Shown here: positions 1 to 64,000 of the stretch, piece after piece
How the letters are laid out: the number at the start of each line of letters is the position of its first letter
Position numbering within the stretch: the first letter of the stretch is position 1
Assembly: GCA_902786465.1 (NCBI GenBank)
Contig: CADACQ010000007.1
Location: 20,600-84,599 of the forward strand
Direction of reading: 5' to 3'
Origin: an uncultured Eubacteriales bacterium
GTDB taxonomy: Bacteria > Bacillota > Clostridia > Christensenellales > CAG-138
Length of the DNA stretch: 64,000 nucleotides
Notes under the pieces: generated by a model
The model's input: the letters and a program-made list of their open reading frames with translations, nothing else
Told to the model about the DNA's origin: nothing
Database searches by the model: none
Position numbers and translations under genes: made by a program

Positions 1-263
1 CCGGTCTTTTTATAGGGGATGTCCAGCGTCTTGCACAGGGCCTCGAAGCCCTCGTTGCCCTCCACGCAGAGCTTGGCCATGAGGCTGCCGGGCCGGTTGT
101 TGAACCCGGCGTGGACCACGCCGCTGTTGCGGCCGCTGGTGCCCATGCCCACGTCCAGCTCCTTCTCCGCCACGGCCGCTTTGAGGTCGTAGCGGCTCAG
201 GGCGTAGGCGACGGCGCAGCCTACGCTGCCCCCGCCCACGATCAATACGTCATACTTCGTCAT
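1..263 (-). CDS. FAD-dependent oxidoreductase (glycerol-3-phosphate dehydrogenase / L-2-hydroxyglutarate oxidase-like), N-terminal part; gene continues past window start
   Basis: Manual translation from ATG at 263-261: MTKYDVLIVGGGSVGCAVAYAL...GTSGRNSGVVHAGFNN (GxGxxG FAD fold). ATGA overlap with the stop of the upstream gene at 260-262. Confidence 0.8.
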   Translation of the reverse strand, partial: MTKYDVLIVGGGSVGCAVAYALSRYDLKAAVAEKELDVGMGTSGRNSGVVHAGFNNRPGSLMAKLCVEGNEGFEALCKTLDIPYKKT

Positions 264-1420
264 TTGCATGCCTCGCTCAATACTGTGATGGCGTCCTCCA
301 GGGTGAAGGGCGCGTAGCCGCCCGCCGCCATGTCCCCCCAGGGCAGGGCGTTCTGGGCCAGCTCCCGGACGATCCCGTCATCGGGGGTGAAGCCCAGGGC
401 TTCCGTCAGGTTCACGGGCAGGCCCATGCGCCTAAAGAACGCTTCCAGGCCTGCCGCCGCGTCCTCGGCGCCGAAGAGCTTTTTCAGGGCGTCCAGCTTG
501 CCCGCGTCGTCCTGGGGCGCGATGAACCGAAGGTAGGCGGGCAGGATGGCGGTCATGCCCGCGCCGTGGGCGATGTTGTATTTCGCCGACACGGCGTGCT
601 CCAGCATGTGGCAGAGCCAGTTCTCCTCGTGGCCTACGCCCAGGACCCGGGACATGGCCAGGATGCTGGCCCACATGAGGTTGCTCCGGGCGTTGAGATC
701 CCCCGGCGTTTCGCAGGCCACGGGGCCCCACTTATACACCGCCTCCAGGATGCCCAATGACATGTTGTCGCTGACATCCACGTTGGCGTCCCGGTGGAGG
801 TACTGCTCCAGCACGTGGGAGAAGATGTCCGCCGCACCGAGAGCCGTCTGCCGCTTGGGCAGGGTCAGGGTCAACGTGGGGTCGCAGATGGAGAAGGTGG
901 GCCGGACGCTGGGGTGGTTGCAGATCATCTTCTGCTCCCCCAGCCGATCCGTGACCACGAAGCTTTCGTTGCTCTCGGAGCCGGTGGAGGCGATGGTCAC
1001 CACCAGGCCGATGGGGTAGGCCCCGTTCTCAGCGGTTTTCTCGCCGCTGACGTAAGCCCAGACGCCCTCGGGGCAGGGGTTCTTCGCAAGGAGCGCCACC
1101 CCCTTGCAGGTGTCGATGACGGAGCCGCCGCCTATGCCCACCACGAGATCGCAGCCCTCCCGGAGGAAGATGGCCGCAGCCTCGTCGATCTGCTCCGCCC
1201 TGGGATTGGCGGTGCAGGCGGCGTGGAGGTAATAGGGGATGCCCCGCTGGTCGAGGCCGGTCAAAAGCTGATCCAGCACCGGCAGCCGCACGTCGGCGTA
1301 GGTGCAGACGAAGACCTTTTCAGGCTTCAGCTCCGCCGCCAGCTCGGCGCAGCGGCCGCTTTCCCCGGGCCCGAAGACGATCCGGGTGGGGAACACGAAG
1401 GAAAAGGGTTGATAGGGCAT
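260..1420 (-). CDS. iron-containing (group III) alcohol dehydrogenase
   Basis: 386-aa ORF with GIGGGSVIDTCK and the metal-binding His cluster HMLEHAVSAKYNIAHGAG typical of Fe-ADH. Confidence 0.9.
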   Translation of the reverse strand: MPYQPFSFVFPTRIVFGPGESGRCAELAAELKPEKVFVCTYADVRLPVLDQLLTGLDQRGIPYYLHAACTANPRAEQIDEAAAIFLREGCDLVVGIGGGSVIDTCKGVALLAKNPCPEGVWAYVSGEKTAENGAYPIGLVVTIASTGSESNESFVVTDRLGEQKMICNHPSVRPTFSICDPTLTLTLPKRQTALGAADIFSHVLEQYLHRDANVDVSDNMSLGILEAVYKWGPVACETPGDLNARSNLMWASILAMSRVLGVGHEENWLCHMLEHAVSAKYNIAHGAGMTAILPAYLRFIAPQDDAGKLDALKKLFGAEDAAAGLEAFFRRMGLPVNLTEALGFTPDDGIVRELAQNALPWGDMAAGGYAPFTLEDAITVLSEACK

Positions 1421-1423
1421 AGG

Positions 1424-2698
1424 TTACTTCCTTTCCGCCTGGTTCGGCTCCTTCACCAAACAGGCACCCAACAGGATCAAGAACACCAAAATGCTGCAGA
1501 GGATATAGAGCCATCGGGGGGAGTGGGGGTAGAGGACGGCGCAGAGGGCCGTGACCACGATCCCCAGCCCGGAGGAGAACAGGTTCGCCAGGGCGTAGAC
1601 CCCGCTTTGATACTCGCTGCCCGTGTACACGGCCAGGCCCCCGTCCACCTCGCTCTTGAGCATGCCGTACCCAAGGGCCATGACCAGGGTGGCGGCGATG
1701 GCCAGGGCGTAGGCTTTCGCCGGGATCACCACCAGGGCGACCAGGCCCAGCAGGGTCACCAGGGCGCTCATGCGCACCCCGAAGATCAGCCCCCGGCGGC
1801 CGAAGAGGGGGTTGATGAGGATCATGGCAAAGAGCATCCCCCCGTAGTAGACGCTGCCCAGGACCGAGGACTGCATGGCGTCCATGCCCAGCCGATCCGT
1901 GAAGTAGGGCACGAAGTACAGGCTGTAGTTGGACCCCAGGTTCATGTACACGTAGAAGAGGATGTTGATGAGCACGAACAGCAGGGCCGCCCGGTTCCGG
2001 CGCAGGAAGGCCATGGCGTCCCCGTAGGGCTTGTAGGCCTCCCTGAAGAAGGCCCCGAAGCCTTTGCCCGCCGAGGCCGCCCGAAGCTTCTCGCCGATGG
2101 CGGTCTCCTTGAGGAGCATGTTCCGAAACAGGATCATGGCGGTCATCATGAGGAAGGACACGATGAGGAACACCCGCTCCGTGGCCACCACGCCGTACCT
2201 GTCCACGAAGATGCCCGCGATGGGGATGAGCAGGCCCGCGGCCACGGTGATGATGTTGAACAGGTTGAAGGCCACGATCCGGCTCTCCTCGTCGCTGTCC
2301 TCGATCATCACGAGATAGTAGGCGATGCTCATGATCTTGTTGGAGTTGAAGAGGATCACGGCGAGCAGCGCGAAGAAGAAGTTTTTGGAGAACAGGTATA
2401 CGAGGGGCGGCAATGCCGAGGAGAGGAGGTCGAACACGAAGGTGGCCCGCTTGCGGCCCATCCGGTCCACCAACGGCGCGGAGATGAAGCTGAACAGGAA
2501 GGAGGCCACGGTGCCCGCCACCATCAGGCGGCCCAGGGCCGTGTCCGTAAGGCCGATCTCCTTCAGGTACAGGCTGATGTAATAGGTATAGAAGGTGTAG
2601 GGCACGCCCCACAGGGGATGGAAAGCGATGCATACCCGATCGTTCCCCTTGAGGCAGCCGAAGTAGCCGCCGATGCGCTTCAGGAAACCTTTTTTCAC
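1424..2698 (-). CDS. MFS transporter
   Basis: C-terminal ~424 aa of the 604-aa track ORF. GTG at 2698-2696 (VKKGFLKRIGG...) forms a GTGA overlap with the stop of 2695..3669. Multiple hydrophobic helices and the MFS loop motif DRMGRKR. Confidence 0.8.
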   Translation of the reverse strand: MKKGFLKRIGGYFGCLKGNDRVCIAFHPLWGVPYTFYTYYISLYLKEIGLTDTALGRLMVAGTVASFLFSFISAPLVDRMGRKRATFVFDLLSSALPPLVYLFSKNFFFALLAVILFNSNKIMSIAYYLVMIEDSDEESRIVAFNLFNIITVAAGLLIPIAGIFVDRYGVVATERVFLIVSFLMMTAMILFRNMLLKETAIGEKLRAASAGKGFGAFFREAYKPYGDAMAFLRRNRAALLFVLINILFYVYMNLGSNYSLYFVPYFTDRLGMDAMQSSVLGSVYYGGMLFAMILINPLFGRRGLIFGVRMSALVTLLGLVALVVIPAKAYALAIAATLVMALGYGMLKSEVDGGLAVYTGSEYQSGVYALANLFSSGLGIVVTALCAVLYPHSPRWLYILCSILVFLILLGACLVKEPNQAERK

Positions 2699-3669
2699 AG
2701 GCCCAGCCTCCTCAGGATCGGACCGTTCACCGCCCTCACGGGCCCGGCGATATGGTCCGGGATGTCGACATGGCCCGCCTGGGCCGCGGTCAACGCCCCG
2801 GCCAGGGCCGCGATGGTGTCCGTGTCGCCGCCCAGGGACGCTCCCAGAGAGATGGCCCGATAGGCGCTGCCCTCCGCCGCCAGGAACAGGGCGAAGACCG
2901 CCCCGCACACGTCCGCCGAGGGGAGGCCCGTGCCCCAGAGGTCGTAGAGCCGGTGGAACAGCTCCTCGTCGGAGAGCCTGCCCCAGCCGGCCGCCGCCCG
3001 GATGCGGGCCGCGGAGGAGGCCGCACAGCCCCGCCAGGGTGCCAGGGCTTCCGTCAGGGGGCCGTTCTCCAAAGCCGCTTCGATGACCTCCGATACGGTG
3101 CCGCCGTTGATCGCCGTCAGCAGGGCTGCCCCGTAGCAGCCCGCCGCCTCCAGCGCTTCCGAGGTGTTGTGGGTGGGGAGGAGGGCCGCGCGGACGTTCT
3201 CCCGCAGCTGGTCCATGGTCTGGTCCGGGTCGAAGCACACCGCCGCCGGAGTCCGCATGATGCCGCCGCAGGTGGTGCCGGTGCCAGCGGTGGCGGGGTC
3301 GGCCCCGTTTTCGATGGCGGTCAGGGCTTTCAGGGAGCTGGGCCCGATGTAGTGCTTCTCCACCGCCCCGGTCTCCCGTATCCAGGCCAAAAGGGCGTCC
3401 ACCGTATCCTCCACGGTGACCTCCCCCTTCGCCCGGTAGCGCTCCAGCAGATAGGCCACCTGCTCCGTGTCGTCGGTGACGGACCCGGGGGTCAGGTCCC
3501 CGTGGTTCTGGGAATCCTTTTGCTCCAAAAGGCGGGTGACGCCGCCGGGAAAGGCGCCCTCTATCTGGCCGCGGGTCATGAACTCCGTGGCCATGCCCAG
3601 GGCGTCTCCGCAGGCGAAGGCGAGCAGGGCGGCGTCGATGCGGTTTTGCTTGTCAGGCGAAATGCTCAC
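2695..3669 (-). CDS. ADP-ribosylglycohydrolase family protein
   Basis: 324 aa with CGDALGMATEF, TDDTEQ and GGDTDTIAALAGAL motifs characteristic of the DraG/ARH fold. Confidence 0.85.
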   Translation of the reverse strand: MSISPDKQNRIDAALLAFACGDALGMATEFMTRGQIEGAFPGGVTRLLEQKDSQNHGDLTPGSVTDDTEQVAYLLERYRAKGEVTVEDTVDALLAWIRETGAVEKHYIGPSSLKALTAIENGADPATAGTGTTCGGIMRTPAAVCFDPDQTMDQLRENVRAALLPTHNTSEALEAAGCYGAALLTAINGGTVSEVIEAALENGPLTEALAPWRGCAASSAARIRAAAGWGRLSDEELFHRLYDLWGTGLPSADVCGAVFALFLAAEGSAYRAISLGASLGGDTDTIAALAGALTAAQAGHVDIPDHIAGPVRAVNGPILRRLGL

Positions 3670-4429
3670 AGAGGAATTCGTACCCCTTTCTGATCTTTTC
3701 CTGGGTGTCGGAGAGATAGAACTTGTAGGCGGGCTCCAGGGTGTAGAAGCCCTGGTAGTCGCCGAGAGCGTCCTTCACGTCCGCCCAGTCCGTATCGCCC
3801 TCCCCGGCGGGCAGGTGCTTGATGCTGCCCAGATAGTCGCTCATGTGCAGATGGCAGGGGGGACAGGCGCGGATGAAGGCGGCCGGGTCCTGGTCCGCCT
3901 CCCGGGCCTCGGTGGTGTCCACCATGGGCCGGATGTTGGGATGGCCCAGCTCCTTCACGTAAGCGGCGAGCTTCTCCGCGGTGGAGCAGGTGTAGGGGGA
4001 GTTTTCCATGGCCATGAGGATGTTGCGCTTGCCGCACTCGTCGGCCAGCCACAGCAGATTGTCGATCACCGGCTTTTCCAGCAGCTCCTCGTAGCCGGGG
4101 TAGCTAGGATTGTGAGGGTGGACCACCAGCACCCGGCAGCCCATGCGCTGGCCCATGGTGAGAAGGTCCCGGGAGAACTGGCGCCCGTCCTCCCGCATGG
4201 TCCTGTGGGCGGTGTAGAGCACGCCGAACATGACCAGGGGATAGTGGATGGAGGCGAGGCGGATGCCGGTCTTCTCGAACTTCCTGGTGGCCGCCTCGGA
4301 GGCGTCGGAGATGGCCTGGGGCATGAGCTCGGCGTAGTCGAAACCCGCGTTCCGGATCATCTGGAGGGCGTCCTCGGACTCGTAGGGGAACAGGGCCCCG
4401 GTGGAAAACGAATACTGTGCTTGTTTCAT
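3653..4429 (-). CDS. sugar phosphate isomerase/epimerase (xylose-isomerase-like TIM barrel)
   Basis: Start placed at ATG 4429-4427 (MKQAQYSFSTG) behind a purine-rich RBS. Overall resemblance to the AP_endonuc_2 / inosose-dehydratase-like family (VVHPHN, AMENSP). Confidence 0.7.
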   Translation of the reverse strand: MKQAQYSFSTGALFPYESEDALQMIRNAGFDYAELMPQAISDASEAATRKFEKTGIRLASIHYPLVMFGVLYTAHRTMREDGRQFSRDLLTMGQRMGCRVLVVHPHNPSYPGYEELLEKPVIDNLLWLADECGKRNILMAMENSPYTCSTAEKLAAYVKELGHPNIRPMVDTTEAREADQDPAAFIRACPPCHLHMSDYLGSIKHLPAGEGDTDWADVKDALGDYQGFYTLEPAYKFYLSDTQEKIRKGYEFLCEHFA

Positions 4430-4518
4430 GGCGTTCTTCCTTTCCTTGCTATGGGCAAAGGCGCGCCTGTCCGTGCCCTTGCCCATAGGGGCGGTCCCCC
4501 GCCCCTCGGGAAGAAGGA

Positions 4519-5910
4519 TTAGCCTTCGTCTATTTCAGATTGCAGGTCCTTCACGGCCTTGTCGAGAAGGGCCTGGCTGGTGCCCCGGTTCTTCTCCAGC
4601 TTGTTGAGCATGTTCCGGATGAGGCTGTCCATGGTGCCCATCTGCTCGAAGTGGGTGTAGGCGAAGGTGTAGTCCAGCTGTTTGAACGCGATGCTGTAGA
4701 GGGCGTTCTCACTGAGGGCCTTCTGGATGTCCGGGTTATTGAGCTCCGACTTGCGGATGGGCAGATACCCGGTGGCCAGGGCGAACTCGGCGTTGTTCTC
4801 GGCGGTGGTCAGATAGGAGACGTACTCCCAGGCGGCCTCCACCTTCTGGGGATCGTCAGTGAGGATGACCATCACGTTGCCGCCCAGAGCCAGGGACGGG
4901 TTCTTGAAGTAGGGCATCTCGATGGCGCCCAGCTCGAACTCCGTGGCCCCCCGCCAGCGGGAGATGCGGTTGGAGGTGGCGGCGATGAAGGCGCAGTTGC
5001 CGGACAGGAACCTATTCTCCGCGTTGTCGTGCTCCCCGGCGGCCATGATGCCGGAGGTGACCAGGGAATACCAGAAGTCGGTGACCTCCAGGGCCGCCGC
5101 GTCGTTGTACACGGGCTTGATCTTCCCGTCGTCCCCCTGCACCACGATCTCGCAGCCGTTCTGCTTCAGCATGGACTTGAAGAGCCAGGGGGCGTCGGAC
5201 ACGTCGAAGGCGGTGAAATCCTTGCCCTCGCCGCCCAGCTTGACCAGCAGGTCGGCGCACAGGTCATAGAACTCCTGCCAGGTCTTGGGGGGGTTGGTCA
5301 TGTCCACGCCGGCCTTTTCGAGGAGGGTCTTGTTGTAGTACATGACCTGGGTGGAGATGCCGAAGGGCACCGCGCAGATGCCCTGGCCCATGTAGGTGCA
5401 GTAGTCCAGCATGCCGGGGAAGATGTCGTCCACGTCGTACTCCGCCCGCTTGACGAGTTCGGCCATGGCGTAGTCGTTCCGGCCGCCGGTGTAGAGGGGA
5501 CCGGCGTACATGAGGGCCACGTCGGGCTGGGTGTTGGTGAGCAGGGCGGCGCTGACCTTGGTGGCGGTATCCGCGGAGCCGCCGGAGTAGGAGAGCTCCA
5601 GATCCACGAGGTCGTTGCCCTCGTCAAAGGCCTTGGACATGGCCACGAACTTGTCGCCGCTGGTGCCGCTGACGGCGTACCAGACCTGCAGGGTCTGCTT
5701 CTCCCGGGCGGGGGCCTCGGTGGGGGCGGCCTCGCCGGGCTTTTCTTCCGTCTTGGTCTCGGCCTTGGTCTCCGTCTTGGTCTCAGCCTGCTGAGCGGGG
5801 GCGGCGGTGGGGTCCGCCTTGTTCACCGTGTTGGCGTACTGGCTGACGCACCCGGGCAGGAGCAGCAGCGCCACGAGGAGGAACGCGATGACTTTTTTCA
5901 TGGGTTTCAT
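4519..5910 (-). CDS. carbohydrate ABC transporter substrate-binding lipoprotein
   Basis: Start at MKPMKKVIAFLL behind AAAGGAGA. Lipobox LLPGC, a Thr/Glu/Lys/Pro-rich linker, then a family-1 solute-binding protein body. Confidence 0.85.
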   Translation of the reverse strand: MKPMKKVIAFLLVALLLLPGCVSQYANTVNKADPTAAPAQQAETKTETKAETKTEEKPGEAAPTEAPAREKQTLQVWYAVSGTSGDKFVAMSKAFDEGNDLVDLELSYSGGSADTATKVSAALLTNTQPDVALMYAGPLYTGGRNDYAMAELVKRAEYDVDDIFPGMLDYCTYMGQGICAVPFGISTQVMYYNKTLLEKAGVDMTNPPKTWQEFYDLCADLLVKLGGEGKDFTAFDVSDAPWLFKSMLKQNGCEIVVQGDDGKIKPVYNDAAALEVTDFWYSLVTSGIMAAGEHDNAENRFLSGNCAFIAATSNRISRWRGATEFELGAIEMPYFKNPSLALGGNVMVILTDDPQKVEAAWEYVSYLTTAENNAEFALATGYLPIRKSELNNPDIQKALSENALYSIAFKQLDYTFAYTHFEQMGTMDSLIRNMLNKLEKNRGTSQALLDKAVKDLQSEIDEG

Positions 5911-5932
5911 AGTATCTCCTTTCATTGTGTCC

Positions 5933-6796
5933 TTAGGATTTCATGCCGGTCAGGGTGATGGAACGGACCAGCTGCTTCTCGCAGAAGATGAAGATGATGA
6001 GCACCGGCAGGATGGCCATGAGGGAGGCGGCCATCATGACCTGATACTCGGAGGAGGACTCCTGCATCAGGTACTTGAGGCCGATGGGCAGCGTCCGGTA
6101 CTCCGTCTTGGTGGTGACGATCAGGGGCCAGGTGTAGCTCTTCCAGTTCCCCAGGAAGGAGAAGAGGGTGGCCGTGGAGATGGCGCCCTTGGAGTTGGGC
6201 ACGATCACCCGGGTCAGGACCCTGAAATATCCGCAGCCGTCCAGCTTGGCGGAGTCCACCAGGTCCTTGGGGATGGAGTCGAAGTAGCTCATCAAGAGGA
6301 GGGTGGTGAAGGCCGTGGTCACCTGGGGGAAGATGATGCCCGCGTAGCTGTCCAACCATCCCAGCGACGCCACCAGCAGGTACATGGGGATCATGGTCAC
6401 CACCATGGGCACGAAGAGGCTGGAGCGCATGAAGGCCAGGAACAGCTTCTTGCCGGGGTAGCGGAGCTTGGTGATGGAGTAGGCCGCGAAGATGGAGATG
6501 ACGATCTGCAGCACCGTCTCGATGACGGAGGTGACGATGCTGTTGAAGTAGTACCGCCAGAAGGGGATCATCTCGAAGACCTTGGTGAAGTTCTCCCACT
6601 GCCAGGAGGAGGGGATCCACCGAGGCGGGTAGGCGTACACGTCCGCCTTGGTCTTGAAGGCGGAGAGGATCATCCACACGAAGGGGAAGAGCATGAACAA
6701 AGCGCCGATGGTGAGCATGACGAACACGTACCACTGGTAGCCGTTCAGGTGCTTGCGGCGGATGCGCATGGGCTGGATATCGGCAGGCTTACTCAT
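5933..6796 (-). CDS. carbohydrate ABC transporter permease
   Basis: Start at MSKPADIQ behind AAAGGA. Six hydrophobic segments and the EAA-type loop DSAKLDGCGYFRVLTRVIVP. Confidence 0.9.
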   Translation of the reverse strand: MSKPADIQPMRIRRKHLNGYQWYVFVMLTIGALFMLFPFVWMILSAFKTKADVYAYPPRWIPSSWQWENFTKVFEMIPFWRYYFNSIVTSVIETVLQIVISIFAAYSITKLRYPGKKLFLAFMRSSLFVPMVVTMIPMYLLVASLGWLDSYAGIIFPQVTTAFTTLLLMSYFDSIPKDLVDSAKLDGCGYFRVLTRVIVPNSKGAISTATLFSFLGNWKSYTWPLIVTTKTEYRTLPIGLKYLMQESSSEYQVMMAASLMAILPVLIIFIFCEKQLVRSITLTGMKS

Positions 6797-7742
6797 AGTC
6801 CACGTCCTTTCTCGCATCCATGGCGGAGCGGATCTGGGTCAAGATGAAGATGACGACGAACAGCAGCAGCGCCGCGGCGGAGGCCCGGCCCATGCGGCCG
6901 TTGGTGAAGGCCTGCTCGTAGATGTAGCTGACGATGAGGCGGGTGGACCCCAGGGGGCCGCCGTTGGGGGTCATGACGTTGATCTCCGTGAACACCTTGA
7001 AGGAGTTGATGATGCACATGATGACCACGAAGTTGGTGATGGGCCGAAGCAGCGGGAATTTCACCTTCCAGAAGAGCTGCCACTCGTTGGCCCCGTCCAG
7101 CCGCGCCGCCTCGAGGTACGAGTCGGAGATGTTCTGCAGGCCTGACAGGAACAGGACCACGTTGTAGCCGAGGCCCTTCCAGATGGAGAACAGGAGGATA
7201 GAGATCATGGCGGTGTGCTCGCTGTAGAGCCACTTGAGCTCCGGCAGGCCCAGGAAGGAGAGGATCTGGTTGAAGGGGCCCACCTGGGGATCGTAGAACC
7301 AGATCCAGATGAGGCTGGAGGCCACCATGGGCACCACCACGGGGGCGAAGTAGGTGGACCGCAGGAACTTCTTCAGGGGGATGTTCTTGTCGAGCTGCAC
7401 CGCGATCAGCAGGGCCAGGGACGTGTCGAAGATGAGCTTGGCCGCCGAATACTTGCAGGTGTTCCACATGGACAGCCAGAAGTCGCTGTTCTCCAGCAGG
7501 TACCTGTAGTTGCGCAGGCCGATGAAGGACATCTCGCCCGTAGCCATGTTGAAGTTGGTCAGGCTGAGCTCCACCACCTGCACCACGGGGATCACGAAGG
7601 TGAACACCAGGAATACGATGGAGGGCACCAGCAGAAGCACGCCCACCACGATCTCCGGCACGGAATAGGTGTTCCGTCCCAGGGTGATCTTGCGGATGGC
7701 GCGTGCAGGCGGCTTTACGGCCGCCGAAGCGTTCTTTTCCAT
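6789..7742 (-). CDS. sugar ABC transporter permease
   Basis: 317 aa with the EAA-type loop EAARLDGANEWQLFWKVKFP. Overlaps the downstream permease by 8 nt. Confidence 0.9.
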   Translation of the reverse strand: MEKNASAAVKPPARAIRKITLGRNTYSVPEIVVGVLLLVPSIVFLVFTFVIPVVQVVELSLTNFNMATGEMSFIGLRNYRYLLENSDFWLSMWNTCKYSAAKLIFDTSLALLIAVQLDKNIPLKKFLRSTYFAPVVVPMVASSLIWIWFYDPQVGPFNQILSFLGLPELKWLYSEHTAMISILLFSIWKGLGYNVVLFLSGLQNISDSYLEAARLDGANEWQLFWKVKFPLLRPITNFVVIMCIINSFKVFTEINVMTPNGGPLGSTRLIVSYIYEQAFTNGRMGRASAAALLLFVVIFILTQIRSAMDARKDVDYE

Positions 7743-7763
7743 AGGCTCATCTCCTTTTGGCGA

Positions 7764-8690
7764 TCAGGACATCTTGGGGGACATAGTGCAAGGTGACGGC
7801 CCCGCCTTCCCGTCGCACACGGCCAGGACCGAGGAATCGAGGCCGGTGATGGCGATCTCGTCCGCCGCCGAGAAGAGCAGCCGCTCCTCGGGGGCGAAGG
7901 CGTCGTAGCCCCTGTCATCCGGCTCGTAGCTGACCAGGGGCCGGGCGCTCAGGGTGAGGGCGCCCTGGGTGGGGGAGTCGGGGGCGTAGCAGTAGATGCC
8001 GTGGACGGCCCGCCCGTAGAGCCGGTCCTGAACCAGGGGAGCGGCGATGGCCTGCCCCACGGCGGGCAATGACACGGGGAGGTGCCGGCCGTTCTTCGTC
8101 ACCCGGGCGTGGGGGCCGAAGACGTTTTCAAGGGGCGTGCCCCGGACGACCCGGCCCTCCGCCAGCAGCGCCTGGCCGTCGGCGGTGACGGTCTCCCCGT
8201 CCACCGTGGCGAGATAGGTGTTGCCCAAAACCACGTCGTTGTACCCCGCCGCGATCCGGCGGCCCCGGTCACAGACGGCGACAGCGTCCCCGGGGACGAA
8301 GCGAAGATCCTCCACGTTCGGGATGGGATCGTCCCCAGACAGGGTGACGATGGGGCCCACGTTGGCGGTGCCCAGGCCGATCCCCAGCAGAGGCACCGTC
8401 TTTCGGCTATCGCCCAGGGCTTCGGCGGCGTAGGCGGCGGTGCCGTCGCCCCCCAGGGTGACGATCATCTCCGCCCCGGCAATGAGGAGGGCCCGGACGC
8501 TGCCGAAAAGCTTTTCCACGTACCCGCCTTCCGGTTCCGGCAGCAGCTCCGCCCGGCTGAAGCAGGGGGCGGCGGGTCCGGCCACGGTCAACAGCTCATG
8601 GCCCTGCCAGCGCGCCTCCAGCCGGGAGATCACCGCCTGGGCCCTTTGCCCGCGGCCGGCGGAGGGGTTGACCAGAACGCCGATCCTCAT
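7764..8690 (-). CDS. ATP-NAD kinase / diacylglycerol-kinase-like protein (AcoX-like)
   Basis: 308 aa with MIVTLGGDGTAAYAAE (GGDG motif) and a GIGLGTANVG loop. ATGA overlap with the upstream Zn-ADH stop. Confidence 0.65.
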   Translation of the reverse strand: MRIGVLVNPSAGRGQRAQAVISRLEARWQGHELLTVAGPAAPCFSRAELLPEPEGGYVEKLFGSVRALLIAGAEMIVTLGGDGTAAYAAEALGDSRKTVPLLGIGLGTANVGPIVTLSGDDPIPNVEDLRFVPGDAVAVCDRGRRIAAGYNDVVLGNTYLATVDGETVTADGQALLAEGRVVRGTPLENVFGPHARVTKNGRHLPVSLPAVGQAIAAPLVQDRLYGRAVHGIYCYAPDSPTQGALTLSARPLVSYEPDDRGYDAFAPEERLLFSAADEIAITGLDSSVLAVCDGKAGPSPCTMSPKMS

Positions 8691-9655
8691 GGCTCGATGA
8701 CGATCTTGAAGGCCCGGCCGTCCTTCAGGAAGTCGAAGGCCTCCTGCGCCTTCTCCAGGGGGAAGGTGTGGGTGATGAGGCGGCGGTAGTGGTCCGGGTT
8801 GTTCCGCACGGCCTCGTAGGCCATCTTGAAGTGGTCCAGTTTAAAGCCGCTGCTGCCCATGACGGCCACTTTCCGATAGTGGAGGTCGTGGGCGTCCACG
8901 TTCAGCACCGTGCCCGAGGGGAGCCCGGCGAACACGTGGACCCGGCCCCCGTTGTGGACGGAGTGGATGGCCTGCTCCACCAGCTCCTTCTTGTTCACCG
9001 CCACGAAGATGCGGGTAAATTCCTTCATATTGTATTGTTCCAGGGGCGCCGCCGGGATGCCCCAGCCGTTGAGGCAGTCCCGCCGAAGCTCGTTGAGCTC
9101 CGCCACCTGCACGTCGATGCCCCGATCCTTCAGGGTGAAGGCGATGAGGGCGCCCATGGGGCCGCCGCCGATGACCAGGGCCTTGTCCCTTTCGGTGACC
9201 TCCATCTGCTCCACCCCGTCCAGCACGCAGGCCAGGGGCTCCACCAGAGCGAAGGCCTTGTCCCGGCTGGGGATGGGGAAGACGCCCCGCTGGACGAACG
9301 ACAAGGGGACGCTCACCTTCTCACAGAAGGCGCCGTCCCCCACGTACTCCTTGTTTTTGCAGCTTTCCCCGTTGCCCTGGCGGCACTCGTCGCAGACGCC
9401 GCACTCCCCGTAGGGCGCCACCACCACATAGTCCCCGGGGGCGTAGCCGCAGCCCGCCGGCGCCTTGTCCACCACGCCGTAGAACTCGTGGCCCAGGATC
9501 GTGGGGGGCTTGAAATAGGGGTGCCCGTGGAGCAAAGTCTTCAGATCGGTCCCGCAGATAGCACAGCCCAGGACGCGCACCAGAAACTCTCCCTCCGGTT
9601 CCGGCACGTCGCGGACTTCCAGCTGCTTTTCGGCGACATACACCAACGCTTTCAT
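8687..9655 (-). CDS. zinc-dependent (MDR) alcohol/polyol dehydrogenase
   Basis: Start at MKALVYV (ATG 9655-9653); the upstream 120 aa of the track ORF are Arg/Gly-rich junk. CGTDLK...GHEFYGVV catalytic zinc motif and the structural zinc cluster CGVCDECRQGNGESC. Confidence 0.9.
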   Translation of the reverse strand: MKALVYVAEKQLEVRDVPEPEGEFLVRVLGCAICGTDLKTLLHGHPYFKPPTILGHEFYGVVDKAPAGCGYAPGDYVVVAPYGECGVCDECRQGNGESCKNKEYVGDGAFCEKVSVPLSFVQRGVFPIPSRDKAFALVEPLACVLDGVEQMEVTERDKALVIGGGPMGALIAFTLKDRGIDVQVAELNELRRDCLNGWGIPAAPLEQYNMKEFTRIFVAVNKKELVEQAIHSVHNGGRVHVFAGLPSGTVLNVDAHDLHYRKVAVMGSSGFKLDHFKMAYEAVRNNPDHYRRLITHTFPLEKAQEAFDFLKDGRAFKIVIEP

Positions 9656-9660
9656 CTGCT

Positions 9661-10620
9661 TCAACTCCTTATCATAGTATAGATGGCTTCCGCGGTGACG
9701 CTGTCCGTCACCAGCATGTTGTAGTATCCGGCTCTCGCGGCGGCGATGAGGGCGGGGACCTTGTCCCGCCCGCCGGCGAGACAGATCACCTTGCGGACCC
9801 GGCGAAGATCGGCGGCGTCGAAGGCCACCCGCTCGTAGCCGGAGATCTCGGGCACCAGGGTGCCGTCCGCCCGGAAGAAATGGGTCAGCACGTCGCCCAC
9901 GGCCTGGGCCAGGAGCGACCGCTCGGCAGGCTGGGCGTCCACCTCGGTGATGAAGAAATGATCGGCGCCCGGGGCGGTCCCTACGCCCACGATGGCGGCG
10001 TCCAGATCGTCCCAATAGCGGTGCAGCTGCTGGAGCCGCTTCTTTTCCAGCTCCGACAGAGCCACCTCGCTTTCCCGGAAGGCGGGCACGTTGATAAAAT
10101 AGGTATGGGCCCGGAACCGCTCGCCCATCCTGTCCAGGATGGTGTTCACCTGCAAGGCGGGATTGTCCGTGCCGGAAACGCCGATGAGGGGCACGAACAG
10201 CTTCTCGGACTCCGCCACCCGGTGAGAGAGGACGCAGCTCATACGGTACACGGTCCGGCCCCAGCCTACGCCCACCGTCCGGCAGGATTTGAGTTCTTTA
10301 GGAAGGAAGCCGGCGGCGGCGGTGGCGATGGCCTCGATCACGTCCTCCTCGGCGGCGGTCTCGTTGAGGGGCGCGATGGCCACGTCCTTCAGCTTCAGCT
10401 CCCGGATGAGATCGTCCCGCAGCTCGTTGAGGCTGATCCGGCCCGGCATGCGCACGGTGATCTCCACGATGCCACGGGCCCGCGCCTGATCCAGCAGCCG
10501 GGAGATCTGGGAGCGGGAGATGCTCTCCGCCGCTGCGATCTGGGCCTGGGTCAGACCGTCCATATAGTACATCTTGGCGATACGATACATCTGCATCATA
10601 TCCGTGCGATTTCGAGGCAT
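9661..10620 (-). CDS. SorC/DeoR-family sugar-binding transcriptional regulator
   Basis: N-terminal HTH YRIAKMYYMDGLTQAQIAAAESISRSQISRLLDQARARGIVEI followed by a sugar-phosphate-binding domain. Confidence 0.9.
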   Translation of the reverse strand: MPRNRTDMMQMYRIAKMYYMDGLTQAQIAAAESISRSQISRLLDQARARGIVEITVRMPGRISLNELRDDLIRELKLKDVAIAPLNETAAEEDVIEAIATAAAGFLPKELKSCRTVGVGWGRTVYRMSCVLSHRVAESEKLFVPLIGVSGTDNPALQVNTILDRMGERFRAHTYFINVPAFRESEVALSELEKKRLQQLHRYWDDLDAAIVGVGTAPGADHFFITEVDAQPAERSLLAQAVGDVLTHFFRADGTLVPEISGYERVAFDAADLRRVRKVICLAGGRDKVPALIAAARAGYYNMLVTDSVTAEAIYTMIRS

Positions 10621-10638
10621 GAAACAGCTCCTGTAATG

Positions 10639-11364
10639 TTATTTATGAAGGATTTGGTACAGTTTTTCGATGCGCTCCGCGGCGTCCTCGCTCTGGAACA
10701 GGTTCCGGCCGAAGCAGAAGCCCTTGACGCCGCAGCGGACGGCGTCCGCCGCCGTGTCCAAAATGTCCGCGCCCTTGGGTCCGCCGGCGAGGACGATGGG
10801 CACCGGGCAGTTTCTGACCACGGCCTCGAAGTTCTCGGTATAGAAGGCCTTCACCACGTCCGCCCCCAGCTCCGCGGCCACCCGGGCCCCGTTGGCCTGG
10901 ATGTCGAAGGTCTGGGTCTTGGTGAAGTCGTCGGCCAGGATCTCCACCACCACGGGGATCTGGAGCCGATGGAAGCCGTCGATGGCCTCCGCCGCGTCCT
11001 GGATGCTCCGATAGTCGGCGCCGCCCAGGACCATCATCATCACCACCGCGTCCGCGCCCATAGCGAGGGCCGTCTCGGGGCTGACGAAATTCTTGTTCAC
11101 GTTGGTGAACTCCGTGGACAGGAAGGTGCCGCCGAAGGAGGTGCGCAGGATGATCTTCTTGTGGAGCAGCTCCTGCTGGGCCAGGCGGGCCACCCCGGGG
11201 TTGATCAAGAAGGCGTCCAGCTTGGAGTCCTTCCGGGCCCGGATCACGGAGACGGGGTCCTCCAGCCCTTCCACCAGGCCGCACTGAGGCAGGTCCATGG
11301 CCATGGCGAACAGCTTTCCTTCGTTGGAGAACAGGCGGGCAACGTTGCGCTCTAATCCATTCAT
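10639..11364 (-). CDS. class I aldolase, DhnA/FbaB/LsrF family
   Basis: Start at MNGLERNV (ATG 11364-11362). FAMAMD and GADVVKAFY (Schiff-base Lys context) are typical of this family. Confidence 0.8.
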   Translation of the reverse strand: MNGLERNVARLFSNEGKLFAMAMDLPQCGLVEGLEDPVSVIRARKDSKLDAFLINPGVARLAQQELLHKKIILRTSFGGTFLSTEFTNVNKNFVSPETALAMGADAVVMMMVLGGADYRSIQDAAEAIDGFHRLQIPVVVEILADDFTKTQTFDIQANGARVAAELGADVVKAFYTENFEAVVRNCPVPIVLAGGPKGADILDTAADAVRCGVKGFCFGRNLFQSEDAAERIEKLYQILHK

Positions 11365-11568
11365 AGTAAAAACCCCTCTTTCCAGCTTTTTTTCATTGTA
11401 CCGCAACCTTGGATCAATTACAATCCGCCCGGAAAGATTTGCACATTTGTCCATCACTTTTTTGCATAATATCCTGCAAAAGGAAGAAAAGTATCGGCAG
11501 CGCGACGCTTTTGCGGCTTGGACGGGATTTGGGCATTTGTGAAAAATGAAGAAAAAACTGGACAGGGG

Positions 11569-11597
11569 CGGGGGAGCCGATTATAATACACTACGTA
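11569..11597 (+). promoter_or_regulatory. sigma-A-type promoter for the lipoprotein gene
   Basis: TGGACA (11569-11574), 17-nt spacer, TATAAT (11592-11597), about 75 nt upstream of ATG 11673. Confidence 0.55.
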
Positions 11598-11672
11598 TAC
11601 AGGCGGCCTGCCCCCTGGGGTGCGCCGCGGCGTACGACACATCATTTTGCAAATAAAACAGGAGGGATAGAC

Positions 11673-13082
11673 ATGAAAAAGACCTGGTTCGCATTGCTGC
11701 TGGCCGTGGTGATGCTGGCGTCCATGTTCGTCGGCTGCACCCAGAAGCCCGCGGAAAAGCCTGCTGAGGCGGCTCCCGTCGCGACGGAAGCGCCCAAGCC
11801 CACCGAAGCCCCCAAAGAGGAGCCCAAGCCCACCGAGGCGCCCGCTCCCGAGCCCACGGCTGAGCCCGAACCCGAGCCCGAACCCGAGCCCGAAGGCCTC
11901 CACAAGCTGGTCGTGCTGAACACGCTGGTGAAGGACATGGAGACCGTCAAGAGCGAGGATTCCCGCTTCAACGCCTACTGGCTGCCCTCCTATAAGCTGG
12001 GCGAGATCTTCGAGAAGAACTTCTGGTTCGTGCCCGAAGCCAACGAGGTGGTGGCCGTGGTGGCTTACAGCGACGGCTACACCGACGACGGCACCGATTC
12101 CTATGAGACCCTGTGCGCCAAGGGCATCTCTTTCGGCTTCACCGACAGCAAGGGCGGCACCTACGACGTGTTCACCGGTCCCACCCAGAAGATGAACGCC
12201 ATGGTCCAGTACATGGGCTACATCCTCACCGGCCACGAGTGCGCTTTGTTCGTGCCTGAAGACGGCTGGGAGAACGTGAAGGAGCTGTTCGACGAGATCA
12301 AGATGGCGCCCGCCGAGTCCTACGACTTCATCTGCGCCGACGACTACAAGGAAGAGATCGCCGCGGCGGATCTGGACAAGGTCAAGATCTACTTCGACGA
12401 GAAGGGCACCATCGACGCCACCTCCATCGCCTATCCCGGCTATGGCCTCACCAGCGTCCGCTACATCGTGCCCCATGACTTCACCAAGGAATCCGAGCCC
12501 GTGGAGGGCATCTGCCAGATCGTGGTCATGCCCAACGCCGAGGGCATCCTGGACACCGAACCCGCCGAGCTCATGAACTATGGCGGCACCCTGTACGCAG
12601 CCTATCCCGTGGCGGACGTGCTCGCCAAAGCCGGCATCGAGACCACCACGGCCAAGGCCATCTCCTACAAGGACGGCTATATCTTCGACTACGATATCGA
12701 CACCTTCATGAAGGTCTACATCTGCCTGGACACCAAGAACAAGAACGACGCCTTCACCTGCGGCAAGGCCCAGGTCCGGGATCAGCTCTGCAAGGCGGCC
12801 GGCCAGTACGTCTTCGATGACGCGGCCCTGGTCTACGTGCCCGGCACGGACGTGCTGCCCGACGGTTACTCCGTGCCCGACCTGTTCAAGGCCATCGGCA
12901 TGGTGGAAGCCAAGGCCTACAAGTTCACCTGCGCCGACGGCTGGTCCGAGGAGATCGACGCAGAGGATCTGGCGGAAGTGAAGATCTTCATCAACGCGGC
13001 CGGCGACGGCGTGGACGCTACCTCCATCGCCTACCCCGACTACACGCTGATGAACATCCTCGAGATCACCCCCGTCGCCTGA
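11673..13082 (+). CDS. lipoprotein of unknown function with internal two-fold domain repeat
   Basis: Signal peptide with lipobox MFVGC and a Pro/Glu/Ala/Thr linker. Two repeated modules end in ...FICADDYKEEIAAADLDKVKIYFDEKGTIDATSIAYPGYGL and ...FTCADGWSEEIDAEDLAEVKIFINAAGDGVDATSIAYPDYTL. Confidence 0.75.
   Translation: MKKTWFALLLAVVMLASMFVGCTQKPAEKPAEAAPVATEAPKPTEAPKEEPKPTEAPAPEPTAEPEPEPEPEPEGLHKLVVLNTLVKDMETVKSEDSRFNAYWLPSYKLGEIFEKNFWFVPEANEVVAVVAYSDGYTDDGTDSYETLCAKGISFGFTDSKGGTYDVFTGPTQKMNAMVQYMGYILTGHECALFVPEDGWENVKELFDEIKMAPAESYDFICADDYKEEIAAADLDKVKIYFDEKGTIDATSIAYPGYGLTSVRYIVPHDFTKESEPVEGICQIVVMPNAEGILDTEPAELMNYGGTLYAAYPVADVLAKAGIETTTAKAISYKDGYIFDYDIDTFMKVYICLDTKNKNDAFTCGKAQVRDQLCKAAGQYVFDDAALVYVPGTDVLPDGYSVPDLFKAIGMVEAKAYKFTCADGWSEEIDAEDLAEVKIFINAAGDGVDATSIAYPDYTLMNILEITPVA
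11862..11894 (+). repeat. coding tandem repeat (GAGCCCGAACCC x about 2.75) encoding (EP)n
   Basis: Directly visible: gagcccgaaccc gagcccgaaccc gagcccgaa inside the linker of the lipoprotein. Confidence 0.9.
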
Positions 13083-13089
13083 GTATGCG

Positions 13090-13121
13090 AAAAAACCTCC
13101 CCTGCAGGGGAGGTTTTTTTA
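13090..13121. terminator. intrinsic terminator hairpin
   Basis: aaaaaaCCTCCCCtgcaGGGGAGGttttttt immediately after the stop at 13082; flanked by an A-tract and a T-tract. Confidence 0.85.
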
Positions 13122-13170
13122 TTCATCACAGGATCGTGCGCGAAAACCAAACCACAGGGAGGAAAACGCT

Positions 13171-15012
13171 GTGAAAAGAACCATCGCATTTTGTCTTGCT
13201 CTCGTGATGCTGCTGGGCATCGTGGCCGGGTGCAAGAAGACCGAGACCGTCGAAACCAAGCCCCAGGTCACCGAGGCCCCCGCCGCTGCCACCGCTGCCC
13301 CCGCCGCTCCGGCGGCCACGGAGGTCCCGGCCCCCACGGAGCCCCCCTTCAAGGGCGCGTACCCCGGTGACGAGTATGCCACCGGCGCCGTGGGCGAGTT
13401 CGGCGCGGCTGCCTGCGCCAACCCCGTGGCGTCCCAGATCGGCGTGGACATCCTGAAGGCCGGCGGCAACGCCGTAGACGCGGCCGTGGCCATGATCTAC
13501 GCCGTGGGCCTGCTGGAGCCCGCCGCTTCCGGCATGGGCGGCGCAGGCCAGATGGTCATCTACCTGAAGGCGGAGGACCGGTATTTGGTGCTGGAGTACA
13601 TGACCCAGGCGCCCGGGGCGGCCATTGCCGGGGAGATCTCCACCGACACCTCCTCCAACCCGCCCTCCGTGGAGTCCCTGGCCATCCCCGGGGTGGTCCA
13701 CGGCACCATGACGGCCCTCGAGAAGTACGGCAGCGGCAACCTGACCCGCCGTCAGGTCCTGCAGCCGGTCATCGACCTGGCCCGCAACGGGTTCACCCTG
13801 CCCCAGCGCTGGAACACCAACATCGAGGGCCGGTATGAGAACCTGTCCGCGTACCCCTACACCCTGGGCCTGTATACCGACGACGGCTTCACCTACTCCA
13901 ACGGCCAGACCATCTACAACAAGGACCTGGCCGACACCCTGGATCTCATCGCCGACGGAGGCAAGGAAGCCTTCTACAACAGCGACTTCACCCAGAAGAT
14001 GGTTGACTATATCCAGTCCATCGGCGGCATCCTCACCCGGGAGGACTTCGCCCAGTACGAGACCAAGGAGCGGGAAGCCATCTCCACCACCTACCGGGGC
14101 AACACCGTCTACACCGTGGGCGGCCCCAGCAACGGCGGCGTGGCCCTCCTCGAGATGCTGAACATCATGGAGAACTTCGACATGAAGGCCCTTGGGCGCG
14201 ACAGCATGGAGGCCGTCAAGGTCACCGCTGACGCCTACGCCCTGGCGGAGATGGACGGCGTGGCCTACATGGCCGACCCGGATTACTACAACCTGCCCGT
14301 GGCCGAGATGATCAGCAAGGAGTACGCCAAGGAGCGGGCGGCCAAGATCACCCTGGACACCTACCTCAAGAACGCCAAGAAGGGGAACCTCACCGTGACC
14401 CTCAGCGAGACCGGCGAAGCGGTGGCCGCCGCCAACACCCCCGATCAGGGCGGCACCACCCATCTGGCCGTCATGGACAAGGACGGGAACGTGGTCTCCA
14501 CCACCAACACCAACGGCATCAACTTCGGCTCTGCCGTGGCCGTGCCCGGCACGGGCTTCGTGTTCAGCGCCCACCTGGGGAACCTGACCAACAGCCCCTC
14601 CGCCAAGGTGAACCGGCTCATGCCCTACATCCGGGTCCGCTCCACCATCTGCCCCTCCATCGTGGCCGACGAGAACGGCGTGCCCTTCCTGGCCGTGGGC
14701 TCCCCCGGCAACTGGGCGCTGGTGTCCGCCGTGGCCATCGCCATCTCCAACGTCATCGACTACGACATGAACGTGGCGGAGGCCGTGAACGCGCCCCGGG
14801 TCTATCGGGACCAGAACAGCAAGAACCTGACCATCGAGAGCCGGTACAGCCAGGAGACCATGGACAAGCTCACCGCCCTGGGCTTCTCCCTCACCAACGA
14901 AGGCGAGCTGGGCTCCCACGTGGGCTGCGTGGCCGCCGTGTACCATAAGCCCGGCGACAAGTTCTACGCCGCCGCGGACTACCGCCGCTTCTACGGTTCC
15001 GCCGCCTATTGA
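13171..15012 (+). CDS. ggt: gamma-glutamyltransferase family lipoprotein (GGT/CapD-like)
   Basis: GTG start behind AGGGAGG, lipobox VAGC, Pro/Ala/Thr linker. GGT motifs ASQIGVDILKAGGNAVDAAVA and the autoprocessing nucleophile context DQGGTTHLAVMD. Confidence 0.9.
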   Translation: MKRTIAFCLALVMLLGIVAGCKKTETVETKPQVTEAPAAATAAPAAPAATEVPAPTEPPFKGAYPGDEYATGAVGEFGAAACANPVASQIGVDILKAGGNAVDAAVAMIYAVGLLEPAASGMGGAGQMVIYLKAEDRYLVLEYMTQAPGAAIAGEISTDTSSNPPSVESLAIPGVVHGTMTALEKYGSGNLTRRQVLQPVIDLARNGFTLPQRWNTNIEGRYENLSAYPYTLGLYTDDGFTYSNGQTIYNKDLADTLDLIADGGKEAFYNSDFTQKMVDYIQSIGGILTREDFAQYETKEREAISTTYRGNTVYTVGGPSNGGVALLEMLNIMENFDMKALGRDSMEAVKVTADAYALAEMDGVAYMADPDYYNLPVAEMISKEYAKERAAKITLDTYLKNAKKGNLTVTLSETGEAVAAANTPDQGGTTHLAVMDKDGNVVSTTNTNGINFGSAVAVPGTGFVFSAHLGNLTNSPSAKVNRLMPYIRVRSTICPSIVADENGVPFLAVGSPGNWALVSAVAIAISNVIDYDMNVAEAVNAPRVYRDQNSKNLTIESRYSQETMDKLTALGFSLTNEGELGSHVGCVAAVYHKPGDKFYAAADYRRFYGSAAY

Positions 15013-15028
15013 TCCACTTCACAAAAGA

Positions 15029-15072
15029 GGCCGGGGAGAGCGCTGAAGCTCGCCCCGGCCCAGGAGGTTTTT
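15029..15072 (+). terminator. possible weak terminator/attenuator hairpin overlapping the next RBS
   Basis: GGCCGGGG...CCCCGGCC stem (15029-15060) followed by caggaggTTTTTT. The T-run is separated from the stem by the RBS, so function is uncertain. Confidence 0.3.
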
Positions 15073-15076
15073 TATC

Positions 15077-16360
15077 ATGCGTGAAGAATACTTGCTTGCC
15101 CTCCTGATGCTGGGGGTGGTGGCGGTGGTGGAGATCATCACCCGAAACCATCCCAAGTGGTGGGCGCCTGCCCTGCTGCTGGCCGCCGTGGCCGGGAGCC
15201 TGGCGGCGGGCATGGGCCTGCGCTTCCGGGAGATCGTGGAGGGGCCCTTCGGCTTCCTCGACGCCCTGCTCCCCTGCGTGGTGGGCATGATCTTTCTCAG
15301 GGTCCTGAAGGACAACGGGGCCTGGGACGGGCTGCTGAGCCGTCTGCTGGGAGGGAGCCCGATCCTCTCCAGCTTCGGGGCCCTGCTCTTTGTGGCCCTG
15401 CCGGGCATGCTGACGGGCTTTGCCGCGGCCTCCGTGCTCATGAGCGCCAAACCGGTGTATTCCTACCTGCGCAGCCGCGGCGCCGACAAGGCCAAGGCCG
15501 TGGGTTTCATCGCCGTGGGCGCGTTCCTGGGCATGATGCTGCCCCCCAACTGCATCCCCGCCATCGTGGCGGCTAACGGCGCCGGGAGCGTGCTGCCCAC
15601 CCCCTATGTGGGCTTCTTCCTGCCGCTGCTGGTGCTGGCCCTGCCTGCCTTCCTCCTCTTCGGGATCATGAGCGCGCCCCTCTTCAAGGGGACCGCTCCT
15701 GACCTTCCCAAGGGAAAGCTGCTGCCGCTGCTGCCCCTCGTTGTGGTCCTGGCGCTGGTGCTGGTGGAGGGGCTGTTGGGCTCCTACGTGTACGTAGGCG
15801 GCCAGGTGATCATCTTCCTCGTCGGCCTGGTGCTGGCCTTCCTCCTGCCGGCGGAGCGCCGGGGGCTCAAGGCGGCCCTGGACACCGTGCTCCAGGGCAC
15901 GGCGGATCTGGCCATCCCCGCGGCGGCGGTCCTGGCGTTGGGCTCCTTCATCGAGGTCAGCTCCATGAACGGCATCCGGGGCATCTTCTCCTACCATATC
16001 CTGCCCTGGACCAACGGGGATCTCACCTGGGCGGTGATGCTGGTGCTCATGGCCCTGTCCCTGGCGGTGGGCTTCTTCCTGTCGGCGCCCCTGCCCGCCT
16101 TCTTCATCACCTACGCGGTGTTCCCCATCGGGTGGCTGGCCAACACGGTGATCGTCACCGGCTGCGCGGCGGCCGTGGGCGTGGTTTGCCTCATAGCCTT
16201 CCGGGGCGGCGTCTTCTCCCGGACCAAGGAGGAGCTGGGGATCGAGGACGTGACCTATAAGCAGGTCCTGCCGCAGCTGCTGCTGCCGGCCCTGCTGGTG
16301 ACGGTCCTGGGCGTCGTCATGGTCGTCTTCGGCGACAAGATGACGGGACTCATTCTGTAA
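15077..16360 (+). CDS. DctM-like (TRAP large-subunit / ion-transporter superfamily) permease, copy A
   Basis: 427 aa, polytopic. The segment LPGMLTGFAAASVL...AVGAFLGMMLPPNCIPAIV resembles the DctM signature (sGSs.A...P....G.lG..iPPS). Paralogous to 18523..19797. Confidence 0.7.
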   Translation: MREEYLLALLMLGVVAVVEIITRNHPKWWAPALLLAAVAGSLAAGMGLRFREIVEGPFGFLDALLPCVVGMIFLRVLKDNGAWDGLLSRLLGGSPILSSFGALLFVALPGMLTGFAAASVLMSAKPVYSYLRSRGADKAKAVGFIAVGAFLGMMLPPNCIPAIVAANGAGSVLPTPYVGFFLPLLVLALPAFLLFGIMSAPLFKGTAPDLPKGKLLPLLPLVVVLALVLVEGLLGSYVYVGGQVIIFLVGLVLAFLLPAERRGLKAALDTVLQGTADLAIPAAAVLALGSFIEVSSMNGIRGIFSYHILPWTNGDLTWAVMLVLMALSLAVGFFLSAPLPAFFITYAVFPIGWLANTVIVTGCAAAVGVVCLIAFRGGVFSRTKEELGIEDVTYKQVLPQLLLPALLVTVLGVVMVVFGDKMTGLIL

Positions 16361-16373
16361 GGAGGGAAAGCAC

Positions 16374-16520
16374 ATGATATCCATCATCTATTACGTGGTG
16401 ATCTCCCTGCTTGCGGTGCTGCTGCTGGTGGACCTGCTGAAGAAGCGCCCCCTGCCGGAGCTCATTTCCCTGGCCGTCATCCTGGTGACCTTCGCCCTCA
16501 GGGCGCTGCACGTCAAGTGA
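16374..16520 (+). CDS. 48-aa two-helix membrane miniprotein, copy A (not in ORF track)
   Basis: ATG 16374 lies 13 nt after the permease stop, behind AAGGAGGGAAAG. Sequence: MISIIYYVVISLLAVLLLVDLLKKRPLPELISLAVILVTFALRALHVK. A paralogue sits in the same position at 19810..19962. Confidence 0.65.
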   Translation: MISIIYYVVISLLAVLLLVDLLKKRPLPELISLAVILVTFALRALHVK

Positions 16521-16530
16521 GGAGGCGGCC

Positions 16531-17673
16531 ATGAAGAAATACAGCTATCTTTGGAAAAATATCCTGGTGCTGGCCGTGGCCCTTCTGTTCGCCGCGGTGG
16601 CGGCCCACGACTTCCTCGCCATGCGGACCCCGGAGCCCGTGGTGGCCAGCAAGGGCCTCACCCGGGTGGCCAGGCTCTCGGAGTACTGCGCCAACCTGAA
16701 GGGCACCGTGGGGGACGAGGCGGTCTACGTGTTCGATTCCGGCGTGCCCGGCGGCACCTTCCTGGTGCTGGGCGGCACCCACCCCAACGAGAGCGCCGGC
16801 ATGATGGCGGCCATCGCCATGGCGGAGAACATCGAGGTGACGGCAGGCCGGGTCTTCATCATGCCCTGGACCAACACCTCGGGCTTCACCCACACCTCGC
16901 CTCTCGACGGCATGGTGGACATGTTCACCATCACCCTGAAGGACGGCTCCACCCGCACCTTCCGGGTGGGCAACCGGCTCACCAACCCGGTGGATCAGTG
17001 GCCCGATCGGAACTACTATGAGGGCACCTCCGGCCGGAAGCTGGTGGGCACGGAGACGGCGGAGATCCGCAACGTGAACCGGCTCTATCCCGGCAACGAG
17101 AACGGCGTTCTCACGGAGCAGGTCTGCGCGGGCATCAAGAACATGATCGTAGAGGAGAACGTGTCCATCGTCATGGACATGCACGAGGGCTCCCCGGAGT
17201 TCTACTATCTGGACACCACCATGGCCCATGAGCGGGCCCTGAACGTAGCCTCCCTCATGGCCATGGACATGGGCATGGAAGGGCTGGACATGAAGGCGGA
17301 GCTGTCCGGGCAGACCAGCTACGGCCTGTCCCACCGGAGCCTGGGGGACAACACCGACGCCCTCATGACCCTCATGGAGACCTACAACCCCTCCATGGGC
17401 CCCCTTCACGGGAAGATGGACGACGACCTCATCGTCAACGGCAACGAGCCCAACTACTACCAGGCCCATCTGGACGGCTACATCTACTACCGGGTGAAGG
17501 AGAACGGCATCCCCCTCATCGAGCGGATCGCCCGGCACATCGTGTGCATCACCAAGCTGAAGGACGCCTACAACCTGTATCATCCCGAAGCGCCCATCGA
17601 GTTCACCTGTCTCGGCTCCTACGACGACATGATGCAACTGGGCCTCGAAGGCGTCTTCAAGCCCGTCAAATAA
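16531..17673 (+). CDS. membrane-anchored zinc carboxypeptidase-like protein (AstE/AspA - M14-like fold), copy A
   Basis: N-terminal TM helix. LVLGGTHPNE (HxxE), RNVNRLYPG (NxxR...PG) and VMDMHEG (third zinc ligand context). Paralogous to 19973..21109. Confidence 0.75.
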   Translation: MKKYSYLWKNILVLAVALLFAAVAAHDFLAMRTPEPVVASKGLTRVARLSEYCANLKGTVGDEAVYVFDSGVPGGTFLVLGGTHPNESAGMMAAIAMAENIEVTAGRVFIMPWTNTSGFTHTSPLDGMVDMFTITLKDGSTRTFRVGNRLTNPVDQWPDRNYYEGTSGRKLVGTETAEIRNVNRLYPGNENGVLTEQVCAGIKNMIVEENVSIVMDMHEGSPEFYYLDTTMAHERALNVASLMAMDMGMEGLDMKAELSGQTSYGLSHRSLGDNTDALMTLMETYNPSMGPLHGKMDDDLIVNGNEPNYYQAHLDGYIYYRVKENGIPLIERIARHIVCITKLKDAYNLYHPEAPIEFTCLGSYDDMMQLGLEGVFKPVK

Positions 17674-17717
17674 GGCAACCCCATACGAATATATAAGGAA
17701 AAGAGGAAAAGAAAACC

Positions 17718-18440
17718 ATGAAAAAGATCATCGCCATCCTGTTGGCCGTCCTGTTCGTCACCGCCCTCGCCGCCTGCGGCAGCAAGAGCGCTGAGACCGC
17801 CCCCGCCGCCACCCAGGCTCCCGCCGCGGAGCAGAAGCAGGAGGGCTACACCTCCTCCCAGGGCACCGTGGACGGGTTCGATCCCAACCAGAAGACCGAG
17901 TTCGCCATGAACACCAGCGAGGAGGTCCGCACCTTCAACATCGGCGAGGTGGACCCCTCCCTGTTCGAAGCGCCCATCCTGGTCACCTCCTTCGGTCAGA
18001 GCGCCGACACGTCCATGATGGACGCCATCATGAAGCGGTCCGGCGTGAAGGACTATGCCTTCAACGCCCTGGCCAAGGACACCGACATCAAGAACTATAA
18101 GACCGTCATCATCGTCTGCGGCGCCAGCTCCAAGGGCCTGGGCGCGGCCGGCATCTCCGAGGCGGACGAGACCGCCCGGGCCGAGAAGATCATGGCCGCC
18201 ATCAACGAGACCAACCCGGCGGTCATCATGTGCCACCTGGGCGGCTCCATGCGCCGGGGCGTCCTGTCCGACAAGCTCACCGACATGGTGCTGGAGGTGG
18301 CCAAGTACATGGTGGTGGTGGAGGACGCCAACTTCGACGGCAAGTTCACCACCGTGGCCCAGGAGAAGAACATCCCCCTGACCTACCTGTACGCCATCAA
18401 GGACGGCATGGACGTGTTCTCCGCCCTGTTCAACAAATAA
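17718..18440 (+). CDS. lipoprotein of unknown function (candidate solute-binding partner)
   Basis: Signal peptide with lipobox LAACG and an Ala/Pro/Gln linker, then a ~190-aa alpha/beta-looking domain. I recognise no motif. Confidence 0.7.
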   Translation: MKKIIAILLAVLFVTALAACGSKSAETAPAATQAPAAEQKQEGYTSSQGTVDGFDPNQKTEFAMNTSEEVRTFNIGEVDPSLFEAPILVTSFGQSADTSMMDAIMKRSGVKDYAFNALAKDTDIKNYKTVIIVCGASSKGLGAAGISEADETARAEKIMAAINETNPAVIMCHLGGSMRRGVLSDKLTDMVLEVAKYMVVVEDANFDGKFTTVAQEKNIPLTYLYAIKDGMDVFSALFNK

Positions 18441-18457
18441 GAACCTGTTTCGTCGCC

Positions 18458-18496
18458 CTGCCCGCCCCGATCCCCGGGGCGGGCGGGATGTTTTCC
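18458..18496 (+). terminator. possible intrinsic terminator
   Basis: CCCGCCCC gatcccc GGGGCGGG stem-loop followed by cgggatgTTTTcc. The T-tract is short. Confidence 0.4.
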
Positions 18497-18522
18497 TGAT
18501 CCGATACAGAGAGGAGAACGCT

Positions 18523-19797
18523 TTGGATATCGAATTACTGGTCCTGTTGGCCATGCTGGGCGTGTTCCTGATCGGGAACCTGCTGCTGAAGCTCCCCGTC
18601 AGCATCTCCATGATCCTGGGCGCCGTGGCCGGCGCTCTGGTGGCGGGGGAGGGCATCCCCATCCGGCATCTGTTCGAGGGGTGCTTCACCTATGTGGACA
18701 CCATTTTGATCATCTCCACGGCCATGCTGTTCATGACCGCCATCCAGCGCTCCGGCGCGTTGGAGGCCCTGAACGCCCTGATCGTCACCAAGTTTTATAA
18801 GGTGCCGGCCCTCATGCTGATCCTGCTCATGTTCATCGTCATGTTCCCGGGCATGATCACCGGCTCCTCCACCGCCGCGGTCCTCTCCGCCGGCGCCATC
18901 GTGGCCCCCATATTGCTGAAGATCGGCATCCCCAAGGAGCGGGCGGGCGCCATTTTGGCCGTGGGCGCCATCATGGGCATGGCGGCCCCGCCGGTGAACA
19001 TCCCCGCCATGCTGATCGCCGGGGGCGTGGACATGCCCTACATCGGCTTTGAGGGGCCCCTGTTCCTCATCACCATCCCCTGCGCCATCTTCACGGTCCT
19101 GTTCCTGGGGCTCAAGTACTGCAAGAACCTGGACATCGAGGAGCTGAAGAAGGACCTCGATATGGAGGTGGGGAAGAAGTACGGCTTCAAGCTCTATATC
19201 CCCATCGTCCTGCTGGTGGTGCTGCTGGTGCTGACCCGGGCCGTCCCCAAGCTCATGCCCCAGCTGGGCACGCCCCTCATCTTCCTCCTTTGCGCCGTGG
19301 TGGCCGTGTTCACGGGCCGCCGGTTCAACGCCTGGGAGGGGGGCCTGGAGGCCATGGACACCACCATCCCCGTCCTCGCCAAGCTCATGGGCGTGGGCAT
19401 GTTCATCCAGATTTTGACCCTCACCGGCGCCCGGGGCTATATCGTGGTCTCCTGCCTGGGCTGGGGTCTGGTGGCCCTGTATATCGCCATCTGCACCATC
19501 ATGCCGGGCTTCGGCGCGGTCAGCTCCTACGGGGCGGCCAGCGTCATGGGCGTGCCGTTTTTGCTGGTGCTGCTGGACACCGGCGATCAGATCACCATCG
19601 CGGCCCTGCTGTCCTTCATCTGCTGCCTGGGCGATCTCATGCCGCCTACGGCTCTCGCGGGCAACTACGCCGCCCAGATCGTGGGCCTCAAGTATAAGCC
19701 CGTGCTGAAGCACTGCGTGATCCCGTTCCTGGTGTGCATCGCCCTGGCGGTGATCTACCTGCTCAACTCCAAGTACATGGGTTTTTTGACCCGGTAA
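18523..19797 (+). CDS. DctM-like permease, copy B
   Basis: TTG start behind GAGAGGAGAA; 424 aa. FPGMITGSSTAAVLSAGAIVAPILLKIGIPKERAGAILAVGAIMGMAAPPVNIPAML matches the DctM-type signature. Confidence 0.75.
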   Translation: MDIELLVLLAMLGVFLIGNLLLKLPVSISMILGAVAGALVAGEGIPIRHLFEGCFTYVDTILIISTAMLFMTAIQRSGALEALNALIVTKFYKVPALMLILLMFIVMFPGMITGSSTAAVLSAGAIVAPILLKIGIPKERAGAILAVGAIMGMAAPPVNIPAMLIAGGVDMPYIGFEGPLFLITIPCAIFTVLFLGLKYCKNLDIEELKKDLDMEVGKKYGFKLYIPIVLLVVLLVLTRAVPKLMPQLGTPLIFLLCAVVAVFTGRRFNAWEGGLEAMDTTIPVLAKLMGVGMFIQILTLTGARGYIVVSCLGWGLVALYIAICTIMPGFGAVSSYGAASVMGVPFLLVLLDTGDQITIAALLSFICCLGDLMPPTALAGNYAAQIVGLKYKPVLKHCVIPFLVCIALAVIYLLNSKYMGFLTR

Positions 19798-19809
19798 GGA
19801 GGGAAGAAC

Positions 19810-19962
19810 ATGCTGTTTTTGAAATACGTGTATCTGGCCATCGTGGCCCTGCTGCTGGTGCTGATCCTCACCAACATGTTCAAGAAGGACAAGTTCCTCT
19901 ACCAGCTGGACGCGGCCCTGGTCATCATCCCCCTGATCCTGCGGCTGCTGCTGATCAAGTGA
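19810..19962 (+). CDS. 50-aa two-helix membrane miniprotein, copy B (not in ORF track)
   Basis: ATG 19810 behind AAGGAGGGAAG. Sequence: MLFLKYVYLAIVALLLVLILTNMFKKDKFLYQLDAALVIIPLILRLLLIK. Same topology and central KK motif as 16374..16520. Confidence 0.65.
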   Translation: MLFLKYVYLAIVALLLVLILTNMFKKDKFLYQLDAALVIIPLILRLLLIK

Positions 19963-19972
19963 GGGCATAGCT

Positions 19973-21109
19973 ATGAAGAAGATACCGAAACGAATCTGGA
20001 CCGCCGCGGCCCTGTGCCTCCTGGCCGCCGCCGTGTGCGTGTACCTGGGAATCACCTTCTCCTCCATGTGGAAGGACCAGCCCATATATCCCGGCCCCGG
20101 CGTCACCGCGGTGGAGATGCTTTCCGACTACAACCCGGGCCTCAAGGGCACCCATGGGGACACGGAGGTCTACGTGCTGGATTCCGGCAAGCCCGGCGCG
20201 GCGGTGCTGGTGCTGGGCGGCACCCATCCCAACGAGCCCTCGGGCGTGGTGGCGGCGGTGGCCCTCATCGAGAACTGCCAGCCCAAGACCGGCGTCCTCT
20301 ACGTGATCCCCCGGGCCAACCACAGCGCCTTCACCTGCACGGACCCCCAGGAGGGCGCGCCCATGTTCTTTACCATCGAAACCCCCGGCGGGGATCGGAC
20401 CTTCCGCTTCGGCTCCCGGGCCACCAACCCCATCGACCAGTGGCCTGACTCCGACGTGTACGTCCATAGGACCAGCGGCCAGACCCTGTCCGGCAGCGAG
20501 ACCCGGAACCTGAACCGGGCCTATCCCGGCAGCAACAGCGGCACCTTCACCGAGCGGATCACCTACGGCATCACGGAGCTGGTGAAGCAGCGGGACGTGA
20601 AGATCACGGTGGACCTCCACGAGGCGTCCCCGGAATACACCACGGTCAACGCCATCGTGGCCCATCAGGACGCCATCGAGCTGGCCAGCTGGGCCTCCAT
20701 GGACATGCAGATGGAGGGCATGAACATCAGCATCGAGGCGTCGCCCACCAACCTGCACGGCCTGTCCCACCGGGAGCTGGGGGACTTCACCGACACCCTG
20801 GCCACCCTCATGGAGACCGCCAACCCCTCCCAGGGCCGGCTTCGGGGCCGTACCAACGCGGATCTGGTGGTGAAGGGCGTGGACAAGTACTACGTCCGGG
20901 CCCGCAAGGCCGGGTCGGTCACAGTGGAGTTCACCGAGGCGGGCATCCCCCTGGACGAGCGGGTGGCCCGGCACATCTGCGGCATCGAGCAGCTGTGCAA
21001 CGCCTATAACGAGCTGGGGAACCAGGAGACCATCGAACTGGGCGGCCTGCCCTCCTATCAGGAGATACTGACCAACGGCATCGGGCGCTATCTGTCCCCG
21101 GGAAAGTAA
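19973..21109 (+). CDS. membrane-anchored zinc carboxypeptidase-like protein (AstE/AspA - M14-like), copy B
   Basis: N-terminal TM helix. LVLGGTHPNE, RNLNRAYPG and TVDLHEA. Colinear with copy A over its whole length. Confidence 0.8.
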   Translation: MKKIPKRIWTAAALCLLAAAVCVYLGITFSSMWKDQPIYPGPGVTAVEMLSDYNPGLKGTHGDTEVYVLDSGKPGAAVLVLGGTHPNEPSGVVAAVALIENCQPKTGVLYVIPRANHSAFTCTDPQEGAPMFFTIETPGGDRTFRFGSRATNPIDQWPDSDVYVHRTSGQTLSGSETRNLNRAYPGSNSGTFTERITYGITELVKQRDVKITVDLHEASPEYTTVNAIVAHQDAIELASWASMDMQMEGMNISIEASPTNLHGLSHRELGDFTDTLATLMETANPSQGRLRGRTNADLVVKGVDKYYVRARKAGSVTVEFTEAGIPLDERVARHICGIEQLCNAYNELGNQETIELGGLPSYQEILTNGIGRYLSPGK

Positions 21110-21115
21110 ATCATC

Positions 21116-22063
21116 GTGAAGAGATTATGGCTGATCTGCCTGGCGGGGCTGCTCCTTTTGGGATGCGCCCCCCGGCAGGCCACAACGCAAAACCTACAGG
21201 CGACGGCAGCGCCCGCTGCTGACGCCACCCCCTTGCCGGTGGACGACGGGCCGGACCCCCAGGAGGAAGGGGGCATGACCGTCACCATCGGCGGGGAAAT
21301 TTTCGCCTACGACGGCTATCGGGTCCTGGAGCCGGAGGTCACCTTCGACATCCACACCAGGACGGCCCACGACTTCGTGGCCGACTTCGACACGGCATAC
21401 CCGGTGACCCGGGAGAGCTATCTGCTGACCCCCGGCGCGGACACGGAGACCACCGTGGTGAAGATCACCGGCCAGGACCCCGGCCCCACCCTTTACGTGG
21501 CGGCGGGCATCCACGGGGACGAGCGAGCCGCCTGGTACGCGGGGCTCATGCTCCAGAACATCACCATCCAGGCGGGCACCCTGTACGTGCTGGCCCCGGC
21601 CAACGCCTGGGGCGCCCAGCGGAACCAGCGCCGGGTGGGGGAGGACGACCCCAACCGCTGCTTCCCCGGGAGCGAGACGGGCACCATGGCCCAGCGGATA
21701 TGCTATGCCATCTTCCACGACATCGAGGAGAAACAGCCGGAGCTGCTGCTGGACCTCCACGAGGCCATCGTTTACAAGGAGGGCCGGGACTTTCTGGGCA
21801 GCACCCTCATCTACACCTCCCTGGAGGGGATGGAGGACCTGTTCTTCGACCTGCTGTTCGCCACCCAGGAGGGGGAGGTGACCTCCTGCCCCTTCGGCTA
21901 CAACGGCCCCGGGCCGGCGGGCAGCATGAACCGGACCGTCACCGATCAGCTGAAGATCCCCGCCATCACCGTGGAGACCTTCCGGGGCTTCCCCATGGAG
22001 CGTCGGGTATCGGATCAGCTGAAGGTGGTGGCCTACGTCCTGCGCTATAAGGGCATGCTATGA
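21116..22063 (+). CDS. zinc carboxypeptidase-like lipoprotein (AstE/AspA - M14-like), third paralogue
   Basis: GTG start, lipobox LLLGC. AAGIHGDE (HxxE), DPNRCFPG and LLDLHEA. Confidence 0.75.
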   Translation: MKRLWLICLAGLLLLGCAPRQATTQNLQATAAPAADATPLPVDDGPDPQEEGGMTVTIGGEIFAYDGYRVLEPEVTFDIHTRTAHDFVADFDTAYPVTRESYLLTPGADTETTVVKITGQDPGPTLYVAAGIHGDERAAWYAGLMLQNITIQAGTLYVLAPANAWGAQRNQRRVGEDDPNRCFPGSETGTMAQRICYAIFHDIEEKQPELLLDLHEAIVYKEGRDFLGSTLIYTSLEGMEDLFFDLLFATQEGEVTSCPFGYNGPGPAGSMNRTVTDQLKIPAITVETFRGFPMERRVSDQLKVVAYVLRYKGML

Positions 22064-23178
22064 GCCTGCCGGAATACATTTTGATCGCTTTGTGCGCCGC
22101 ATATCTCCTATACCTGGCGGGGGAAAAGCTCCTCCTTCGCCGGTGTAGGAGTTCTTTCGTTCACGTGATCCACGTGAACGGCATCCGGGGCAAGTCCTCC
22201 ACGGTCCGGCTCATCGACGCGGGCCTGCGGGGCGGCGGCGTCCGGGTGCTCTCCAAGTCCACCGGCACCCTGCCCATGATTCTTCACGTGGACGGCCATG
22301 AGGAGCAGATCGTGCGCCGCGCCCCCGCCAACATCCGGGAGCAGGGGGACATGATGCGCCTTGCCCGCCGGGAGGGGGCCCAGGTGCTGGTGGTGGAGTG
22401 CATGGCCATCCATCCCGAGGGCCAGCGGGCCTCGGAGGACATGCTGCGGGCGGACCTGGCCGTCGTCACCAACGTGCGGCCGGACCATACGGACGTAATG
22501 GGGGAGACCCGGGAGGAGATCTGCGACGCCCTCCTCTCCATGCGCCCCCACAAGGGGGACCTGTTCACCTGTGAGGCGGACATGGCGCCCCGGATGGAGA
22601 AGGCCATGGCGGGCCGGGGACGGGTATTCGTCATCGAGCCCCGGCCGGAGGGGTATCCCGGCATACCTGACTTTCCGGAGAACGTGGCCCTGGCCCTGGC
22701 GGTGTGCCGGGCGGCGGGGGTCAGCGAGGCGGACGCCCTCGCCGGCATGGCCCACGTGCGGAAGGACCCCTACGCCTTCGAGCGCATCGACCATGGGAAC
22801 GGGGTGTTCCTGAACGCCTTCTCCGCCAACGACGTGGTCTCCACCCTGAAGCTGTACGAAGATCAGAAAGCGGAGGGTCGGCTCATACTGATTTTGAACA
22901 ACCGGCGGGATCGACCGGCCCGGGCGGAGGATATGAGCCGCCTCGCAGCCCGGCTCCCGGCGGAGGAGATATGGGTGCTGGGGGAGCAGCCCCGGCTTTT
23001 GAAGCGGCTGCTTAGGCGGACCTGCCCTCGGGTACCGGTGCGGATATTCGCCGATCCCGGCGAGGTGCCGCTGATATTTTCAGAAAAGACCGTGCTGCTG
23101 TGCGCGGGGAACATCAAGGGCGCGGGCGAAGCGCTGACGCAGCGGATCAGAGACCTGGGGAAGGAGGTGGGATCATGA
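22060..23178 (+). CDS. pgsB: poly-gamma-glutamate synthase PgsB/CapB (Mur-ligase fold)
   Basis: N-terminal TM helix, then VNGIRGKSS (P-loop), VVECMAIHPE, NVRPDHTDVMGET, NAFSANDVVST, LNNRRDRPARAE and CAGNIKGAGE. Colinear by eye with Bacillus CapB/PgsB. ATGA overlaps at both ends. Confidence 0.9.
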   Translation: MSLPEYILIALCAAYLLYLAGEKLLLRRCRSSFVHVIHVNGIRGKSSTVRLIDAGLRGGGVRVLSKSTGTLPMILHVDGHEEQIVRRAPANIREQGDMMRLARREGAQVLVVECMAIHPEGQRASEDMLRADLAVVTNVRPDHTDVMGETREEICDALLSMRPHKGDLFTCEADMAPRMEKAMAGRGRVFVIEPRPEGYPGIPDFPENVALALAVCRAAGVSEADALAGMAHVRKDPYAFERIDHGNGVFLNAFSANDVVSTLKLYEDQKAEGRLILILNNRRDRPARAEDMSRLAARLPAEEIWVLGEQPRLLKRLLRRTCPRVPVRIFADPGEVPLIFSEKTVLLCAGNIKGAGEALTQRIRDLGKEVGS

Positions 23179-23597
23179 CGGAGAAGATACTGGTGCTGGG
23201 CATCGTGCTGAGCATCCTGTTCTACGAATGCACCCGCCTGTCCCCGGGGGGCATCATCGTGCCCGGGTATTTCGCCCTGTGTCTCACCACGCCCCTTCGG
23301 ATCGGGTATACCCTCGCTTTGGTCCTGTTGACCTGGGCCCTGCTCCGGGGGCTGTCGAACCTGTTCATCCTCTACGGCAAGCGGCGCTTCGCGCTGGCCA
23401 TCGTGCTCTCCTATCTGTTGAACCTGGCGGTGGTGGCCACGGGCCTGCTGCCCTTCCCCGTAGGCGTCATCGGCCTCATCGTGCCGGGGATCATGGTGCG
23501 GGAGATGGAGAAGCAGGGCGTTGGAAAGACCCTGCTGGCCCTGGCCGCGGTCACGGGCATCCTGGCCGCCGTCATGCTGCTCATGGGGGCCCTGTGA
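23175..23597 (+). CDS. pgsC: poly-gamma-glutamate biosynthesis membrane protein PgsC/CapC
   Basis: 140 aa. GGIIVPGYFAL...ILYGKRRFA...GLIVPGIMVREMEKQG parallels B. subtilis PgsC (GLVVPGYL...ILYGRRKFA...GIIVPGLIANTIQKQG). Confidence 0.9.
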   Translation: MTEKILVLGIVLSILFYECTRLSPGGIIVPGYFALCLTTPLRIGYTLALVLLTWALLRGLSNLFILYGKRRFALAIVLSYLLNLAVVATGLLPFPVGVIGLIVPGIMVREMEKQGVGKTLLALAAVTGILAAVMLLMGAL

Positions 23598-24976
23598 AGC
23601 GGCGGGAACGGACAACGTGCATATTGATCCTCATCATGGTCTTGGTGCTGCTCGCCGGGTGCCTGGGGAGCTTTTGGGGCGTTCGGACCGTCCCCAAGGG
23701 CCACTATGAGGCCATGGTCCGGGCGGCAGAGCAGATGGAGAGCTGCATGGCGGAGCTGAAGGCGGAGCGCCTGCGGCGGGGCATCCCCATCGACGAGGAA
23801 ACGGACCGGTTCTCCACGGGTCTTCTCGGCACGGACTTCACCGCCATCACCACCACCCTGGGGAACCTGGAGGCCAAGCGCACCTCCTGCCAGCCGGACA
23901 TGGCGGCCCTGGTCTGCGACCTGTACGTCCGGGCCGGGGTGCAGGCGGGGGACCGGGTGGCTATCTGCAGCACCGGCTCCTTCCCGGCTCTGAACCTGGC
24001 CGCCCTGTGCGCGGCGGAAGCCCTGGGGGCGGAGCCCGTCATGATCGTGTCCATCGGCGCCTCCACCTATGGGGCCAATATCCCGGCCTTCACGGCCCCG
24101 GAGATGCTCTATCACCTGTATGAAGCGGGCCTCGTCGCCACGGCCCCCGCGGGGGTCACCCTGGGCGGGGACAACGACCTGGGCCTCAACATGGGCGCGG
24201 TGTTCTTCCCCGACGAGGCGGGGGCGCTGCAGGCCGCCCTGGACAGGATGGAGAAGGCGGGGATCGTCGTAACGCAGATACCCGACCGGCAGGCGAACCT
24301 CCGTTGGCGGGAGTCGCTGTACGGGGACGTGAGCTGCTTCGTCAGCGTGGGCGGCCACAACATGGCCCTGGGGGACCACGGCGAGGGCTACGCCCTGGGC
24401 CAGGGGCTGATCCAAAGGAGGGTGACCGACGGGGAGGACTACCTGATGGGCCACTATCTTGCCTTGGGCGTCCCCTGCGTGGGCCTGCTGAACGTGAAGC
24501 AGCTCTGTGCGGAATACGGCCTGCCTTTTGACCCCACAGCCCTTGAAAAGGTGGGGCAAAGTCATTTATACTATGAAAAAGCGTACCCCAGGGCGCCGCT
24601 GCTGATTGCCCTGGCGCTGACGGCCCTTCTGCTGGCCGCCTGCTGGCGGATCCACAGGAGGGGGCCTGGACCCGACCCCATCCCTACGAAAGGAGACGAT
24701 ACCATGAACAAAGCTTTGGCAGAACAGTTTTTGACCCGATACGAGGAGGCCGCCACCCGGCGCGAGAAGGCCCTGGCCCTCTACAACGCCATGGTGGTAT
24801 CCATGCCCAAGGAGGAGTTCCCGGCGTTCCTGGGGGACGCCAGCGACGCCTTCCTGGCCTTCATCAAGACCATGCAGAACGAGGACGCCGACGTGTCCAC
24901 CGCCGTGGCCTACGAGAAGGACGCCCCCTGCAAGCGGTATTTGAATACCCTGTATAAAAAGCTGAAGGCCCTTTGA
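23594..24976 (+). CDS. poly-gamma-glutamate system protein (PgsA-replacing type) with ~90-aa C-terminal extension
   Basis: GTG 23594 gives a GTGA overlap with the pgsC stop. N-terminal TM/lipobox-like LLAGC, a ~340-aa extracytoplasmic domain and a C-terminal TM helix. An in-frame soluble tail begins at ATG 24704 with its own AAAGGAGA RBS. Family assignment rests on context and my memory of the TIGRFAM poly-gamma-glutamate system protein. Confidence 0.6.
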   Translation: MKRRERTTCILILIMVLVLLAGCLGSFWGVRTVPKGHYEAMVRAAEQMESCMAELKAERLRRGIPIDEETDRFSTGLLGTDFTAITTTLGNLEAKRTSCQPDMAALVCDLYVRAGVQAGDRVAICSTGSFPALNLAALCAAEALGAEPVMIVSIGASTYGANIPAFTAPEMLYHLYEAGLVATAPAGVTLGGDNDLGLNMGAVFFPDEAGALQAALDRMEKAGIVVTQIPDRQANLRWRESLYGDVSCFVSVGGHNMALGDHGEGYALGQGLIQRRVTDGEDYLMGHYLALGVPCVGLLNVKQLCAEYGLPFDPTALEKVGQSHLYYEKAYPRAPLLIALALTALLLAACWRIHRRGPGPDPIPTKGDDTMNKALAEQFLTRYEEAATRREKALALYNAMVVSMPKEEFPAFLGDASDAFLAFIKTMQNEDADVSTAVAYEKDAPCKRYLNTLYKKLKAL

Positions 24977-25076
24977 CCTTCAGCTTCGATCGTCGACAAA
25001 CGACAGTTCGCTCCTGCCGGCCGCTGTCCCCTGCCCGTCGCCGCGACGGCGGCTCAGAAGACGGGCGGAGGGAGCG

Positions 25077-25616
25077 TCACAGGCGCCCCATCCGGGGCAG
25101 CAGCCTCTCGTACAGCGCGTCCCGGTTCTCCGGCGTGATATAGAACACCTCCGCCCGGGGCTGGGATCGGACCGCGTTCAGAAAGGCCACGTCCCTGCGG
25201 CTCTTCACGGCAGCGATCACGGGCACGTCCCCGGAGAGGGCCTCCAGCACGGCGGCGGTGAAGGCCTCCGCCCGGGCCTCGAAGAACCCCAGCTCGTCCA
25301 TGACGAGGATGCCGCCGGGCCGGGCCGCACGGACGTACCGGACGCCCAGGCCGTCGAAGACCTCCAGGTTGGGCCGATGGGTCCGGCTGTCGCAGACGCC
25401 GATGCAGTTCTCCTCCGTGTAGACCCGTTCCGCCATGGGCTGCCCCGCCGGGTGGATGTAGATGGGGTGGAACCCGTCCGGGCTCGCCGGGGCCATCTTG
25501 GTGACGAACCCGTACCGGGGCCGGGAGGAGGCCCGGAGCAGCCTTTCGATCAGCGTGCTCTTGCCCACCCCACGCTCGCCGCATATGAGGATGTGTATCT
25601 TTTCCGCCATCCTCAT
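25077..25616 (-). CDS. THEP1-like nucleoside-triphosphatase (P-loop)
   Basis: Start at MRMAEK (ATGA overlap with the upstream stop) or at MAEK (25610). ILICGERGVGKSTL Walker A and VMDELGFFE (THEP1 DEIGKME-like). Confidence 0.75.
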   Translation of the reverse strand: MRMAEKIHILICGERGVGKSTLIERLLRASSRPRYGFVTKMAPASPDGFHPIYIHPAGQPMAERVYTEENCIGVCDSRTHRPNLEVFDGLGVRYVRAARPGGILVMDELGFFEARAEAFTAAVLEALSGDVPVIAAVKSRRDVAFLNAVRSQPRAEVFYITPENRDALYERLLPRMGRL

Positions 25617-26693
25617 GCCCCCAGGGAGTTCCGCGTCAGGTCGTCGAACTGATCCCGGGTGATGTGACAGTGGTAGAACAGCTCGAAATACTCCTGCACC
25701 GCCGCATACAGGTCCAGCTGGGCCGCCTCGGGGTACAGAAGCTCGCTCATCCACAGCATGCCCAGGTACCGCTGGACGGAGGGCGGGAAGCCCATCCAGT
25801 TGTAGGGGCCGAAGGGCACCTCGTAGTATTCACCGTTCCGAATGGCGGTCACGGCCTGCCACTCGGGGCGGTTTTTTACGTCCCCATAGATGCTCTCGGG
25901 GGCGAAGAGGATCACCTCCGGGTCCCAAAGCAAAATCTGCTCCATGTCCACCTCGTTCCCCGTGCCCTTCGACGACGGGCTCTCCACCACCGCCAGGTTG
26001 TTGCCTAAGAGGTCGATGATCTCGGCGTGGTAGCTCCCCTGGGCGATGACGTTCAGCCCCTGGTCCCCGGTGACGTACAGCAGGTTTCTCTTCTCCACAG
26101 CGCCCGCGATCTCCACCGTCCTCGCATAGACCCGGTCGCAGTAGGCGGCCAGGGCTTCGGCCTCGGTCGGCATGTCCAGCAGCTCGCCCAGCTTTCGGTA
26201 CGCGTGCCCCATGGAGGCGGTCAAGGCGGTGATGTGGACGAAGGGGATGCCGGTCTGCTCCTGCAGGGCGTCCAAATCCTCCACGATGGTCTTCTTGGGC
26301 TCGCCCACGTCGATGACTATCTGGGCGCCGCTGGCCCAGGATGGGCAGGTCATAATACTTTCTGTCGAAGAACTGTTCGGCTGTCTTATCCCATTTGCCG
26401 GCGATGCCCGCCAGCTTGTCCGGGCACAGGGCGAACAGCACGATCTGAGCAAGAGGTCCGCTGACGGCCACCTTATCGATGGTACAGGGCACCGCCACGG
26501 TCCGGCCCACCGAGTCGGTAAAGGTCCGCGTCGTGGGCGGAGCCGTTTGTGCGGGCGCGGCCGCCGCGCTTTCCGGCGCTTCGGAGGCTTTGGGCGCTTC
26601 GGTGGGGGCGGGGGCCTCCGGGGTTTTGGCCGCGGCGCAGGCCGTGGACAGCAGCATCAGCGCCGCCAGCAGCAAGGTCAGGATGCGTTTCAT
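25613..26693 (-). pseudogene. FecB/BtuF-type periplasmic binding lipoprotein, interrupted by a frameshift near 26330
   Basis: The N-terminal 120 aa (lipobox LSTAC, ...KYYDLPILGQ) are in the frame of ORF 25830..26693. The rest (ASGAQIVIDVGEPKK...NGEYYEVPFGPYNWMG) is in the frame of ORF 25613..26452. The frame switch falls within ctgggccagcggcgcc on the minus strand. Confidence 0.8.
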
Positions 26694-26705
26694 GTTTTTT
26701 CCTCC

Positions 26706-27398
26706 TTATCGGGGTATATCTCGGACCCGGATGACGATCATGCCCACGGGCCGCAGGGCGGGCAGGTAGTAGGGGAAGACGGGGTCGCCCGTTTCCGTAA
26801 GCCGGGAAAGGGCCTCGGCCTCGGTCACGGCCGTCTCGGGGTCGTAGAGTCGGAAGAAGCGGATGGCGTCGGCAATGCTCCGGAAGGGCTGGCCCATGTC
26901 CGCGTCGAAGGTCTCGGCGGCGAAGGGCACGCCCAGGCGCTCCAATTCCCTACAGGTCAGGGGGTAGGTGAACTTGCGGACGGCCCCCGGGTCCCGGGTG
27001 AAGCGGTGGGTGCTCCAGTTCTTCTTGAACAGGACCAGCGTGTCCCGGCAGTGGCTCTTAGCCCAGGCCAGGGTCTCCGGCACGCCGCCGAAGAAGCAGA
27101 ACAGGCCGCCGTCGTAGACCTCCTCAGGCGGCAGAGCGAAGGCGTCCCCCTGTCGGACGGTGAGCCCTGAGGTCCCCGGAATGTACCGGAGGGGCAGGGG
27201 GGAGAGGTCCATGGCGGTCACGTGGTAGCCCCGCTTCGCCAGGGCCACCGACAGGTGCCCCAGGCCGCAGCCCCCCTCGAACAGGGCGCCGCCGGGGGTC
27301 AGGTGGGCCGCCGCCTTCTGGGCCAAAAGGTCGTAGCTCTTCGTGTATGCGGCGCTGTCGTTCCAAAAGGCGGCGCTTTCCTCGGTCCAAAGGAACAT
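26706..27398 (-). CDS. class I SAM-dependent methyltransferase
   Basis: Start MFLWTEES (ATG 27398-27396) shares one base with the ATPase stop codon (27398-27400). Motif I LFEGGCGLGHLSVALAKRGYHVTAMDLS. Confidence 0.8.
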   Translation of the reverse strand: MFLWTEESAAFWNDSAAYTKSYDLLAQKAAAHLTPGGALFEGGCGLGHLSVALAKRGYHVTAMDLSPLPLRYIPGTSGLTVRQGDAFALPPEEVYDGGLFCFFGGVPETLAWAKSHCRDTLVLFKKNWSTHRFTRDPGAVRKFTYPLTCRELERLGVPFAAETFDADMGQPFRSIADAIRFFRLYDPETAVTEAEALSRLTETGDPVFPYYLPALRPVGMIVIRVRDIPR

Positions 27399-28168
27399 CA
27401 GCTCACCTCCCGGGGCACCAGCACAGGGCCCTGCTCCGTCTCCACCAGCTCGATCCGCCGGCCATAGAGCGCCTCCAAAAGGGCGGGGGTCAGCACCTCC
27501 CGGGGCGCGCCCAGGGCCAGCATCCGCCCCTCCTGCAGGGCCAGGGCCCGATCCGCGAACCACAGGGCGTGCTGGGGATCGTGGGTGGACAGGAGGACGG
27601 TGTACCCGTCCTTCGCCAGGTCCCGGGCGACGCCCAGCACGTGGAGCCGGTTCCCGTAGTCCAAACTGGCCGTGGGCTCGTCCATGAGCAAAATCTTCGC
27701 CTGCTGGGCGAGAGCTCGGGCGATGAACACCAGCTGCTGTTCCCCGCCGGACAGGTGGTCGAAGGGGCGCTCCGCAAGATGGGAGATGTTCACCCGTTCC
27801 ATGGCGTCCCGGGCCGCGGCCCGCTCCTTCTCCCCGGGCAGGTTGAAGGGGGAGAGGGTGTGGCTGGTGCCCATGAGCACCATATCGAAGGCGCTGTACC
27901 GGAAGGACAGGGGATGGGCCTGGGGGATGGCGGCCACCCGGTGGGCCCGCTCCCGGGGCGTGAGGGCGGCCAAATCGGCGCCGTCGGCGGCGATGCGGCC
28001 CGAGTATTTGCGCTCCTGGCCCATGACGCACTTGAAAAGGGTGGTCTTGCCCACACCGTTGGGGCCCAGGATGGCCAGCAGCTCTCCGGCTTCGGCGGTG
28101 AAGGTCAGCTCGTGGAGCACTGGGTGCTTCCCATAGCTGAAGCTCAGGTTTTCCACGGTCAAACTCAT
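27398..28168 (-). CDS. ABC transporter ATP-binding protein (FecE/BtuD-type)
   Basis: Start MSLTVENLSF (ATG 28168-28166). Walker A GPNGVGKTT, signature LSGGEQQ and Walker B ILLMDEP. Confidence 0.9.
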   Translation of the reverse strand: MSLTVENLSFSYGKHPVLHELTFTAEAGELLAILGPNGVGKTTLFKCVMGQERKYSGRIAADGADLAALTPRERAHRVAAIPQAHPLSFRYSAFDMVLMGTSHTLSPFNLPGEKERAAARDAMERVNISHLAERPFDHLSGGEQQLVFIARALAQQAKILLMDEPTASLDYGNRLHVLGVARDLAKDGYTVLLSTHDPQHALWFADRALALQEGRMLALGAPREVLTPALLEALYGRRIELVETEQGPVLVPREVS

Positions 28169-29199
28169 AGCTTTTCCTCCTTCCGCATGATGAGGTAAAG
28201 GAAGAAGGGCGCGCCCACCAGGGCGGTCAGAATGCCGATGGGGATCTCCACAGGCAGCAGGTTCCTTGACACGTCGTCCACCAGCAGCAGAAAGGCGGCC
28301 CCGCAGAGAAAGCTCCCGGGCATGAGATATCGGTGATCGCTCCCCAGGACCTTCCGGCACAGATGGGGCACCACCAGGCCCACCCAGCCGATCATGCCCG
28401 AGAAGGACACGCTGGCGGCGGTGACCAGGGTGGCAGAAAGGAGCAAAGCGAGGCGCACCCGGCCCGTGTTCACCCCCAGGGCCCGGGCTTCGCTGTCCCC
28501 CAGGCTCAGCAGGTTCAGCTGCCACCGGAGCAGGAACAGGGGCGCAAGGCCGATCGCCATGGGCAGAAAGGCCAGGGGGATGTCGGAAAGCCGGGTCCCG
28601 GACAGAGAGCCCATGAGCCAGTAGGTGATCTGGGGCAGCTGATTGGAGGGATCGGCTACCAACTTAATATAGGATGTACCGGCGTTGAACAGGGAGGAGA
28701 GCATGATGCCCGCCAGGATGAGGTTGATGAGCCTTGCCCCCGGCGCCCGCCGGGCTACCAGCATCACGAGACCCACGGAAAGAAGGCCGAAGCAGAAGGC
28801 GCTGACGGTGATCATCCGGGTGGACGCCCCCAGCAAAATGGCCAGGGCAGCCCCGAAGGCGGCGCCGCTGGAGGCCCCCAGGATGTCCGGGGAGGCCATG
28901 GGGTTGTGGAACACCCCCTGAAAGGCGGCCCCTGCCGCGGACAGGGAACAGCCCACCAGGCACGCCATCAGGATGCGGGGCAAGCGGATGTTCACCACGG
29001 CGATCTCCATCTGCTCCGTCCAGGTCCTTGGAAGGGCCCCGCGGCCCGTGAACAGCTCCAGGAACCGGGTCCACAGGATCTTTACCACCGTGAGGGGCGG
29101 CACTCCGTACCGTCCCAGGGAGAAGGAGACCAGAAAGAGGACGGCCAGCAGCAGTCCCAAAATGAGCAACGCCCGCCGGGCTTTTCGCTCGCTGTCCAT
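28165..29199 (-). CDS. FecCD/BtuC-family ABC permease
   Basis: 344 aa, polytopic, with RLPRILMA..VG..L..AG..FQ and GAPFFLYLI typical of FecCD permeases. Confidence 0.9.
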   Translation of the reverse strand: MDSERKARRALLILGLLLAVLFLVSFSLGRYGVPPLTVVKILWTRFLELFTGRGALPRTWTEQMEIAVVNIRLPRILMACLVGCSLSAAGAAFQGVFHNPMASPDILGASSGAAFGAALAILLGASTRMITVSAFCFGLLSVGLVMLVARRAPGARLINLILAGIMLSSLFNAGTSYIKLVADPSNQLPQITYWLMGSLSGTRLSDIPLAFLPMAIGLAPLFLLRWQLNLLSLGDSEARALGVNTGRVRLALLLSATLVTAASVSFSGMIGWVGLVVPHLCRKVLGSDHRYLMPGSFLCGAAFLLLVDDVSRNLLPVEIPIGILTALVGAPFFLYLIMRKEEKL

Positions 29200-29251
29200 G
29201 GCCGCACCTCCTTCCCACCGTTATTTTTACGTAAAGATAACGCTTGCCTAC

Positions 29252-29280
29252 AGTATACCGCCTTTTGCTCCCTTTGTCCA
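29252..29280 (-). promoter_or_regulatory. sigma-A-type promoter of the ABC operon
   Basis: Minus strand: TGGACA, 17-nt spacer, TATACT. Leaves a ~50-nt leader to ATG 29199. Confidence 0.5.
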
Positions 29281-29308
29281 GCCTTCCGGCCAAAAAGAGG
29301 GGAAGGTA

Positions 29309-29337
29309 TTGCCTGGGCCGCCGTTTCGTGGTATATA
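29309..29337 (+). promoter_or_regulatory. sigma-A-type promoter (extended -10)
   Basis: TTGCCT, 17-nt spacer ending in TGG, TATATA; 30 nt upstream of ATG 29367. Confidence 0.55.
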
Positions 29338-29366
29338 TCTTCCATACCGCCGAAAGGACGAACCCC

Positions 29367-30116
29367 ATGATCATCCATGAGTACGACCCCCATACCCAGC
29401 CCATGATCGACCTTGCGGCCTTCTACGGGCCGAAGAAGCGCCTGCTGGACAAGTGCCTGATCCTCTTTTCCAAGGAGATCCACGACTATCTTCTTGAGCG
29501 GTACGACTGCGCCGTGGTGGGCCACATCGGCGCCTGCAACGGCGTCACCCCCATCTACCGCTTCGACCTGGACGGAGAACCTGTGGCCTTCTACCTGTCG
29601 GCCATCGGTTCCGCCATCGCCTCCGGCAGCTGCTACGAGGTCCATTGGCAGACCGGGGCCACCAAGTTCCTCATGTTCGGCTCCTGCGGGAGCTTGGAGG
29701 GGGAGAGGACCCGGGGTAAGTATATCGTCCCCACCGAGGCCTACCGGGGCGAGGGCGCTTCCTACTACTACGCGCCGCCCGCCGACTACATTGCGATCAG
29801 GACCGCCGACAAGCTGGCCGCCATCCTGGACGCCCTGGGCGCGCCCTATGTGCAGGGCCGGGTCTGGACCACGGACTCCATGCTTCGGGAAACGGCGGGC
29901 CTGGTGCAGAGGCGCCGGGCCGAGGGGTGTCTTGCGGTGGAGATGGAGCTGGCCGGCGTGGAGGCCCTCTGCGACTTCTACGGCCTCACCCTCTATGACT
30001 TTCTGGAGGCAGGGGACGTGCTGGCGGAAAGCGGCTACGACACGGCGGGCCTCAAGAGCGCCAACCACCACCTGGGGAAGCTCCACCTGGGATTGGAGAT
30101 CCTCAAACGCATATAA
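29367..30116 (+). CDS. nucleoside phosphorylase family protein (PNP_UDP_1; uridine/purine nucleoside phosphorylase-like)
   Basis: Start MIIHEYDP behind AAAGGA. GSCGSL and AVEMELAG motifs of the PNP/UDP phosphorylase fold. Confidence 0.75.
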   Translation: MIIHEYDPHTQPMIDLAAFYGPKKRLLDKCLILFSKEIHDYLLERYDCAVVGHIGACNGVTPIYRFDLDGEPVAFYLSAIGSAIASGSCYEVHWQTGATKFLMFGSCGSLEGERTRGKYIVPTEAYRGEGASYYYAPPADYIAIRTADKLAAILDALGAPYVQGRVWTTDSMLRETAGLVQRRRAEGCLAVEMELAGVEALCDFYGLTLYDFLEAGDVLAESGYDTAGLKSANHHLGKLHLGLEILKRI

Positions 30117-30127
30117 AGGAGAAACCC

Positions 30128-30697
30128 ATGAAATCCACCTGGACCCTGCCCGAGGGCTACGGGCAAAAGTATCTCATCGATTTGAAGGACAACAAGAAAC
30201 AGTTCTGGATCGTCAACGGCCTCAGCATCCTCATCATGCTGGTCTTGGCGGCCCTGTTCTTCCAGCTCCTGTGGTACGGCTTCCTGGAGCTGCACTTCGA
30301 GGGGCTGCCCGTCCAGGCCCTGGTGATGCTGGTGGGCATGCTGGCCTACATCCCCCTCCACGAGCTGGTCCACGGCATCTGTATCCGCCGCTTCTCCGGC
30401 AAAAGGGCCAAGTACGGCTTCACCCTGGTCTACGCCTACGCCGGGAGCGACTGCTTTTTCAACAAGGGGGACTATCTTATCATCGCCGCCGCCCCGGTGG
30501 TGTTCTGGGGCGTCGTCTTCCTGCTCCTGCTGTTCCTGCTGCCCGTGAATTGGCGGTGGGTGCCCTACGTCTGGCAGCTCTTCAACCTCTCCGGCGCGGC
30601 AGGGGACTTCTATGTGTTCCATCGCCTCCACAGGGAGCCCGATACCATCCTCTGCCAGGACACGGGCGTGAAGATGGCCGTCTTCGACAAGGCGTAA
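30128..30697 (+). CDS. DUF3267-type membrane protein (putative zincin, HExxH)
   Basis: 189 aa with 3-4 hydrophobic helices and the HELVH motif at the end of helix 2. Confidence 0.65.
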   Translation: MKSTWTLPEGYGQKYLIDLKDNKKQFWIVNGLSILIMLVLAALFFQLLWYGFLELHFEGLPVQALVMLVGMLAYIPLHELVHGICIRRFSGKRAKYGFTLVYAYAGSDCFFNKGDYLIIAAAPVVFWGVVFLLLLFLLPVNWRWVPYVWQLFNLSGAAGDFYVFHRLHREPDTILCQDTGVKMAVFDKA

Positions 30698-30752
30698 CAA
30701 AAGACCGTTTCGTTTTCAAAACAGCCGAAAAGTGTATATTCTCTCCGGCAAA

Positions 30753-30781
30753 TTGACTTGCCCCCGGGAGAATGGTAGTAT
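30753..30781 (+). promoter_or_regulatory. sigma-A-type promoter of hutH
   Basis: TTGACT, 17-nt spacer ending in TGG, TAGTAT. Confidence 0.55.
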
Positions 30782-30821
30782 GGACGGTAGAGAAAACAGA
30801 GTTTTTGGAGGTATGCTTGCC

Positions 30822-32372
30822 ATGGATGCGGACCATTCCCTTGCCCCGGTCGTTCTGGATGGAGAGAGCCTGACCATCGAGAAGGTGGTGAGCGTAGCTC
30901 GATACAACGCCCCCGTGGCGCTCAGCGAAAGCTGCTATGAGGGCATCGACCGGGCCAGGGCCCTGGTGGAAAAGATCCTGCGGGAGGACCGCCGGGTCTA
31001 CGGCATCTCCACGGGCTTCGGTGAATTCTCCAAGGTGAACGTGGGCCACGAGCAGAGCGCCCAGCTCCAGGAGAACCTGATCTTGAGCCATTGCGTGGCC
31101 GTGGGCACGCCGCTGGCCCAGGAGGTGGTCCGAGCCATGATGCTCCTTCGGGCCAACGCTCTCGTAAAGGGCAACTCCGGCATCCGGCGGGAGCTCATCG
31201 AGTGCCTCATCGCCATGCTCAACAAGGGCGTCACCCCCGTGGTGCCCCGGCAGGGGTCCCTGGGGGCTTCCGGTGACCTCGCGCCCCTGGCCCACATGGC
31301 ATTGGTGCTCCTGGGGCGGGGCGAAGCCTGGTACGAAGGGGAGCGTCTCCCCGGGGCCGAGGCCATGGCTCGGGCCGGCATCCCCACCTATCATCTGGTG
31401 GCCAAGGAGGGCCTGGCCCTCATCAACGGCACCCAGTGCATGACCGCCCTGGGCGCCCTGGCCTGGTACGACCTCGACCGCGGCGCGAAGCTTGCAGACA
31501 TCACCGCCTCCATGACCATGGAAGCCCTGACCGCCCTCACCTCCGCCTTCGATCCCCGCATCCACGCCCTGCGCCCCCAGCGGGGCCAGAGCCAGGTGGC
31601 CAAAAACATCCGCCTGCTCATGGAGAACAGCCCCACGGCCGAGGCCTCCCGTGACCTCAGGGTCCAGGACGCCTACGCCATCCGCTGCATCCCCCAGGTC
31701 CACGGGGCCGTCCGGGATTCCATCGCCTACGTGAAGGGCGTGCTGGAGATCGAGATGAACTCCGTCACCGACAACCCCATCCTCTTCCCCGAGGACGAGT
31801 CCGTCATCTCCGGCGGCAACTTCCACGGGGAGCCCGTGGCGTTGGTCATGGACTTCCTGGGCATCGCCGCGGCGGAGCTCTGCTCCATCAGCGAGCGGCG
31901 ACTGGAGCGCATGGTGAACCCCGCCCTCTCCAACGGCCTGCCCGCCTTTTTGACCCCCCACGGAGGCCTCAACTCCGGCTACATGATCTGTCAGTATTCG
32001 GCGGCCTCCATCGTGTCCGAGAACAAGGTCCACGCCCATCCCGCCTGCGTGGACAGCATCCCCTCCTCCGCCAACCAGGAGGACCATGTGAGCATGGGCA
32101 CCACCGCCGCGAGAAAGTGCCGGACCATCGTGAAGAACCTCTATTCCGTCCTGGCCTTCGAGCTCATGGCGGCGGTCCAGGGCATCGACCTTCGGGGCAT
32201 CCAGGACAAGCTCTCCCCGGTCCACAGGGAGATCTACGACCTGGTCCGGGCGGTGGTCCCCTTCTGCGAGGACGATCACGAGCTTCGCCTGGACGTTTCC
32301 GCCATGAACGAGCTCATCCGCTCCGGGAAGATCGAATCCCTGGCGGCCCGGATGCTGCCCGACTTCCACTGA
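30822..32372 (+). CDS. hutH: histidine ammonia-lyase
   Basis: Start MDADHS, 10 nt after GGAGG. MIO-forming GSLGASGDLAPLAH, and the LILSHC Ser-His pair typical of HAL rather than PAL/TAL. Confidence 0.9.
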   Translation: MDADHSLAPVVLDGESLTIEKVVSVARYNAPVALSESCYEGIDRARALVEKILREDRRVYGISTGFGEFSKVNVGHEQSAQLQENLILSHCVAVGTPLAQEVVRAMMLLRANALVKGNSGIRRELIECLIAMLNKGVTPVVPRQGSLGASGDLAPLAHMALVLLGRGEAWYEGERLPGAEAMARAGIPTYHLVAKEGLALINGTQCMTALGALAWYDLDRGAKLADITASMTMEALTALTSAFDPRIHALRPQRGQSQVAKNIRLLMENSPTAEASRDLRVQDAYAIRCIPQVHGAVRDSIAYVKGVLEIEMNSVTDNPILFPEDESVISGGNFHGEPVALVMDFLGIAAAELCSISERRLERMVNPALSNGLPAFLTPHGGLNSGYMICQYSAASIVSENKVHAHPACVDSIPSSANQEDHVSMGTTAARKCRTIVKNLYSVLAFELMAAVQGIDLRGIQDKLSPVHREIYDLVRAVVPFCEDDHELRLDVSAMNELIRSGKIESLAARMLPDFH

Positions 32373-32390
32373 GCATACTCACGCTTTCCA

Positions 32391-32414
32391 AAGCCCGGTC
32401 CGCCGGGCTTTTTG
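32391..32414 (+). terminator. intrinsic terminator
   Basis: AAGCCCGG tccg CCGGGCTT followed by TTTT. Confidence 0.8.
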
Positions 32415-32470
32415 CATATCCTGACGCCTTCCCGCGTATTTTGGAACAAAACGCGATCAGGAGGCGATCT

Positions 32471-33145
32471 ATGGATTTCAGCGAGATGAAGGTGACCGAA
32501 CGGCAGCAGAACGCGGGCCCCTGCGGCCGGTTCACGGTGCAGGAGCCGGAACGGAAGGTGACCGTGCGCTCGGGGAGCATGATGGCGAAGGTCAGCCTGT
32601 GCCTGGGGGTGCTGCTCATCGCCCTGGTGCTGGAGCTGGGCGGCACGGCCAAGGACCGGCAGCGGCAGGTCTTCGCGGAAGGGGATAAGCGGCCGGAGGC
32701 CACCGCCCGGGCGGAGAATCTGGGGGCCATCTACTACGTGGAGACCGACGCCGCCCCCACCGCCCCCGGCGCGGGGGCCGATGTGAAGCGGGTCAAGTGG
32801 GCCCCGCCGGTGCGGTCCGACGAGGTGACCCTCCTTCGGGAGGACAGCGTGGTGGGCTTCTCGGCCCTGGACACCCAAGTGAGCTGCTGCTGCGGGGGCC
32901 GGGTCTTCGCCGTGGGCGAGGACGAGGACTGGGGCAAGTACGTGCGGGTCCGGTCCGCCGGGGACGTGGACGCGGTGTACTACGGCTTCGAAGAGGTGAG
33001 CGTCCGGGCCGGACAGACCGTGAATGCGGGCCAGCTCCTGGGCACCGTGCCCCTGGGGCGGCGGGTGTATCTCTCCGTGTCCGAGAAGGGCGCGCCCCAG
33101 GACCCCCGCGCCTACGTGTCGCTGACGGTCCAGAAGCAGGCATGA
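32471..33145 (+). CDS. spoIVFA: SpoIVFA-like membrane protein with degenerate M23/LytM domain
   Basis: Start MDFSEMKV, one TM helix, and a C-terminal LytM-like segment GRVFAVGEDEDWGKYVRVRS...VRAGQTVNAGQLLG. ATGA overlap with spoIVFB. Confidence 0.6.
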   Translation: MDFSEMKVTERQQNAGPCGRFTVQEPERKVTVRSGSMMAKVSLCLGVLLIALVLELGGTAKDRQRQVFAEGDKRPEATARAENLGAIYYVETDAAPTAPGAGADVKRVKWAPPVRSDEVTLLREDSVVGFSALDTQVSCCCGGRVFAVGEDEDWGKYVRVRSAGDVDAVYYGFEEVSVRAGQTVNAGQLLGTVPLGRRVYLSVSEKGAPQDPRAYVSLTVQKQA

Positions 33146-34020
33146 AGCGGCTCTTGGAGCTGGGCGAGACGGAGGTGTGGGCCCACTGGACGCTGCTCCC
33201 CGCCGCCCTGCTCCTGGTGGTGGCGGAGGGGCCCCGGCGGGCGGGCCTGGGGCTGCTGGCCCTGCTTCTCCACGAGACGGGGCATCTGTTGACCGCCCGG
33301 GGGCTTGGCTACCGGGTCCGGTCGTTGGAGCTGTGGCCCTTCGGAGCGGCCCTGAGCATGGATTTGAACACAGGGAGCCGGGGCGCCCTGCCCGTGGCCC
33401 TGGCGGGGCCCCTGTGCAACCTGGCGGCGGCGGCCATGAGCCTGCTGCTGTTGCGGCTCCTGCCCCGGACGGAGGGGGTCATGGAGCCCTTCTTTTGTAT
33501 GAACCTGTCCCTGGCGGCGGTGAACCTGCTGCCGGCGGAGCCCCTGGACGGGGGCCGGGCCCTGGCGTCCCTGCTCTCCCGGCCCCTGGGCGTCCGCCGG
33601 GCCCGGCGGCTCACGGCCTGGACGGGCCTCCTGCTGGGCGGGGCCCTATTCAGCCTGGGGGTCTACGGGGCCATCCTGGGCGTGGGCAGCGAAAGGGCCC
33701 TGCTGTTCGCCGCCTTTTTGCTCCTCTCCGGCGTCCGCACCATCCGGGGGGAGGATAGGGCCCTGGAGGGCCTGCTGGATCGGCAGGCGTCCCTTCGGGC
33801 GGGGCGGCCCGTGGAGGTCCGGGAGGCGGCCCTTATGGCGGATCGGACCGCCGGGGAGGCTTTGCGGGCCCTGCGCCGGGGCCGGTACACCCTGATCCGG
33901 GTGGTGGATCGGAACGATCGGCTGCTGGGCACCCTGGACGAGGGGGCCCTGCTTCGGGGGCTCATGGACCGGGGCGAAAAAATCACCCTGGGGGAGCTGT
34001 TTTTCCTGTTTGACCGGTGA
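33142..34020 (+). CDS. spoIVFB: site-2 (M50) intramembrane metalloprotease SpoIVFB with CBS domain
   Basis: HETGH (HExxH) in a TM helix, NLLPAEPLDGG, and a C-terminal CBS-like domain. Confidence 0.85.
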   Translation: MKRLLELGETEVWAHWTLLPAALLLVVAEGPRRAGLGLLALLLHETGHLLTARGLGYRVRSLELWPFGAALSMDLNTGSRGALPVALAGPLCNLAAAAMSLLLLRLLPRTEGVMEPFFCMNLSLAAVNLLPAEPLDGGRALASLLSRPLGVRRARRLTAWTGLLLGGALFSLGVYGAILGVGSERALLFAAFLLLSGVRTIRGEDRALEGLLDRQASLRAGRPVEVREAALMADRTAGEALRALRRGRYTLIRVVDRNDRLLGTLDEGALLRGLMDRGEKITLGELFFLFDR

Positions 34021-34038
34021 AAGGTTTTGTGGTATAGT
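34010..34038 (+). promoter_or_regulatory. sigma-A-type promoter (extended -10)
   Basis: TTGACC, 17-nt spacer ending in TGG, TATAGT. The -35 element lies in the last codons of spoIVFB. Confidence 0.55.
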
Positions 34039-34115
34039 ACATTAGTTAGACTGCGTTTTTATGTGCATAGGCCTGAAAACGCCGTAGTTTGGGCAATACT
34101 GTAGGCAGGAAAGGC

Positions 34116-35951
34116 ATGACGGAAGAAGTTTTCAACAGGCTCCTCGATCGGGTGGAGAAGCCCGCCCGGTATATCGGCGGCGAATACAACATGCAGGTGA
34201 AGGACCAGGCGGACCTTCGCTTCGCCCTCTGTTTCCCCGACGTGTACGAGATCGGCATGTCCCACCTGGGCTCCCGCATCCTCTACCATGTGCTCAACGC
34301 CATGGACGGCGTCCGCTGCGAGCGCTGCTTCGCCCCCTGGACGGACATGGAGCAGGCCCTCAGGGAGGCGGGGGAGGAGCTCTTCACCCTGGAGACCCGG
34401 AGCCCCCTCAAGAGCTTTGATATTGTGGGCTTTTCCCTGCTGTACGAGATGTGCTACAGCAACATCCTGACCATGCTGGCTCTCTCCCACATCCCCTTCC
34501 TGAGCCGGGATCGGGGGGAGGACATGCCCCTTCTCGTGGCGGGCGGCCCTTGCGCCGTGAACCCGGAGCCCATCGCCCCATTCTTCGACGCCGTGGTCAT
34601 CGGCGACGGGGAGGAGGCGGAGCCGGAGCTGGTGAACGCCTATCGGGCCTGGCGCGCAGCGGGGGAGACCAAGCAGCAGCTGTTGGAACGGCTGGCCGCC
34701 ATCCCCGGGGTCTACGTGCCCAGCTTCTACGAGGCGGCGTACGACGAGAACGGCTTTACGGCCATCCGTCGCCTCACGGACAAGGCCCCCGAGAAGGTGA
34801 CGCGCCGCATCCTCGAGGACCTGGACGCTGCGCCCTTCGTAGGAGACCAGCTGGTGCCCCACATGCAGATCGTCCACGACCGGGTGGCGTTGGAGGTCAT
34901 GCGGGGCTGCACCCGGGGCTGCCGGTTTTGCCAGGCCGGGTACATCTACCGGCCCGTGCGGGAACGGTCGGAGAAGACCCTGCTTGAGCAGGCGGAGCGG
35001 CTGGTGTCCTGCACCGGGTACGACGAGATCTCCCTCCTCAGCCTGTCTACCGGGGACTATTCCCATCTCCACGACCTGCTCCCCGAGATCATGGACCGGA
35101 TGGAGAAGAAACGGGTGTCCGTGGCCTTGCCCAGTTTGCGCATCGACTCCCTCCTGAAGGAGGAATTGGAGAAGATGCAGTCCGTCCGCAAGGCGGGATT
35201 GACCTTCGCCCCCGAGGCGGGGACCCAGCGCATGCGGGACGTGATCAACAAGAACGTGACCGAGGAGGACCTCTTGCGGGCCTGCTCCGACGCCTTCGAG
35301 TCCGGCTGGACCGGGGTGAAGCTGTACTTCATGATCGGCCTGCCCACGGAGACGGACGAGGACGTGCTGGGCATCGCGGAGCTGGCGAAGAAGGTGTCCC
35401 GCCTGTTCTACGCCATGCCCAAGGAGAAGCGGGGCAAGGGGCTGCGCCTGACGGTCAGCGTGTCCACCTTCGTGCCCAAGCCTCACACCGCTTTCCAGTG
35501 GTGCGCCCAGAACGATCCGGAGGAGATCCGGCGGAAACAGCGGCTCCTGGTGGGCGCCATGAAGGGCGTCCGGGGCGGGGAGCTCCACTACCACCCCAGC
35601 TTTCTGTCCGTCCTGGAGGCCGCCTTCTCCCGGGGGGACCGGCGGTTGGGGGACGTGCTGCTGCGCGCCTACGAGAAGGGCTGCCGCTTCGATTCCTGGA
35701 GCGAGCATTTCAAGCCCGACGCCTGGCAGGAGGCCTTCCATGAGTGCGGCCTCACGGTGGAGGAATACGCCCACCGGCAGCGGGCGTTGGACGAGCCCTT
35801 GCCCTGGGGCCACGTGGACGTGGTGGTCACAGAGGACTATTTGAAACGGGAGTACGAGAAGGCCATGGAAGCGGTCACCACCAAGGACTGCCGCCAGGGC
35901 TGCAACGGATGCTTTGGGAGGGCCTATGCGGATCATCGCTGCTTTGCATGA
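34116..35951 (+). CDS. radical SAM protein (TIGR03960-type, B12-binding-like N-domain)
   Basis: Start MTEEVFNRLL. KPARYIGGEYN near the N-terminus and the CTRGCRFCQAG CxxxCxxC cluster. Confidence 0.85.
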   Translation: MTEEVFNRLLDRVEKPARYIGGEYNMQVKDQADLRFALCFPDVYEIGMSHLGSRILYHVLNAMDGVRCERCFAPWTDMEQALREAGEELFTLETRSPLKSFDIVGFSLLYEMCYSNILTMLALSHIPFLSRDRGEDMPLLVAGGPCAVNPEPIAPFFDAVVIGDGEEAEPELVNAYRAWRAAGETKQQLLERLAAIPGVYVPSFYEAAYDENGFTAIRRLTDKAPEKVTRRILEDLDAAPFVGDQLVPHMQIVHDRVALEVMRGCTRGCRFCQAGYIYRPVRERSEKTLLEQAERLVSCTGYDEISLLSLSTGDYSHLHDLLPEIMDRMEKKRVSVALPSLRIDSLLKEELEKMQSVRKAGLTFAPEAGTQRMRDVINKNVTEEDLLRACSDAFESGWTGVKLYFMIGLPTETDEDVLGIAELAKKVSRLFYAMPKEKRGKGLRLTVSVSTFVPKPHTAFQWCAQNDPEEIRRKQRLLVGAMKGVRGGELHYHPSFLSVLEAAFSRGDRRLGDVLLRAYEKGCRFDSWSEHFKPDAWQEAFHECGLTVEEYAHRQRALDEPLPWGHVDVVVTEDYLKREYEKAMEAVTTKDCRQGCNGCFGRAYADHRCFA

Positions 35952-36624
35952 GACGGGTCGGGCGGCGTATCTATCGCACCTCGACATGCAGCGGACGCTC
36001 CAGCGGGCGCTCCGCCGGGCGGACATGCCCCTCCAATACTCCCAGGGCTTCAACCCCCACCCCCTCATGGCCTTTGCGGGGGCGTTGAGCACGGGGTTCG
36101 AAAGCCAGCGGGAGTGGTTCGACGTGCGCCTGGAGGGGGAGATCGCCCCCGGGGATTTCGAGGCGCGGTTGAACGCGGTGCTCCCCGAGGGCATGGCCGT
36201 GTCCCATGCCGTGGAGGCCCCGGAGGGCCTCTCCACCCTGACCGGGCATCTTGCCGCCGCCCGGTACACCCTGTGGGTCCGGCCCGAGAAGGCCGTCAAG
36301 GCGGCAGAGGTGAACAGCGCCCTCAACCAACTGCTGGAACGGGAAGAAATTATGGTACGGAAGCGGACGAAGAGCGGGGCCATGGTGCCCCAGAACATCC
36401 GTCCGCAGCTCTACGAAGCAAGGCTCACGGGAAAGGACGGCGGATCCTTCACGCTGGATGTTTTGGGAGAGCTGACCGCCGGTGGCGGGTTGCGCACGGA
36501 AGCGTTCGTCAACGTGCTGCTCGATTTTCTGGGGTCAGCGGGCTCTTTCAGATGCCGGCGGGAGGAGATGTACTTCGACGAAGTGCCGGGGCTCCCCAGC
36601 CTTGGGAAAGGAAAACATGAATAA
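35926..36624 (+). CDS. radical-SAM-associated protein (DUF2344 / TIGR03936-type)
   Basis: MRIIAALHETGRAAYLSHLDMQRTLQRALRRADMPLQYSQGFNPHP. Overlaps the radical SAM gene by 26 nt. Confidence 0.8.
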   Translation: MRIIAALHETGRAAYLSHLDMQRTLQRALRRADMPLQYSQGFNPHPLMAFAGALSTGFESQREWFDVRLEGEIAPGDFEARLNAVLPEGMAVSHAVEAPEGLSTLTGHLAAARYTLWVRPEKAVKAAEVNSALNQLLEREEIMVRKRTKSGAMVPQNIRPQLYEARLTGKDGGSFTLDVLGELTAGGGLRTEAFVNVLLDFLGSAGSFRCRREEMYFDEVPGLPSLGKGKHE

Positions 36625-38128
36625 GGAAATTTTGGTAGACGCCAACAAATTCGCCATCCGCGTGGCGGTGGTGGAGGACGGCACCCCCGTGGAGCTCTAC
36701 GTGGAGCAGACGGGGACGGAACGATTGGTGGGGAACATCTATCTCGGCAAGGTCCAGAACGTGCTGCCGGGCATGCAGGCGGCCTTCGTGGACATCGGCC
36801 TCGAGAAGAACGCCTTTCTGTACGCCGGGGACGTGTTCTTCCCCGGGGATCAGTACGACGAGCTGGAGCAGCTTCCCGAGACCCGGAAGATCGGCGACCT
36901 CTTGAAGCCGGGCCAGAACGTGCTGGTCCAGGTGGCCAAGGACCCGGTGGGCACCAAGGGCGCCCGGGTCACCACCCACATCACCCTGGCGGGGCGCTCC
37001 CTGGTGCTCATGCCCACGGTGGACTACGTGGGCGTCAGCCGCCGCATCGAAAAGGAGGACGAGCGGACCCGGCTCCGCAAGATCCTCAACGAGATCAAGC
37101 CCAAGAACAAGGGCGTCATCGTCCGCACCGCCTCCGCCGGGAAGACCAAGGAGGCCTTCCAGGAGGACCTGGACAGCCTGTTGACCCTCTACGAGGACAT
37201 CGAGAAGAAGTCCAAGAAGACCAAGGCCCCCGCCCTCATGCACGCGGAGCAGAGCCTGCTGTTCAGGACCGTCCGGGACCTTTTGATGAAGGACGTGGAC
37301 CGGGTCTTCGTCAACGACCAGGAGGCCTTCGAGAAGCTCAAGGGGATCGCGGACGTCATGGCCCCCAAGCTGAAGCCCCGCATCCTCTACAAGGACAGCG
37401 AGGCCCTCTTCGATCGCTACGACACCGAGGCGAAGATCGAGAACGCCCTCTCCCGCCAGGTTTGGCTCAAGTCCGGCGGGTATCTGGTCATCGACCGGGC
37501 CGAGGCCCTGACCGTCATCGACGTGAACACGGGCAAGTACGTGGGCAAGGACAACCTGGAGAAGACCATCACCAACACCAACTGCGAGGCGGCCAAGGAG
37601 ATCGCCGTCCAGCTCCGGCTGCGGGACATCGGCGGCATCGTCATCATCGACTTCATCGACATGGAGAAGGAGTCGGACCGGCAGAAGGTCCTCCAGACTC
37701 TGAAGGACGCCATGCGGGACGACCATACCCGGTCCCACGTGTTCGGGTTCACCCACCTCGGTTTGGTGGAGCTGACCAGGAAGAAGACCGGCCGGAGCAT
37801 CGGCGACACCCTGAAGGTCACCTGTCCCTACTGCCAGGGGGAGGCCAAGGTCCTCTCGCCCTACACCGTCTTCAACCGGCTCCGCAAGCAGACGCTGCAG
37901 GTATTGAAGGGCTGCAAGCTGAAGCGCATCTACATCGAGGTCAGCCCCGACGTGGCCGCGGCCATGGAGGAGCTCATGAAGAAGGACGGGGAGTTGTTCC
38001 CCGAGGCCAGGGACGCCGACTTTTACGTGAAGGCCAACCCGGCCCTCCACGCGGAGAAGTTCACCGTGAAGCCCCTGCCGGACAAGCGGGTGGCGGAGTG
38101 CAAGAAATCCTGTCGGATAATGCACTAA
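36617..38128 (+). CDS. rng: ribonuclease G/E family (Rne/Rng)
   Basis: Start MNKEILVD. S1 domain GNIYLGKVQNVLPGMQAAFVDIG and DNase-I-like/Zn-link region ...IDVNTGK...CPYCQG. Confidence 0.9.
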   Translation: MNKEILVDANKFAIRVAVVEDGTPVELYVEQTGTERLVGNIYLGKVQNVLPGMQAAFVDIGLEKNAFLYAGDVFFPGDQYDELEQLPETRKIGDLLKPGQNVLVQVAKDPVGTKGARVTTHITLAGRSLVLMPTVDYVGVSRRIEKEDERTRLRKILNEIKPKNKGVIVRTASAGKTKEAFQEDLDSLLTLYEDIEKKSKKTKAPALMHAEQSLLFRTVRDLLMKDVDRVFVNDQEAFEKLKGIADVMAPKLKPRILYKDSEALFDRYDTEAKIENALSRQVWLKSGGYLVIDRAEALTVIDVNTGKYVGKDNLEKTITNTNCEAAKEIAVQLRLRDIGGIVIIDFIDMEKESDRQKVLQTLKDAMRDDHTRSHVFGFTHLGLVELTRKKTGRSIGDTLKVTCPYCQGEAKVLSPYTVFNRLRKQTLQVLKGCKLKRIYIEVSPDVAAAMEELMKKDGELFPEARDADFYVKANPALHAEKFTVKPLPDKRVAECKKSCRIMH

Positions 38129-38155
38129 AAAACGCAAAATCTCCGGAAAAATTTG

Positions 38156-38184
38156 TTGACACAGCCCCTGCCGAGCTGTATAAT
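38156..38184 (+). promoter_or_regulatory. consensus sigma-A promoter of the rplU operon
   Basis: TTGACA (38156-38161), 17-nt spacer, TATAAT (38179-38184). Confidence 0.8.
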
Positions 38185-38291
38185 ACTTCGGCAAGCCGCG
38201 TTGAGCCGGTTTTCTAAGTGCGCGCGATCATCGAACGGCGATCGCCCGTCACCGTCCCAAGCGAGTCTGGGAAGAAGGAGGAAGCACAAAC
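38185..38291 (+). promoter_or_regulatory. structured 5' leader upstream of rplU (L21-leader-like)
   Basis: ~100-nt untranslated leader containing the GCGATC atcgaacg GCGATCGC hairpin. Firmicutes are known to carry an autoregulatory leader here; the exact fold was not verified. Confidence 0.45.
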
Positions 38292-38549
38292 ATGTACGCA
38301 ATCGTTCAGACCGGTGGTAAGCAGTATAAAGCCCAGGTTGGCGACGTCATCTCCGTGGAGAAGCTGGACGCCGAAGTGGGCGCCGAGGTCACCTTCGACG
38401 TATTGCTGGTCGCAGACGGTGAGACCATCACCGTGGGCACCCCCGTGGTTGAGGGCGTCAAGGCCACCGGCAAGGTCGTGGAGCACGGCAAGGGCAAGAA
38501 GGTCATCGTCTTCAAGTATAAGCCCAAGAAGAACATCCGCAAGAAGAAC
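38292..38549 (+). pseudogene. rplU: 50S ribosomal protein L21, C-terminally truncated and out of frame
   Basis: [14 protein letters not shown]...[16 protein letters not shown] (86 aa) is canonical L21. The expected GHRQPYTK... tail is absent and the frame runs on as Arg-rich nonsense to 38870. Confidence 0.85.
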
Positions 38550-38832
38550 CGAGCTCAACGGACACGCCAACGAAGGTGCCTATGGAGAGGACATCGTGTG
38601 CGCGGGCATCTCCGCCATCACCGAGACCGCTTTGTTAGGCATCACGGATGTATTGAAATTGGACGCAGCCTGGACCCGCCAAGAGGGGCACCTGCGCTGC
38701 GAACTAAACCGGGATACGTCCCCGGAGGATATGGCGAAGGCCGCCATCGTGTTCAACACCATGATCGCGGGCCTCACGTCCCTCCAGCAGGGCTATCCCA
38801 AGTCCCTCAAGTTTTCATACAGGGAGGTATGA
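38550..38832 (+). pseudogene. prp: ribosomal-processing cysteine protease Prp, lacking its N-terminus and start codon
   Basis: A different frame reads [35 protein letters not shown]...SLKFSYREV, a Prp/YsxB His-Cys core. About 20 N-terminal residues and any start codon are missing. Confidence 0.8.
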
Positions 38833-38835
38833 GCT

Positions 38836-39091
38836 ATGTTTACGATGAATCTGCAACTGTTCGCGCATAAGAAGGGCGTGGGCTCTTCCCGTAACGGCAG
38901 AGACAGCGAAAGCAAGCGTCTTGGACCCAAGAAGGCAGACGGTCAGGCCGTGCTGGCGGGGAACATCCTCGTGCGTCAACGTTGGGATCGGCAAGGACGA
39001 TACCCTGTTTGCCAAGATCGACGGCGTGGTCAAGTTCGAGACCCGTCATCTGGGGAAGAAGACCGTTAGCGTCTACGCTGCGGAAGAGTAA
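38836..39091 (+). pseudogene. rpmA: 50S ribosomal protein L27 with internal deletion and frameshift near 38980
   Basis: [30 protein letters not shown]...AGNILVRQ (48 aa). Then a +1 frame gives [36 protein letters not shown]. The conserved RGTKxHPGxN segment between them is missing. Confidence 0.85.
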
Positions 39092-39106
39092 GAGAATACG
39101 AAATAA

Positions 39107-39145
39107 AAGCAGGAGGCCGAGGCTTCCTGCTTTTGTGTTATTTTG
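39107..39145 (+). terminator. intrinsic terminator of the rplU operon
   Basis: AAGCAGGAggccgaggctTCCTGCTT followed by TTgtgttaTTTT. Confidence 0.8.
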
Positions 39146-39166
39146 GTTAAAATCCCGGGCGGCGAA

Positions 39167-39195
39167 TTGTCAGGGGCCGGGGGCTTTGGTATACT
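39167..39195 (+). promoter_or_regulatory. sigma-A-type promoter (extended -10)
   Basis: TTGTCA, 17-nt spacer with TGg, TATACT; 27 nt upstream of ATG 39222. Confidence 0.6.
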
Positions 39196-39221
39196 GGGAA
39201 AAAACGAGCATGAGGTGACAT

Positions 39222-40718
39222 ATGGAAGAGACCATCCGCAAATTCAAAGAGCATCTACGGAAGATGGACGCCTACAACCACGCCTTCGGCGTTTTGAGCT
39301 ACGACTCCGAGACCGCCATGCCCAAGGGCGGCTCCGAGCACCTGGGGATGACCTACGCGGTCCTTTCCGAGGAGATGTACAAGCTCACCACCAGCCCGGA
39401 GCTGAAGGCCTGGGTGAAGGAGATATTGGCCCACAAGGATCAGGTGGACTACATCACCCGCCGGGAGGCCGAGGAGCTTCACGAGGACATGGAGCGGACC
39501 GAGAAGATCCCCATGGAGGAGTACGTGGCCTTTCAGGTGGCCCAGAACGCCGCCTCCCACGCCTGGCACACCGCCAAGGTGACCAACGACTTCGCTCTGT
39601 TCGCGCCGCACCTCGAGACCCTGGTGAACTATTCCCGCAAATTCGCCGGGTATTGGGACAGCGCCAAGGCCCCCTACGACGTGCTTCTCGACACGTATGA
39701 AAAGGGATTGACCATGGAGACGCTGGACAAGTTCTTCGGCCTTTTGCGCCAGGAGCTGCTGCCCGTGGTGGAGGCCGTGGTGAAGAAGGGCCCCGTGGTG
39801 GACGATTCCTTCCTCCGGGCCCGGTTCTCCATCCCCAAGCAGCGGAAGCTCTCCGACCGGCTCATGGAGGTCATGACCATCGACCGGGACCACTGCAACA
39901 TCGGCGAGGTGGAGCACCCCTTCACCACCAACTTCTCCAAGGACGACGTGCGCATCACCACCCACTACCACGAGCGGGCCTTTGCCTCCAGCATGTACTC
40001 CGTGATCCATGAGGGCGGCCACGCGCTCTACGAGCTGAACATCGGCGACGACATCAAGTATTCGCCTCTGGGCAGCGGCGCCAGCATGTCCATCCACGAG
40101 TCCCAGAGCCGGTTCTACGAGAACATCATCGGCCGCAGCGAAGCCTTCCTCACCTACATCCTGCCCGACATCCGGAAGCTGGGGCCCAAGGCCCTGAAGG
40201 ACGTGTCCGCCCACGACTTCTATCTGGCGGTGAACAAGAGCGAGCCGTCCTTAATTCGCACGGAGGCGGACGAGCTCACCTACTCCTTCCATATCATGAT
40301 CCGGTACGAGCTGGAAAAGCAGCTCATGGCCGGCACCCTGGCTGTGAAGGACCTGCCCGCTGCCTGGAACAAACTATATAAAGAGTACCTGGGGGTGGAC
40401 GTGCCCAACGACACCCAGGGCGTGCTCCAGGATTCCCACTGGTCCGGCGGTGCCTTCGGCTACTTCCCTTCCTACGCTTTGGGCAGCGCCTACGGCGCCC
40501 AGATGCTGAAGGTCATGGAGCGGGATATCCCCGTGTGGGAGCTGGTGGCAAAGGGGGATCTGAAACCCATCGTCGCCTGGCTCACGGAGCGCATCTACCA
40601 ATACGGCCGGCTTCTCAAGCCCAACGAGCTGATACTCAAGGCCTGCGAGGCGCCCTTCGACCCCCACTGCTACGTGGACTACCTGAAAGCCAAGTATACC
40701 GAGGTGTACGGCCTTTGA
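39222..40718 (+). CDS. carboxypeptidase M32 (Taq-like thermostable carboxypeptidase)
   Basis: 498 aa with HEGGHALYE (HExxH) and IHESQSRFYEN motifs of family M32. Confidence 0.9.
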   Translation: MEETIRKFKEHLRKMDAYNHAFGVLSYDSETAMPKGGSEHLGMTYAVLSEEMYKLTTSPELKAWVKEILAHKDQVDYITRREAEELHEDMERTEKIPMEEYVAFQVAQNAASHAWHTAKVTNDFALFAPHLETLVNYSRKFAGYWDSAKAPYDVLLDTYEKGLTMETLDKFFGLLRQELLPVVEAVVKKGPVVDDSFLRARFSIPKQRKLSDRLMEVMTIDRDHCNIGEVEHPFTTNFSKDDVRITTHYHERAFASSMYSVIHEGGHALYELNIGDDIKYSPLGSGASMSIHESQSRFYENIIGRSEAFLTYILPDIRKLGPKALKDVSAHDFYLAVNKSEPSLIRTEADELTYSFHIMIRYELEKQLMAGTLAVKDLPAAWNKLYKEYLGVDVPNDTQGVLQDSHWSGGAFGYFPSYALGSAYGAQMLKVMERDIPVWELVAKGDLKPIVAWLTERIYQYGRLLKPNELILKACEAPFDPHCYVDYLKAKYTEVYGL

Positions 40719-41662
40719 AACGTGCCCTGGTATTGCTGGCCCTGCTGTTGCTGACGGGCTGCGGTGGAAAGGAGAATATGGAAGGAACGCCGAAATCGCC
40801 TATGATGGCCGGGATCGTGACCGCCGCGCCTACGGCTTCGCCAGAGCACACGGCTGAACCCACGGCCGCGCCTACGGCGGCGCCGACACCGACGCCCACG
40901 GCCACGCCGGAGCCTACGCCCACGCCCCTGTTCCTGCCGAAGGAGGAGGGGAGCAACGACCTGGTCATCAACCAGGACCTGTACGATTCCTTTACGGAGA
41001 CCCAGTTCCCCCTGCCCAGCGCGCCGGTGGTGCTCATCTACCATACCCACGCGGAGGAGGCCTACCGGCAGACCCGGGGCTACGCCTACGAGGAGACGGG
41101 GGAGGGCACCTACAAGACCCTGGATAAAACCAAGTCCGTGGCGGCTCTGGGGGAGCTGCTGAAGGGGGAGCTGGAGAAGCGGGGGTTCACCGTGATCCAC
41201 GACGACACGGACGTGGAGCCGCCTGAGATCAAGAGCGCCTATTCCCGGTCCCTGGAGGTCATGGAGCGGTACCCGGAGGCGGTGGTCTACATCGACCTCC
41301 ATCGGAACACGGCCAACGTGAAGGCCAAGAAGGACGACGTGGTCACGGTGGACGGCCAGCGCTGCGCCCGGATGTTCTTCGTGGTGGGCACCGGCATCGG
41401 CACCTACGAGGGGGAGTACGACACCCGGCACGACTGGCAGAGGAACTACGCCCTCGCCAAGGCCGTCACCGAGCGGCTCCGGGCCGTGGACCCCAAGTTC
41501 GCCCTGGACATCCGGCTGAAGGTGGGCCGGTACAACCAGCACGTGAGCCCCTACTGCCTCCTCGTGGAGGTGGGCCACAACGCCAACACCTTCGACGACG
41601 CCGAAAACTCCATCCCCTACCTGGCGGACGCCCTGGCGGGGGTATTCACATGGAATGATTGA
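40715..41662 (+). CDS. spoIIP: stage II sporulation protein P
   Basis: A TTG start (TTGA overlap with the M32 stop) is required to include the signal peptide/lipobox LLLTGC. Pro/Thr/Ala linker, then IYHTHAEEAY, DLHRN and EVGHNANT motifs. Confidence 0.85.
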   Translation: MKRALVLLALLLLTGCGGKENMEGTPKSPMMAGIVTAAPTASPEHTAEPTAAPTAAPTPTPTATPEPTPTPLFLPKEEGSNDLVINQDLYDSFTETQFPLPSAPVVLIYHTHAEEAYRQTRGYAYEETGEGTYKTLDKTKSVAALGELLKGELEKRGFTVIHDDTDVEPPEIKSAYSRSLEVMERYPEAVVYIDLHRNTANVKAKKDDVVTVDGQRCARMFFVVGTGIGTYEGEYDTRHDWQRNYALAKAVTERLRAVDPKFALDIRLKVGRYNQHVSPYCLLVEVGHNANTFDDAENSIPYLADALAGVFTWND

Positions 41663-41669
41663 AAGCACG

Positions 41670-41695
41670 CACCCTTTCTTGAAAGAAAGGGTGCA
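41670..41695. terminator. hairpin after spoIIP (weak terminator candidate)
   Basis: GCACCCTTTCT tgaa AGAAAGGGTGC perfect stem, but no flanking T-tract. Confidence 0.4.
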
Positions 41696-41814
41696 CCCGA
41701 AAGAACTTTAGGAATGGGACTGTTTTTCGTGAACAGCCCCATTTCAATTCTTACGCTTTTCTTTTTTGTGCCACTTTTAGAAAAAGGGGCAAAGGAAAAA
41801 CAGCCTCTAAAACT

Positions 41815-42507
41815 CTACTGGTTCTCCTGCCGCAGCCGGCGCAGCCGCACCGTGAGCCACACGCCGAAGGCGAAGATCAGCAGCCCCAGCCCCAGGATCA
41901 CAGTGCCAAAGACCTCCACCGGGCTGGTAAAGGAGCTGATACCGGTGCGGCTTCCCTGCACTTGGGACAGGGAGGGATCCTGCTCTGGCAGCATCTGCTC
42001 CCAACCCTTTGGGGCGTCGATGGGATTGCCCTTTTCGTCATACCACTGGACGGTGCCACTGACGCCAGTGCCGAAGGGGTCTGCGGCGTACTGGTCGAAG
42101 GCCCGGGTCATGCTCCGGGCGGCCAGGATCGTCACGCCACCGATGAGGACGAACACCAGCCCCACCACCATGGTGTATACTCCCGCCAGATATCCGAACC
42201 GCTTCACCAGTTTCCCGACGGCTCCGGGTAGATCGTTCAGCCAGGAGGGATAGCCTCCTTCCTGGGTGGCGGAGGAATGGGCAGGCTCCTGTTGCCTGCT
42301 TTGGGGTGGTTCCTCCGGGCTCAGCAGCTCGTCTGCCGTCACCCCCAGGGCCTCGGCCAGGGTCCTCAGCTTATTCACCTCCGGGGACGCCTCCCCGGTC
42401 TCCCACTTGCTCACCGCCTGCCGGGACACGCCCAGCTTTTCCGCCAGCTGCTCCTGGGACAGTCCTGCTTTGCGCCGGTAATAGATGATCTTTTCCGAAA
42501 GGGTCAT
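41815..42507 (-). CDS. XRE-family HTH regulator with C-terminal membrane domain
   Basis: IIYYRRKAGLSQEQLAEKLGVSRQAVSKWETGEASP HTH, then two hydrophobic helices in the C-terminal half. Confidence 0.85.
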   Translation of the reverse strand: MTLSEKIIYYRRKAGLSQEQLAEKLGVSRQAVSKWETGEASPEVNKLRTLAEALGVTADELLSPEEPPQSRQQEPAHSSATQEGGYPSWLNDLPGAVGKLVKRFGYLAGVYTMVVGLVFVLIGGVTILAARSMTRAFDQYAADPFGTGVSGTVQWYDEKGNPIDAPKGWEQMLPEQDPSLSQVQGSRTGISSFTSPVEVFGTVILGLGLLIFAFGVWLTVRLRRLRQENQ

Positions 42508-42614
42508 AGGTCAGTCCTCCTGCTTCGTTCTGCCCCCAGTATAGCTTGAGCCGTGGTTGCCATACCACCAACCATAGCTGGAAGCTTCGCAACCGTGGGT
42601 TGCAGCATCAGCTC

Positions 42615-44348
42615 CTATTCCCTCGGCTCCGCTCCCAGCTCCATCAGCCGCCGGTTCATGGCGATCACGTCGTCGGGGATCACCTTCAGCTCCTTCCGGT
42701 CGTAGGTGAGGAGGCCGTTGATCTCCTCCTCCACGTCGGAGACCTGGGTGTACACCGCCGCCGAGAGCCCCTGGGCCTTGGCGGGCCGGATCTCCCTGTC
42801 GTACAGCTTCACGATCCCCGCCGTCAGCTCCTTTTCGCCGGAGAACATCTTATACCCAAAATCCTTCTTGGACCACCGGTGCCCCGGGATGCCGCAGGCG
42901 TAGCCCCCGAACTCGGAGAGCACCGCCGCCCGGCCCGCCCGGTCCTTCTTGTACCGGAAGGCGCGGAAGTACACGTGCCGGCTGAATACGTCCCCGCCCC
43001 CCTGGTCGTGCCAGCCGGAGGCGTGGTCGATGGTCCGGGTCCCGTCCAGCGCCCGGATGCGGCGGACCGCCTCCAAAGCGTCGAACTGGCCCCAGCCCTC
43101 GTTGAAGGGCACCCACATGACGATGGACGGACAGTTGTAGAGGAGCTTCACGGTTTCCTCCAGCTCCTCGTAGTACCGAAGCCGGCTCCCCTCGCTCCTG
43201 CGGCCGAAGGCCTTGTAGCTCGAATCCACCCGGTGGGGCAGTATCCCCGCCACGGGCACGGTCACCACCCCGGGCCGGTAGGGCCCGCCGCCGGAGACCA
43301 TGTCCTGCCAAACCAGCATGCCCATGGTGTCGCAGAGGTAGTACCATCTGAGGGGTTCGATCTTGATGTGCTTGCGGAGCATGTTGAACCCCAGGGCCTT
43401 CATGGTCTGGATATCGCAGACCATGGCCGCCTCCGCCGGCGCCGTGTAGAGCCCGTCGGGCCAGTAACCCTGGTCCAGGAGCCCGTTGTGGAACAGGGGC
43501 TTGTTGTTGAGACACAGTCGGGGCACGCCCGCCTTGTCCTTCTCCACGGAGCACTTGCGCATGCCGAAATAGCTCTCCACCCGATCCTCGCCGAAGGCCA
43601 CGGAGAAATGGTACAGGTACGGGTCCTCCGGGGACCAGGGCCGCATGTTCTCCACGGGCACGTGGACGGGCGTCCCGGCGGCCGCGGCGTAGATCATGCC
43701 GTCCAGGTGGATGAGGCACTGGCCGGGGGCGTTGGTATGGATCTCGATCCGCACGGCCTCCTCGTCGAAGAGGGGCGTGACCTCCAGGCCCGTGACATAC
43801 TCCTCCGGCACGCTCTCCAGCCACACGGTCTGCCAGATGCCGCTTTGGGCCGTGTACCAGATGCCGCCGGGCTTCATGCTCTGCTTGCCCCGGGCGTCCA
43901 GGTTCGACTCGGCCCCGTCGTCCTCCGCCACCACCTCGATCACGTTCTTCTCCCGCAAAAGGTCCGTAATGTCGTAGGTGAAGGGCCAGTACCCGCCCCG
44001 GTGGGTGCCGCACTCCCGGCCGTTGACGGACACGGTGGCCATCAGGTCCACCGCCCCGAAGTGGAGGAGCACCCGGCCCCGATGGAACCCCTCGGGCAGG
44101 ACGAAGCTCCTGCGGTAGACCAGCACGTCGCTGGACCCCTTCTTCCGCCGGATGCCGGACAGCTCGCTCTCCGGGGAGAAGGGCACCAAGATGGTATCCG
44201 GGAGCCGATCCGGCCGCTCCTCGGCCGGGCCCATGTAGAACGCCCAGGGCCCGTTCAGGTTCAAAAAGCTGTTCCGCTTCAGCTGGGGCCGGGGGTATTC
44301 CGGCAGGATGCTGTTCTCTTTGAGGTGCTCGCCCCAGATGGTCTTCAT
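42615..44348 (-). CDS. glycoside hydrolase family 2 (beta-galactosidase/beta-glucuronidase-like)
   Basis: Start MKTIWGEHL (ATGA overlap with the MFS stop). YPRPQLKR near the N-terminus and MWVPFNEGWGQ (acid/base Glu context). Confidence 0.85.
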   Translation of the reverse strand: MKTIWGEHLKENSILPEYPRPQLKRNSFLNLNGPWAFYMGPAEERPDRLPDTILVPFSPESELSGIRRKKGSSDVLVYRRSFVLPEGFHRGRVLLHFGAVDLMATVSVNGRECGTHRGGYWPFTYDITDLLREKNVIEVVAEDDGAESNLDARGKQSMKPGGIWYTAQSGIWQTVWLESVPEEYVTGLEVTPLFDEEAVRIEIHTNAPGQCLIHLDGMIYAAAAGTPVHVPVENMRPWSPEDPYLYHFSVAFGEDRVESYFGMRKCSVEKDKAGVPRLCLNNKPLFHNGLLDQGYWPDGLYTAPAEAAMVCDIQTMKALGFNMLRKHIKIEPLRWYYLCDTMGMLVWQDMVSGGGPYRPGVVTVPVAGILPHRVDSSYKAFGRRSEGSRLRYYEELEETVKLLYNCPSIVMWVPFNEGWGQFDALEAVRRIRALDGTRTIDHASGWHDQGGGDVFSRHVYFRAFRYKKDRAGRAAVLSEFGGYACGIPGHRWSKKDFGYKMFSGEKELTAGIVKLYDREIRPAKAQGLSAAVYTQVSDVEEEINGLLTYDRKELKVIPDDVIAMNRRLMELGAEPRE

Positions 44349-45616
44349 GCCTTCTTCCTCCTGTAGAGCCGGAGGACGGGGACCAGGAGCAGCAGCACGC
44401 ACACCGCCGCCGCCAGGAAGATGGCGGGGGTGGGCACGTTCTTCACCACGCCCAGATCCTCATATACCGCGCCGCTTCGGCGGATCACCGCCGAGCCGAT
44501 GAAGGGCCCCACGATCATGGGCAGGCACACGGCGAACACCATCCGCACCCCCTGGAAGTGGCCCGCCTTGTCCTTGGGCGTGTAGTCCCGGATGAGGGCG
44601 GACAGGGCGGCGGTCACCAGCATGTACCCGGACATCATGACAGCCCCGGTCACCATGACCCCCACCGTGGACCGGGCGAAGTACAGGCCCAGGAGCCCCC
44701 CGATCATGACGGCGGCGGCGGGGAGGACGAAGTTCAGCTTGCCGTATTTATCCAGGAACCGGCCTGCCAGCACGCTGACCAGCGACGCGAACAGCAGCAC
44801 CACCCCCAGCACGATGGCGTAGTCGTCCATGTGGAGGTAATGCTGGAAGTAGACGATGAGGTAGGGGAAGAACACCTGTACCCCGATGGAAAAGAGGGTG
44901 AACGCAAGGAGGGAGAGATACAGCTCCGGCAGGGCCTTGACGACCTTGGGTGTGAACCCGTAGAGGAGGTTCTTGCCGTAGCTGTCCCGGCGGGGCTGCA
45001 GCACGTCGCTGTCCTTGACGAGGAACAGGGACACGAGGCCCGTCACGATCATCATCACCCCGAAGAAGGCGAAGAAAAGGGCCCAGTCCCCTCGCTGGGT
45101 CCAGCCGTCGAAGACCCCGAAGATCACCAGCATGGAGATGAGGGGCAGGATGGCGAGGACCGATTCCGCCCGGCCCCGGTTCTCCTTCGTGGTCACGTCG
45201 GTCACGTAGGCGTTGAAGGCGGCGTCGTTGGCGGTGGACCCGAAGAAGGTCATGACGCAGTCCAGCACCACCACCAGGATGGGCCCCGTCAGGACGCCGT
45301 TAGCATACGCCGCCTGGAAACCGCTGAGCCGTTCGGGCTTTGCCAGCAGGGCGAAGGCCATGACGGAGAGGCCCCAGAGGATGTACCCCAGGCAGATGAA
45401 GGGCTTGCGCCGGCCCACCCGGTCGGAGAGGGCCCCCATGAGCAGGGTGGTCACCGTGGCCGCCACGGCGCTCAACGCCACCATCCAGGCGATGGCCGTG
45501 GGGTCCGGGGCGATGGCGTTGTACAGGAACACGTTGAAGTACATGTTCTCGATGGTCCAGGCGAACTGACCCACCAGGCCCACCAGGATGAGGGCGATCC
45601 AGGTACGCTTTTTCAT
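44345..45616 (-). CDS. MFS transporter (glycoside/oligosaccharide:cation symporter-like)
   Basis: 423 aa, 12 hydrophobic segments, SDRVGRRKP loop motif. Confidence 0.85.
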   Translation of the reverse strand: MKKRTWIALILVGLVGQFAWTIENMYFNVFLYNAIAPDPTAIAWMVALSAVAATVTTLLMGALSDRVGRRKPFICLGYILWGLSVMAFALLAKPERLSGFQAAYANGVLTGPILVVVLDCVMTFFGSTANDAAFNAYVTDVTTKENRGRAESVLAILPLISMLVIFGVFDGWTQRGDWALFFAFFGVMMIVTGLVSLFLVKDSDVLQPRRDSYGKNLLYGFTPKVVKALPELYLSLLAFTLFSIGVQVFFPYLIVYFQHYLHMDDYAIVLGVVLLFASLVSVLAGRFLDKYGKLNFVLPAAAVMIGGLLGLYFARSTVGVMVTGAVMMSGYMLVTAALSALIRDYTPKDKAGHFQGVRMVFAVCLPMIVGPFIGSAVIRRSGAVYEDLGVVKNVPTPAIFLAAAVCVLLLLVPVLRLYRRKKA

Positions 45617-46347
45617 ACAGCTTTCCTCCTATGGCGCAGGATGACGCGGACGATCAGCCCCAGCAGGATGCAGACGCTGACCCACTGGGAGAAGGACAGG
45701 GGCCCGAAACCGCCGCGGACGGCGTCGGCCCGAAAGAATTCGATGAGGAACCGGAAACTAGCGTAGGCCCAGAGATAGACCCGCACCAGCTTCCCCCGGC
45801 TCTTCTTCCGATAGTAGAACAGCAGCAGCAGGGCGACGAACAGCAGAAAGTTGAACCCCGACTCGATCAGCTGCACCGGCAGCCGGTGCTCGAAGAACCG
45901 GGCGAAGAAGGCCCCGTCCACCTCGATCCCGTAGCAGCAGTGGCCGAAGTAACAGCCGATCCGGGCGAACCCGTGAAAGAGGGGCACCACCAGGGCCGCC
46001 AGCCCCCAGCTGGAGGCCCGCTTGTAGAGGACGAACCGGCGGATGCACAGATCCACCGACAGGAGGAAAAACAGCATCCCCCCGTAGAACACGATGCCGC
46101 TGTCCTGGAACAGCCCCGCAAGGTCGTAGGGAAGCCCCGCCTGCAGCCGGTAGCTCCACAGGGATATGACCCCGAACAGCTTCGCGCCCAGGTACAGGGG
46201 CAGCAAGCTCAGGGAGAAGATGGGGAACAGCACGGGCCAGTCCAGCTTTTCCCGGACGCCGACAGCCACCGCGCAGCCCGCCGCTGCCAGCAGCCCCACC
46301 GTGGCCATGCCCCCGTATGAAATGATGTAGGCAAACACCCGTTCCAT
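45613..46347 (-). CDS. lgt: prolipoprotein diacylglyceryl transferase family protein
   Basis: 244 aa, polytopic. ARIGCYFGHCCYG, LPVQLIES and FLIEFFRAD parallel Lgt signature regions. Confidence 0.7.
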   Translation of the reverse strand: MERVFAYIISYGGMATVGLLAAAGCAVAVGVREKLDWPVLFPIFSLSLLPLYLGAKLFGVISLWSYRLQAGLPYDLAGLFQDSGIVFYGGMLFFLLSVDLCIRRFVLYKRASSWGLAALVVPLFHGFARIGCYFGHCCYGIEVDGAFFARFFEHRLPVQLIESGFNFLLFVALLLLFYYRKKSRGKLVRVYLWAYASFRFLIEFFRADAVRGGFGPLSFSQWVSVCILLGLIVRVILRHRRKAV

Positions 46348-46461
46348 CTGCGTTTCTCCTTAATATATCAGTATACTACGCCGTCCCTGCCTCTGACAAG
46401 ATGGGCGAACGAAAGCATCGGGGCAGGATAATGAAAAAATGTGCATCAGCTATAAGAAGAC

Positions 46462-46490
46462 TTGAATTGTGTATCAGAATTTTATATACT
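46462..46490 (+). promoter_or_regulatory. sigma-A-type promoter of the LysR gene
   Basis: TTGAAT, 17-nt spacer, TATACT in an AT-rich intergenic region. Confidence 0.55.
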
Positions 46491-46520
46491 ATTTCCATCT
46501 GCAATACGGAGGAAAGGACT

Positions 46521-47456
46521 ATGAATCTTCAGTACTATTTCAACTATGTCACCATCGTCGAAGAAGGAAGTCTGACAGCGGCCTCCCGGAAACTCCACAT
46601 CGCTCAGCCTGCCCTGAGCAACCAGATCAAAGCCATGGAACAGAAGTACGGCACCCGGCTCTTCTTCCGCGGCGCCCGCCGGCTGGAGCTCACCGACGCC
46701 GGCATGATCCTCTATCAGAAGGCCAAGCGCATGTGCGAGATCGAGCAGGCGGCCAAGAACGAGATCGCCAGCGGCTTTTCGGGTCAGAAGGGCATGCTGC
46801 GCTTCGGCGTCACGCCCTCCCTCTCCGACGGGAAGATCGCGGACCTGCTGCTGACCTTTGCCCAGAAGTATCCTCAAACCGAGATCAAGTACCTGGAAGC
46901 CGGCCCGGCGGATCTGTGCAAGATGCTGCAGAACGGCATCATCGAGGTGGCGGCCCTGAAGACCGTCAGCGATCTTCCCGATAACGTGAAGCTCCTGGCG
47001 GCCCATACCGGCCCCACCGTAGCCGTGTTCAAGCCCGGCGCCGGCCTTTTGGATAAGGTGAAGAAGGACAGCGTCACCATCGCCCAGCTCTCCGACGTGC
47101 CCATCGCCATGGAGGAGCTGTATCAGGGGCAGGTGGTCGCCGCCTTCAAGGCCAAGGAGGCCAGCGTCTATCTCAAGTCCCTTTCCAGCAGCCCCATCAT
47201 TCCCCTGAAGATGGCCAAAGCAGGTCTTGCCGTGGCGCTGGTGGCCGAGCGTGCCGCCGCTGCTGCGGAGGCGGAGGGGCTGGCTGTCAAGAAGATCAGC
47301 GACGGCACGACGCTGGCGGCCAGGTATTGCCTGCTGGCCCAGCGGGGCAACTACCGGTCCCAGGTGGTCAACAACTTCCTCGCCATACTGGCGGACGCGC
47401 TCCAGCTGGATTTGGCAGACGAAATGCCGAACGCAGAGGAATTGGAGGAGGTCTGA
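46521..47456 (+). CDS. LysR-family transcriptional regulator
   Basis: Start MNLQYYFNYV behind GGAGGAAAGG. HTH GSLTAASRKLHIAQPALSNQIKAMEQKYG. Confidence 0.9.
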   Translation: MNLQYYFNYVTIVEEGSLTAASRKLHIAQPALSNQIKAMEQKYGTRLFFRGARRLELTDAGMILYQKAKRMCEIEQAAKNEIASGFSGQKGMLRFGVTPSLSDGKIADLLLTFAQKYPQTEIKYLEAGPADLCKMLQNGIIEVAALKTVSDLPDNVKLLAAHTGPTVAVFKPGAGLLDKVKKDSVTIAQLSDVPIAMEELYQGQVVAAFKAKEASVYLKSLSSSPIIPLKMAKAGLAVALVAERAAAAAEAEGLAVKKISDGTTLAARYCLLAQRGNYRSQVVNNFLAILADALQLDLADEMPNAEELEEV

Positions 47457-47501
47457 TCCGGCCCCTTCACAAGATAACAAGAAACGAGGAGAGAGTAAGA
47501 C

Positions 47502-48212
47502 GTGAAGAAGATCATCGTGCTGCTGCTGGCGGCGCTGCTTATGTGCTCCCTGGCCTGCGCCAAGGGAACGGCTCCGGCAGCCACCGCCACCGAGAACCTT
47601 GCCGAGACCGCCGCGCCGGCGGAGCAAAAGCCTGACGCTGCCCCGGCCGAACAGAACAAAGAAACCGAGGAGGAAACGAACGTGGACAAGACCCATCCCA
47701 TCGCCACCATCACCATGCAGGACGGCGGCGTCATCCAGCTGGAGCTGTACCCCGAAGTGGCGCCCGAGAGCGTGAAGAACTTCATCTCCCTGGCCAACAG
47801 CGGCTTCTATGACGGCCTCATCTTCCATCGGGTCATCCTGGGCTTCATGATCCAGGGCGGCGACCCGGAGGGCAAGGGCACCGGCGGCCCCGGCTACAGT
47901 ATCAAGGGCGAATTCGCGGCCAACGGCGTGAAGAACGACATCTCCCACCTGCGGGGCGTCATCTCCATGGCCCGGGCCAAGGCCTACGACAGCGCCGGCA
48001 GCCAGTTCTTCATCATGCAGGCGGACGCCACCTACCTGGACGGCCAGTACGCCGCCTTCGGCCGGGTGACCTCCGGCCTGGACGTGGTGGACAGGATCGC
48101 CAAGACCACCACCGATTCCCGGGACAAGCCCTACAAGGACCAGGTCATGGAGACCGTCCGGGTGGAGACCTGGGGCGTGGAGTACGGCGAGCCCGAGAAG
48201 CTCCCCGGCTGA
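47502..48212 (+). CDS. cyclophilin-type peptidyl-prolyl cis-trans isomerase lipoprotein
   Basis: GTG start, lipobox SLACA. FHRVILGFMIQGGDP and SQFFI motifs. Confidence 0.9.
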   Translation: MKKIIVLLLAALLMCSLACAKGTAPAATATENLAETAAPAEQKPDAAPAEQNKETEEETNVDKTHPIATITMQDGGVIQLELYPEVAPESVKNFISLANSGFYDGLIFHRVILGFMIQGGDPEGKGTGGPGYSIKGEFAANGVKNDISHLRGVISMARAKAYDSAGSQFFIMQADATYLDGQYAAFGRVTSGLDVVDRIAKTTTDSRDKPYKDQVMETVRVETWGVEYGEPEKLPG

Positions 48213-48229
48213 GAAAGAATGGGTACATA

Positions 48230-48258
48230 GCGGTCCGGCGGATGCCGGGCCGCTTTTT
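48230..48258 (+). terminator. intrinsic terminator
   Basis: GCGGTCCGGC ggat GCCGGGCCGC followed by TTTTT. Confidence 0.8.
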
Positions 48259-48275
48259 GTATGCCGGCTCGTTCG

Positions 48276-48304
48276 TTGCAACGCAGGCCGTTTCGTGGTA
48301 TACT
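48276..48304 (+). promoter_or_regulatory. sigma-A-type promoter (extended -10) of the aldehyde dehydrogenase gene
   Basis: TTGCAA, 17-nt spacer ending in TGG, TATACT. Confidence 0.6.
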
Positions 48305-48338
48305 TCTCCAAAAGATCTGAGAAGCAGGGGATACCGAT

Positions 48339-49757
48339 ATGCCGTATACGCAGGAGACCGTACATGAGATCGTGGTCAAGCAGCGCCAGTTTTTCCGGAC
48401 CGGCGTCACGCTGGACGTGAACTGGCGCATGGAACAGCTGCGAAAGCTGAAGCAGGCGGTGCTGGACCGCGAGGCCCAACTGGAAGCGGCCCTCTATGAG
48501 GATCTGGGCAAGAGTCCCACGGAGGCGTACCTCTGCGATCTGGGCCCCGTGATCGTGGAGGTCAACGAGATCCTTCGCGGGCTCCGTAAATGGGCCCGGC
48601 CGGAGCGGCATTTCGGCGGTCTCATGTGCTTCCCCAGCACCTCTACCACCGTGTACAAGATGCCCTACGGTGTGTCGCTGATCATCAGCCCCTTCAACTT
48701 TCCCATCCTGCTCACCCTGGGCGTCCTGGCTGCCGCCATTTCGGGCGGCAACACGGCGGTGCTCAAGACCAGCTCCAAGTCCGCCGCCAGCACCCGGGCG
48801 CTGAAGGAACTCGTCGCCGACACCTTCCCGGAGGAGTTCGTGACGGTGATCGACGGGGGCCACGACGTGGCGGACATGTGCCTGGAGGAGCGGTTCGACA
48901 AGATCTTCTACACCGGATCGCCCGCCGTGGCAAAGCACGTGCTGGAGAAGGCGTCCCGTCATCTGACCTCCGTGGCCCTGGAGCTGGGGGGCGAAACCGG
49001 CAACTGGTGCATCGTCCGCAAGGATGCCGACCTCAGGGACGCCGCCCGAAAGATCGCCTTTTTCAAGCTCTGCAACGCGGGGCAGATCTGCATCAACATC
49101 AATCAGATCGCCGTGGCGGAGGAGGTGGCGGAAGCGTTCCTTGACGAGCTTCGGCGGGCCTTCGTTCGGCAGATCGGCGAGAAGCCGGAGCAGAACCCGG
49201 ACTATCCCAAACTCATCACCCCGGCGGTGTACGACAAGTGCGTCCGCCTCACCGAACAGTACCGGGACAGGCTGATCTTCGGCGGCGTCGGGGACAGGGA
49301 AGCCCTCCGCTTTGCCCCCACGGTCCTTTATCCGGTGGGCATGGATGAGGACATCGTGCAGCAGGAGCTCTTCTGTCCGCTGCTGCCGGTGGTCCCCTTC
49401 AGGGACAACGAGACGGACGCCCTGCTGGACGTGATCGCAAAGAGGGAGCATCCCCTGGCGATGTACGTCTTCACCCGTGACAAAGCCTGGGCCCGATCCG
49501 TCATGACCACCCAGCAGTACGGCGGCGGCTGCATCAACGAGGTGTGCATCCACATGATGGTGAAGGGCGTGCCCTTCAACGGCACCGGCCACTCCGGCAT
49601 GGGCGCCTATCACGGGGAATGGGGCTTTCGGGAATTCACCCACCCCCAGACCGTGCTCCTGGGCAGGACCCGGTTCAATCTGTCCCTGCGGGAGCATCCT
49701 TATTCCGGCGACGCCGGCAAAAGGAAGCGTCGGCTGCTGAAATGGTTCGAACGGTAG
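48339..49757 (+). CDS. NAD(P)-dependent aldehyde dehydrogenase (class-3-like)
   Basis: 472 aa with LELGGE and the catalytic Cys context CNAGQICININ. Confidence 0.9.
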   Translation: MPYTQETVHEIVVKQRQFFRTGVTLDVNWRMEQLRKLKQAVLDREAQLEAALYEDLGKSPTEAYLCDLGPVIVEVNEILRGLRKWARPERHFGGLMCFPSTSTTVYKMPYGVSLIISPFNFPILLTLGVLAAAISGGNTAVLKTSSKSAASTRALKELVADTFPEEFVTVIDGGHDVADMCLEERFDKIFYTGSPAVAKHVLEKASRHLTSVALELGGETGNWCIVRKDADLRDAARKIAFFKLCNAGQICININQIAVAEEVAEAFLDELRRAFVRQIGEKPEQNPDYPKLITPAVYDKCVRLTEQYRDRLIFGGVGDREALRFAPTVLYPVGMDEDIVQQELFCPLLPVVPFRDNETDALLDVIAKREHPLAMYVFTRDKAWARSVMTTQQYGGGCINEVCIHMMVKGVPFNGTGHSGMGAYHGEWGFREFTHPQTVLLGRTRFNLSLREHPYSGDAGKRKRRLLKWFER

Positions 49758-49796
49758 GCTGAGCGTCCTTTCGCCTCTGAATAATCGCGAGAAACA

Positions 49797-49819
49797 GGCG
49801 CCGGATCCGATCCGGCGCC
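49797..49819 (+). terminator. hairpin after the aldehyde dehydrogenase gene
   Basis: GGCGCCGGA tccga TCCGGCGCC. Only TT follows before the next -35 element. Confidence 0.5.
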
Positions 49820-49848
49820 TTGACAAATCGTCCCCCGGGATTTATTAT
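49820..49848 (+). promoter_or_regulatory. sigma-A-type promoter of the TetR operon
   Basis: TTGACA (49820-49825), 17-nt spacer, TATTAT (49843-49848). Confidence 0.65.
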
Positions 49849-49862
49849 GAATGTGTTCATAA
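49845..49862. promoter_or_regulatory. palindromic operator candidate (TetR site)
   Basis: TTATGAA-tgtg-TTCATAA, perfect 7-bp inverted arms overlapping the -10 element. Confidence 0.55.
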
Positions 49863-49875
49863 AAGAGGGACGAAC

Positions 49876-50418
49876 ATGCCTAAGATCATCGAAGATGTGG
49901 AGAACAGGATCCTCTGCGCGGCCCGCCAACGGCTGCTGGGGGGAGACCTGTCCTCTTTTTCTGCCCGGGGCATCGCGGAGGACTGCGGCATCGCCGTGGG
50001 CACCATCTACAACTACTACCGGGACAAGGAAAGCCTTATGGCGGCCGTCATGGCCCAGGACTGGCAGGCGGAGCTCACGAAGGCGGGGGAGAGGATCGAC
50101 GCCGTCCCCAGCATCGAGGAGGGCGTCCGCTGCCTTTACGAGGCCATGCGCTCCTTCAGCCGGGTCTATGAGTCCGTCTGGGCCTCCTACCCCACGGGGG
50201 AGGGCTTCGGGAGCCTGTTTCGGACCCGGCATAGGCAGCTCCTCTCTCAGATCGAGGCGCAGCTCTCCGCCCTCTATGCCCGCTTCGGCCCGGTGCCGGA
50301 GAAGGGGCAGCGCATCCTGCTCTCCGAGCTCATCCTGGCCGCCAGCCAGCATCCCGAGGTGGGGCCGGAGGACCTCATTTCATGTATCCGCGGGGGCGTG
50401 GGCCCCTGCGCCCTATAA
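49876..50418 (+). CDS. TetR/AcrR-family transcriptional regulator
   Basis: HTH SARGIAEDCGIAVGTIYNYYRDKESL. Confidence 0.9.
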   Translation: MPKIIEDVENRILCAARQRLLGGDLSSFSARGIAEDCGIAVGTIYNYYRDKESLMAAVMAQDWQAELTKAGERIDAVPSIEEGVRCLYEAMRSFSRVYESVWASYPTGEGFGSLFRTRHRQLLSQIEAQLSALYARFGPVPEKGQRILLSELILAASQHPEVGPEDLISCIRGGVGPCAL

Positions 50419-50445
50419 ACAGCAAACAAGGAGGAACTATAGCGA

Positions 50446-51381
50446 ATGTCCACATTCCAGGAGCTGCGTATCGTCGATAACTTCTATCAAACGTCTCTGT
50501 TCTATCCCATGCCGGCGGTGCTGGTGAGCACCCTCACCGACGACGGGAAGACCACCTGCGGGCCCTACTCCCTGCTCGCTCCCTTCTACGTGGCGGGCAA
50601 GCCCTACTACGCCTTCATGCTGGAGTGCCGCAACTCCTCCAACACCGCCCAGAACCTGATCAAGCACAAGAAGTGCGTCATCAACTTCCTGCCGGACGAC
50701 CGCAAGTCCTTCAAGGAGATGGTCCGCCTGGGCTGGCCCGGGGACACCCCCGCCGAGAAGATGAAGGACTTCCGCTTCCACCTGGAGGACGGCCTTCGCA
50801 AGGCCGAGGACCCGGAGGGCACCTACCCCCAGGTCATCACCGAGGCGGTCCAGGCCGTGGAGTGCACCTGGGTGGACACCCTGGACAACGCCCAGGACGA
50901 CACGCCCATCCCCGAGGGCATGGACCACTACGAGCTGGAGAAGTACCACGACTTCAACGGCATCACCACCCCCTACGGCGCCCACTTCGTGCTGAAGATC
51001 GACAAGATCCTCATGAAGGAGCAGTATAGGAACGCCATCATCAACGGCGTCAAGTCCGGGGATTTCCCCCACCTGCCCGTGGACTACGGCTACCGGGATT
51101 CCAAGAACTTCTGGTACCATAAGCATCGCCGGCTCCTGCCGGAGCTCCTGCCCCAGCGCCAGACCACCGTGGCCAGCGTCCGCTACGCCGCCGACCGGCT
51201 CCAGACCGACGTCCAGTTCACGGACGCGGCCCTCGAAAAGCTGGTGAAGGTGCCCCGGGTGTTCCTGCCCACGGCCCTGAAGGGCTGCGTCAAGTGGGCC
51301 GAGGAGAACGGCGTGAAGGTCATCGACGTGAAGGAGATGGAGATCATCAACGACAAGCGGTCTAAGGAGAAAGGAAAGTAA
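50446..51381 (+). CDS. flavin-reductase-like split-barrel domain fused to a C-terminal PCP_red-like domain
   Basis: N-terminus YPMPAVLVSTLTDDGKTTCGPYS...CVINFLPDD resembles the Flavin_Reduct family. C-terminus FTDAALEKLVKVPRVFLPTALKGCVKWAEENGVKVIDVKEM parallels the BchB/ChlB C-terminal PCP_red signature (W.xEAxxxLxKIPfFVR...A...G...IT). Confidence 0.65.
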   Translation: MSTFQELRIVDNFYQTSLFYPMPAVLVSTLTDDGKTTCGPYSLLAPFYVAGKPYYAFMLECRNSSNTAQNLIKHKKCVINFLPDDRKSFKEMVRLGWPGDTPAEKMKDFRFHLEDGLRKAEDPEGTYPQVITEAVQAVECTWVDTLDNAQDDTPIPEGMDHYELEKYHDFNGITTPYGAHFVLKIDKILMKEQYRNAIINGVKSGDFPHLPVDYGYRDSKNFWYHKHRRLLPELLPQRQTTVASVRYAADRLQTDVQFTDAALEKLVKVPRVFLPTALKGCVKWAEENGVKVIDVKEMEIINDKRSKEKGK

Positions 51382-51384
51382 GCC

Positions 51385-51906
51385 ATGAGCGAATTCGTAC
51401 CGGATTTCCACCATTTCCAGAACTTCTGGATCGAGCAGCAGAAAACGGCTAAGCACATGGACCGGGACGCGGCCTGGGCCCACATCGAGGGCTTTATCAA
51501 GGCCCACAACACCTGCGGCTTCGCCACGGGCTACGGCGACTACATCCGCTGTACCCCCATCGAGTACACCTACATGGACGGCTGCTTCTGGTTCGTCAGC
51601 GAGGGCGGCAGCAAGTTCATCGGCCTCGAGAAGAACCGGAACGTGGGCATGGCCATCTTCGAGTACTACGGCAACCCCAAGGACTCCCACGGCCTGCAGA
51701 TCATGGGCAAGGCGGAGTTCTACAGCAACACCTCCGACGAGTTCAAGAAGCTCCTGGCCTTCAAGGGCATCCCCTACGACGTGCTGAAGGCCGCCGCGGT
51801 GGAGGTGGCCGTGGTCCGGGTGGTGCCCTACCGGTTCGAAATGTACGACACCGACTTCGTAAAGCAGGGCTACGACGTGCGCCAGATCGTGGATAAGGAG
51901 ATATGA
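51385..51906 (+). CDS. pyridoxamine-5'-phosphate-oxidase-like FMN-binding split-barrel protein
   Basis: 173 aa. The pattern CGFATGYGDYIRCTPIEYTYMDGCFWFVSEGGSKFIGLEKNRNVGMAIF fits the PNPOx-like/general-stress-26 family by eye. Confidence 0.6.
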   Translation: MSEFVPDFHHFQNFWIEQQKTAKHMDRDAAWAHIEGFIKAHNTCGFATGYGDYIRCTPIEYTYMDGCFWFVSEGGSKFIGLEKNRNVGMAIFEYYGNPKDSHGLQIMGKAEFYSNTSDEFKKLLAFKGIPYDVLKAAAVEVAVVRVVPYRFEMYDTDFVKQGYDVRQIVDKEI

Positions 51907-52565
51907 ATATGAAGCTGGATCATTCCGATAGGCTCCTGGCCCAACTTAACGAGCTCTTCGACCTGACTCCCTGCCCGCCCTCGGAGTACGAGACCTTCCA
52001 GATGGTGGGCCTGGACTTCAAGGCCCAGGGCTACGAGTCGGAGAAGCTGGGCCACGTGTCCGTGCAGACCGCCTCCGGCATGGGCGGGGCCATGGAGATG
52101 GAGTCCATGATCGTGAACCCCTTTTCCGTGGACGGGCCCCTGTTCTCCCTGGATCTCATCTCCGCCCAGGGCAAGTACACCCTGATGATGGAGCTCTACG
52201 ACACCCTGGTGGACACGCCCCGGGACGAGGCGCCCTTCCAGACCATCAAGGACAGGTACGCCCACATCATGGACATCCCCCACAAGCCCAACTGGTACGA
52301 CGACATCCAGTACCACGCCTCCTGCGCCAAGCTGGCCACGGCGGAGCAGGCCGAGGACCTCTCTAAGCTCATCATGACCTTCGGCCAGCGGTACGTGGAG
52401 CTGTTGAAGGACGCCGCCCCCTGTGACGTAAAGGAGAAGCGGGTGAAGGCCGACGCCTATCGTGACGGCCTGTTGAGCCACGGCGGCCCCGCCACCGACG
52501 CCTTCCTCAAGTTCTGGGGCCCGGAGAAGACCGGGAAGCTGTTTACGGAAGTACTTTTTGGATAA
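51903..52565 (+). CDS. ferredoxin-dependent bilin reductase (FDBR, PcyA/HY2-family)-like protein
   Basis: 220 aa. Colinear by eye with Synechocystis PcyA: YESEKLGHVSV...MESMIVNPFSVDGPLFSLDLISAQG versus YQTPQFRKMHLE...[25 protein letters not shown]. C-terminal FWGPEKTGKLFTEVLFG versus FGEAWAERYMSQVLFD. Confidence 0.6.
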   Translation: MNMKLDHSDRLLAQLNELFDLTPCPPSEYETFQMVGLDFKAQGYESEKLGHVSVQTASGMGGAMEMESMIVNPFSVDGPLFSLDLISAQGKYTLMMELYDTLVDTPRDEAPFQTIKDRYAHIMDIPHKPNWYDDIQYHASCAKLATAEQAEDLSKLIMTFGQRYVELLKDAAPCDVKEKRVKADAYRDGLLSHGGPATDAFLKFWGPEKTGKLFTEVLFG

Positions 52566-52598
52566 AGAAAAAGCAAATACATCAAGGAGGAAAGAAGT

Positions 52599-53432
52599 AT
52601 GAAGGTATTATTGGCAGGAGCCTTCGGCAACCTGGGCTTCGAGATCTTGAAGATTCTGACCGAAAAGGGCTGCGAGGTCGTGGCCGCCGACTTGAAGGAG
52701 CGTCCCGAGAACGGCCTCGAGGGCAAGTACACCTTCCAGGCCATCGACGCCACCAACCCCGAGACCCTCAAGGGCATCTGCGACGGGGTCGACGTGGTCA
52801 TCACCACCATGGGCCTCACCACCGCGTCCACCAAGTTCACGTCCTACGACATCGACTACAGGGGCAACCTGAACCTCTACAACGAGGCCAAAGCCGCCGG
52901 CGTCAAGAAGTTCAACTACATCTCCGTCATCGCCTGCGATCAGCCCGGCGCCGAGAAGGTGCCCATGCTCCACGCCAAGTTCATGCTGGAGAACGAGATC
53001 AAGAAGGGCGACATGGAGTACGTGATCTACCGGCCCACGAAGCCCTACGTGGACAAGGGCGAGATGCAGCTCCTCAAGGGCTATCACGGCGTGAAGGCCA
53101 ACGTGGTGGACTGCCCCGACTTCGCCAAGTTCATCTACGACCACATGCTGGACACCAACAAGCTCTACGAGGTGGGCGGCAAGGAGACCTACACCTACGA
53201 GGAGATGGCCAAGATGTGCTTCCGCGCGGCCGGCAAGCCCTGCGTCATCAAGGACAGCCCCATCTGGATGTTTGGGCTCCTGGCGAACCTCCCCGCCATC
53301 AAGAAGGCCGGCAAGCACGACATCATCCTCTTCTCCAAGTGGACGCTGTCCCATGACCTCGTCGGCAAGGACGAGACCGGCGAAGGCTCCTTCGCCGAAT
53401 ACATCAAAGAATACTTTGGGAGGAAAGAATGA
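52599..53432 (+). CDS. NAD(P)H-binding atypical SDR (NmrA / divinyl-reductase BciA-DVR-like)
   Basis: MKVLLAGAFGNLGFEI Rossmann start. VDVVITTMG...YDIDYRGNLNLYNEAKAAGVKKFNYISV parallels the plant/bacterial DVR core, with a DVR-like C-terminal tail ...GEGSFAEYIKEYF. Confidence 0.6.
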   Translation: MKVLLAGAFGNLGFEILKILTEKGCEVVAADLKERPENGLEGKYTFQAIDATNPETLKGICDGVDVVITTMGLTTASTKFTSYDIDYRGNLNLYNEAKAAGVKKFNYISVIACDQPGAEKVPMLHAKFMLENEIKKGDMEYVIYRPTKPYVDKGEMQLLKGYHGVKANVVDCPDFAKFIYDHMLDTNKLYEVGGKETYTYEEMAKMCFRAAGKPCVIKDSPIWMFGLLANLPAIKKAGKHDIILFSKWTLSHDLVGKDETGEGSFAEYIKEYFGRKE

Positions 53433-54259
53433 TGTTCGAGCTGCTTGCTGAATACATCGGCCAGGTGTGGCCCCTGTTCATGTGGGGCGTCATCATCGTG
53501 GCGGCCATCGGCTGCTGCATGGGCTTCAAGGAGTTCGTCTGGTTCATGTCCGTGGGCTATGGCTTCGCGGTCATGTGCATCGGCGCCTACCTGCTGATCC
53601 TGGGCCTCATCAAGGGGTATCTGACCCCCGCCCGGGGCATCATGGCGGGCCTGTTCGTGATCTACGGCTACCGGCTGGGCGGCTATATCCTGAAGCGGGA
53701 GCTGACCAACGCCGCCTATAAGAAGACGCTGGAGAGCACCGGCTCCGCCAAGGCCATGCCCATCCCCGTGTCCCTGTTTATGTGGATCTACTCCATGTTC
53801 ATGTACACCGCCCAGACCTCCGCCCTGACCTATCGGTACATCAACCAGGCCAAGGACAACCTGTGGGTGTGGATCGGCATCGTGATCATGGCCCTGGCCA
53901 TCGTGGGCGAGGCCACCGCGGACAGGCAGAAGTCCGCCGCCAAGAAGGTGAACCCCAAGCGGTTCTGCGACACGGGCCTCTATAAGATCGTCCGCTGCCC
54001 CAACTACTTCTCCGAGGTCATGTTCTGGGTGGGCGTCACCGTGTCCGGCATCGGCGCCGTCCAGGGCAAGCAGTGGATCATCGTCCTCATCGCCCTGGCC
54101 CTCATCACCTACGTCATGTACAATTCCGCCAGCCGCCTGGAGCTCCGCCACGAGAAGACCTACGGCCTGGACCCCGAGTACCAGAAGTATTCCGATACCG
54201 TGCCCCTGCTCTTCCCCTTCACCAAGCAATTCCACTCCATGAAGGTGTACCGGGACTAA
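53429..54259 (+). CDS. DUF1295 / steroid-5-alpha-reductase-like membrane protein
   Basis: 276 aa, polytopic. C-terminal GLYKIVRCPNYFSEVMFWVG matches the GLy..vRHPNYfGE..W.G signature of this NADPH-dependent C=C reductase superfamily. Confidence 0.75.
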   Translation: MMFELLAEYIGQVWPLFMWGVIIVAAIGCCMGFKEFVWFMSVGYGFAVMCIGAYLLILGLIKGYLTPARGIMAGLFVIYGYRLGGYILKRELTNAAYKKTLESTGSAKAMPIPVSLFMWIYSMFMYTAQTSALTYRYINQAKDNLWVWIGIVIMALAIVGEATADRQKSAAKKVNPKRFCDTGLYKIVRCPNYFSEVMFWVGVTVSGIGAVQGKQWIIVLIALALITYVMYNSASRLELRHEKTYGLDPEYQKYSDTVPLLFPFTKQFHSMKVYRD

Positions 54260-54287
54260 GGATAGCAAGCGATAAGGAGGTACCAAG

Positions 54288-54881
54288 ATGACCGTCCCCA
54301 TGGCGTTGATGGACTTCGTGCCGGTGCTGCTCTTCGGAGCGGCCTGGCTGATCCTCTATAGGGATCTCAAGAACAAGCTGGACCTTTGCTCCGGCGTGCT
54401 GCTGCCCCTGGGGGCCGCTCTGGTGTTCCTGGCTGGGTTCCTGAAGGCCACCTGGAAGATGCAGAACGCCATCGGCGCCGCGCCGGTGGAGCTGTTCAAT
54501 AAGATGATGTTCCCCACCCAGTCCGTGGGCTTCCTGCTCATGGCGGTGGCCATGCTGGCCCTCATGTACGGCAAGCGCAAGAGCGCCCGGTCCCTGACCA
54601 TGGTCTGGGTCATGCTGACGGTCCTGGGGAACCTGGGCGCGTCGGCGGGCCTGGTATGGATCGCCAGCAAGGTGAAGAAGGCCGCCGTGCCTCTGTTCAT
54701 CGTGGCGTTCGTGTGCTCCATGATGATGGGCTACCTCTCCAGCCGCGACTTCGCCCAGGCCTCCATGCACTGGATCGCCCAGAGCGTCAACACCCTGGGC
54801 CAAGCCCTGCTGCTCGTCGGCGCCCTGCTGGTCCACAAGGCGGGCCTTTCCGCCCCCGACGCCCTCAACAAAAAGGCGTAA
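54288..54881 (+). CDS. integral membrane protein of unknown function
   Basis: 197 aa with about six hydrophobic segments, RBS AAGGAGG. Last gene before a strong terminator. Confidence 0.7.
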   Translation: MTVPMALMDFVPVLLFGAAWLILYRDLKNKLDLCSGVLLPLGAALVFLAGFLKATWKMQNAIGAAPVELFNKMMFPTQSVGFLLMAVAMLALMYGKRKSARSLTMVWVMLTVLGNLGASAGLVWIASKVKKAAVPLFIVAFVCSMMMGYLSSRDFAQASMHWIAQSVNTLGQALLLVGALLVHKAGLSAPDALNKKA

Positions 54882-54896
54882 CGACCCCAAAATAGA

Positions 54897-54925
54897 AAGG
54901 ACGCCCCGGATGGGGCGTCCTTTTT
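54897..54925. terminator. bidirectional intrinsic terminator
   Basis: AAAGGACGCCCC ggat GGGGCGTCCTTT flanked by A- and T-runs, between convergent genes. Confidence 0.85.
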
Positions 54926-54929
54926 GCTC

Positions 54930-55973
54930 TTACCAGGCGTTTTCCAGGAGGAAGGTGTCTTTCTCGCTATCCTTCTGGTAGTCGTAGTCGTCGAACCAGG
55001 GGGAGTAGGTGGTCACGTGGATGGACCTGAACAGGGGGTCAAAGGTCAAAATGCGCAGATACCCCAGCCCGTTCTTCTTGTCGTCCTGGAAGTTGTACAT
55101 GAGGGCGTTCACGGTGTGGCCGTCCTCGTAGGTCTTCGCCCAGCGGACAGAACCGTCGTTGTGGCCGCAGAGGACCAGGCGAAGGTTGGGGCAGGTTGAC
55201 AGCAGCTCGCTTTCCAGGGTCTTGCCCATGGGGGTCAGATTCCCCTTGTCCGTCAGGAAGCTGTGGACCAGCAGGATCGCCGGCAGGTCGGCATGGTCCG
55301 TCAGCACCGTCTTGGCCCAGGGGAGATACTCCTTGTCGGTCTGCCAGCCGATGCCCAGCAGCAGCACGTCTTCGCCCGCCGCCGTGAAGGTGTCGTACCA
55401 GCAGACCCCGTCCTGATAGAGCTGATCCCCCTCGTCGGCGGCGCAGAACCCGCAGGCCAGGAAGGCGCTGTAGTCCGTCTTGGTGGCTCCCACGTCGTGG
55501 TTCCCCGCCACGCACCACAGGGGGAGCCGGCCCTCAATGAGGCCGATGGCGGCCTTGGCGTTGTCCCAGTGCCGCTGGGCGTTTCGATTGTCCACGATGT
55601 CCCCGGTCATGAGGACCCCCAGGGCGTTCTGCTCCGCGCAGGCGTTGGCCATATAGGCGAAGACTTTGTTGAACACCTTGGGATATCGGTAGGCGTAGAC
55701 CTGGGTGTCGCTGATCCAGTACAGGCTGAAGGGCGTGGGCACGGGGGTGGGGGAGGGCGTGGGCGTAGCGGTGGGCGTGGGCGAAGGCGAAGCGGTGGCT
55801 TCCACGGCCATATAGTCGGTGACGCGCTCTGAGGCGCTTTGGAGTTGCACCTCCACCTTTAGGGGCGTCTGCCCCGTTTTGACGGCGGCGGCGGGCTGGG
55901 CGTCGCATTTCAGCAGCGGCAGGGACAGGGTGATGAGGATGGTGACGAGCAGGACGCGCAACGAACGAAGCAT
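54930..55973 (-). CDS. secreted metallophosphoesterase (calcineurin-like)
   Basis: Start at MLRSLRVLLV (signal peptide). Pro/Thr/Ser linker, then GDIVDN, AGNHD and CGHNDG motifs. Confidence 0.8.
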   Translation of the reverse strand: MLRSLRVLLVTILITLSLPLLKCDAQPAAAVKTGQTPLKVEVQLQSASERVTDYMAVEATASPSPTPTATPTPSPTPVPTPFSLYWISDTQVYAYRYPKVFNKVFAYMANACAEQNALGVLMTGDIVDNRNAQRHWDNAKAAIGLIEGRLPLWCVAGNHDVGATKTDYSAFLACGFCAADEGDQLYQDGVCWYDTFTAAGEDVLLLGIGWQTDKEYLPWAKTVLTDHADLPAILLVHSFLTDKGNLTPMGKTLESELLSTCPNLRLVLCGHNDGSVRWAKTYEDGHTVNALMYNFQDDKKNGLGYLRILTFDPLFRSIHVTTYSPWFDDYDYQKDSEKDTFLLENAW

Positions 55974-56199
55974 GGATCGAAGGACCCCCTTTCTTCTTTG
56001 TGATATCGGAGGCAAGCATAGCACACGAAAAAAAGGGAAGGATGGTTTCGCCATAGGAAGTCAGGGTGGACCCAAACAAGACAGAATAGGGATACGCCCC
56101 TCTTTTTTCGATTTCCTGCAATTTGCCCCTTGTGTAAAACCGCGTTTTATGGCATTAATAAAGGAAGGGAGTCATCCCGAAATATGACCGATAAGGGGA

Positions 56200-57525
56200 A
56201 TGGACATGAAAGGTCTCTTTAACTGGCTGAACAAGACCAAGGTCTTCCGCGACCTGTCGCCGCAGGAGTTCTCTTGGGTGCTGTACGACGTGGGCAACTC
56301 GGCTTATACCATGCTTGCCTGCTCGCTGATCCCGATTTGGTTCAAGGAGCTGGCCATCGGCACGAACCCGGGGCAGATCACCGGCGACCAGGCCACCGCC
56401 TACTATTCCATCGCCATCTCCATCGTGACGGTCATCGTGGCCCTGCTGGGCCCGGTGCTGGGCGCGCTGGCTGACCGCAAGGAGTCCAAGAAGATCTTCT
56501 TCCAGACCACCGTGGCCGCAGGCGTCATCGGCTGCGTCCTCAACAGCTTCACCTGGAGCTGGATGCTGTTCCTCATCGTCTACGTGCTGACCAAGGTGTT
56601 CTATCAGGCGTCCCTGACCTTCTACGATTCCATGCTCAACGACGTGACCACCGAGGAGCGCATGGATGAGGTCTCCTCCTACGGCTACGCCTGGGGCTAC
56701 ATCGGCTCCTGCATCCCCTTCCTGGTGGCCATGGTGGCCTATATCCTGAGCGGCGGCCTCTCTGAGAGCCTGATGCTGTTCTCCCCCTTGGTGGGCAAGA
56801 TCATCGGCTTCGGCGTCACCGCCATCTGGTGGCTGCTGGTGACGCTGCCCCTCATCCGGAACTATCAGCAGAAGAACTACGTGGAGCACACCCACACCTC
56901 CGTGGGCAAGGTGTTCAAAAAGATCTTCGCCACCCTCAAGAAGATCGCCGTCCGGGACAAGAAGGTCCTGTTCTTCCTCATCGCCTTCTTCCTCTACATC
57001 GACGGCGTGGGCACCATCATCGACAACTGCATCAACATCGGCACCGACTTGGGCCTGCCCACCGTGGGCCAGGTGGTGTTCCTGCTGGCTACCCAGGTGG
57101 TGGCCTGGGTCGGCTCGTTGGTCTTCGCCAAGCTTAGCAAAAAGTATAAGACCGTGCCGCTGATCCTGGTCTGCATCGCGGGCTACTTCGCCGTCTGTCT
57201 CTACGCCCTGACGCTGAAGACCCTGCTTCACTTCGGCATCCTGGCCTTCGGCGTGGGCTGCTTCCAGGGCTCCATACAGTCCCTGTCCCGGTCCTACTAC
57301 TCCAAGATCATCCCGCCCGAGAACTCCGGCGAGTACTTCGGCATCTACGACATCTTCTGCAAGGGCGCCTCCTTCCTGGGCTCCGCCGTCATCGCCTGGG
57401 TCAAGCTGGCGGGCGGCACCATCAACATCGCTGTGGCGTCCCTGGCCATCTTCTTCGCCCTGGGCTTCCTGTTCCTAATCATCTCCTCCAAACAGAAGAG
57501 TTTGAACCGTGCTTCCAACGAATAA
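56200..57525 (+). CDS. MFS transporter (UMF1/Atg22-like)
   Basis: 441 aa. N-terminal SWVLYDVGNSAYTM is typical of the UMF1 family; 12 hydrophobic segments. Confidence 0.8.
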   Translation: MDMKGLFNWLNKTKVFRDLSPQEFSWVLYDVGNSAYTMLACSLIPIWFKELAIGTNPGQITGDQATAYYSIAISIVTVIVALLGPVLGALADRKESKKIFFQTTVAAGVIGCVLNSFTWSWMLFLIVYVLTKVFYQASLTFYDSMLNDVTTEERMDEVSSYGYAWGYIGSCIPFLVAMVAYILSGGLSESLMLFSPLVGKIIGFGVTAIWWLLVTLPLIRNYQQKNYVEHTHTSVGKVFKKIFATLKKIAVRDKKVLFFLIAFFLYIDGVGTIIDNCINIGTDLGLPTVGQVVFLLATQVVAWVGSLVFAKLSKKYKTVPLILVCIAGYFAVCLYALTLKTLLHFGILAFGVGCFQGSIQSLSRSYYSKIIPPENSGEYFGIYDIFCKGASFLGSAVIAWVKLAGGTINIAVASLAIFFALGFLFLIISSKQKSLNRASNE

Positions 57526-57527
57526 TT

Positions 57528-57717
57528 CAGTCTGCCGAATCCTGCAGATTCGCCAGACTGAGGCTCCGCCTTCGCTTCGCTTGCAGGTCCCGCTTATACG
57601 CCTGCGGCGTACCGGGCAGCGGGACCTGTAAGGTGTGAGATTCACCGCGCATGTCGCTGAATCTCACATATTCGCAGCCGCGCGTTCTTCCTTCGCAGAT
57701 CGCGTGCGCGCGGCTAC
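57528..57717. other. cluster of four consecutive GC-rich stem-loops in a 225-nt intergenic region
   Basis: CAGTCTGCCGAATC/GATTCGCCAGACTG (57528-57560); CAGGTCCCGCT/AGCGGGACCTG (57584-57628, with inner TACGCC/GGCGTA); GTGAGATTCA/TGAATCTCAC (57635-57667); GCAGCCGCGCG/CGCGCGGCTAC (57675-57717). Confidence 0.7.
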
Positions 57718-57750
57718 ACCGCGCTTGAGAAACTGGAAAGGAACGTAAAA

Positions 57751-58989
57751 ATGTACACTTTTGAAGACAAGCTGAAGGAATACGCCGAGCTGCTGGTCCG
57801 GGTGGGCGTGAACGTGCAGAAGGGCCAGGACCTGGTCGTCACCGCCCAGGTGGATCAGGCGCCCTTCGCCCGCATGTGCGTGAAGGCCGCCTATGAGGCG
57901 GGGGCCCGGTCTGTGGTCGTGGACTGGGGCGACGACGCCGTCAGCCGCATGACCTTTTTGAACGCCGCGGACGACGTGTTCGATTCCATCCCCGAGTATC
58001 GGGTCCGGTTCAACACGGACTTCGCCGAAAAGAACGCCTGCTTCCTGCGCCTGGTGTCCTCCGACCCGGAGAACCTCAAGGGCGTGGACCCCGGCCGTCT
58101 GGAGCGGATGCACCGGGCCTCAGGTCGGCAGATGAAGCGCTATCGGGCCCTGCTCATGAGCAGCGCCGTCCCCTGGAGCATCGGGGCTTTGGCGTCCCCC
58201 TCCTGGGCCAAGCTGGTGTTCCCGGACCTTCCCGAGGCGGAAGCCGTGGCGGCCCTGTGGGAGAGGATCTTCATGGCCGTTCGGGTCACCGGCGACGGCA
58301 CCGCCGTGGAGAAGTGGCGGCAGCATCAGGAGAACCTGCAGCATCACGTGGAGATTTTGAACGGCTACGCCTTCGACCGGCTCCACTACTACAACGCCCT
58401 GGGGTCCGACTTCACCGTGGGCCTCTGTAAGGGCCACATCTGGTGCGCCGGCGGGGAATCCACGCCCAAGGGCCAGTTCTTCATGCCCAACATGCCCACG
58501 GAGGAGGTGTTCACCGCCCCCGATCGGAACCGGTGCGAGGGCGTCATCTGCGCGGCCCTGCCCCTCTGCAAGGACGGGAACGTGATCGAAAACATCCGCT
58601 TCGTGGTGAAGCAAGGGAAGATCGTGGAGGCCGCAGCCTCCCAAAATGAAGAGGTCCTCCAAAAGTCCATCGAGGTGGACGAGGGCGCGTGCCGCTTCGG
58701 CGAGGTGGCCCTGGTGCCCTATGATTCCCCCATCAGCAATGCGAAGACCCTCTTCTACAACACCCTCTTCGACGAGAACGCCGCCTGCCACCTGGCCTTC
58801 GGCGAGGCCTATCCCATGACGGTGCAGGGGGCCATGGACATGAGCGAGGAGGAGCGCCTGGCCGCGGGCCTCAACAAGTCCATCACCCATGTGGACTTCA
58901 TGGTGGGCACGGCGGACCTCTCTATCGACGGCTACACCTCGGACGGCCGCTGCATCCCCGTCTTTAGGAACGGCAACTTCGCCTTCTGA
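57751..58989 (+). CDS. aminopeptidase, family M29 (AmpS/PepS-like)
   Basis: 412 aa. N-terminal LKEYAELLVRVGVNVQKGQDLVVTAQVDQAPFARMCVKAAYEAGA matches the M29 family pattern. Confidence 0.85.
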   Translation: MYTFEDKLKEYAELLVRVGVNVQKGQDLVVTAQVDQAPFARMCVKAAYEAGARSVVVDWGDDAVSRMTFLNAADDVFDSIPEYRVRFNTDFAEKNACFLRLVSSDPENLKGVDPGRLERMHRASGRQMKRYRALLMSSAVPWSIGALASPSWAKLVFPDLPEAEAVAALWERIFMAVRVTGDGTAVEKWRQHQENLQHHVEILNGYAFDRLHYYNALGSDFTVGLCKGHIWCAGGESTPKGQFFMPNMPTEEVFTAPDRNRCEGVICAALPLCKDGNVIENIRFVVKQGKIVEAAASQNEEVLQKSIEVDEGACRFGEVALVPYDSPISNAKTLFYNTLFDENAACHLAFGEAYPMTVQGAMDMSEEERLAAGLNKSITHVDFMVGTADLSIDGYTSDGRCIPVFRNGNFAF

Positions 58990-59020
58990 CGGCGGCAAAT
59001 GTAAAAGAACGTTTAACAAT

Positions 59021-59052
59021 GCGGGAATCTCCCTGGGGAGGTTCCCGCTTTC
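59021..59052 (+). terminator. intrinsic terminator
   Basis: GCGGGAAtCTCC ctgg GGAGgTTCCCGC followed by TTTCTT. Confidence 0.75.
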
Positions 59053-59081
59053 TTGAATTTGTTCGATCCTTCGCGTATAAT
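59053..59081 (+). promoter_or_regulatory. sigma-A-type promoter
   Basis: TTGAAT, 17-nt spacer, TATAAT; 40 nt upstream of ATG 59121. Confidence 0.65.
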
Positions 59082-59120
59082 ATTGCCAAAGCATCCTCAT
59101 ACGCAAAAGGAGAAAGGCCC

Positions 59121-60386
59121 ATGGAGCAGGGGAAGAAAAAGACGTACGCCGTGAAAAACCCGGCCCGGCTGGCCGCCGTGACGGCGGTCGCCGTGGGCGT
59201 CCTGCTGCTGGTCCTGGGATGGGTGTTGTTCCTGGGCCGGGTGCGGCGGCACACGGCGGACCTGGCGGCCTACACCACCCTGACGCGGACGGGGGAGACC
59301 GTCACGGCGGTGCTGGACGTGGACAGCCTTTTGACCGAGCTGGAGCTTCCCGATCCCAGGACCGACCCCAAGGCCGCCCGCAACCCGGCGGTAAAGGCCA
59401 TCCTGAACATGCAGCTTACCCTGGCTTTCACCGAGGAGCCGGACGTGATCGCCGTGACAGCGGACGTGAACGAAGGGGCCCTCAAACGCAAAGGCATCGT
59501 GCTGAAGGAAAGGACCTGGACCAGCCCCGCCAAGGTCCTGCCCCGAACGGCCCCGGAGGAGCCGGCCCTGATCGGGCAGACGGTGGACAAGCCCAAGACC
59601 GTGCTGCAGGAGGGGTATCTCACCGCCCTGCTGGACGAGGAGGGCAAGGGGCTGAACCTGGGGCCCGTGTGCGAAAAAGTGCGCTTCGAGCGGGATCGGC
59701 TCTCAAAAGAGATATTTGGTAACAACTATGTTACAATAAAGACGAATGTATGGTTTATAGTGTATCCGGAGGGCGGCCAGCGACATAACGTGTATCGGGC
59801 CGTCTTCACCCTGGCGGAGACGGGGGAGGCGGAGGTCCGGTCCATTCGGAACTGCTGCTTCACCGTGGACGTGCTGGACCTCAGCTACCGGGCGGGGACC
59901 GGAGTGGGCTTCGCCAAAACGGACGTGGCCATCTATCCCACCTACGAGGAGGCGTCGGATCTGGGCGAGTTCACGGCCCAGGGCTGCGCCATCACGGCGC
60001 TGGCGGGCGGCAGCGTCCCGGGCCCGGAGCGCCCCAGCTTCGATTACAACGGCTTCGTCCGTTTCGTGGGCCTGCCCATGAGCCATCCCCTGCCCGACGG
60101 GAGCCTGTGGTCCCCCAGCTCAGATCCTTTGGAGGAGGACGATCTGTGGCGGCTGGTGGGCAACGGGGAGTACACCATGACGGAGCTGCTGGACTATGTG
60201 TGCATGGAGATCTATGCCCGCCGCGGCTACACCTTCCCCAACGAGGATCAGGCCGCCTATCGGCAGCATTTTGAAGCCTGCGATTGGTACAGGGCCAAAG
60301 AGGACGCCCCGGAACGGTTCATGACCGCCACGGAGCGCGAGAACCTGAACCTGGTGCGCCGGCTGAAGGACCTGCTGGAATCTTGA
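59121..60386 (+). CDS. membrane-anchored YARHG-domain protein
   Basis: Start MEQGKKKTYA behind AAAGGAGAAAGG. One TM helix and a C-terminal YARHG-type motif EIYARRGYTFPNEDQAAYRQHFEACDWY. Confidence 0.8.
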   Translation: MEQGKKKTYAVKNPARLAAVTAVAVGVLLLVLGWVLFLGRVRRHTADLAAYTTLTRTGETVTAVLDVDSLLTELELPDPRTDPKAARNPAVKAILNMQLTLAFTEEPDVIAVTADVNEGALKRKGIVLKERTWTSPAKVLPRTAPEEPALIGQTVDKPKTVLQEGYLTALLDEEGKGLNLGPVCEKVRFERDRLSKEIFGNNYVTIKTNVWFIVYPEGGQRHNVYRAVFTLAETGEAEVRSIRNCCFTVDVLDLSYRAGTGVGFAKTDVAIYPTYEEASDLGEFTAQGCAITALAGGSVPGPERPSFDYNGFVRFVGLPMSHPLPDGSLWSPSSDPLEEDDLWRLVGNGEYTMTELLDYVCMEIYARRGYTFPNEDQAAYRQHFEACDWYRAKEDAPERFMTATERENLNLVRRLKDLLES

Positions 60387-60411
60387 TTGCAAACTATCGG
60401 AGGTACTTGAT

Positions 60412-61248
60412 ATGAAAACGATCCGCACGATCATCGCGACCCTGTCCGGGGTGCTGCTGACCTTCGCCCTGGTGGCCTGGTTCAGCGTCCGCCGGAACGC
60501 CGCCTTCATACAGCGCACCATCTATCAGGGCTTCGACCAGACCTTCGTGGTGGCCCTGGTCATGGGCTGCGCCTTTTTGCTCATCGCCGTGATCCTCACC
60601 GTGGCCATCGTCAGCACCGAGAACGACGAGGAGGATGAGGAGGACGAGGAGGAGCCGCCCCGGCGGCCCCAGCGCCGGCCTGCCGCGGAGCGGATGCCTG
60701 GAGAGCAGCCCTATCGCCGGGTGACCCGGCCCCAGCCCAGGGCCCAGCTGAACGCAGGCCAGGAGGACGGCTTTGCCCGGCCCAAGGCCAAGGCGACGGC
60801 AGAGCAGCCCAGGCCCAAGAAGCGGGAACGGGCCACGGAGAACCCGGACGACATCGTCCTTCGGCGGGAGGAAGCTCCGGTGAAGAAGGCGAAGAAGCCC
60901 GCGCCCCCGGCGGAGGAAGCCCCGGCGGTGGAGCCCGTGCCGGTACCGGCGGCGGAAGCGCCCGCGCCTGTGGAAGAAACGCCGGCAGAGGAAGCTCAGG
61001 TGAAAGAGACGTTGGCGGAAGAAGCGCCGGTCGAGGAGCCCGTGGCGGCGCCTGAACAGGAGCCGGAAGCGGTGGAAGTGCCCGAGCCCGAGTCCACCCC
61101 CGAGCCGGAGGAAGCCCCCGAGGCGGCCGAGGAGGCCCCGGCGGAGGAGCCTGCCCCCGCGAAGGAGGACATGGTCCGCTGCGTCTTCTGCGGCGGGAGC
61201 GTAGCGCGGGGCGTCAAGATCTGCCCGAACTGCGGCAAGATGATGTAA
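60412..61248 (+). CDS. membrane protein with acidic/Pro-Ala-Glu low-complexity region and C-terminal zinc ribbon
   Basis: Two TM helices, a DEEDEEDEEE run, long PAxE repeats, and a C-terminal CVFCGG...CPNCG motif. Confidence 0.75.
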   Translation: MKTIRTIIATLSGVLLTFALVAWFSVRRNAAFIQRTIYQGFDQTFVVALVMGCAFLLIAVILTVAIVSTENDEEDEEDEEEPPRRPQRRPAAERMPGEQPYRRVTRPQPRAQLNAGQEDGFARPKAKATAEQPRPKKRERATENPDDIVLRREEAPVKKAKKPAPPAEEAPAVEPVPVPAAEAPAPVEETPAEEAQVKETLAEEAPVEEPVAAPEQEPEAVEVPEPESTPEPEEAPEAAEEAPAEEPAPAKEDMVRCVFCGGSVARGVKICPNCGKMM

Positions 61249-61260
61249 GGGGTAGGACCC

Positions 61261-62817
61261 ATGGATGCGAAAGGAAGACAAACCCTGTTCATGATCCTCA
61301 CCGTGCTGCTGTGCCTGGCCGTGCTGGCGGCGGGGGTGCTGCTGTGCGTGAACTACTACAGCCAGGGCCGGAACCTGAAGGACGTGGACATGCGCAAATA
61401 CGCCAAGGTGGAGATGGAGGACGAGGTGTACACCGTGTCCGTGGACGCGGACGCCATCGTGAAGGATTTCCACCTGCCCAACCCCAAGACCACCAATCTG
61501 GACCTGACCCGCTTCCCCGACGTGGAGGCGGTCTACTCCCTGACCTTCCTGGTGACCCCCCGGGAGGAGGGCGGCTGGTCCATCCAGACCGGGAGCGATC
61601 GGCCCACCGCCGCGGAAGATCTGAAGCAGGGCGGCCTTCGGCTGGTGAACACCGAGTGGATCTGGACCGAGCAGGACATGAAGAACGCCTACCGGGACGG
61701 CCTCGAATACCCCCGTCGGCTCAGCATGAAGAAATACGTGCTCTGCGGCAAGAACAGCATGGGCGGCTACGTGCTGACGGTGGACCACGAGCGGATGCTC
61801 CGAGCCACCGGCTGGGATCTGCCCGAGGACGAATCCGTCCGCAAGGCCCACACGGGCTATAAGGCCATCGTGAGCCTGGGCTACTACGTATCGCCCCTGA
61901 CGGACGGCTTCCTGGTGGAGACCAGCAGCACGTTGGAGAACGTGTACGCCATGCTCCTCGACAACGGGGTGCGGCTCACGGACACCACCTGGGTCTATAC
62001 CCTGGCGGAGGTGGAGGACCTGTACGCCGAGCAGCACGCGGCCCCGGCGGCCACGCCTGCCCCGGAGAGCGAGCCGGCCCCGGCCGCCAGCCCTGCGCCG
62101 GAAGGGAAGGAGCCCGACAGCCAGCAGATCCTGACCAGCCTCTACCACGTGGACCAGACCCCGGTCCGCAAGGCCATCCAACAGGCCAAGGAGCAGAAGT
62201 ACGGAGCCGCCCTCAAGAGCAGCGAGGTCATCGGCAACTGCTTCGCGGTGGCGAAGACCGACAGCGCGGAGCACGGGAACGTCTTCCGGCTGGTGTACGC
62301 CATCACCACCACCGGCGGCAAGGAGTACCTGGTGGCGGACGCCTTCGATCTTAGAGGGGACGGGCTGCCCATGGCGGACGTGCGGCTGACGGTGGTCAAA
62401 TCCCAGCAGGAGGCCCTGTCTACGGACGCTTTCGACAGCAGCGCCTACACCGTCCACGTGCTGACGGACGGCGGCATGGTTTACGCCGAGGACGGCGGCG
62501 CGTCCCCCTTCGACGGCGACGGGCTTCTGTTCCCCAACAGCCTGACGGAGCGGATCGCCGACGGGGACGTTTGGTCGTTGGCCATCCCGGCGGACAAGAC
62601 CCTGCTGCAGCTCTTGGGCTACGGACGCAACGAGATCTTCGCCCGCTGCGGGAACAAGTTCTCCGACACCAGCGTCTATACCAAGTTCTATTCCAACTAC
62701 CCCTGGTATCAGCCCAAGGGCAGCGTCAGCTATAACACCATCAAGGCAAAGTATCCCGTGGCCGCGGAGAACATCGAGTTCATCAAGGCCATGGAGAAGC
62801 TCGTCAAAGAAGGATAA
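61261..62817 (+). CDS. membrane-anchored YARHG-domain protein (paralogue of 59121..60386)
   Basis: One TM helix and an N-terminal module similar to the first copy (VDADAIVKDFHLPNP versus LDVDSLLTELELPDP). C-terminal GYGRNEIFARCGNKFSDTSVYTKFYSNYPWY. Confidence 0.8.
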   Translation: MDAKGRQTLFMILTVLLCLAVLAAGVLLCVNYYSQGRNLKDVDMRKYAKVEMEDEVYTVSVDADAIVKDFHLPNPKTTNLDLTRFPDVEAVYSLTFLVTPREEGGWSIQTGSDRPTAAEDLKQGGLRLVNTEWIWTEQDMKNAYRDGLEYPRRLSMKKYVLCGKNSMGGYVLTVDHERMLRATGWDLPEDESVRKAHTGYKAIVSLGYYVSPLTDGFLVETSSTLENVYAMLLDNGVRLTDTTWVYTLAEVEDLYAEQHAAPAATPAPESEPAPAASPAPEGKEPDSQQILTSLYHVDQTPVRKAIQQAKEQKYGAALKSSEVIGNCFAVAKTDSAEHGNVFRLVYAITTTGGKEYLVADAFDLRGDGLPMADVRLTVVKSQQEALSTDAFDSSAYTVHVLTDGGMVYAEDGGASPFDGDGLLFPNSLTERIADGDVWSLAIPADKTLLQLLGYGRNEIFARCGNKFSDTSVYTKFYSNYPWYQPKGSVSYNTIKAKYPVAAENIEFIKAMEKLVKEG

Positions 62818-62882
62818 TTTTTTCATCTCCCGCAACCCGAAGACCGGCTGCGGGGTGTTGTGGATGAAGAAGGGAGCATGGG

Positions 62883-63395
62883 GTGGAAGAAAGGATCAGA
62901 CCCACAGCGGCTGCCACCGTGCCGCTGGAGCTGGACGCCCTCTATGAGGCCTACGCCGATATGATCTACCGGCTGGCCCTGGTGCGCACCCGCAACCGGG
63001 CGGACGCGGAGGACGTGCTGCAGGACGTGTTCTTTCGGTGCCTGCGCCGTCAGCCGCACTTCCGGGATCGGGAGCATCAGAAGGCCTGGCTGATCACGGC
63101 GGCCATCAATTCCAGCAAGAGCCTCTTGGGCCGGGCCGACCGTCGTCACGGGGTGGGACCGGAGGCGCTGGAATTCCTGTCCACGGAGGACGATACGGAC
63201 AACAGCGTCTACAACGCCGTCATGCAGCTGCCGGAGAAGTACCGCACCGCCGTGCACCTGTTCTATTACGAGGGCTATTCCGTGGAGGAGATCGGGAAGA
63301 TGACGGAAACCAATCCTTCCACCGTGAAATCCCACCTGCATCGGGCCCGGGAGGCCCTGCGCAAGGTGCTGAAGGAGGATGAGCCGGATGTTTGA
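62883..63395 (+). CDS. ECF-type RNA polymerase sigma factor
   Basis: GTG start. Region 2 AEDVLQDVFFRC and region 4 YYEGYSVEEIGKMTETNPSTVKSHLHRAREAL. Confidence 0.85.
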   Translation: MEERIRPTAAATVPLELDALYEAYADMIYRLALVRTRNRADAEDVLQDVFFRCLRRQPHFRDREHQKAWLITAAINSSKSLLGRADRRHGVGPEALEFLSTEDDTDNSVYNAVMQLPEKYRTAVHLFYYEGYSVEEIGKMTETNPSTVKSHLHRAREALRKVLKEDEPDV

Positions 63396-64000
63396 ACAAC
63401 AGTATAAGCGAGCCAACGACCGGATACATCCCCGGAAGGACCTGTTGAAGGAAATGGAAGCGAAGTGGGCGGAAGAACAAGCCCACCAGGAGGAAGAGGA
63501 GAGCAAGGTCGTCGCCTTCCCCGCCTGGGCCAAGTACGTGGGCATGGCCGCCGGGGTCCTGCTCTGCGTGGGCCTTGGGATGGGCTCCGTGCTGCTCTAC
63601 AGCCGCAGCCGGGGCATGCAGAGCAAATCGGCCTCCGCCGCAGCTGAAGCGCCCCAGATGGCGGAGAGCATGGTGGCCATGGAGGAGGCGAAGATCGTCA
63701 CCGCCACCACCGCCGACGCGGCCGTCAACGAAACGGAGGCCCAGGGCGTGGCGCCTGCCGAAGCCATGCTGGCAGCTTCGCCGTATGAAGCGCCCAAGGG
63801 CATGCATCGGGCGGCGGACGAGGCGGAGGTAGAGGACGCCCTGCACTACGGCTTCGCCGATCGAGGCGAGGCGGAGGACAGCGTGGAAGCGGAGATGGAT
63901 GCGCCTCAGGCCAAGGCGGCGGCGAAAGCCGTGGAGGCAGATTATCCCGTGGGGCAGATCCTGACCCGGGACGAGCTGATGGTCGTGTTCCTGCCCACCA
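63388..64000 (+). CDS. putative anti-sigma factor (single-pass membrane protein), 3' end beyond window
   Basis: ATG 63388 overlaps the sigma gene end by 8 nt. MFEQQYKRANDRIHPRKDLLKEM..., then the TM helix YVGMAAGVLLCVGLGMGSVLLY and an Ala/Glu-rich extracytoplasmic region. Open to the window end. Confidence 0.65.
   Translation, partial: MFEQQYKRANDRIHPRKDLLKEMEAKWAEEQAHQEEEESKVVAFPAWAKYVGMAAGVLLCVGLGMGSVLLYSRSRGMQSKSASAAAEAPQMAESMVAMEEAKIVTATTADAAVNETEAQGVAPAEAMLAASPYEAPKGMHRAADEAEVEDALHYGFADRGEAEDSVEAEMDAPQAKAAAKAVEADYPVGQILTRDELMVVFLPT

Follow-up and report, generated by a model that had tools for sequence, protein, structure and literature searches.

A rumen Clostridia genome carries a gene cluster that, on balance, appears to couple a PgsA-less polyglutamate synthase to hydrolysis of gamma-glutamyl bonds at the cell surface and re-uptake of glutamate. 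We lean towards the synthase being embedded in a conserved unit of wider extent that deals with gamma-glutamyl compounds on the cell surface. This reading draws on findings that were established directly: which genes are present, how their products are predicted to lie in the membrane, which genes stay linked across loci, and that they are expressed in rumen samples. Within the window, the 64,000-nucleotide stretch of DNA analysed here, the first-pass annotation had delimited seven same-strand genes at 18523-24976. All seven ORFs (perm2, mini2, pep2, pep3, pgsB, pgsC and sys) were found there on the + strand. Their packing is as tight as reported, although the upper spacing of the claimed -4 to +13 nt is too high: the intergenic distances are, in order, +12, +10, +6, -4, -4 and -4 nt. 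The unit so outlined is real but incomplete, as an upstream half (13171-18440, +) with GGT, perm1, mini1, pep1 and DUF6305 was overlooked. The unit thus exceeds its earlier description by a paralogous cassette lying upstream together with GGT and DUF6305, to which relatives add a cognate two-component system.

GGAGG-type ribosome-binding sites precede mini1, mini2, perm2 and pgsC. The genes pep3, pgsB and sys lack such a site, and each starts at most 6 nt after, or 4 nt inside, the preceding gene. In four rumen or sheep-gut RNA runs, metatranscriptome contigs, which carry no strand information and may include contaminating DNA, span the entire locus, including the junctions between genes. They also cross a hairpin between DUF6305 and perm2 (18457..18487, +), consisting of a 13-bp GC-rich stem followed by a T-run, which is probably a partial terminator or attenuator. 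A hairpin of like architecture but with another stem sequence occurs in two relatives (L017, L025), and it is missing in lineages with only 8-15 nt between both genes. The tight spacing and junction-spanning contigs are consistent with co-transcription. The highest RNA-contig depth of the region falls on the gene of a 469-aa lipoprotein (11673..13082, +), whose translation shows a lipobox (MFVGC) and an internal repeat, and for which no family was found in Pfam or NCBIfam. A promoter-like site of its own (11559-11587) precedes this gene, and the sequence shows a terminator hairpin (13092-13121) behind it. Homologues lie upstream of GGT in 23/80 loci, and the gene is associated with the unit but outside its core.

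The synthase genes were assigned with profile models, and all three proteins score above the curated cut-offs. PgsB (22060..23178, +), the ligase subunit of poly-gamma-glutamate (PGA) synthase with an N-terminal transmembrane (TM) helix, reaches 272.6 bits against TIGR04012 (cut-off 222.7). It is full length, as first described, with GIRGKSS, ECMA, DHTDVMGET, FSANDV, NNRRDR and GNIKGAG all present. The best Mur/FolC models, MurE and FolC among them, reach merely 21-27 bits, around ten times lower, so that the protein scores better as PgsB than as the MurD/FolC-type ligase that the first-pass annotation had raised as an alternative. The membrane subunit PgsC (23175..23597, +) was also correctly recognised, scoring 100.8 bits against TIGR04011 (cut-off 96.45) and 96.7 bits against Pfam Caps_synth_CapC. 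The protein in the PgsA position, sys (23594..24703, +), had been presented without a family and with one TM helix. It instead belongs to a catalogued family, the poly-gamma-glutamate system protein TIGR04332, of which it is a clear member (298 bits, cut-off 100). Its extracytoplasmic domain is predicted as claimed, but between two TM helices, an N-terminal one at residues 3-28 and a C-terminal one at 334-355, which surround an alpha/beta ectodomain. The AlphaFold2 model of sys has a pLDDT of 94.3 and no PDB fold match at E < 1e-3. The TIGR04332 family is known from the catalogue only, and a literature search found no paper mentioning it, DUF6305 or the accessory module. The absence of a PgsA/CapA-like gene holds, with no PGA_cap/PgsA match among 48 window proteins scanned with Pfam. 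These profile matches identify the putative synthase as PgsA-less and TIGR04332-type.

The window copy of sys differs from other TIGR04332 loci in being frameshift-fused to a small downstream gene and in the loss of the adjacent two-component system. The seventh ORF, of 460 aa, is a one-base frameshift fusion of sys, whose homologues usually have 350-370 aa, with a separate 90-aa gene, caused by an extra C in a C-run at ~24676-24679 relative to L001 and L002. The 90-aa gene (24704..24976, +) still has a ribosome-binding site AAAGGAGA and an ATG of its own, and encodes a cytoplasmic protein of unknown family with no match in Pfam. It is a separate ORF in L004, and in L001 and L002 its frame differs from that of sys. 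Its product is 44% identical to that of a gene 3' of the kinase and regulator in L083. The two-component system comes after the seventh gene in relatives, where the dedicated histidine kinase and response regulator would control the unit; both are lost in the window genome.

The zinc hydrolases of the unit are AstE/AspA-type. The membrane-anchored pep1 (16531..17673, +; N-terminal TM helix) scores 31.6 bits against Pfam AstE_AspA_cat and is 45% identical to pep2 (19973..21109, +), which is likewise membrane-anchored and predicted to face outwards. The earlier description of one membrane-anchored and one lipoprotein peptidase agrees with pep2 and with pep3 (21116..22063, +; lipobox LLLGC; 47.5 bits), both above the AstE_AspA_cat cut-off, with THPNE/IHGDE, NRAYPG/NRCFPG and DLHEA present. 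In alignment A1, H85, E88, N181, R182, H216, E217 and E281 of pep2 are invariant; they comprise the zinc ligands, the N-x-x-R motif that binds carboxylate, and a Glu that is a candidate for catalysis. The H-x-x-E...H zinc site and the N-x-x-R carboxylate clamp are shared with the AstE/AspA deacylases (succinylglutamate desuccinylase, aspartoacylase, DoeB). Profile searches place AstE/AspA and DoeB deacylases nearest to pep2 among solved structures, and pep3 matches 3cdx and 2qj8 by sequence; the likeness of both to PDB AstE/AspA relatives is confined to the catalytic core (25-40 bits). PghP is a carboxypeptidase-A-like zinc enzyme able to cut PGA (PMC4497714). None of the window zinc hydrolases showed a match to the PghP family.

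Unlike the characterised AstE/AspA enzymes, which are cytoplasmic, pep1, pep2 and pep3 are predicted from lipoboxes or signal-anchor helices to lie outside the membrane, as are GGT, DUF6305 and the TIGR04332 ectodomain. The hydrolases could therefore act on an exported polymer. N-succinyl-Glu, the AstE substrate, is a near-isostere of gamma-Glu-Glu, and the gamma-Glu-Glu bond is chemically an N-acyl-glutamate. Because of this likeness, pep1, pep2 and pep3 would be outward N-acyl-glutamate deacylases that free C-terminal glutamate.

A different substrate would apply if the PgsB-like ligase yielded short gamma-glutamyl oligomers or decorated another surface molecule, rather than making free high-molecular-weight PGA, and if the M14-like hydrolases cut gamma-D-Glu bonds of peptidoglycan peptides. 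This would fit the lack of PgsA, the TIGR04332 ectodomain without a known fold relative in the PDB search, and a weak match of pep3 to the gamma-D-Glu-mDAP carboxypeptidase Csd4. With E = 0.08-0.46 that match lacks significance, however, and PgsB and PgsC exceed equivalog-level cut-offs with the Mur/FolC scores far below, making this explanation very improbable. It is also at odds with the PGA production reported for Fusobacterium nucleatum (Candela 2009, cited in PMC3815933), a report which meets the window gene set at genus level in the Fusobacterium loci L071 and L078.

The upstream half begins with GGT (13171..15012, +), a gamma-glutamyltransferase lipoprotein (lipobox IVAGC) scoring 404 bits against TIGR00066 (cut-off 357.85) and retaining the catalytic Thr (TTHLAV). 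The B. anthracis capsule is anchored, and CapD is a GGT-family transpeptidase. As in capBCADE of that species, the synthase genes lie together with one for a membrane-associated GGT-family enzyme that would act extracellularly on the polymer. Unlike in B. anthracis, the nearest solved relatives of the window enzyme are the E. coli and Bacillus GGTs, with CapD weaker (262 vs 98 bits), and the window lacks CapA (the CapE counterpart is too small for a profile test) and has extra hydrolases and a transporter. These scores mark GGT as a canonical GGT rather than CapD-like, a point against the favoured coupling. It has a 9-residue gap where the lid loop of E. coli and H. pylori GGT sits, and absence of the lid loop has been linked to Bacillus GGTs accepting polymeric PGA (PMC8062742). 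By this analogy, the lid-loop-less enzyme may suit polymeric substrates.

The DctM-like permease perm2 (18523..19797, +), of the ion-transporter superfamily, was identified as such from the start and covers the full Pfam DctM model (50.7 bits, cut-off 23.8), with no NCBIfam model, TRAP models included, above cut-off. Its multi-TM paralogue perm1 (15077..16360, +) is 33% identical across the N-terminal half and stays under the DctM cut-off at 17.7 bits. Each is followed by a two-helix membrane miniprotein: the 48-aa mini1 (16374..16520, +), with two hydrophobic segments and a strong ribosome-binding site AAGGAGGGAA, and the 50-aa mini2 (19810..19962, +), also with a strong site. Homologues of mini1 occupy the same position in related loci. 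The mini2 ORF, proposed earlier, is confirmed by homologues: the permease-peptidase gap holds a 47-50-aa ORF with C-terminal ...PLxLRLLxIK in 74/80 loci, the script having chosen another reading frame in the other 6, and the exact mini2 sequence is annotated as a gene on 537 contigs. DUF6305 (17718..18440, +; PF19823, 150.7 bits; lipobox LAACG) is a lipoprotein present as one copy per two permeases in loci with a duplicated cassette. Its AlphaFold2 model (pLDDT 84) has one flavodoxin-like alpha/beta domain with only weak, generic Foldseek matches, which is not a classical substrate-binding-protein fold. This fold and the single copy in duplicated-cassette loci speak against the favoured coupling. 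The set resembles TRAP transporters (DctP-DctQ-DctM) in its full DctM match, small membrane partner and extracytoplasmic lipoprotein. It differs in that the partner has only two helices in 48-50 aa and no DctQ domain, and DUF6305, a single flavodoxin-like domain, stands in place of a DctP or TAXI binding protein, neither of which is present.

It may be that the module belongs to the synthesis and export machinery, replacing PgsA and PgsE, with a CapD-like GGT anchoring the chain to the wall and the permease, miniprotein and DUF6305 aiding export or glutamate import for polymerisation rather than recycling. We consider this unlikely. DctM-type carriers of the ion-transporter superfamily move small anions, not polymers, the module is found without a synthase within 10 kb, and the GGT sequence is nearer hydrolytic GGTs than CapD. 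The proposal does accord with the lack of PgsA (and of PgsE, counted absent although too small for a profile test), near-obligate linkage to TIGR04332 systems, the GGT-family membership of CapD, and the dependence of many Bacillus PGA producers on glutamate (PMC4928254).

Linkage was counted in 80 peptidase-side loci, 35 of them species-level loci with enough flank, using 10 kb as the limit for pgsBC. Record labels span Clostridia, Tissierellaceae, Spirochaetes, Fusobacterium, Cetobacterium, Negativicutes, Halanaerobiales and Varibaculum. GGT and a permease are present in all 35 well-flanked loci, DUF6305 in 34 and pep3 in 24. The first-pass annotation would have been contradicted by transporter and peptidase genes never linked to pgsBC elsewhere; pgsB/pgsC lie within 10 kb of the peptidase in 20/35. 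From the other side, all nine TIGR04332 neighbourhoods looked up have DUF6305 plus a permease or a size-matched gene series, placed upstream, downstream, divergently or convergently. The linkage that could have spoken against the first-pass annotation is strongly confirmed. It persists through rearrangement, which points to function and not to synteny retained by descent. In the remaining 15/35 loci, including Leptospira, Rectinema and many Sphaerochaeta loci, the accessory module (GGT-DUF6305-permease-miniprotein-peptidase) has no pgsBC within 10 kb, and the close relative L004 has cleanly lost pgsB, pgsC and sys while keeping the module. It follows that the module functions in the absence of a linked synthase and is not solely devoted to trimming the cell's own polymer. 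The claimed coupling of synthesis to trimming and transport is upheld in its linkage and predicted outward topology, but not in the word "dedicated".

These loci without nearby pgsBC, together with the canonical GGT score, could indicate a general scavenger of outside gamma-glutamyl compounds (glutathione, gamma-glutamyl peptides or neighbours' PGA) that leaves the cell's own polymer unprocessed, with pgsBC adjacent only through a shared glutamate or nitrogen regulon. This is possible but doubtful, as at least the DUF6305-permease part stays nearby in all nine TIGR04332 neighbourhoods despite rearrangements, in the window and many other loci the peptidase gene overlaps pgsB or is separated from it by a few nt, and the lid-loop-less GGT is suited to polymers.

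For synthesis coupled to hydrolysis and re-uptake, we infer from the genes what is made, what each hydrolase cuts, what is transported and in which direction, and what DUF6305 does. PgsB, a membrane-anchored ATP-dependent amide ligase, would act with PgsC and the two-TM TIGR04332 protein to join glutamate into a gamma-linked polymer and bring the chain to the outside of the membrane. Extracellular GGT would take gamma-glutamyl units off the amino end, or transfer or anchor the chain, while the zinc hydrolases would work from the other end. The DctM-like permease and its obligatory two-helix partner would re-import freed glutamate or short gamma-glutamyl units, with DUF6305 a probable participant. 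In gene content, this resembles AbgT, another carrier of the ion-transporter superfamily, and the AbgAB hydrolases, where a carrier is paired with metallohydrolases for a glutamate conjugate.

The arrangement is, as first proposed, unlike characterised loci, combining the lack of PgsA with a TIGR04332 protein, zinc hydrolases, permease, miniprotein and DUF6305. B. subtilis pgsBCAE-pgdS with its unlinked ggt is alike in having equivalog-level PgsB and PgsC, a synthase beside PGA-degrading functions, a lid-loop-less GGT, and a polymer that is made and later hydrolysed to glutamate. In Bacillus, the cell's own PGA serves as a store of nitrogen and is broken down by PgdS and GGT (PMC8062742). The window locus differs in having the TIGR04332 protein in the place of PgsA/PgsE (PgsE being too small for a profile test), AstE/AspA-type hydrolases instead of an NlpC/P60-type PgdS, GGT encoded within the locus, and an added permease, miniprotein and DUF6305. 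Its hosts are also distinct, being anaerobic Clostridia, Spirochaetes and Fusobacteria. A widely conserved, unstudied set of surface enzymes cutting gamma-glutamyl bonds, with an odd transporter, sits beside PgsA-less PGA genes, which suggests that many gut anaerobes may make and recycle poly-gamma-glutamate.

The stretch 18523–24976 holds seven ORFs, all on the + strand, as the first-pass annotation had observed, and every motif quoted there was found. The first encodes perm2 (18523–19797), a full-length DctM-like permease, followed by mini2 (19810–19962), whose 50-aa product has two hydrophobic helices and matches no family. Two AstE/AspA-type zinc hydrolases come next, pep2 (19973–21109) with an N-terminal signal-anchor helix and pep3 (21116–22063) with a lipobox, and the series ends with pgsB (22060–23178), pgsC (23175–23597) and a seventh ORF, sys (23594–24976). 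The intergenic gaps are +12, +10, +6, −4, −4 and −4 nt. GGAGG-type ribosome-binding sites precede perm2, mini2, pgsC and mini1, a second miniprotein gene further upstream. The pep3, pgsB and sys genes have no such site and start within 6 nt of the preceding gene or overlap it by 4 nt.

The synthase assignments are supported by family models. To count as PgsB, a protein had to exceed the equivalog cut-off, outscore every Mur/FolC model and carry a GxxGKS/T P-loop. The protein reaches 272.6 bits on TIGR04012 (cut-off 222.7) and contains GIRGKSS, while the best Mur/FolC models score 21–27 bits (MurE 26.8, FolC 22.9). These scores rule out a MurD/FolC ligase, the identity that would have told against the proposed PgsB/CapB homologue. 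For PgsC, a small polytopic membrane protein scoring over the cut-off was sought, and the product has multiple hydrophobic segments and exceeds the cut-offs of both TIGR04011 (100.8 vs. 96.45 bits) and PF14102 (96.7 vs. 27), in agreement with its earlier naming as PgsC/CapC. A canonical PgsBCA(E) system is recognised by PgsA/CapA, the Pfam PGA_cap domain. A Pfam scan of 48 window proteins returned no PGA_cap match, so the reported lack of a PgsA/CapA-like gene holds. The sole window protein of the wider PgsA superfamily is a calcineurin-like metallophosphoesterase (54930–56054, − strand) ~30 kb away, which matches the generic Pfam Metallophos model at 29 bits and is not a PGA_cap match.

The product of sys belongs to TIGR04332, the 'poly-gamma-glutamate system protein' family. 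Membership was taken as a score over the cut-off and a position adjoining pgsB-pgsC in genomes lacking PgsA; the score is 298.1 bits (cut-off 100), and the gene adjoins pgsC in the window and in nine further loci (L081–L089). In an AlphaFold2 model (pLDDT 94.3), an alpha/beta ectodomain is flanked by TM helices at the N- and C-termini. The protein is hence predicted to have two TM helices, which corrects its earlier description as a 1-TM extracytoplasmic protein. A Foldseek search of the model against the PDB gave no match at E < 1e-3, with TM-scores ≤0.25, and the fold therefore offers neither a functional lead nor any PgsA-like similarity.

TIGR04332 homologues are usually 350–370 aa long, and the last ~90 residues of the window ORF are encoded by a separate gene in other loci (L004, L083, L005, L001, L002). 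This 90-aa gene follows a kinase and a regulator in L083 and L005. In the closest relatives, L001 and L002, sys and the 90-aa gene lie in different frames with a stop/start overlap (ATGA). The window has one extra C relative to these two loci in a C-run at ~24676–24679, which joins the two reading frames into an in-frame fusion. The 90-aa gene (24704–24976, + strand) retains its own ribosome-binding site and an ATG at 24704, and matches no family. From the sequence, the indel may be genuine or may be an assembly error; fused forms are also present in other assemblies (P0121, P0129, P0132, P0158).

Directly upstream of perm2 lie five further + strand genes that the first-pass annotation had overlooked. 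The first (13171–15012) encodes a gamma-glutamyltransferase (GGT) with a lipobox, scoring 404.1 bits on TIGR00066 (cut-off 357.85), in which the Thr of TTHLAV aligns with the first residue of solved small subunits. Lid-loop-negative GGTs are defined as those without the ~12-residue lid loop (E. coli Pro438–Gly449), and it is for this type that acceptance of polymeric PGA is reported (PMC8062742). The window enzyme has a 9-residue gap exactly at the lid-loop position of the E. coli and H. pylori small subunits, and by this feature is predicted to be of the PGA-accepting type. A CapD orthologue was ruled out by scores, the overall sequence being nearer to E. coli and Bacillus GGTs.

The GGT gene is followed by perm1 (15077–16360), 33% identical to perm2 at the protein level, mini1 (16374–16520), encoding a 48-aa miniprotein, and pep1 (16531–17673), 45% identical to pep2. 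The permease-miniprotein-peptidase triplet is thus duplicated in the window. BLASTP gave no alignment between mini1 and mini2, and their presumed relatedness is argued from position, size and a family-wide motif. The fifth gene (17718–18440) encodes a DUF6305 lipoprotein, modelled by AlphaFold2 as a single flavodoxin-like domain; many of its charged and polar residues are invariant. Foldseek returned only generic matches for this model (flavodoxin-like, SGNH-hydrolase, type II dehydroquinase, ThiM; TM ~0.3), and the idea of a classical two-lobed binding protein was rejected. Its candidate roles may include ligand presentation or a further enzymatic step. Before the GGT gene lies a gene for a 469-aa lipoprotein (11673–13082, + strand) with no family match and with its own promoter-like site and terminator hairpin (13092–13121). 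This protein has a Pro/Glu-rich linker and a ~50-residue internal repeat (YDFICADD… / YKFTCADG…), and its homologues precede GGT in 23 loci. No informative name came out of cluster look-ups for permease, miniprotein or 469-aa lipoprotein.

The three peptidases were assessed as AstE/AspA-type enzymes by the Pfam catalytic domain, the H-x-x-E…H zinc ligands, the N-x-x-R clamp and a catalytic Glu. All exceed the PF24827 cut-off of 25 bits (pep1 31.6, pep2 35.9, pep3 47.5), and H85, E88, N181, R182, H216 and E281 are invariant in the peptidase alignment (A1). Relatives in the PDB are 2qj8, 3cdx, 3na6 and 6twm. None corresponds to a characterised equivalog (AstE, AspA, DoeB), the best NCBIfam match being DoeB (TIGR02994) at 16–31 bits against a cut-off of 402.7.

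In TRAP transporters, the DctM large subunit is accompanied by a DctQ small subunit of four TM helices and by a binding protein of the DctP or TAXI type. Perm2 covers the whole Pfam DctM model at 50.7 bits (cut-off 23.8), and perm1 scores 17.7 bits, below the cut-off. No NCBIfam model matches perm2 above its cut-off, and the TRAP_fused model reaches 37.9 bits against 320. Neither DctQ nor DctP/TAXI was found among the partners, as the miniproteins have two helices and no family and DUF6305 has no similarity to binding proteins.

Transcription of the region is supported by RNA contigs from four rumen or sheep-gut runs, which cover 11.6–25 kb at 90–99% identity. Individual contigs bridge the upstream lipoprotein and GGT (11677–13981), DUF6305 and perm2 (e.g. 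17790–19883), pep2-pep3-pgsB-pgsC (20894–23312), and pgsC and sys (23523–25017). The second of these crosses a 13-bp GC-rich hairpin with a T-run (18457–18487) that separates DUF6305 from perm2. A hairpin of like architecture and different stem sequence is found in L017 and L025, and the DUF6305-perm2 spacing is only 8–15 nt in other lineages. Immediately before GGT and perm2, a sigma-70 scan detected nothing promoter-like, and an Rfam scan of 11000–25600 at E up to 0.1 gave no match, hence no riboswitch or leader was identified. The bridged junctions fit a single long transcribed array whose internal terminators leak. As the contigs are strandless and possibly include DNA, they are supportive rather than conclusive evidence. 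The 469-aa lipoprotein gene has the highest RNA-contig depth in the region. The genes downstream of the array (25077–29199 on the − strand, 30732–32372 on the + strand) are unrelated and encode an NTPase, an iron-siderophore/cobalamin-type ABC transporter (Peripla_BP_2, FecCD, ABC ATPase) and a histidine ammonia-lyase.

The feature is real, and both larger and more widely conserved than first described. A profile of pep1/pep2 homologues yielded 80 species-level loci, which were compared by tblastn with 13 window proteins; the best match is a rumen 'uncultured Clostridiales' MAG (RUG472) at 99% protein identity. The recurring order is GGT, DUF6305, permease, miniprotein, peptidase, at times pep3, then PgsB, PgsC and sys. 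Record labels include Clostridia, Tissierellaceae, Tepidanaerobacter, Halanaerobiales, Negativicutes, Spirochaetes, Fusobacterium, Cetobacterium and Varibaculum. Among 35 loci with ≥6 kb of upstream and ≥5 kb of downstream flank, GGT and the permease are present in 35/35, DUF6305 in 34/35 and both pgsB and pgsC in 20/35. In 74 of the 80 loci the permease and peptidase genes enclose a 47–50-aa ORF ending in …PLxLRLLxIK; in the remaining six the script chose another reading frame. Two or three GGT paralogues stand in tandem in some loci, and L089 also has two DUF6305 genes and a 1111-aa family-less protein between DUF6305 and pgsB (regions concerned: L082, 16700–21128; L089, 352–3987 and 4949–8284).

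Approached from the synthase side, 9/9 diverse TIGR04332 neighbourhoods contain DUF6305 with either the permease or a size-matched series (in full, permease of ~425 aa, 48-aa ORF and peptidase of ~380 aa), and GGT is Pfam-confirmed in 8/9. The module may be upstream, downstream, divergent or convergent relative to pgsBC. That the linkage outlasts such rearrangement in different phyla argues strongly for functional coupling, and the objection that the transporter and peptidase genes might never be linked to pgsBC elsewhere does not apply. The main rival reading gives the module a general scavenging role, directed at gamma-glutamyl compounds from outside, with co-regulation as its only tie to the synthase. 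No pgsBC lies within 10 kb in 15/35 well-flanked loci, and in L004 (84% identity; 12081–12391) the stretch from pep3 to the 90-aa gene is cleanly missing pgsB, pgsC and sys, with both triplets, GGT and DUF6305 retained. The module is therefore not dependent on the synthase. The scavenger reading is considered rather unlikely.

A multi-TM histidine kinase and an HTH response regulator lie behind sys or beside the module in at least 25 of 85 loci (e.g. L083, 11068–13395; also L005, L081, L082, L086 and ~20 others). No copy of either was found in the window, L001 or L002, and the pair has been lost in this genome. Rumen MAGs of Sphaerochaetaceae/Spirochaetales (L007–L015, L018, L020 and others) have the same duplicated order and upstream lipoprotein as Clostridia. 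The arrays of the two groups share ~65% protein identity and a common gene order, which suggests that the whole array was horizontally transferred within gut habitats. A profile search of 1.84 billion representative proteins found ~829 TIGR04332-like clusters (50% identity, E ≤1e-30), indicating that the PgsA-less system is diverse.

A model of synthesis, turnover and re-uptake is favoured. PgsB, PgsC and the TIGR04332 protein would make and externalise a gamma-glutamyl polymer. All hydrolases and DUF6305 are predicted to face outward. The lid-loop-less GGT would work the polymer from its amino end or transfer it, while the AstE/AspA-type enzymes would remove C-terminal glutamate. The latter is proposed because the zinc ligands, the carboxylate-clamping N-x-x-R motif and the candidate catalytic Glu are all invariant in them, and because the solved proteins closest to them are N-acyl-amino-acid deacylases. 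Glu joined to Glu by a gamma bond is itself an N-acyl-glutamate, with close likeness to N-succinyl-glutamate. The DctM-like carrier and miniprotein would then import the freed units. From the identities, topology, linkage and expression of the genes we infer these steps, and hold the model with slightly better than even confidence.

To our knowledge, what is understood of polyglutamate comes almost wholly from Bacillus PgsBCA(E) and CapBCADE. The pgsBCAE-pgdS system with ggt, and capBCADE, likewise combine a synthase with degrading enzymes. The present locus differs in lacking PgsA and PgsE, in having AstE/AspA-type rather than NlpC/P60-type hydrolases, in encoding GGT within the locus and in adding a transporter that lacks DctQ and DctP. 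The sole experimental anchor is at genus level: PMC3815933 cites a study in which PGA was reported from Fusobacterium nucleatum. Two Fusobacterium loci in the set have the same genes, and by analogy with this genus gamma-linked polyglutamate is the predicted product here. TIGR04332 is catalogued by NCBI, and a literature search found no description of TIGR04332, DUF6305 or this locus type or module.

The PgsA-less synthase thus sits in a conserved module, five to twelve genes in size. Three families of which no member has been studied, TIGR04332, DUF6305 and the 48-aa miniprotein, are placed here in a clear functional frame. The module spans several anaerobe phyla, some of its carriers being abundant rumen or gut lineages, and rumen metatranscriptomes show its expression. 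This points to polyglutamate metabolism as a common trait of gut anaerobes. Several cultured carriers exist, among them Clostridium lundense DSM 17049, Paratissierella segnis BX21 and Fusobacterium sp., making direct tests feasible. If the mechanism is true, the missing partner proteins of PgsA-less synthases would be defined, and the locus would supply new exo-acting gamma-glutamyl hydrolases of interest for PGA-size control and capsule degradation. It would also add an unusual transporter architecture and point to PGA as a reserve of nitrogen and glutamate that gut communities share. A broader reading, tentatively offered, is of an undescribed, horizontally mobile gamma-glutamyl-polymer turnover machine in which the DctM-like carrier, an obligatory 48-aa two-helix subunit and the DUF6305 lipoprotein may form a new tripartite uptake system. 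If true, this machine and the ~830 diverse TIGR04332 clusters together would make polyglutamate synthesis and recycling a common, overlooked trait in gut and rumen Clostridia, Spirochaetes and Fusobacteria.

Follow-up and report, generated by a model that had tools for sequence, protein, structure and literature searches.

A portable reductase gene module with an optional member of the bilin reductase superfamily in an uncultured anaerobic Firmicute

In a window of 64 kb from an uncultured Eubacteriales bacterium (Clostridia) of the ruminant gut, a TetR-family gene and the six open reading frames behind it (O1 to O6) form one version of a portable gene module. O3, an optional addition to it, represents a new clade within the superfamily of ferredoxin-dependent bilin reductases (FDBRs). 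We tentatively read it as a substrate-inducible, TetR-repressed reductive operon built on a portable core, whose O3-bearing versions act on a bilin-type molecule, and give this reading a probability of roughly 40%.

Results

The TetR gene and the six open reading frames all lie on the forward strand, with successive gaps of 27, 3, -4, 33, -4 and 28 nt. This layout had been described correctly from the sequence alone, as had the signals on either side of it. The promoter is of the sigma-70 type (49820-49848, + strand), with TTGACA at 49820-49825, a 17-nt spacer and TATTAT at 49843-49848; it matches the consensus at 11 of 12 positions and is the sole sigma-70-like site within 49500-55300. A perfect palindrome, TTATGAA-TGTG-TTCATAA (49845-49862), overlaps the -10 element and is the only match in the window even when two mismatches are allowed (0.03 expected by chance); it is probably the TetR operator. 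At the other end, a bidirectional intrinsic terminator (54896-54923) ends both the operon and a convergent metallophosphatase gene; 8 of the 12 base pairs in its stem are G-C, the loop is 4 nt long, and each strand has a T-run.

Promoter and operator stand out as a phylogenetic footprint in diverging surroundings. Across five related loci both hexamers are invariant, in contrast to the diverging spacer and upstream DNA, and similarity between loci starts at 49816-49819. The palindrome is identical in L001, L002, L003, L004 and L006. Two distant clusters, L011 and L013, have its core, ATGAA-N4-TTCAT, at their operon promoter too, and in distant clusters the operator lies upstream of the first gene, whichever gene that is. 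The TetR-family repressor (49876-50418, + strand, 180 aa; TetR_N 32.4 bits, threshold 24) is encoded in every complete cluster; its PDB matches cover the DNA-binding domain only and therefore offer no clue to the ligand.

Products were assigned, protein by protein, with Pfam thresholds, which were exceeded by TetR_N, PNPOx_N, NAD_binding_10/NmrA/3Beta_HSD and DUF1295/Steroid_dh. Together with structure prediction and fold searches, these assignments bore out the fold proposed earlier for O3 and four other proposed folds, and went against a PCP_red-like domain. O1 (50446-51381, + strand, 311 aa) is a flavoredoxin/flavin-reductase-like split barrel with a conserved C-terminal helical region: its Flavin_Reduct score of 22.3 bits lies under the threshold of 27, but a fold search with the predicted model (AF2, pLDDT 79) confirms the split barrel, matching FMN-binding/flavin-reductase proteins such as 1eje, 4z85 and 3bnk. 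The C-terminal PCP_red-like domain once suggested for this protein was not recovered. Pfam gave no match at all for the C-terminal part, even when this was scanned by itself at E <= 10, the O1 family profile picked up nothing in the PDB at E <= 10, BchB/ChlB included, and the top 50 fold matches held no BchB/ChlB chain. The O1 family is very large (more than 7,800 matches), and the gene also occurs alone. O2 (51385-51906, + strand, 173 aa) is, as proposed, a PNPOx-like split-barrel protein (PNPOx_N 30.7 bits, threshold 28.1) with no PDB relative by sequence, and is an accessory gene restricted to some cluster types.

The NmrA-like and DUF1295-like folds proposed for O4 and O5 also held. O4 (52599-53432, + strand, 277 aa) is an NmrA/atypical-SDR NAD(P)H-binding protein (NAD_binding_10 48, NmrA 38 and 3Beta_HSD 29.7 bits, all above threshold), whose stop codon overlaps the start of O5; among solved structures it comes closest to atypical SDRs of a generic kind. 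The copy in the window has lost 30 bp in frame at 53039/53040, and with them the conserved segment GYFYDIAKVF, present in all five orthologues compared, including that of L006 (98% identical); this copy may not work. O5 (53429-54259, + strand, 276 aa) is a core gene encoding a DUF1295/steroid-5-alpha-reductase-like membrane protein (DUF1295 94.5 bits, Steroid_dh 28 bits, both above threshold) with an invariant, cofactor-type C-terminal motif, RCPNY-x2-E; it is 78-80% identical among genomes of 28-62% GC. Its core partner O6 (54288-54881, + strand, 197 aa) is a six-span (6-TM) multi-pass membrane protein of an undescribed family, with several hydrophobic spans and no family match in Pfam or NCBIfam; O6 homologues (36-44% identical) adjoin O5 in most clusters, the human-gut variant included.

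O3 (51903-52565, + strand, 220 aa) is a divergent member of the FDBR/RCCR superfamily, as indicated by its predicted structure and by family profiles. The AF2 model (pLDDT 95.6) contains the alpha/beta/alpha sandwich of FDBRs, and the top 45 Foldseek matches in the PDB are all FDBR or RCCR (TMq up to 0.78). Fe_bilin_red matches O3 colinearly over nearly its full length, though the score of 18.6 bits stays under the threshold of 31. Of 50 diverse relatives, 17 match the same model at E <= 0.01, and O3 family profiles match PebB (6qwq) at 2.8e-4 and 2.4e-5. Asp84 is invariant and aligned with the catalytic Asp of the PebB motif GLDLV. The second FDBR proton donor is missing at the aligned position (GGPATD versus KDPAR), and the alignment, as we read it, holds no equivalent of PcyA His88 or Glu76. 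The proteins form a family of their own, of about 690 clusters at 50% identity.

O3 diverges far faster than its neighbouring genes: nucleotide identity to L003 and L004 falls to 57-75% in this gene alone. Within an allele class dN/dS is 0.14-0.20, which marks purifying selection and thus a working gene; between allele classes it is 0.37-0.75, so that the protein changes at a raised pace there.

The genes recur in no fewer than five arrangements: TetR-O1-O2-O3-O4-O5-O6; TetR-O1-O4-O5-hydrolase-O6-O3; O4-O5-O3-O2-O1-O6-x-SDR-TetR-O3'; TetR-O1-O4-O5-O6-O3; and TetR-O1-O6-O5. Because the same set recurs in shuffled form and the operator ATGAA-N4-TTCAT is conserved, the genes are functionally linked, which supports the TetR-controlled operon proposed from the sequence. 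In 14 fully flanked loci anchored on O5, we counted O6 in 11, O4 in 10, O1 in 7, TetR in 6, and O2 and O3 in 2 each. The core thus consists of O5 and O6, usually with O4 and often with the flavoprotein O1 and TetR; it is portable and more widespread than O3. O3 is an optional add-on and not the centre of the system, being cleanly missing from the otherwise near-identical operons L026, L028 and L034 and from all human-gut variants found, and the window version is the core plus two add-ons, O2 and O3. No substrate-specific neighbour gene is conserved around the clusters; steroid, fatty-acid or flavonoid genes, which could have pointed to another pathway, are not consistently nearby. By isolate name, 7 of 10 species-representative O3-bearing genomes are of ruminant type (four RUG, RGIG from sheep and goat ileum, and one ruminal_MAG).

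Discussion

We infer the chemistry and substrate of the operon from these features. On entering the cell, a lipophilic compound whose C=C bonds are conjugated would free TetR from the operator overlapping the -10 element. At the membrane, O4, O5 and O6 would then reduce an activated (enone- or lactam-type) C=C bond by hydride transfer from NAD(P)H, and O3, where present, would perform a cofactor-free reduction of a conjugated diene or methine, one electron at a time, with electrons from reduced ferredoxin or the flavoprotein O1 and a proton from Asp84. O1 is the flavoprotein partner of the FDBR-like family in the clusters studied here; beside relatives only 25% identical, a Flavodoxin_2/FMN_red protein takes this place. 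That O5 may be an ene-reductase is suggested by its Steroid_dh score, its invariant motif and the precedent of the fungal DUF1295-like protein UsgR, shown experimentally to reduce a pyrone C2=C3 bond (PMC8597850).

The substrate of the O3-bearing versions would most likely be bilin-type, either a biliverdin or urobilinoid of herbivore bile or a chlorophyll-derived phyllobilin, because every characterised protein of the FDBR fold binds a linear tetrapyrrole; we know of no member with another ligand. Several points weigh against this reading. Since O3 is missing from the majority of core modules, the substrate of the core may have nothing to do with tetrapyrroles, and the clusters share no substrate-specific neighbour. 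O3 itself lacks the second proton donor and the His88 and Glu76 equivalents, and O4 in the window is ten conserved residues short. We recognised no enzyme that would open the ring, haem oxygenase included, and the hosts are anaerobes, which makes O2-dependent bilin formation unlikely, so that any bilin would come from outside.

The sequence-only reading had gone further, to a stepwise reduction of the vinyl groups and methine bridges of haem-derived biliverdin or bilirubin by the FDBR-like, NmrA-like, DUF1295 and split-barrel proteins. Its TetR-controlled, linked genes and its FDBR fold in a non-phototrophic anaerobe stand; its three independent tetrapyrrole-associated folds do not. With PCP_red undetectable, and NmrA and PNPOx being generic folds that we could not tie specifically to ChuY, HugZ or DVR, a single tetrapyrrole-specific fold is left. 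The bilin idea hangs on one accessory gene, O3; for the versions that carry it, a tetrapyrrole substrate is plausible. The bilirubin steps, moreover, are now assigned to the Old Yellow Enzymes (OYE) BilV and BilR, the operon has no OYE gene, and the one adjoining the related operon L004 encodes HAVHEGY, not the HGDR motif of BilR. That the majority of core modules and all human-gut variants found are without O3 adds to the case against a haem-derived route, which we consider improbable. Its merits are the retained FDBR fold and central catalytic Asp of O3, the presence of biliverdin besides bilirubin in herbivore bile (PMC13252198), two O3-bearing MAGs from the ileum of sheep and goat, a gut section that lies beyond the inflow of bile, and the still missing enzyme for urobilinogen to stercobilinogen (bioRxiv 10.64898/2026.06.10.731317), a step that would be an enone/lactam-type C=C reduction such as DUF1295-clan enzymes perform.

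Most O3-bearing genomes are MAGs from ruminants, so a substrate from the diet is as likely as one from haem. Rumen microbes turn chlorophyll into phylloerythrin and hydrogenate phytol; to our knowledge no genes have been assigned to either conversion, and our literature search found none. In a chlorophyll-breakdown pathway of herbivore guts, O3 could reduce or bind phyllobilins or pheophorbide-type pigments in the manner of RCCR, the NmrA/DUF1295 pair could reduce a vinyl, enone or phytol allylic double bond, and the alpha/beta hydrolase of some clusters could remove phytol or a methyl ester. The ruminant-type isolate names, RCCR among the significant fold matches and the Abhydrolase_5 gene within the L011/L012 clusters agree with this. 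The argument is purely circumstantial, however: habitat was read from record titles only, the hydrolase is confined to one sub-branch, the core module also occurs in the human-gut contigs L082 and L085, and O3 is no nearer to RCCR than to PebA, PebB or PcyA. We hold this pathway, too, to be quite unlikely. Somewhat less doubtful is a lipophilic substrate outside the tetrapyrroles, be it a steroid or sapogenin from plants, a bile acid, an unsaturated fatty acid with conjugated bonds or an enone of the flavonoid type, with O4 a 3-beta-HSD-like dehydrogenase, O5 a 5-alpha-reductase-like ene-reductase, and O3 a protein with a new ligand or no more than a binding or carrier protein. It draws on the 3Beta_HSD and Steroid_dh matches, the core that stands without O3 at most loci, the UsgR reaction within the O5 clan and the dN/dS between O3 allele classes, which fits shifting ligand specificity. 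TetR regulators commonly sense lipids, and the one here has weak NCBIfam matches to FadR and KstR, confined to the DNA-binding domain. Against such a substrate speak the lack of consistently nearby genes for it, the marginal similarity of O5 to 7c83, a bacterial steroid reductase of solved structure (E = 0.15), and the linear tetrapyrroles of all characterised FDBR-fold proteins.

Set beside the known FDBRs (PebB, PebA, PcyA, HY2, PebS) and RCCR, O3 shares the sandwich, a similar length, colinearity with Fe_bilin_red and PebB, and the invariant Asp on the central sheet where the PebB catalytic Asp sits. It differs in being about 15% identical and below the Pfam threshold, in its unconserved second proton-donor position, in its host, a non-phototrophic anaerobic Firmicute, in having no haem oxygenase, phytochrome or phycobiliprotein partner, and in being an optional, fast-evolving gene that shares its operon with membrane and NAD(P)H reductases. 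O5 likewise has the multi-pass topology, DUF1295 and Steroid_dh matches and C-terminal motif of SRD5A homologues and UsgR, but is only marginally similar to 7c83 and is mostly paired with the undescribed O6 and usually with a translationally coupled NmrA-like O4; we know of no characterised DUF1295/SRD5A member with such an arrangement.

FDBR-family proteins of heterotrophic bacteria, termed pre-PcyA, have been described (Rockwell et al. 2023, PMC10151467; Frascogna et al. 2026, PMC13446030), in papers that mention neither Firmicutes, Clostridia nor the rumen. Pre-PcyA genes, from Proteobacteria, Chloroflexi, Acidobacteria and others, adjoin haem oxygenase, Fe-S, V4R and globin genes, whereas O3 sits among genes for TetR, flavoprotein, NmrA and DUF1295 proteins, and the best sequence match of the O3 family is PebB, not PcyA. 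Both cases place FDBR-family proteins in non-photosynthetic bacteria, with a fold that predates oxygenic phototrophs and occurs outside them. BilR and BilV, which reduce bilirubin methine and vinyl bonds in gut Firmicutes, are OYE flavoproteins, unlike any product of the operon; they resemble the system proposed here in their gut-anaerobe hosts, their reductive tetrapyrrole processing and their small regulated operons.

Operon layout and regulation

Seven co-directional genes on the forward strand make up the operon: TetR (49876-50418, 180 amino acids (aa)), the flavin-reductase-like split barrel O1 (50446-51381, 311 aa), the PNPOx-like split barrel O2 (51385-51906, 173 aa), O3, which resembles ferredoxin-dependent bilin reductases (FDBRs; 51903-52565, 220 aa), the NmrA-like O4 (52599-53432, 277 aa), the DUF1295 protein O5 (53429-54259, 276 aa) and the six-helix membrane protein O6 (54288-54881, 197 aa). 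Intergenic gaps measure 27, 3, -4, 33, -4 and 28 nt; the two negative values are ATGA-type overlaps, between O2 and O3 and between O4 and O5. The genes are preceded by a TTGACA-17-TATTAT promoter (49820-49848), the sole sigma-70-like site in 49500-55300, overlapped by the perfect palindrome TTATGAATGTGTTCATAA (49845-49862), a putative TetR operator that occurs a single time in the 64 kb window even when two mismatches are permitted (chance expectation 0.03). A hairpin terminator with a 12-bp stem and T-runs on both strands (54896-54923) lies at the end of the operon and of the metallophosphatase gene that converges on it. The sequence-only reading had described the promoter with its overlapping palindrome, the TetR gene followed by six ORFs with gaps of -4 to +33 nt, and the bidirectional terminator, all of which were confirmed at these positions. 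G+C content was about 60-64% all along the region, with no compositional break seen; the flanking genes were unremarkable (ALDH, cyclophilin, LysR, Lgt, MFS, GH2, metallophosphatase, Atg22-like MFS transporter, M29 peptidase), and an Rfam search of the entire window returned no match.

No change is seen in either promoter hexamer or in the operator across five related loci, while the spacer and all upstream DNA have diverged. The core of the palindrome, ATGAA-N4-TTCAT, recurs at promoters of distant clusters, preceding another first gene in one of them (L013). A TetR gene with a palindrome at its own promoter, kept among relatives, is consistent with a TetR-repressed operon. The TetR protein itself matched TetR_N with 32.4 bits (threshold 24), and its PDB and NCBIfam matches were confined to the DNA-binding domain, giving no clue to the ligand. 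In a sheep-ileum MAG (L002, 7280-7470), promoter and operator are intact, O1 is deleted and TetR is cut to 22 codons; with the repressor truncated and its operator in place, O2-O3-O4-O5 are therefore presumably constitutive in this locus.

By alignment, the operon behaves as a cassette. The loci become similar right at the -35 box (window 49816-49819), the window being ~95% identical to RUG472 (locus L006) from 49819 on, and the upstream neighbours vary. An ALDH gene lies upstream in the window, L003, L004 (inverted) and L008. L001 and RUG472 carry an aldehyde:ferredoxin oxidoreductase (AOR), an Fe-ADH/ferredoxin fusion and an ABC transporter that, judging from its Pfam families, is probably of the tungstate type. 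L004 additionally holds an SDR and a divergent enoate-reductase-like gene combining Old Yellow Enzyme (OYE) and Pyr_redox_2 domains. This recurrence of aldehyde-oxidising genes is suggestive; since similarity begins at the -35 box and the flanks differ, we rejected them as members of the system.

Recurrence of the gene set in other genomes

A scan of species-representative genomes with a narrow O3 alignment, which covers close O3 types rather than more divergent ones, found O3 relatives in ten genomes, all of them MAGs from Clostridia, Christensenellales, Erysipelotrichaceae or Anaerovoracaceae. Seven of the ten have ruminant-type isolate names; habitats of loci were judged from record titles. 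Beyond the order TetR-O1-O2-O3-O4-O5-O6, the genes were found as TetR-O1-O4-O5-O6-O3, as TetR-O1-O4-O5-alpha/beta-hydrolase-O6-O3 followed by a 423-aa protein, and as O4-O5-O3-O2-O1-O6-membrane protein-SDR-TetR followed by a second O3 paralogue. Because the same gene set recurs reordered and its regulation is conserved, there is good evidence that the operon genes form a single TetR-controlled functional unit. The neighbourhood conservation to which the sequence-only reading had looked was thus borne out, genes recurring in differing orders with the operator conserved.

O3 as a candidate deep branch of the FDBR/RCCR superfamily

O3 had been proposed to be colinear with FDBRs, and this assignment held in both sequence and fold comparisons. 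Against Fe_bilin_red (PF05996), O3 gave a colinear match (residues 40-219 to model positions 38-227/228) of 18.6 bits, so that the Pfam check yielded a hit under the curated threshold of 31, as did the best orthologue scanned (L008, 29.5 bits). Seventeen of 50 diverse O3 relatives matched the model at E <= 0.01 (best 9.6e-10), and part of the 76 relatives of ~214 aa from the first O3 search were already tagged PF05996. The AF2 model of O3, built from a 34-sequence alignment (pLDDT 95.6, pTM 0.92), has a predicted FDBR/RCCR alpha/beta/alpha sandwich. In a Foldseek search against the PDB, its best 45 matches were all PebB, PebA, PcyA, HY2, PebS or the related RCCR (E down to 1.7e-9, TMq 0.60-0.78), with coproporphyrinogen oxidase ranking next. 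The O3 family profile reached Guillardia PebB (6qwq) at 2.8e-4, improving to 2.4e-5 with a broader profile. When 1.84 billion representatives were searched exhaustively with a profile, 689 clusters matched at E <= 1e-3, 224 of them at E <= 1e-30, giving a family size of ~690 as counted in clusters at 50% identity.

FDBRs carry a catalytic Asp on the central beta-sheet (Asp105 in PcyA/PebS, Asp99 in PebB) and a second proton donor, which is an Asp of the C-terminal helix in PebA/PebB/PebS/HY2 or His88/Glu76 in PcyA. HMM alignments place Asp84 of O3 ('PLFSLDLI') on the Asp of PebB 'PFLGLDLV', which we take to be the central catalytic residue. Asp84 does not vary among the 34 O3 sequences. In the 50 diverse members it is one of the positions with at least 90% conservation, the others being G50, G62, M64, D77, P79, E97, W131, K179, L190, G194, G195 and G206. 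At the second-donor position, PebB 'KDPAR' aligned to O3 'GGPATD', with Gly where Asp is expected and an invariant Asp199 four residues further on; by reading, the O3 family alignment shows neither a His nor a Glu conserved where PcyA has them. Relatives at only 25% identity adjoin a Flavodoxin_2/FMN_red protein and have His replacing Asp84. Pfam and NCBIfam searches of the operon and its flanks found no haem oxygenase or other bilin-source family.

FDBR relatives in heterotrophs have been described (PMC10151467, PMC13446030), in phyla other than that of O3 and in a different setting, beside HO, Fe-S, V4R and globin genes. Firmicutes are mentioned in neither paper, and when we searched the literature for rumen or Firmicutes genes resembling FDBRs, no relevant report came up. 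O3 fits best as a new deep clade within the FDBR/RCCR superfamily, outside every named FDBR family.

Products of the remaining genes

O1 scored 22.3 bits with Flavin_Reduct, below the threshold of 27, and its AF2 model (pLDDT 79) has a predicted FMN-binding split barrel, the first ~200 residues matching FMN-binding/flavin-reductase proteins (1eje, NbaA, flavoredoxin, PheA2; 99 PDB matches at E <= 0.001). The split barrel claimed earlier for O1 is thus retained, though below the Pfam threshold; the PCP_red-like C-terminus claimed with it is not. Pfam gave no PCP_red match at E <= 10 to the whole protein or to the C-terminal 70-135 residues alone, a 14-sequence family profile matched no PDB chain at E <= 10, and BchB/ChlB were not among the top 50 fold matches, the domain being too small for a whole-model search to exclude it. 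We regard the resemblance as an unsupported by-eye impression. With PCP_red never detected, and with NmrA and PNPOx being generic folds, the three tetrapyrrole-associated folds originally counted in the operon come down to one. The O1 gene also occurs solo in many Firmicutes. In L004 (6522-7452) it is broken into a pair of overlapping frames, both tblastn and the profile search recovering it in two parts, which points to a frameshift or a misassembly.

Earlier assignments for the next genes agreed with the profile searches. O2 matched PNPOx_N with 30.7 bits (threshold 28.1) and is a predicted generic PNPOx-like protein for which a PDB sequence search found no solved relative. O4 exceeded the Pfam thresholds for NAD_binding_10, NmrA, Epimerase and 3Beta_HSD, as expected of an NAD(P)H-binding NmrA-type protein, and its PDB matches were generic atypical SDRs only. 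The window copy of O4 has a clean 30-bp in-frame deletion at 53039/53040, losing ten conserved residues (GYFYDIAKVF) that each of the other five orthologues compared retains, that of RUG472 (98% identical) among them; this copy may be impaired or an assembly variant. O5 scored 94.5 bits with DUF1295 (threshold 20.4) and 28 bits with Steroid_dh (22.6), and its hydrophobic spans and invariant RCPNY-x2-E motif place it in the DUF1295/steroid-5-alpha-reductase clan as a putative reductase; a PDB sequence search returned 7c83 alone (E = 0.15). O6 matched no Pfam family, and an NCBIfam scan of the operon proteins added nothing specific.

A core module with O3 as an accessory

An independent metagenome scan anchored on O5 yielded 80 loci, which were annotated using a profile for each of the seven proteins. 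Fourteen loci extend at least 4 kb upstream and at least 2.5 kb downstream of O5 and count as fully flanked; among these, O6 was present in 11, O4 in ten, O1 in seven and TetR in six, with O2 and O3 in two each. Six loci consist of O4-O5-O6 alone, in genomes of 28-51% GC and with O5 52-82% identical to that of the window (most 78-82%). TetR-O1-O6-O5 accounts for three, TetR-O1-O2-O4-O5 with O3 cleanly missing for two, and O1-O4-O5-O6-O3, TetR-O1-O4-O5-O6-O3 and O5 alone for one each; L034, among all 80 loci, is a third locus without O3. The TetR-O1-O6-O5 variant, which has neither the NmrA-like nor the FDBR-like gene, recurs in many contigs of the L080-L101 series (for example L082, 1237-4319, and L099, 5582-8795, ~61% GC), with O5 44% identical to that of the window, and two contigs of this type among the 80 loci are titled 'human gut metagenome'. 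O3 is therefore an accessory and not the hub of the system, whose core is O5 and O6, usually with O4 and often with O1 and TetR. Flanking genes of the core-only loci were considered as a functional clue and dropped, as they are mutually unrelated and have nothing in common.

O3 also stands apart in its evolution. Compared with L003 and L004, nucleotide identity falls to 57-75% in O3, versus mostly 90-99% elsewhere and 80-83% in part of TetR; at the protein level, identity to L003 is 98% for O1, 99% for O2, 58% for O3, 95% for O4 and 93% for O5. Against L003, L004, L005 and L007 (window 51900-52600), O3 proteins are 55-58% identical and the rest of the operon mostly 85-99%, so that at least two O3 allele classes exist; some clusters contain two O3 paralogues. 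Within a class, dN/dS is 0.14-0.20, indicating purifying selection and therefore a working gene. Between classes, dN reaches 0.34-0.40 and dS 0.5-1.0 (ratio 0.37-0.75), compared with dN <= 0.1 and dS 0.15-0.5 in neighbouring genes. This pattern fits either a burst of fast protein evolution or the replacement of alleles, as might accompany a shift in ligand specificity.

Possible function

To our knowledge, all characterised proteins of the FDBR fold make or degrade phototroph pigments or belong to bilin-sensor clusters, and every one of them binds linear tetrapyrroles; because of this binding, a bilin-type substrate is, by analogy, our best single guess for the O3-bearing versions. As to its source, the ruminant bias of O3 genomes is compatible with pigments from chlorophyll or with biliverdin of the herbivore, whose bile contains it (PMC13252198). 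The sequence-only reading had gone further, proposing stepwise vinyl and methine reduction of haem-derived bilins. For bilirubin, these steps belong to the OYE enzymes (PF00724) BilV and BilR, the latter with an HGDR motif, whereas the operon contains no PF00724 protein; the proposal is thus partly pre-empted, with the FDBR-fold member in the operon as the part that survives. We also rejected a link to BilR/BilV through the OYE-Pyr_redox_2 neighbour in L004, as HAVHEGY replaces HGDR and the gene is confined to that locus. Overall, the earlier observation was largely right and its interpretation found partial support: both the operon and the FDBR fold are real, PCP_red and a central position for O3, which is an add-on, fell away, and the specific haem-bilin pathway is unproven.

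The DUF1295 clan includes steroid 5-alpha-reductases. UsgR, a fungal ene-reductase with experimental proof, belongs to the same clan as O5 (PMC8597850). By analogy with both, the core would use NAD(P)H to reduce an activated C=C bond of a lipophilic compound. O3 would contribute a further reduction, of a conjugated system, with electrons from ferredoxin or a flavoprotein. For the core, a non-tetrapyrrole substrate is a serious rival. In a more specific reading, to which we assign a probability of only about 12%, the widespread module of DUF1295 and the six-helix protein, with NmrA, flavoprotein and TetR partners, would be an unrecognised gut-bacterial pathway of late linear-tetrapyrrole reduction, and the O3 family would have branched off early within the FDBR superfamily, in anaerobic heterotrophs. 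One candidate step for this late pathway is end-ring C=C reduction from urobilinogen to stercobilinogen, for which the enzyme is not yet assigned (bioRxiv 10.64898/2026.06.10.731317); another would be a comparable step in herbivores, acting on phyllobilins that derive from chlorophyll. The O3 family would then use flavoprotein/ferredoxin donors and be of the 'archae-FDBR' kind that bilin-evolution researchers report seeking (PMC13446030).

What is new is an FDBR-superfamily clade in a new host group and genomic context, attached to a widely distributed, uncharacterised reductase module. A ~690-cluster family in anaerobic gut Firmicutes, wired to a repressor, flavoproteins and a putative membrane ene-reductase, would carry the FDBR fold into new biology and supply bilin-evolution studies with a new deep branch. 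The core, strongly conserved over genomes of 28-62% GC and present in ruminant and human gut metagenomes, is a candidate for one of the unassigned gut reductions, such as the formation of stercobilinogen, the chemistry of phylloerythrin or phytol, or the hydrogenation of sapogenins or fatty acids; a literature search on genes of phylloerythrin formation found no relevant report. The conserved operator and repressor offer a ready biosensor for an inducer search.

Further observations at the related loci

The 423-aa soluble protein after O3 (L011, 8767-10038; L012, 8801-10081) matches no Pfam family and has two ExxH-like motifs (EEEHVTQYE, ELGHLHK) reminiscent of di-iron carboxylate proteins. 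YitT_membrane/DUF2179 genes lie a few kb from O3-type genes in four different cluster types (L011, 14163-15170; L013, 11396-12316; L018, 7651-8511, convergent on the end of the FDBR-like gene; L022, 8654-9517), with mutual identity of only 22-27% and none in the window. In an Anaerovoracaceae MAG (L009, 4860-7840), an NfnAB-like pair (a DHODB_Fe-S_bind protein and a GltD-like Fer4_20/Pyr_redox_2 protein) and an NAD kinase lie directly upstream of and divergent from O3-O4-O5-O6, and would be a ferredoxin/NADH-to-NADPH supply unit. Finally, a hairpin-rich intergenic element of ~205 nt (window 57523-57730; MFE -102 kcal/mol, z = -5.9) separates the MFS transporter and M29 peptidase genes, with no Rfam family and no second copy within the window. 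A 78% identical copy is inserted between O1 and O2 in L007 (338-542). The element may belong to a class of small structured sequences that are mobile or repetitive.

Follow-up and report, generated by a model that had tools for sequence, protein, structure and literature searches.

Ferredoxin-dependent bilin reductases (FDBRs) make pigments in oxygenic phototrophs, in the phages of these organisms and, as found lately, in a few aerobic heterotrophs. Canonical haem oxygenase requires O2. The plant plastid enzyme red chlorophyll catabolite reductase (RCCR), which shares the fold, acts after the oxygen-dependent PAO step. Pre-PcyA enzymes still reduce biliverdin with reduced catalytic sets (PMC10151467, PMC13446030), and active members of this group lack both His88 and Glu76 of PcyA. 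Here, we analysed an FDBR-like gene in a 64,000-nt stretch of DNA from an uncultured Eubacteriales bacterium (hereafter the window). Its 220-aa product is a divergent FDBR-fold homologue that belongs to its own large family within the FDBR/RCCR fold superfamily, and this branch occurs, as far as sampled, in anaerobic gut and rumen Firmicutes.

Results

The gene and its operon

The ORF encoding the FDBR-like protein had a coding-type composition (GC3 0.90 vs GC2 0.36), and both of its junctions, with the PNPOx-like gene and with the NmrA-like gene, were spanned by rumen and sheep-gut metatranscriptome contigs. It is a real, transcribed gene. It is also under purifying selection, with a dN/dS of 0.14-0.20 among close alleles within the allele groups. 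The protein is cytoplasmic. Habitat look-ups for its own clade returned bovine, sheep and rumen metagenomes as sources.

Table 1. Features of the operon that carries the FDBR-like gene (positions in the window).
Feature	Position	Strand	Evidence and remarks
Perfect palindrome, 12+12 nt, AGGCGCCGGATC N GATCCGGCGCCT	49796..49820		Abuts the -35 box; candidate TetR operator or terminator of the upstream aldehyde dehydrogenase gene
Sigma-70-like promoter, TTGACA-17-TATTAT	49820..49848	+	11/12 matches, by consensus match alone (chance expectation for the region, 1.3 sites); ends 28 nt before the TetR gene
TetR-family regulator, heading the operon	49876..50418	+	Pfam TetR_N, E=7.8e-8; also in related modules
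Flavoredoxin/flavin-reductase-like split-barrel FMN protein, 311 aa	50446..51381	+	Flavin_Reduct E=1.6e-4 (under gathering score); Foldseek
PNPOx-like split-barrel protein, 173 aa	51385..51906	+	PNPOx_N E=4.7e-7 (over gathering score)
FDBR-like protein, 220 aa	51903..52565	+	ORF list, Pfam, AF2, Foldseek, HMM alignments, hhalign
NmrA/atypical-SDR NAD(P)-binding protein, 277 aa	52599..53432	+	Pfam; sequence searches
DUF1295 membrane protein, steroid-5-alpha-reductase/ICMT clan, 276 aa	53429..54259	+	DUF1295 E=9e-27; Steroid_dh E=2.5e-6
Polytopic membrane protein, no assigned family, 197 aa	54288..54881	+	35-38% identity to L012 and L016 proteins
GC-rich hairpin, 12 pairs, T-runs on both strands	54896..54923		Resembles a bidirectional terminator at the end of the operon

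The initial annotation had placed a flavin-reductase gene next to the FDBR-like gene. That gene is indeed a conserved partner in related modules, but it is not directly adjacent, as the PNPOx-like gene lies between the two. The 311-aa flavoprotein was matched by Foldseek to 1eje (6e-9), NbaA, the corrin reductase CobR and flavoredoxins, while its C-terminal helical part of about 120 aa had no structural match; identity to its counterparts in distant modules was 61-64%. Sequence searches of the PDB gave marginal matches only for the flavoprotein and the DUF1295 protein and no match at E<=1 for the PNPOx-like protein, and therefore the latter could not be linked to the haem-degrading enzymes HutZ/HugZ or to Nim proteins. 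The PNPOx-like gene, whose stop overlapped the start of the FDBR-like gene (ATGA), was also found in one related locus (L020). The NmrA-like protein lacked a 10-aa segment carried by its orthologues. No NCBIfam model matched the FDBR-like protein or four of the five neighbours tested; the NmrA-like protein had far-sub-threshold matches only.

Fold and homology

The AF2 model of the 220-aa protein (pLDDT 95.4, pTM 0.92) was compared with the PDB by Foldseek. The top 45 matches all belonged to the FDBR superfamily (PebA, PebB, PcyA, RCCR, HY2, PebS and FDBR-like subunits), with E values from 2e-9 to 2e-4 and query-normalised TM-scores of 0.57-0.76. Pfam Fe_bilin_red (PF05996) matched residues 40-219 with E=0.0016 and 18.6 bits, which is under the gathering score of 31 bits. 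Of 124 diverse family members, 40 matched the same model with E<=0.01 (lowest value 9.9e-12). The family profile matched Guillardia PebB with E=1.9e-4, and hhalign aligned the family with the PcyA-family alignment across 213 columns (E=2.1e-5); against a single PcyA sequence, the alignment was limited to the last 22 residues. The resemblance to FDBRs is far beyond chance. Structure matches, Pfam matches and profile-profile alignment thus agreed with the earlier proposal of a divergent member of this fold, and the alignment confirmed that the motifs matched in that proposal are homologous. The label 'PcyA/HY2-family-like' was too specific, since the protein was about equally distant from the PebA, PebB, PcyA, RCCR and HY2 structures (10-17% identity).

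Residue mapping

In the hhalign comparison with the PcyA family, D84 of the window protein (PLFSLD84) aligned with Asp105 of PcyA (PLFGCD105), as had been matched by eye, and HMM alignments with PebA and PebB gave the same result; D84 thereby corresponds to D84 of PebA, and the PebS counterpart is D105. The central-strand Asp of the FDBR catalytic definition was therefore present. E67 occupied the position of PcyA His88, bearing out the His-to-Glu change read from the sequence, and Q55 that of Glu76, so that both of these residues of the PcyA proton relay were absent. PebA, PebB, PebS and HY2 have a catalytic Asp within a 'DP' motif on the C-terminal helix (D205 in PebA); in the window protein G195 replaced it, with P196 retained. 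E97 aligned with the conserved Asp of the FDBR 'ID(F/M)QP' strand, and the C-terminal EVLF paired with QVLF of PcyA as had been suggested. The altered catalytic set claimed for the protein is thus real, with the central Asp kept and His88, Glu76 and the C-terminal Asp all missing. A shorter N-terminus had been noted as well: about 21 residues fewer than in PcyA precede the His88 equivalent, but they are lost through N-terminal gaps and not through a truncation.

Across 124 family representatives, position 84 was Asp in 113 and Glu in 6, position 97 was Glu in 117, and position 195 was almost invariant as Gly (117/124). Position 55 was hydrophobic across this alignment. The residue at the His88 equivalent was acidic in 95 of the 124, so Glu at this site is one form of a common feature; it is not invariant, and alternative alleles of the same operon carry Thr. 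Asp84, Glu97 and the mostly acidic position 67 are predicted to lie on the pocket face, in the pattern of FDBR proton donors. The altered set need not mean an inactive protein, because there are pre-PcyA enzymes that work although His88 and Glu76 are missing from them too (PMC10151467, PMC13446030). An acidic residue at the His88-equivalent position could plausibly shift regiospecificity, as the initial annotation had suggested. The suggestion rests on analogy with algal HY2, in which an Asn-to-Asp change at this position is described as switching the product from PCB to PEB (PMC13446030, where Frascogna 2023 is cited for it).

Family, alleles and conserved module

The family comprised at least 688 clusters at 50% identity, with proteins of about 215 aa. 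Named members came from Clostridia, Erysipelotrichales and Lachnospiraceae MAGs and were all annotated 'hypothetical protein'; literature searches found no paper on this family and no relevant paper on FDBR-like proteins in Firmicutes. Most members were predicted to be soluble and cytoplasmic. In about 5% of the representative clusters, the N-terminus carried a signal peptide or membrane anchor; some of these members were predicted to face outward, yet the same conserved residues were kept.

Related loci were searched with a profile built from a 14-sequence family alignment. The FDBR-like gene recurred with TetR, flavoredoxin-like, NmrA-like, DUF1295 and membrane-protein (about 200 aa) genes in at least five gene orders, while the identity of the FDBR-like protein to that of the window fell to about 34-40%. 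In other modules, the orthologue of the 197-aa membrane protein was translationally coupled to the FDBR-like gene, and some modules carried an additional alpha/beta hydrolase or SDR. The small membrane proteins and the other unassigned proteins of related modules gave no Pfam match. One clade (P0056 and P0060) was found away from the module, among other neighbouring genes, and the flavoprotein family also occurred alone in other genomes. A class-3-like aldehyde dehydrogenase gene (Pfam) lay upstream of the operon in the window; it was not conserved with the module, being inverted and about 3.5 kb upstream in L004 and absent from L012 to L022.

The families of haem oxygenase, globin and phytochrome were absent both from the 50 window genes scanned and from the Pfam-annotated loci L009-L016, L020 and L022. 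Likewise, the operon, the 50 window genes and the Pfam-annotated related loci held no BBAG globin, V4R, Fe-S protein or B12-binding protein. We also considered, and discarded, a ChuW/ChuY-type anaerobic degradation of haem; the sole radical SAM gene of the window (34089-35951) lies about 16 kb from the operon, and its Radical_SAM_N2 and Radical_SAM matches were read as not ChuW-like.

Two alleles of the FDBR-like gene, 55-58% identical, were found in an operon that was otherwise about 90-99% identical; position 67 was Glu in the window allele and Thr in the alternative one. The gene evolved faster than its operon partners. Faster evolution and two divergent alleles suit a component for binding or specificity better than a core enzyme.

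Discussion

Proposed function

We propose, with a probability of roughly 0.45, that the FDBR-like protein is a tetrapyrrole-binding, probably reductive component of an anaerobic multi-reductase module, with Asp84 as the proton donor and electrons from a low-potential carrier. We infer its ligand class, catalysis and electron donor; the tetrapyrrole in particular is assigned solely from the fact that all characterised proteins of this fold bind tetrapyrroles. A substrate of this type would be bound in the pocket between the central beta-sheet and the C-terminal helices; bilins and linear chlorophyll catabolites are candidates, with porphyrinoids as a further possibility. Chlorophyll catabolites may be the substrate, the rumen habitat being the sole pointer to them. 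The conserved Asp84 would donate the proton and ligate the pyrrole nitrogen, and the family-specific acidic residues Asp/Glu67, Asp77 and Glu97 would stand in for the His/Glu relay of PcyA as well as for the C-terminal Asp found in PebA/PebB/HY2. Clostridial ferredoxin, flavodoxin or the co-encoded flavoredoxin-like FMN protein could supply the electrons, but the latter would not be a dedicated donor, because its family also stands alone in other genomes. The FDBR-fold protein would belong to a catabolic or detoxifying module under TetR control, together with the flavoredoxin-like, PNPOx-like, NmrA-like NAD(P)H, DUF1295 membrane and small membrane proteins, rather than serve as a pigment-biosynthesis enzyme.

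A classical biosynthetic bilin reductase of the pre-PcyA kind, which would convert biliverdin into a phytobilin to serve a bilin-binding photoreceptor or globin, is very improbable. In favour of it, the protein has the FDBR fold and its central Asp, and active FDBRs can occur in heterotrophic bacteria, as the pre-PcyA lineages demonstrate (PMC10151467). However, pigment biosynthesis is unlikely because the operon encodes neither a haem oxygenase nor a bilin-binding acceptor protein, and the BBAG globin, V4R, Fe-S protein and phytochrome were likewise missing from the window genes scanned and the Pfam-annotated related loci. The identity to any FDBR is only 10-17%, and the hosts, uncultured rumen and gut Clostridia and Erysipelotrichales, are assumed to be obligate anaerobes. 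More serious, though in our view doubtful, is the possibility that the protein is not catalytic at all and uses the FDBR fold as a pocket for a tetrapyrrole or another hydrophobic ligand. As a carrier, sequestering, presenting or specificity subunit, it would pass this ligand to the NmrA-like, DUF1295 or flavoprotein reductases or to the membrane protein. The nearly invariant Gly in place of the C-terminal catalytic Asp (117/124) and the sub-gathering Pfam score count against catalysis, and the missing His88 and Glu76 fit a binder. So do the rapid evolution of the gene relative to its neighbours, its divergent alleles in a conserved operon and, in other modules, the translational coupling to a small membrane protein gene. 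Ferredoxin-driven catalysis also fits poorly with the minority of members that are membrane-anchored or secreted; these keep the same conserved residues, and the outward-facing ones lie where ferredoxin is unavailable. The Ycf2-FtsHi complex, whose structures (8xqw, 8xks) were among the Foldseek matches, offers a precedent in an FDBR-fold subunit without demonstrated catalysis. Against a mere binder stand the proton-donor pattern of Asp84, Glu97 and mostly acidic position 67 kept on the predicted pocket face, the activity of pre-PcyA enzymes that have similarly reduced sets (PMC13446030), and the soluble, cytoplasmic nature of most members.

The substrate might also be a hydrophobic compound outside the tetrapyrroles, for example a sterol, a bile acid, a phytol-type isoprenoid or a plant polyene, for whose binding or reduction the FDBR-fold protein would have been co-opted. 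The NmrA-like protein matches 3Beta_HSD (E=4.3e-7) and the DUF1295 protein Steroid_dh (E=2.5e-6), a pair that could equally indicate a steroid or isoprenoid substrate. The alpha/beta hydrolase or SDR of some modules, the aldehyde dehydrogenase upstream in the window and the lack of a linked tetrapyrrole gene among the window genes scanned point the same way. However, the aldehyde dehydrogenase does not travel with the module, the conserved acidic residues fall at the positions of FDBR pyrrole-nitrogen contacts, and the characterised proteins of the fold (FDBRs, RCCR and, more distantly, coproporphyrinogen oxidase) all bind tetrapyrroles, which makes such a substrate distinctly unlikely. Within the proposed reductive tetrapyrrole role, the FDBR-fold protein and its five conserved partners could constitute an unrecognised anaerobic pathway for dietary or host tetrapyrroles, a bolder reading that we hold only tentatively and consider rather unlikely. 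Chlorophyll catabolites or phyllobilins, pheophorbide-type pigments, or bilins beyond the BilR/BilV steps would be reduced, a flavoredoxin-like donor would drive the bilin-reductase fold instead of plant-type ferredoxin, and the divergent alleles (Glu or Thr at the His88 equivalent) would confer different substrate specificity or regiospecificity. The P0056/P0060 clade, which lies outside the module, counts against the main proposal made above.

Significance

To our knowledge, no enzymes have been identified for the fate of chlorophyll catabolites in ruminants or for bilin reductions beyond BilR and BilV, and the literature search returned no relevant paper on rumen phylloerythrin or phyllobilin enzymes. 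The FDBR-fold module provides candidates for these gut tetrapyrrole steps, including those that form the photosensitiser phylloerythrin. The family is large, occurs in gut and rumen anaerobes and is tied to conserved putative reductases in the absence of haem oxygenase; if its role is catabolic or detoxifying, the FDBR fold would extend to an oxygen-free habitat. The neighbouring putative reductases hint at a new route for haem- or chlorophyll-derived pigments in the gut. The function is directly testable, because the protein and the six-gene module are small, soluble or simple enough for expression.

Comparison with known systems

The window protein shares with FDBRs (PcyA, PebA, PebB, PebS and HY2; PF05996) the alpha/beta/alpha sandwich fold with its central antiparallel sheet (TM 0.57-0.76) and the central-strand Asp. 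It also has a conserved acidic residue on the strand that follows (E97) and a '...G..(W/K)T...(V)LF' helix at the C-terminus, as FDBRs do. It differs from them in its low identity and sub-gathering Pfam score, in its family's hosts, where anaerobes of the gut take the place of phototrophs and phages of these, and in its TetR-regulated multi-reductase operon with no linked haem oxygenase. Compared with PcyA, it is about 30 aa shorter and has Glu for His88, Gln for Glu76 and Ser for His74; compared with PebA, PebB, PebS and HY2, the C-terminal Asp has become Gly and only the following Pro is kept. The pre-PcyA proteins Pre-1/2/3 (Rockwell et al. 2023, PMC10151467; PMC13446030) resemble it in having the FDBR fold in non-photosynthetic bacteria, in lacking His88 and Glu76 and in keeping an acidic residue at the Asp105 position. 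However, their genes cluster either with those for haem oxygenase, an Fe-S protein, a V4R pair and a bilin-associated globin (BBAG), or with those for a B12-binding protein and a globin; the window gene has no such neighbours. They have been reported from Chloroflexi, Proteobacteria, Acidobacteria, Planctomycetes and Myxococcales, whereas the window family is found in Firmicutes, and the His88 position is Asn in Pre-2 and Thr in Pre-3 but mostly Asp/Glu in the window family.

Plant RCCR shares the fold (3agb, Foldseek E=2.5e-8) at only 11% identity, and is catabolic on a linear tetrapyrrole without making a chromophore, which makes it the closest analogy to the proposed role. The gut bilirubin reductases BilR and BilV (PMC10769871; bioRxiv 10.64898/2026.06.10.731317) are Old Yellow Enzyme-family flavoproteins of an unrelated fold, whereas the window protein is an FDBR sandwich with no OYE Pfam match; a term search of the BilV paper and the abstract of the other gut bilin reductase preprint gave no mention of an FDBR-fold protein. 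As these sources outline it, BilR and BilV belong to a reductive handling of bilins by anaerobic gut Firmicutes, and their ecological role is the most similar to that proposed here for the window protein.

Homology and residue mapping of the FDBR-like protein

Third-position GC in the gene for the FDBR (ferredoxin-dependent bilin reductase)-like protein was 0.90 versus 0.36 at second positions, matching all confident genes of the window (63% GC). Within each allele group, close alleles were under purifying selection (dN/dS 0.14-0.20). Rumen and sheep-gut metatranscriptome contigs covered the gene and both gene junctions (e.g., 51488-52000, 51463-52202, 51971-53039 and 52158-53414), although DNA carry-over in the libraries is possible. 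These three lines of evidence showed that the ORF is a real, working gene.

Sequence signals from the single protein were weak but consistent with FDBR kinship. Residues 40-219 matched positions 38-227/228 of the Pfam profile Fe_bilin_red (E=0.0016; 18.6 bits, under the 31-bit gathering score), and PebB of Guillardia theta was the only PDB sequence match (E=0.029). Family-level comparisons argued strongly for this kinship: a 36-homologue profile matched PebB at E=1.9e-4, 40 of 124 diverse relatives matched Fe_bilin_red at E<=0.01 (best 9.9e-12), and global profile-profile alignment of the family with 55 PcyA sequences gave E=2.1e-5 over 213 columns. The best 45 Foldseek PDB matches of the AlphaFold2 model (pLDDT 95.4, pTM 0.92) were all FDBR-superfamily chains, comprising PebA, PebB, PcyA, RCCR, HY2, PebS and the PcyA-like subunit of the Ycf2-FtsHi complex, with query-normalised TM-scores of 0.57-0.76 and identities of 9-17%; coproporphyrinogen oxidases followed at E of about 5e-3. 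The initial annotation had proposed a PcyA/HY2-like bilin reductase; kinship at the level of the FDBR fold was upheld, since no top match lay outside it.

Residues were mapped with the family-PcyA profile-profile alignment and the PebA and PebB alignments; the reference Synechocystis PcyA sequence was identical to PDB 2D1E. D84 corresponded to PcyA D105 and PebA D84, and E67, Q55 and S53 to PcyA H88, E76 and H74, respectively. E97 aligned with the conserved Asp in the 'ID(F/M)QP' strand of FDBRs, and G195 with D205 of PebA and its PebB equivalent in the 'DP' motif, whose Pro was P196. The motifs had therefore been paired correctly by eye, and the catalytic set, already described as altered, is more so because the C-terminal Asp is also missing. 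Conservation among the 124 representatives was high for Asp84 (113, with Glu in 6), Asp77 (120), Glu97 (117), Trp131 (121), Lys179 (119), Gly194 (121) and Gly195 (117). Position 67 was Asp in 52, Glu in 43 and Thr in 7, with other residues fewer, showing that acidity at the His88-equivalent position is a family tendency and no invariant. Published work describes pre-PcyA enzymes without His88 and Glu76 as active (PMC10151467; PMC13446030) and an Asn-to-Asp change at the His88-equivalent position of an algal HY2 as switching its product from PCB to PEB (PMC13446030); given these precedents, it is reasonable to expect that the FDBR-like protein may have altered regiospecificity.

Operon and recurring module

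The FDBR-like gene was one of seven co-oriented, closely spaced genes.

Features of the window and of related loci
Feature	Locus	Coordinates	Description
Palindrome	window		perfect 12+12; precedes the promoter
Promoter	window	49820-49848	near-consensus; 5' boundary of the seven genes
Gene 1	window		TetR (Pfam)
Gene 2	window		311-aa flavin-reductase-like protein (Pfam)
Gene 3	window		173-aa PNPOx-like protein (Pfam)
Gene 4	window	51903-52565 (+)	FDBR-like protein, 220 aa
Gene 5	window	52599-53432	277-aa NAD_binding_10/NmrA protein (Pfam)
Gene 6	window		276-aa DUF1295 membrane protein (Pfam)
Gene 7	window		197-aa membrane protein
Terminator	window	54896-54923	bidirectional hairpin; 3' boundary
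FDBR-like paralogues	L020	5564-6283; 10667-11329	family-profile E=6e-74; 1e-31
423-426-aa protein	L012; L013	8767-10038; 8757-10037	directly 3' of the FDBR-like gene
AstE/AspA-like cluster	window	16531-23178	three paralogous succinylglutamate desuccinylase/aspartoacylase-like genes, DUF6305 protein, DctM-type TRAP permease, Mur-ligase-like gene
ABC uptake genes	window	25613-29199	Peripla_BP_2 binding protein and FecCD permease (iron-siderophore, haem or B12-type)
YARHG region	window	59019-63395	beside an ECF-type sigma factor: two large proteins ending in YARHG domains (one scoring under the Pfam gathering threshold) and a 278-aa protein that matches no Pfam family

The 311-aa protein was modelled as a flavoredoxin/flavin-reductase split barrel matching 1eje (E=6e-9), NbaA, CobR and flavoredoxins; Foldseek found no structural match for its helical C-terminal part of about 120 residues. 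The module recurred in varied gene orders around FDBR-like genes just 34-40% identical to that of the window (related loci L012, L013, L016, L022 and L020), with TetR, a ~310-aa flavoprotein (61-64% identity), NmrA-like (57%) and DUF1295 (47%) proteins and a ~200-aa membrane protein (35-38%). Some versions added an alpha/beta hydrolase or SDR, and the enlarged module of L020 combined its two paralogues with PNPOx-like, flavoprotein, SDR, TetR, NmrA-like and DUF1295 genes. This linkage, conserved despite rearrangements, is the strongest functional clue, pointing to an FDBR-like protein that acts together with several putative reductases and membrane proteins and is controlled by a ligand-responsive repressor. 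The flavoprotein family also occurred alone in other genomes, and the Erysipelotrichaceae clade P0056/P0060 lay outside the module. Genes of that clade neighboured a UDG-family gene, a tRNA_m1G_MT/HD protein, an aldo-keto reductase bearing 4Fe-4S motifs and a hydrophobic protein of 161 aa that is probably a membrane protein.

The conserved 423-426-aa protein of L012 and L013 contained several ExxH-type motifs, had no Pfam match and may be a ferritin-like di-iron protein. At 53039/53040 in the window's NmrA-like gene, an in-frame 30-nt segment (GGCTACTTCTACGACATCGCCAAGGTGTTC, 10 aa) was absent. Metatranscriptome contigs carried it in three of the four runs compared with the region and, in the fourth, as loose ends at that position; orthologues in L001-L007 were about 10 aa longer (alignments of 286-287 versus 277 aa), a discrepancy due either to deletion in this strain or to differing assemblies. 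NmrA-like and DUF1295 proteins in L002 (48% GC) and L008 (40% GC) were 79-84% identical to the window's despite its 63% GC, which suggests that the module may have spread horizontally among gut Firmicutes. For the PNPOx-like protein, identity was 88% in L002; the sequence of L008 begins within the FDBR-like gene.

Elsewhere in the window, the ABC uptake genes, about 22 kb from the operon, were the sole transport genes possibly related to tetrapyrroles, with no linkage to the operon seen. The AstE/AspA-like genes probably belong to an unusual cluster for the use of peptides or amino-acid derivatives.

Allelic divergence

Operon neighbours in L003, L004, L005 and L007 were mostly 85-99% identical in protein to the window's (82-88% in L002), whereas the FDBR-like proteins shared 55-58% (69% in L002). 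Nucleotide identity in the former four loci fell from ~95% to 55-75%, with the drop coinciding exactly with 51.9-52.6 kb (51900-52620), and then recovered. Between allele groups, dN was 0.34-0.39 and dS 0.54-0.85, compared with dN <=0.07 and dS 0.15-0.40 in flanking genes; the His88-equivalent residue was Glu in the window's group and Thr in the other. The pattern resembles that of old allelic lineages which recombination has exchanged in a conserved operon, suggesting that, within the module, it is the FDBR-like protein that determines specificity or contacts the ligand.

Family distribution and tethered relatives

An exhaustive family-profile search over 1.84 billion cluster representatives matched 688 proteins at E<=1e-3, of which 507 reached <=1e-10 and 223 reached <=1e-30; their lengths were nearly always 210-225 aa. 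Every named member was labelled "hypothetical protein" and came from MAGs of Erysipelotrichales, Lachnospiraceae and Clostridia. The closest loci came from uncultured Clostridia and Christensenellales MAGs of rumen and ileum (L006, RUG472, was 97% identical), and sequencing runs containing the operon were bovine gut, sheep gut and rumen metagenomes.

An N-terminal transmembrane helix or signal peptide was present in about 8 of some 150 representative clusters (P0186, P0208, P0217, P0219, P0220, P0221, P0166, P0194/P0256/P0257), some with a signal peptide plus a ~110-aa extra domain; a secreted form (L021) had an unrelated gene context. D77, P79, D84, E97, W131 and the GG pair were retained. 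By the positive-inside rule, the domain was predicted extracellular in P0186, P0217, P0220 and the P0194 group, and intracellular in P0166 and P0219.

Possible function and comparison with known systems

We favor, at a probability of about 0.45, a protein that binds a tetrapyrrole and probably takes part in its reduction, within an anaerobic multi-reductase module with a catabolic or detoxifying role. Asp84 and family-specific acidic residues would donate protons, and the electron donor would be ferredoxin, flavodoxin or the flavoredoxin-like protein encoded in the operon. Chlorophyll-derived pigments would be attractive substrates because of the rumen habitat, and bilins because of the ileum and gut habitat. 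It is difficult to envisage ferredoxin driving a reaction outside the cell, so the outward-facing relatives keep a binding-only function in play; a non-catalytic ligand carrier or specificity subunit is the less likely but serious rival.

Two neighbours bear signatures resembling 3beta-HSD and steroid reductases, which would suit a module acting on a non-tetrapyrrole lipid, e.g., a sterol or isoprenoid; we consider this reading improbable. Least credible is a classical phytobilin biosynthesis enzyme; haem oxygenase, globin, phytochrome, V4R and dedicated Fe-S genes were absent from the 50 window genes scanned and from the related loci with Pfam annotation.

Our literature search found no paper describing this family, nor any account of a large FDBR-like clade that is specific to Firmicutes and conserves a residue set of its own, of a conserved redox module of six genes that lacks haem oxygenase, or of FDBR-like allelic dimorphism. 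The main interest is that a so far unexplored part of tetrapyrrole metabolism in the gut becomes directly testable. The FDBR fold and FDBRs outside phototrophs are already known; in contrast to the FDBR-like protein, BilR and BilV, the bilin reductases known from the gut, are Old Yellow Enzymes (PMC10769871; bioRxiv 10.64898/2026.06.10.731317).
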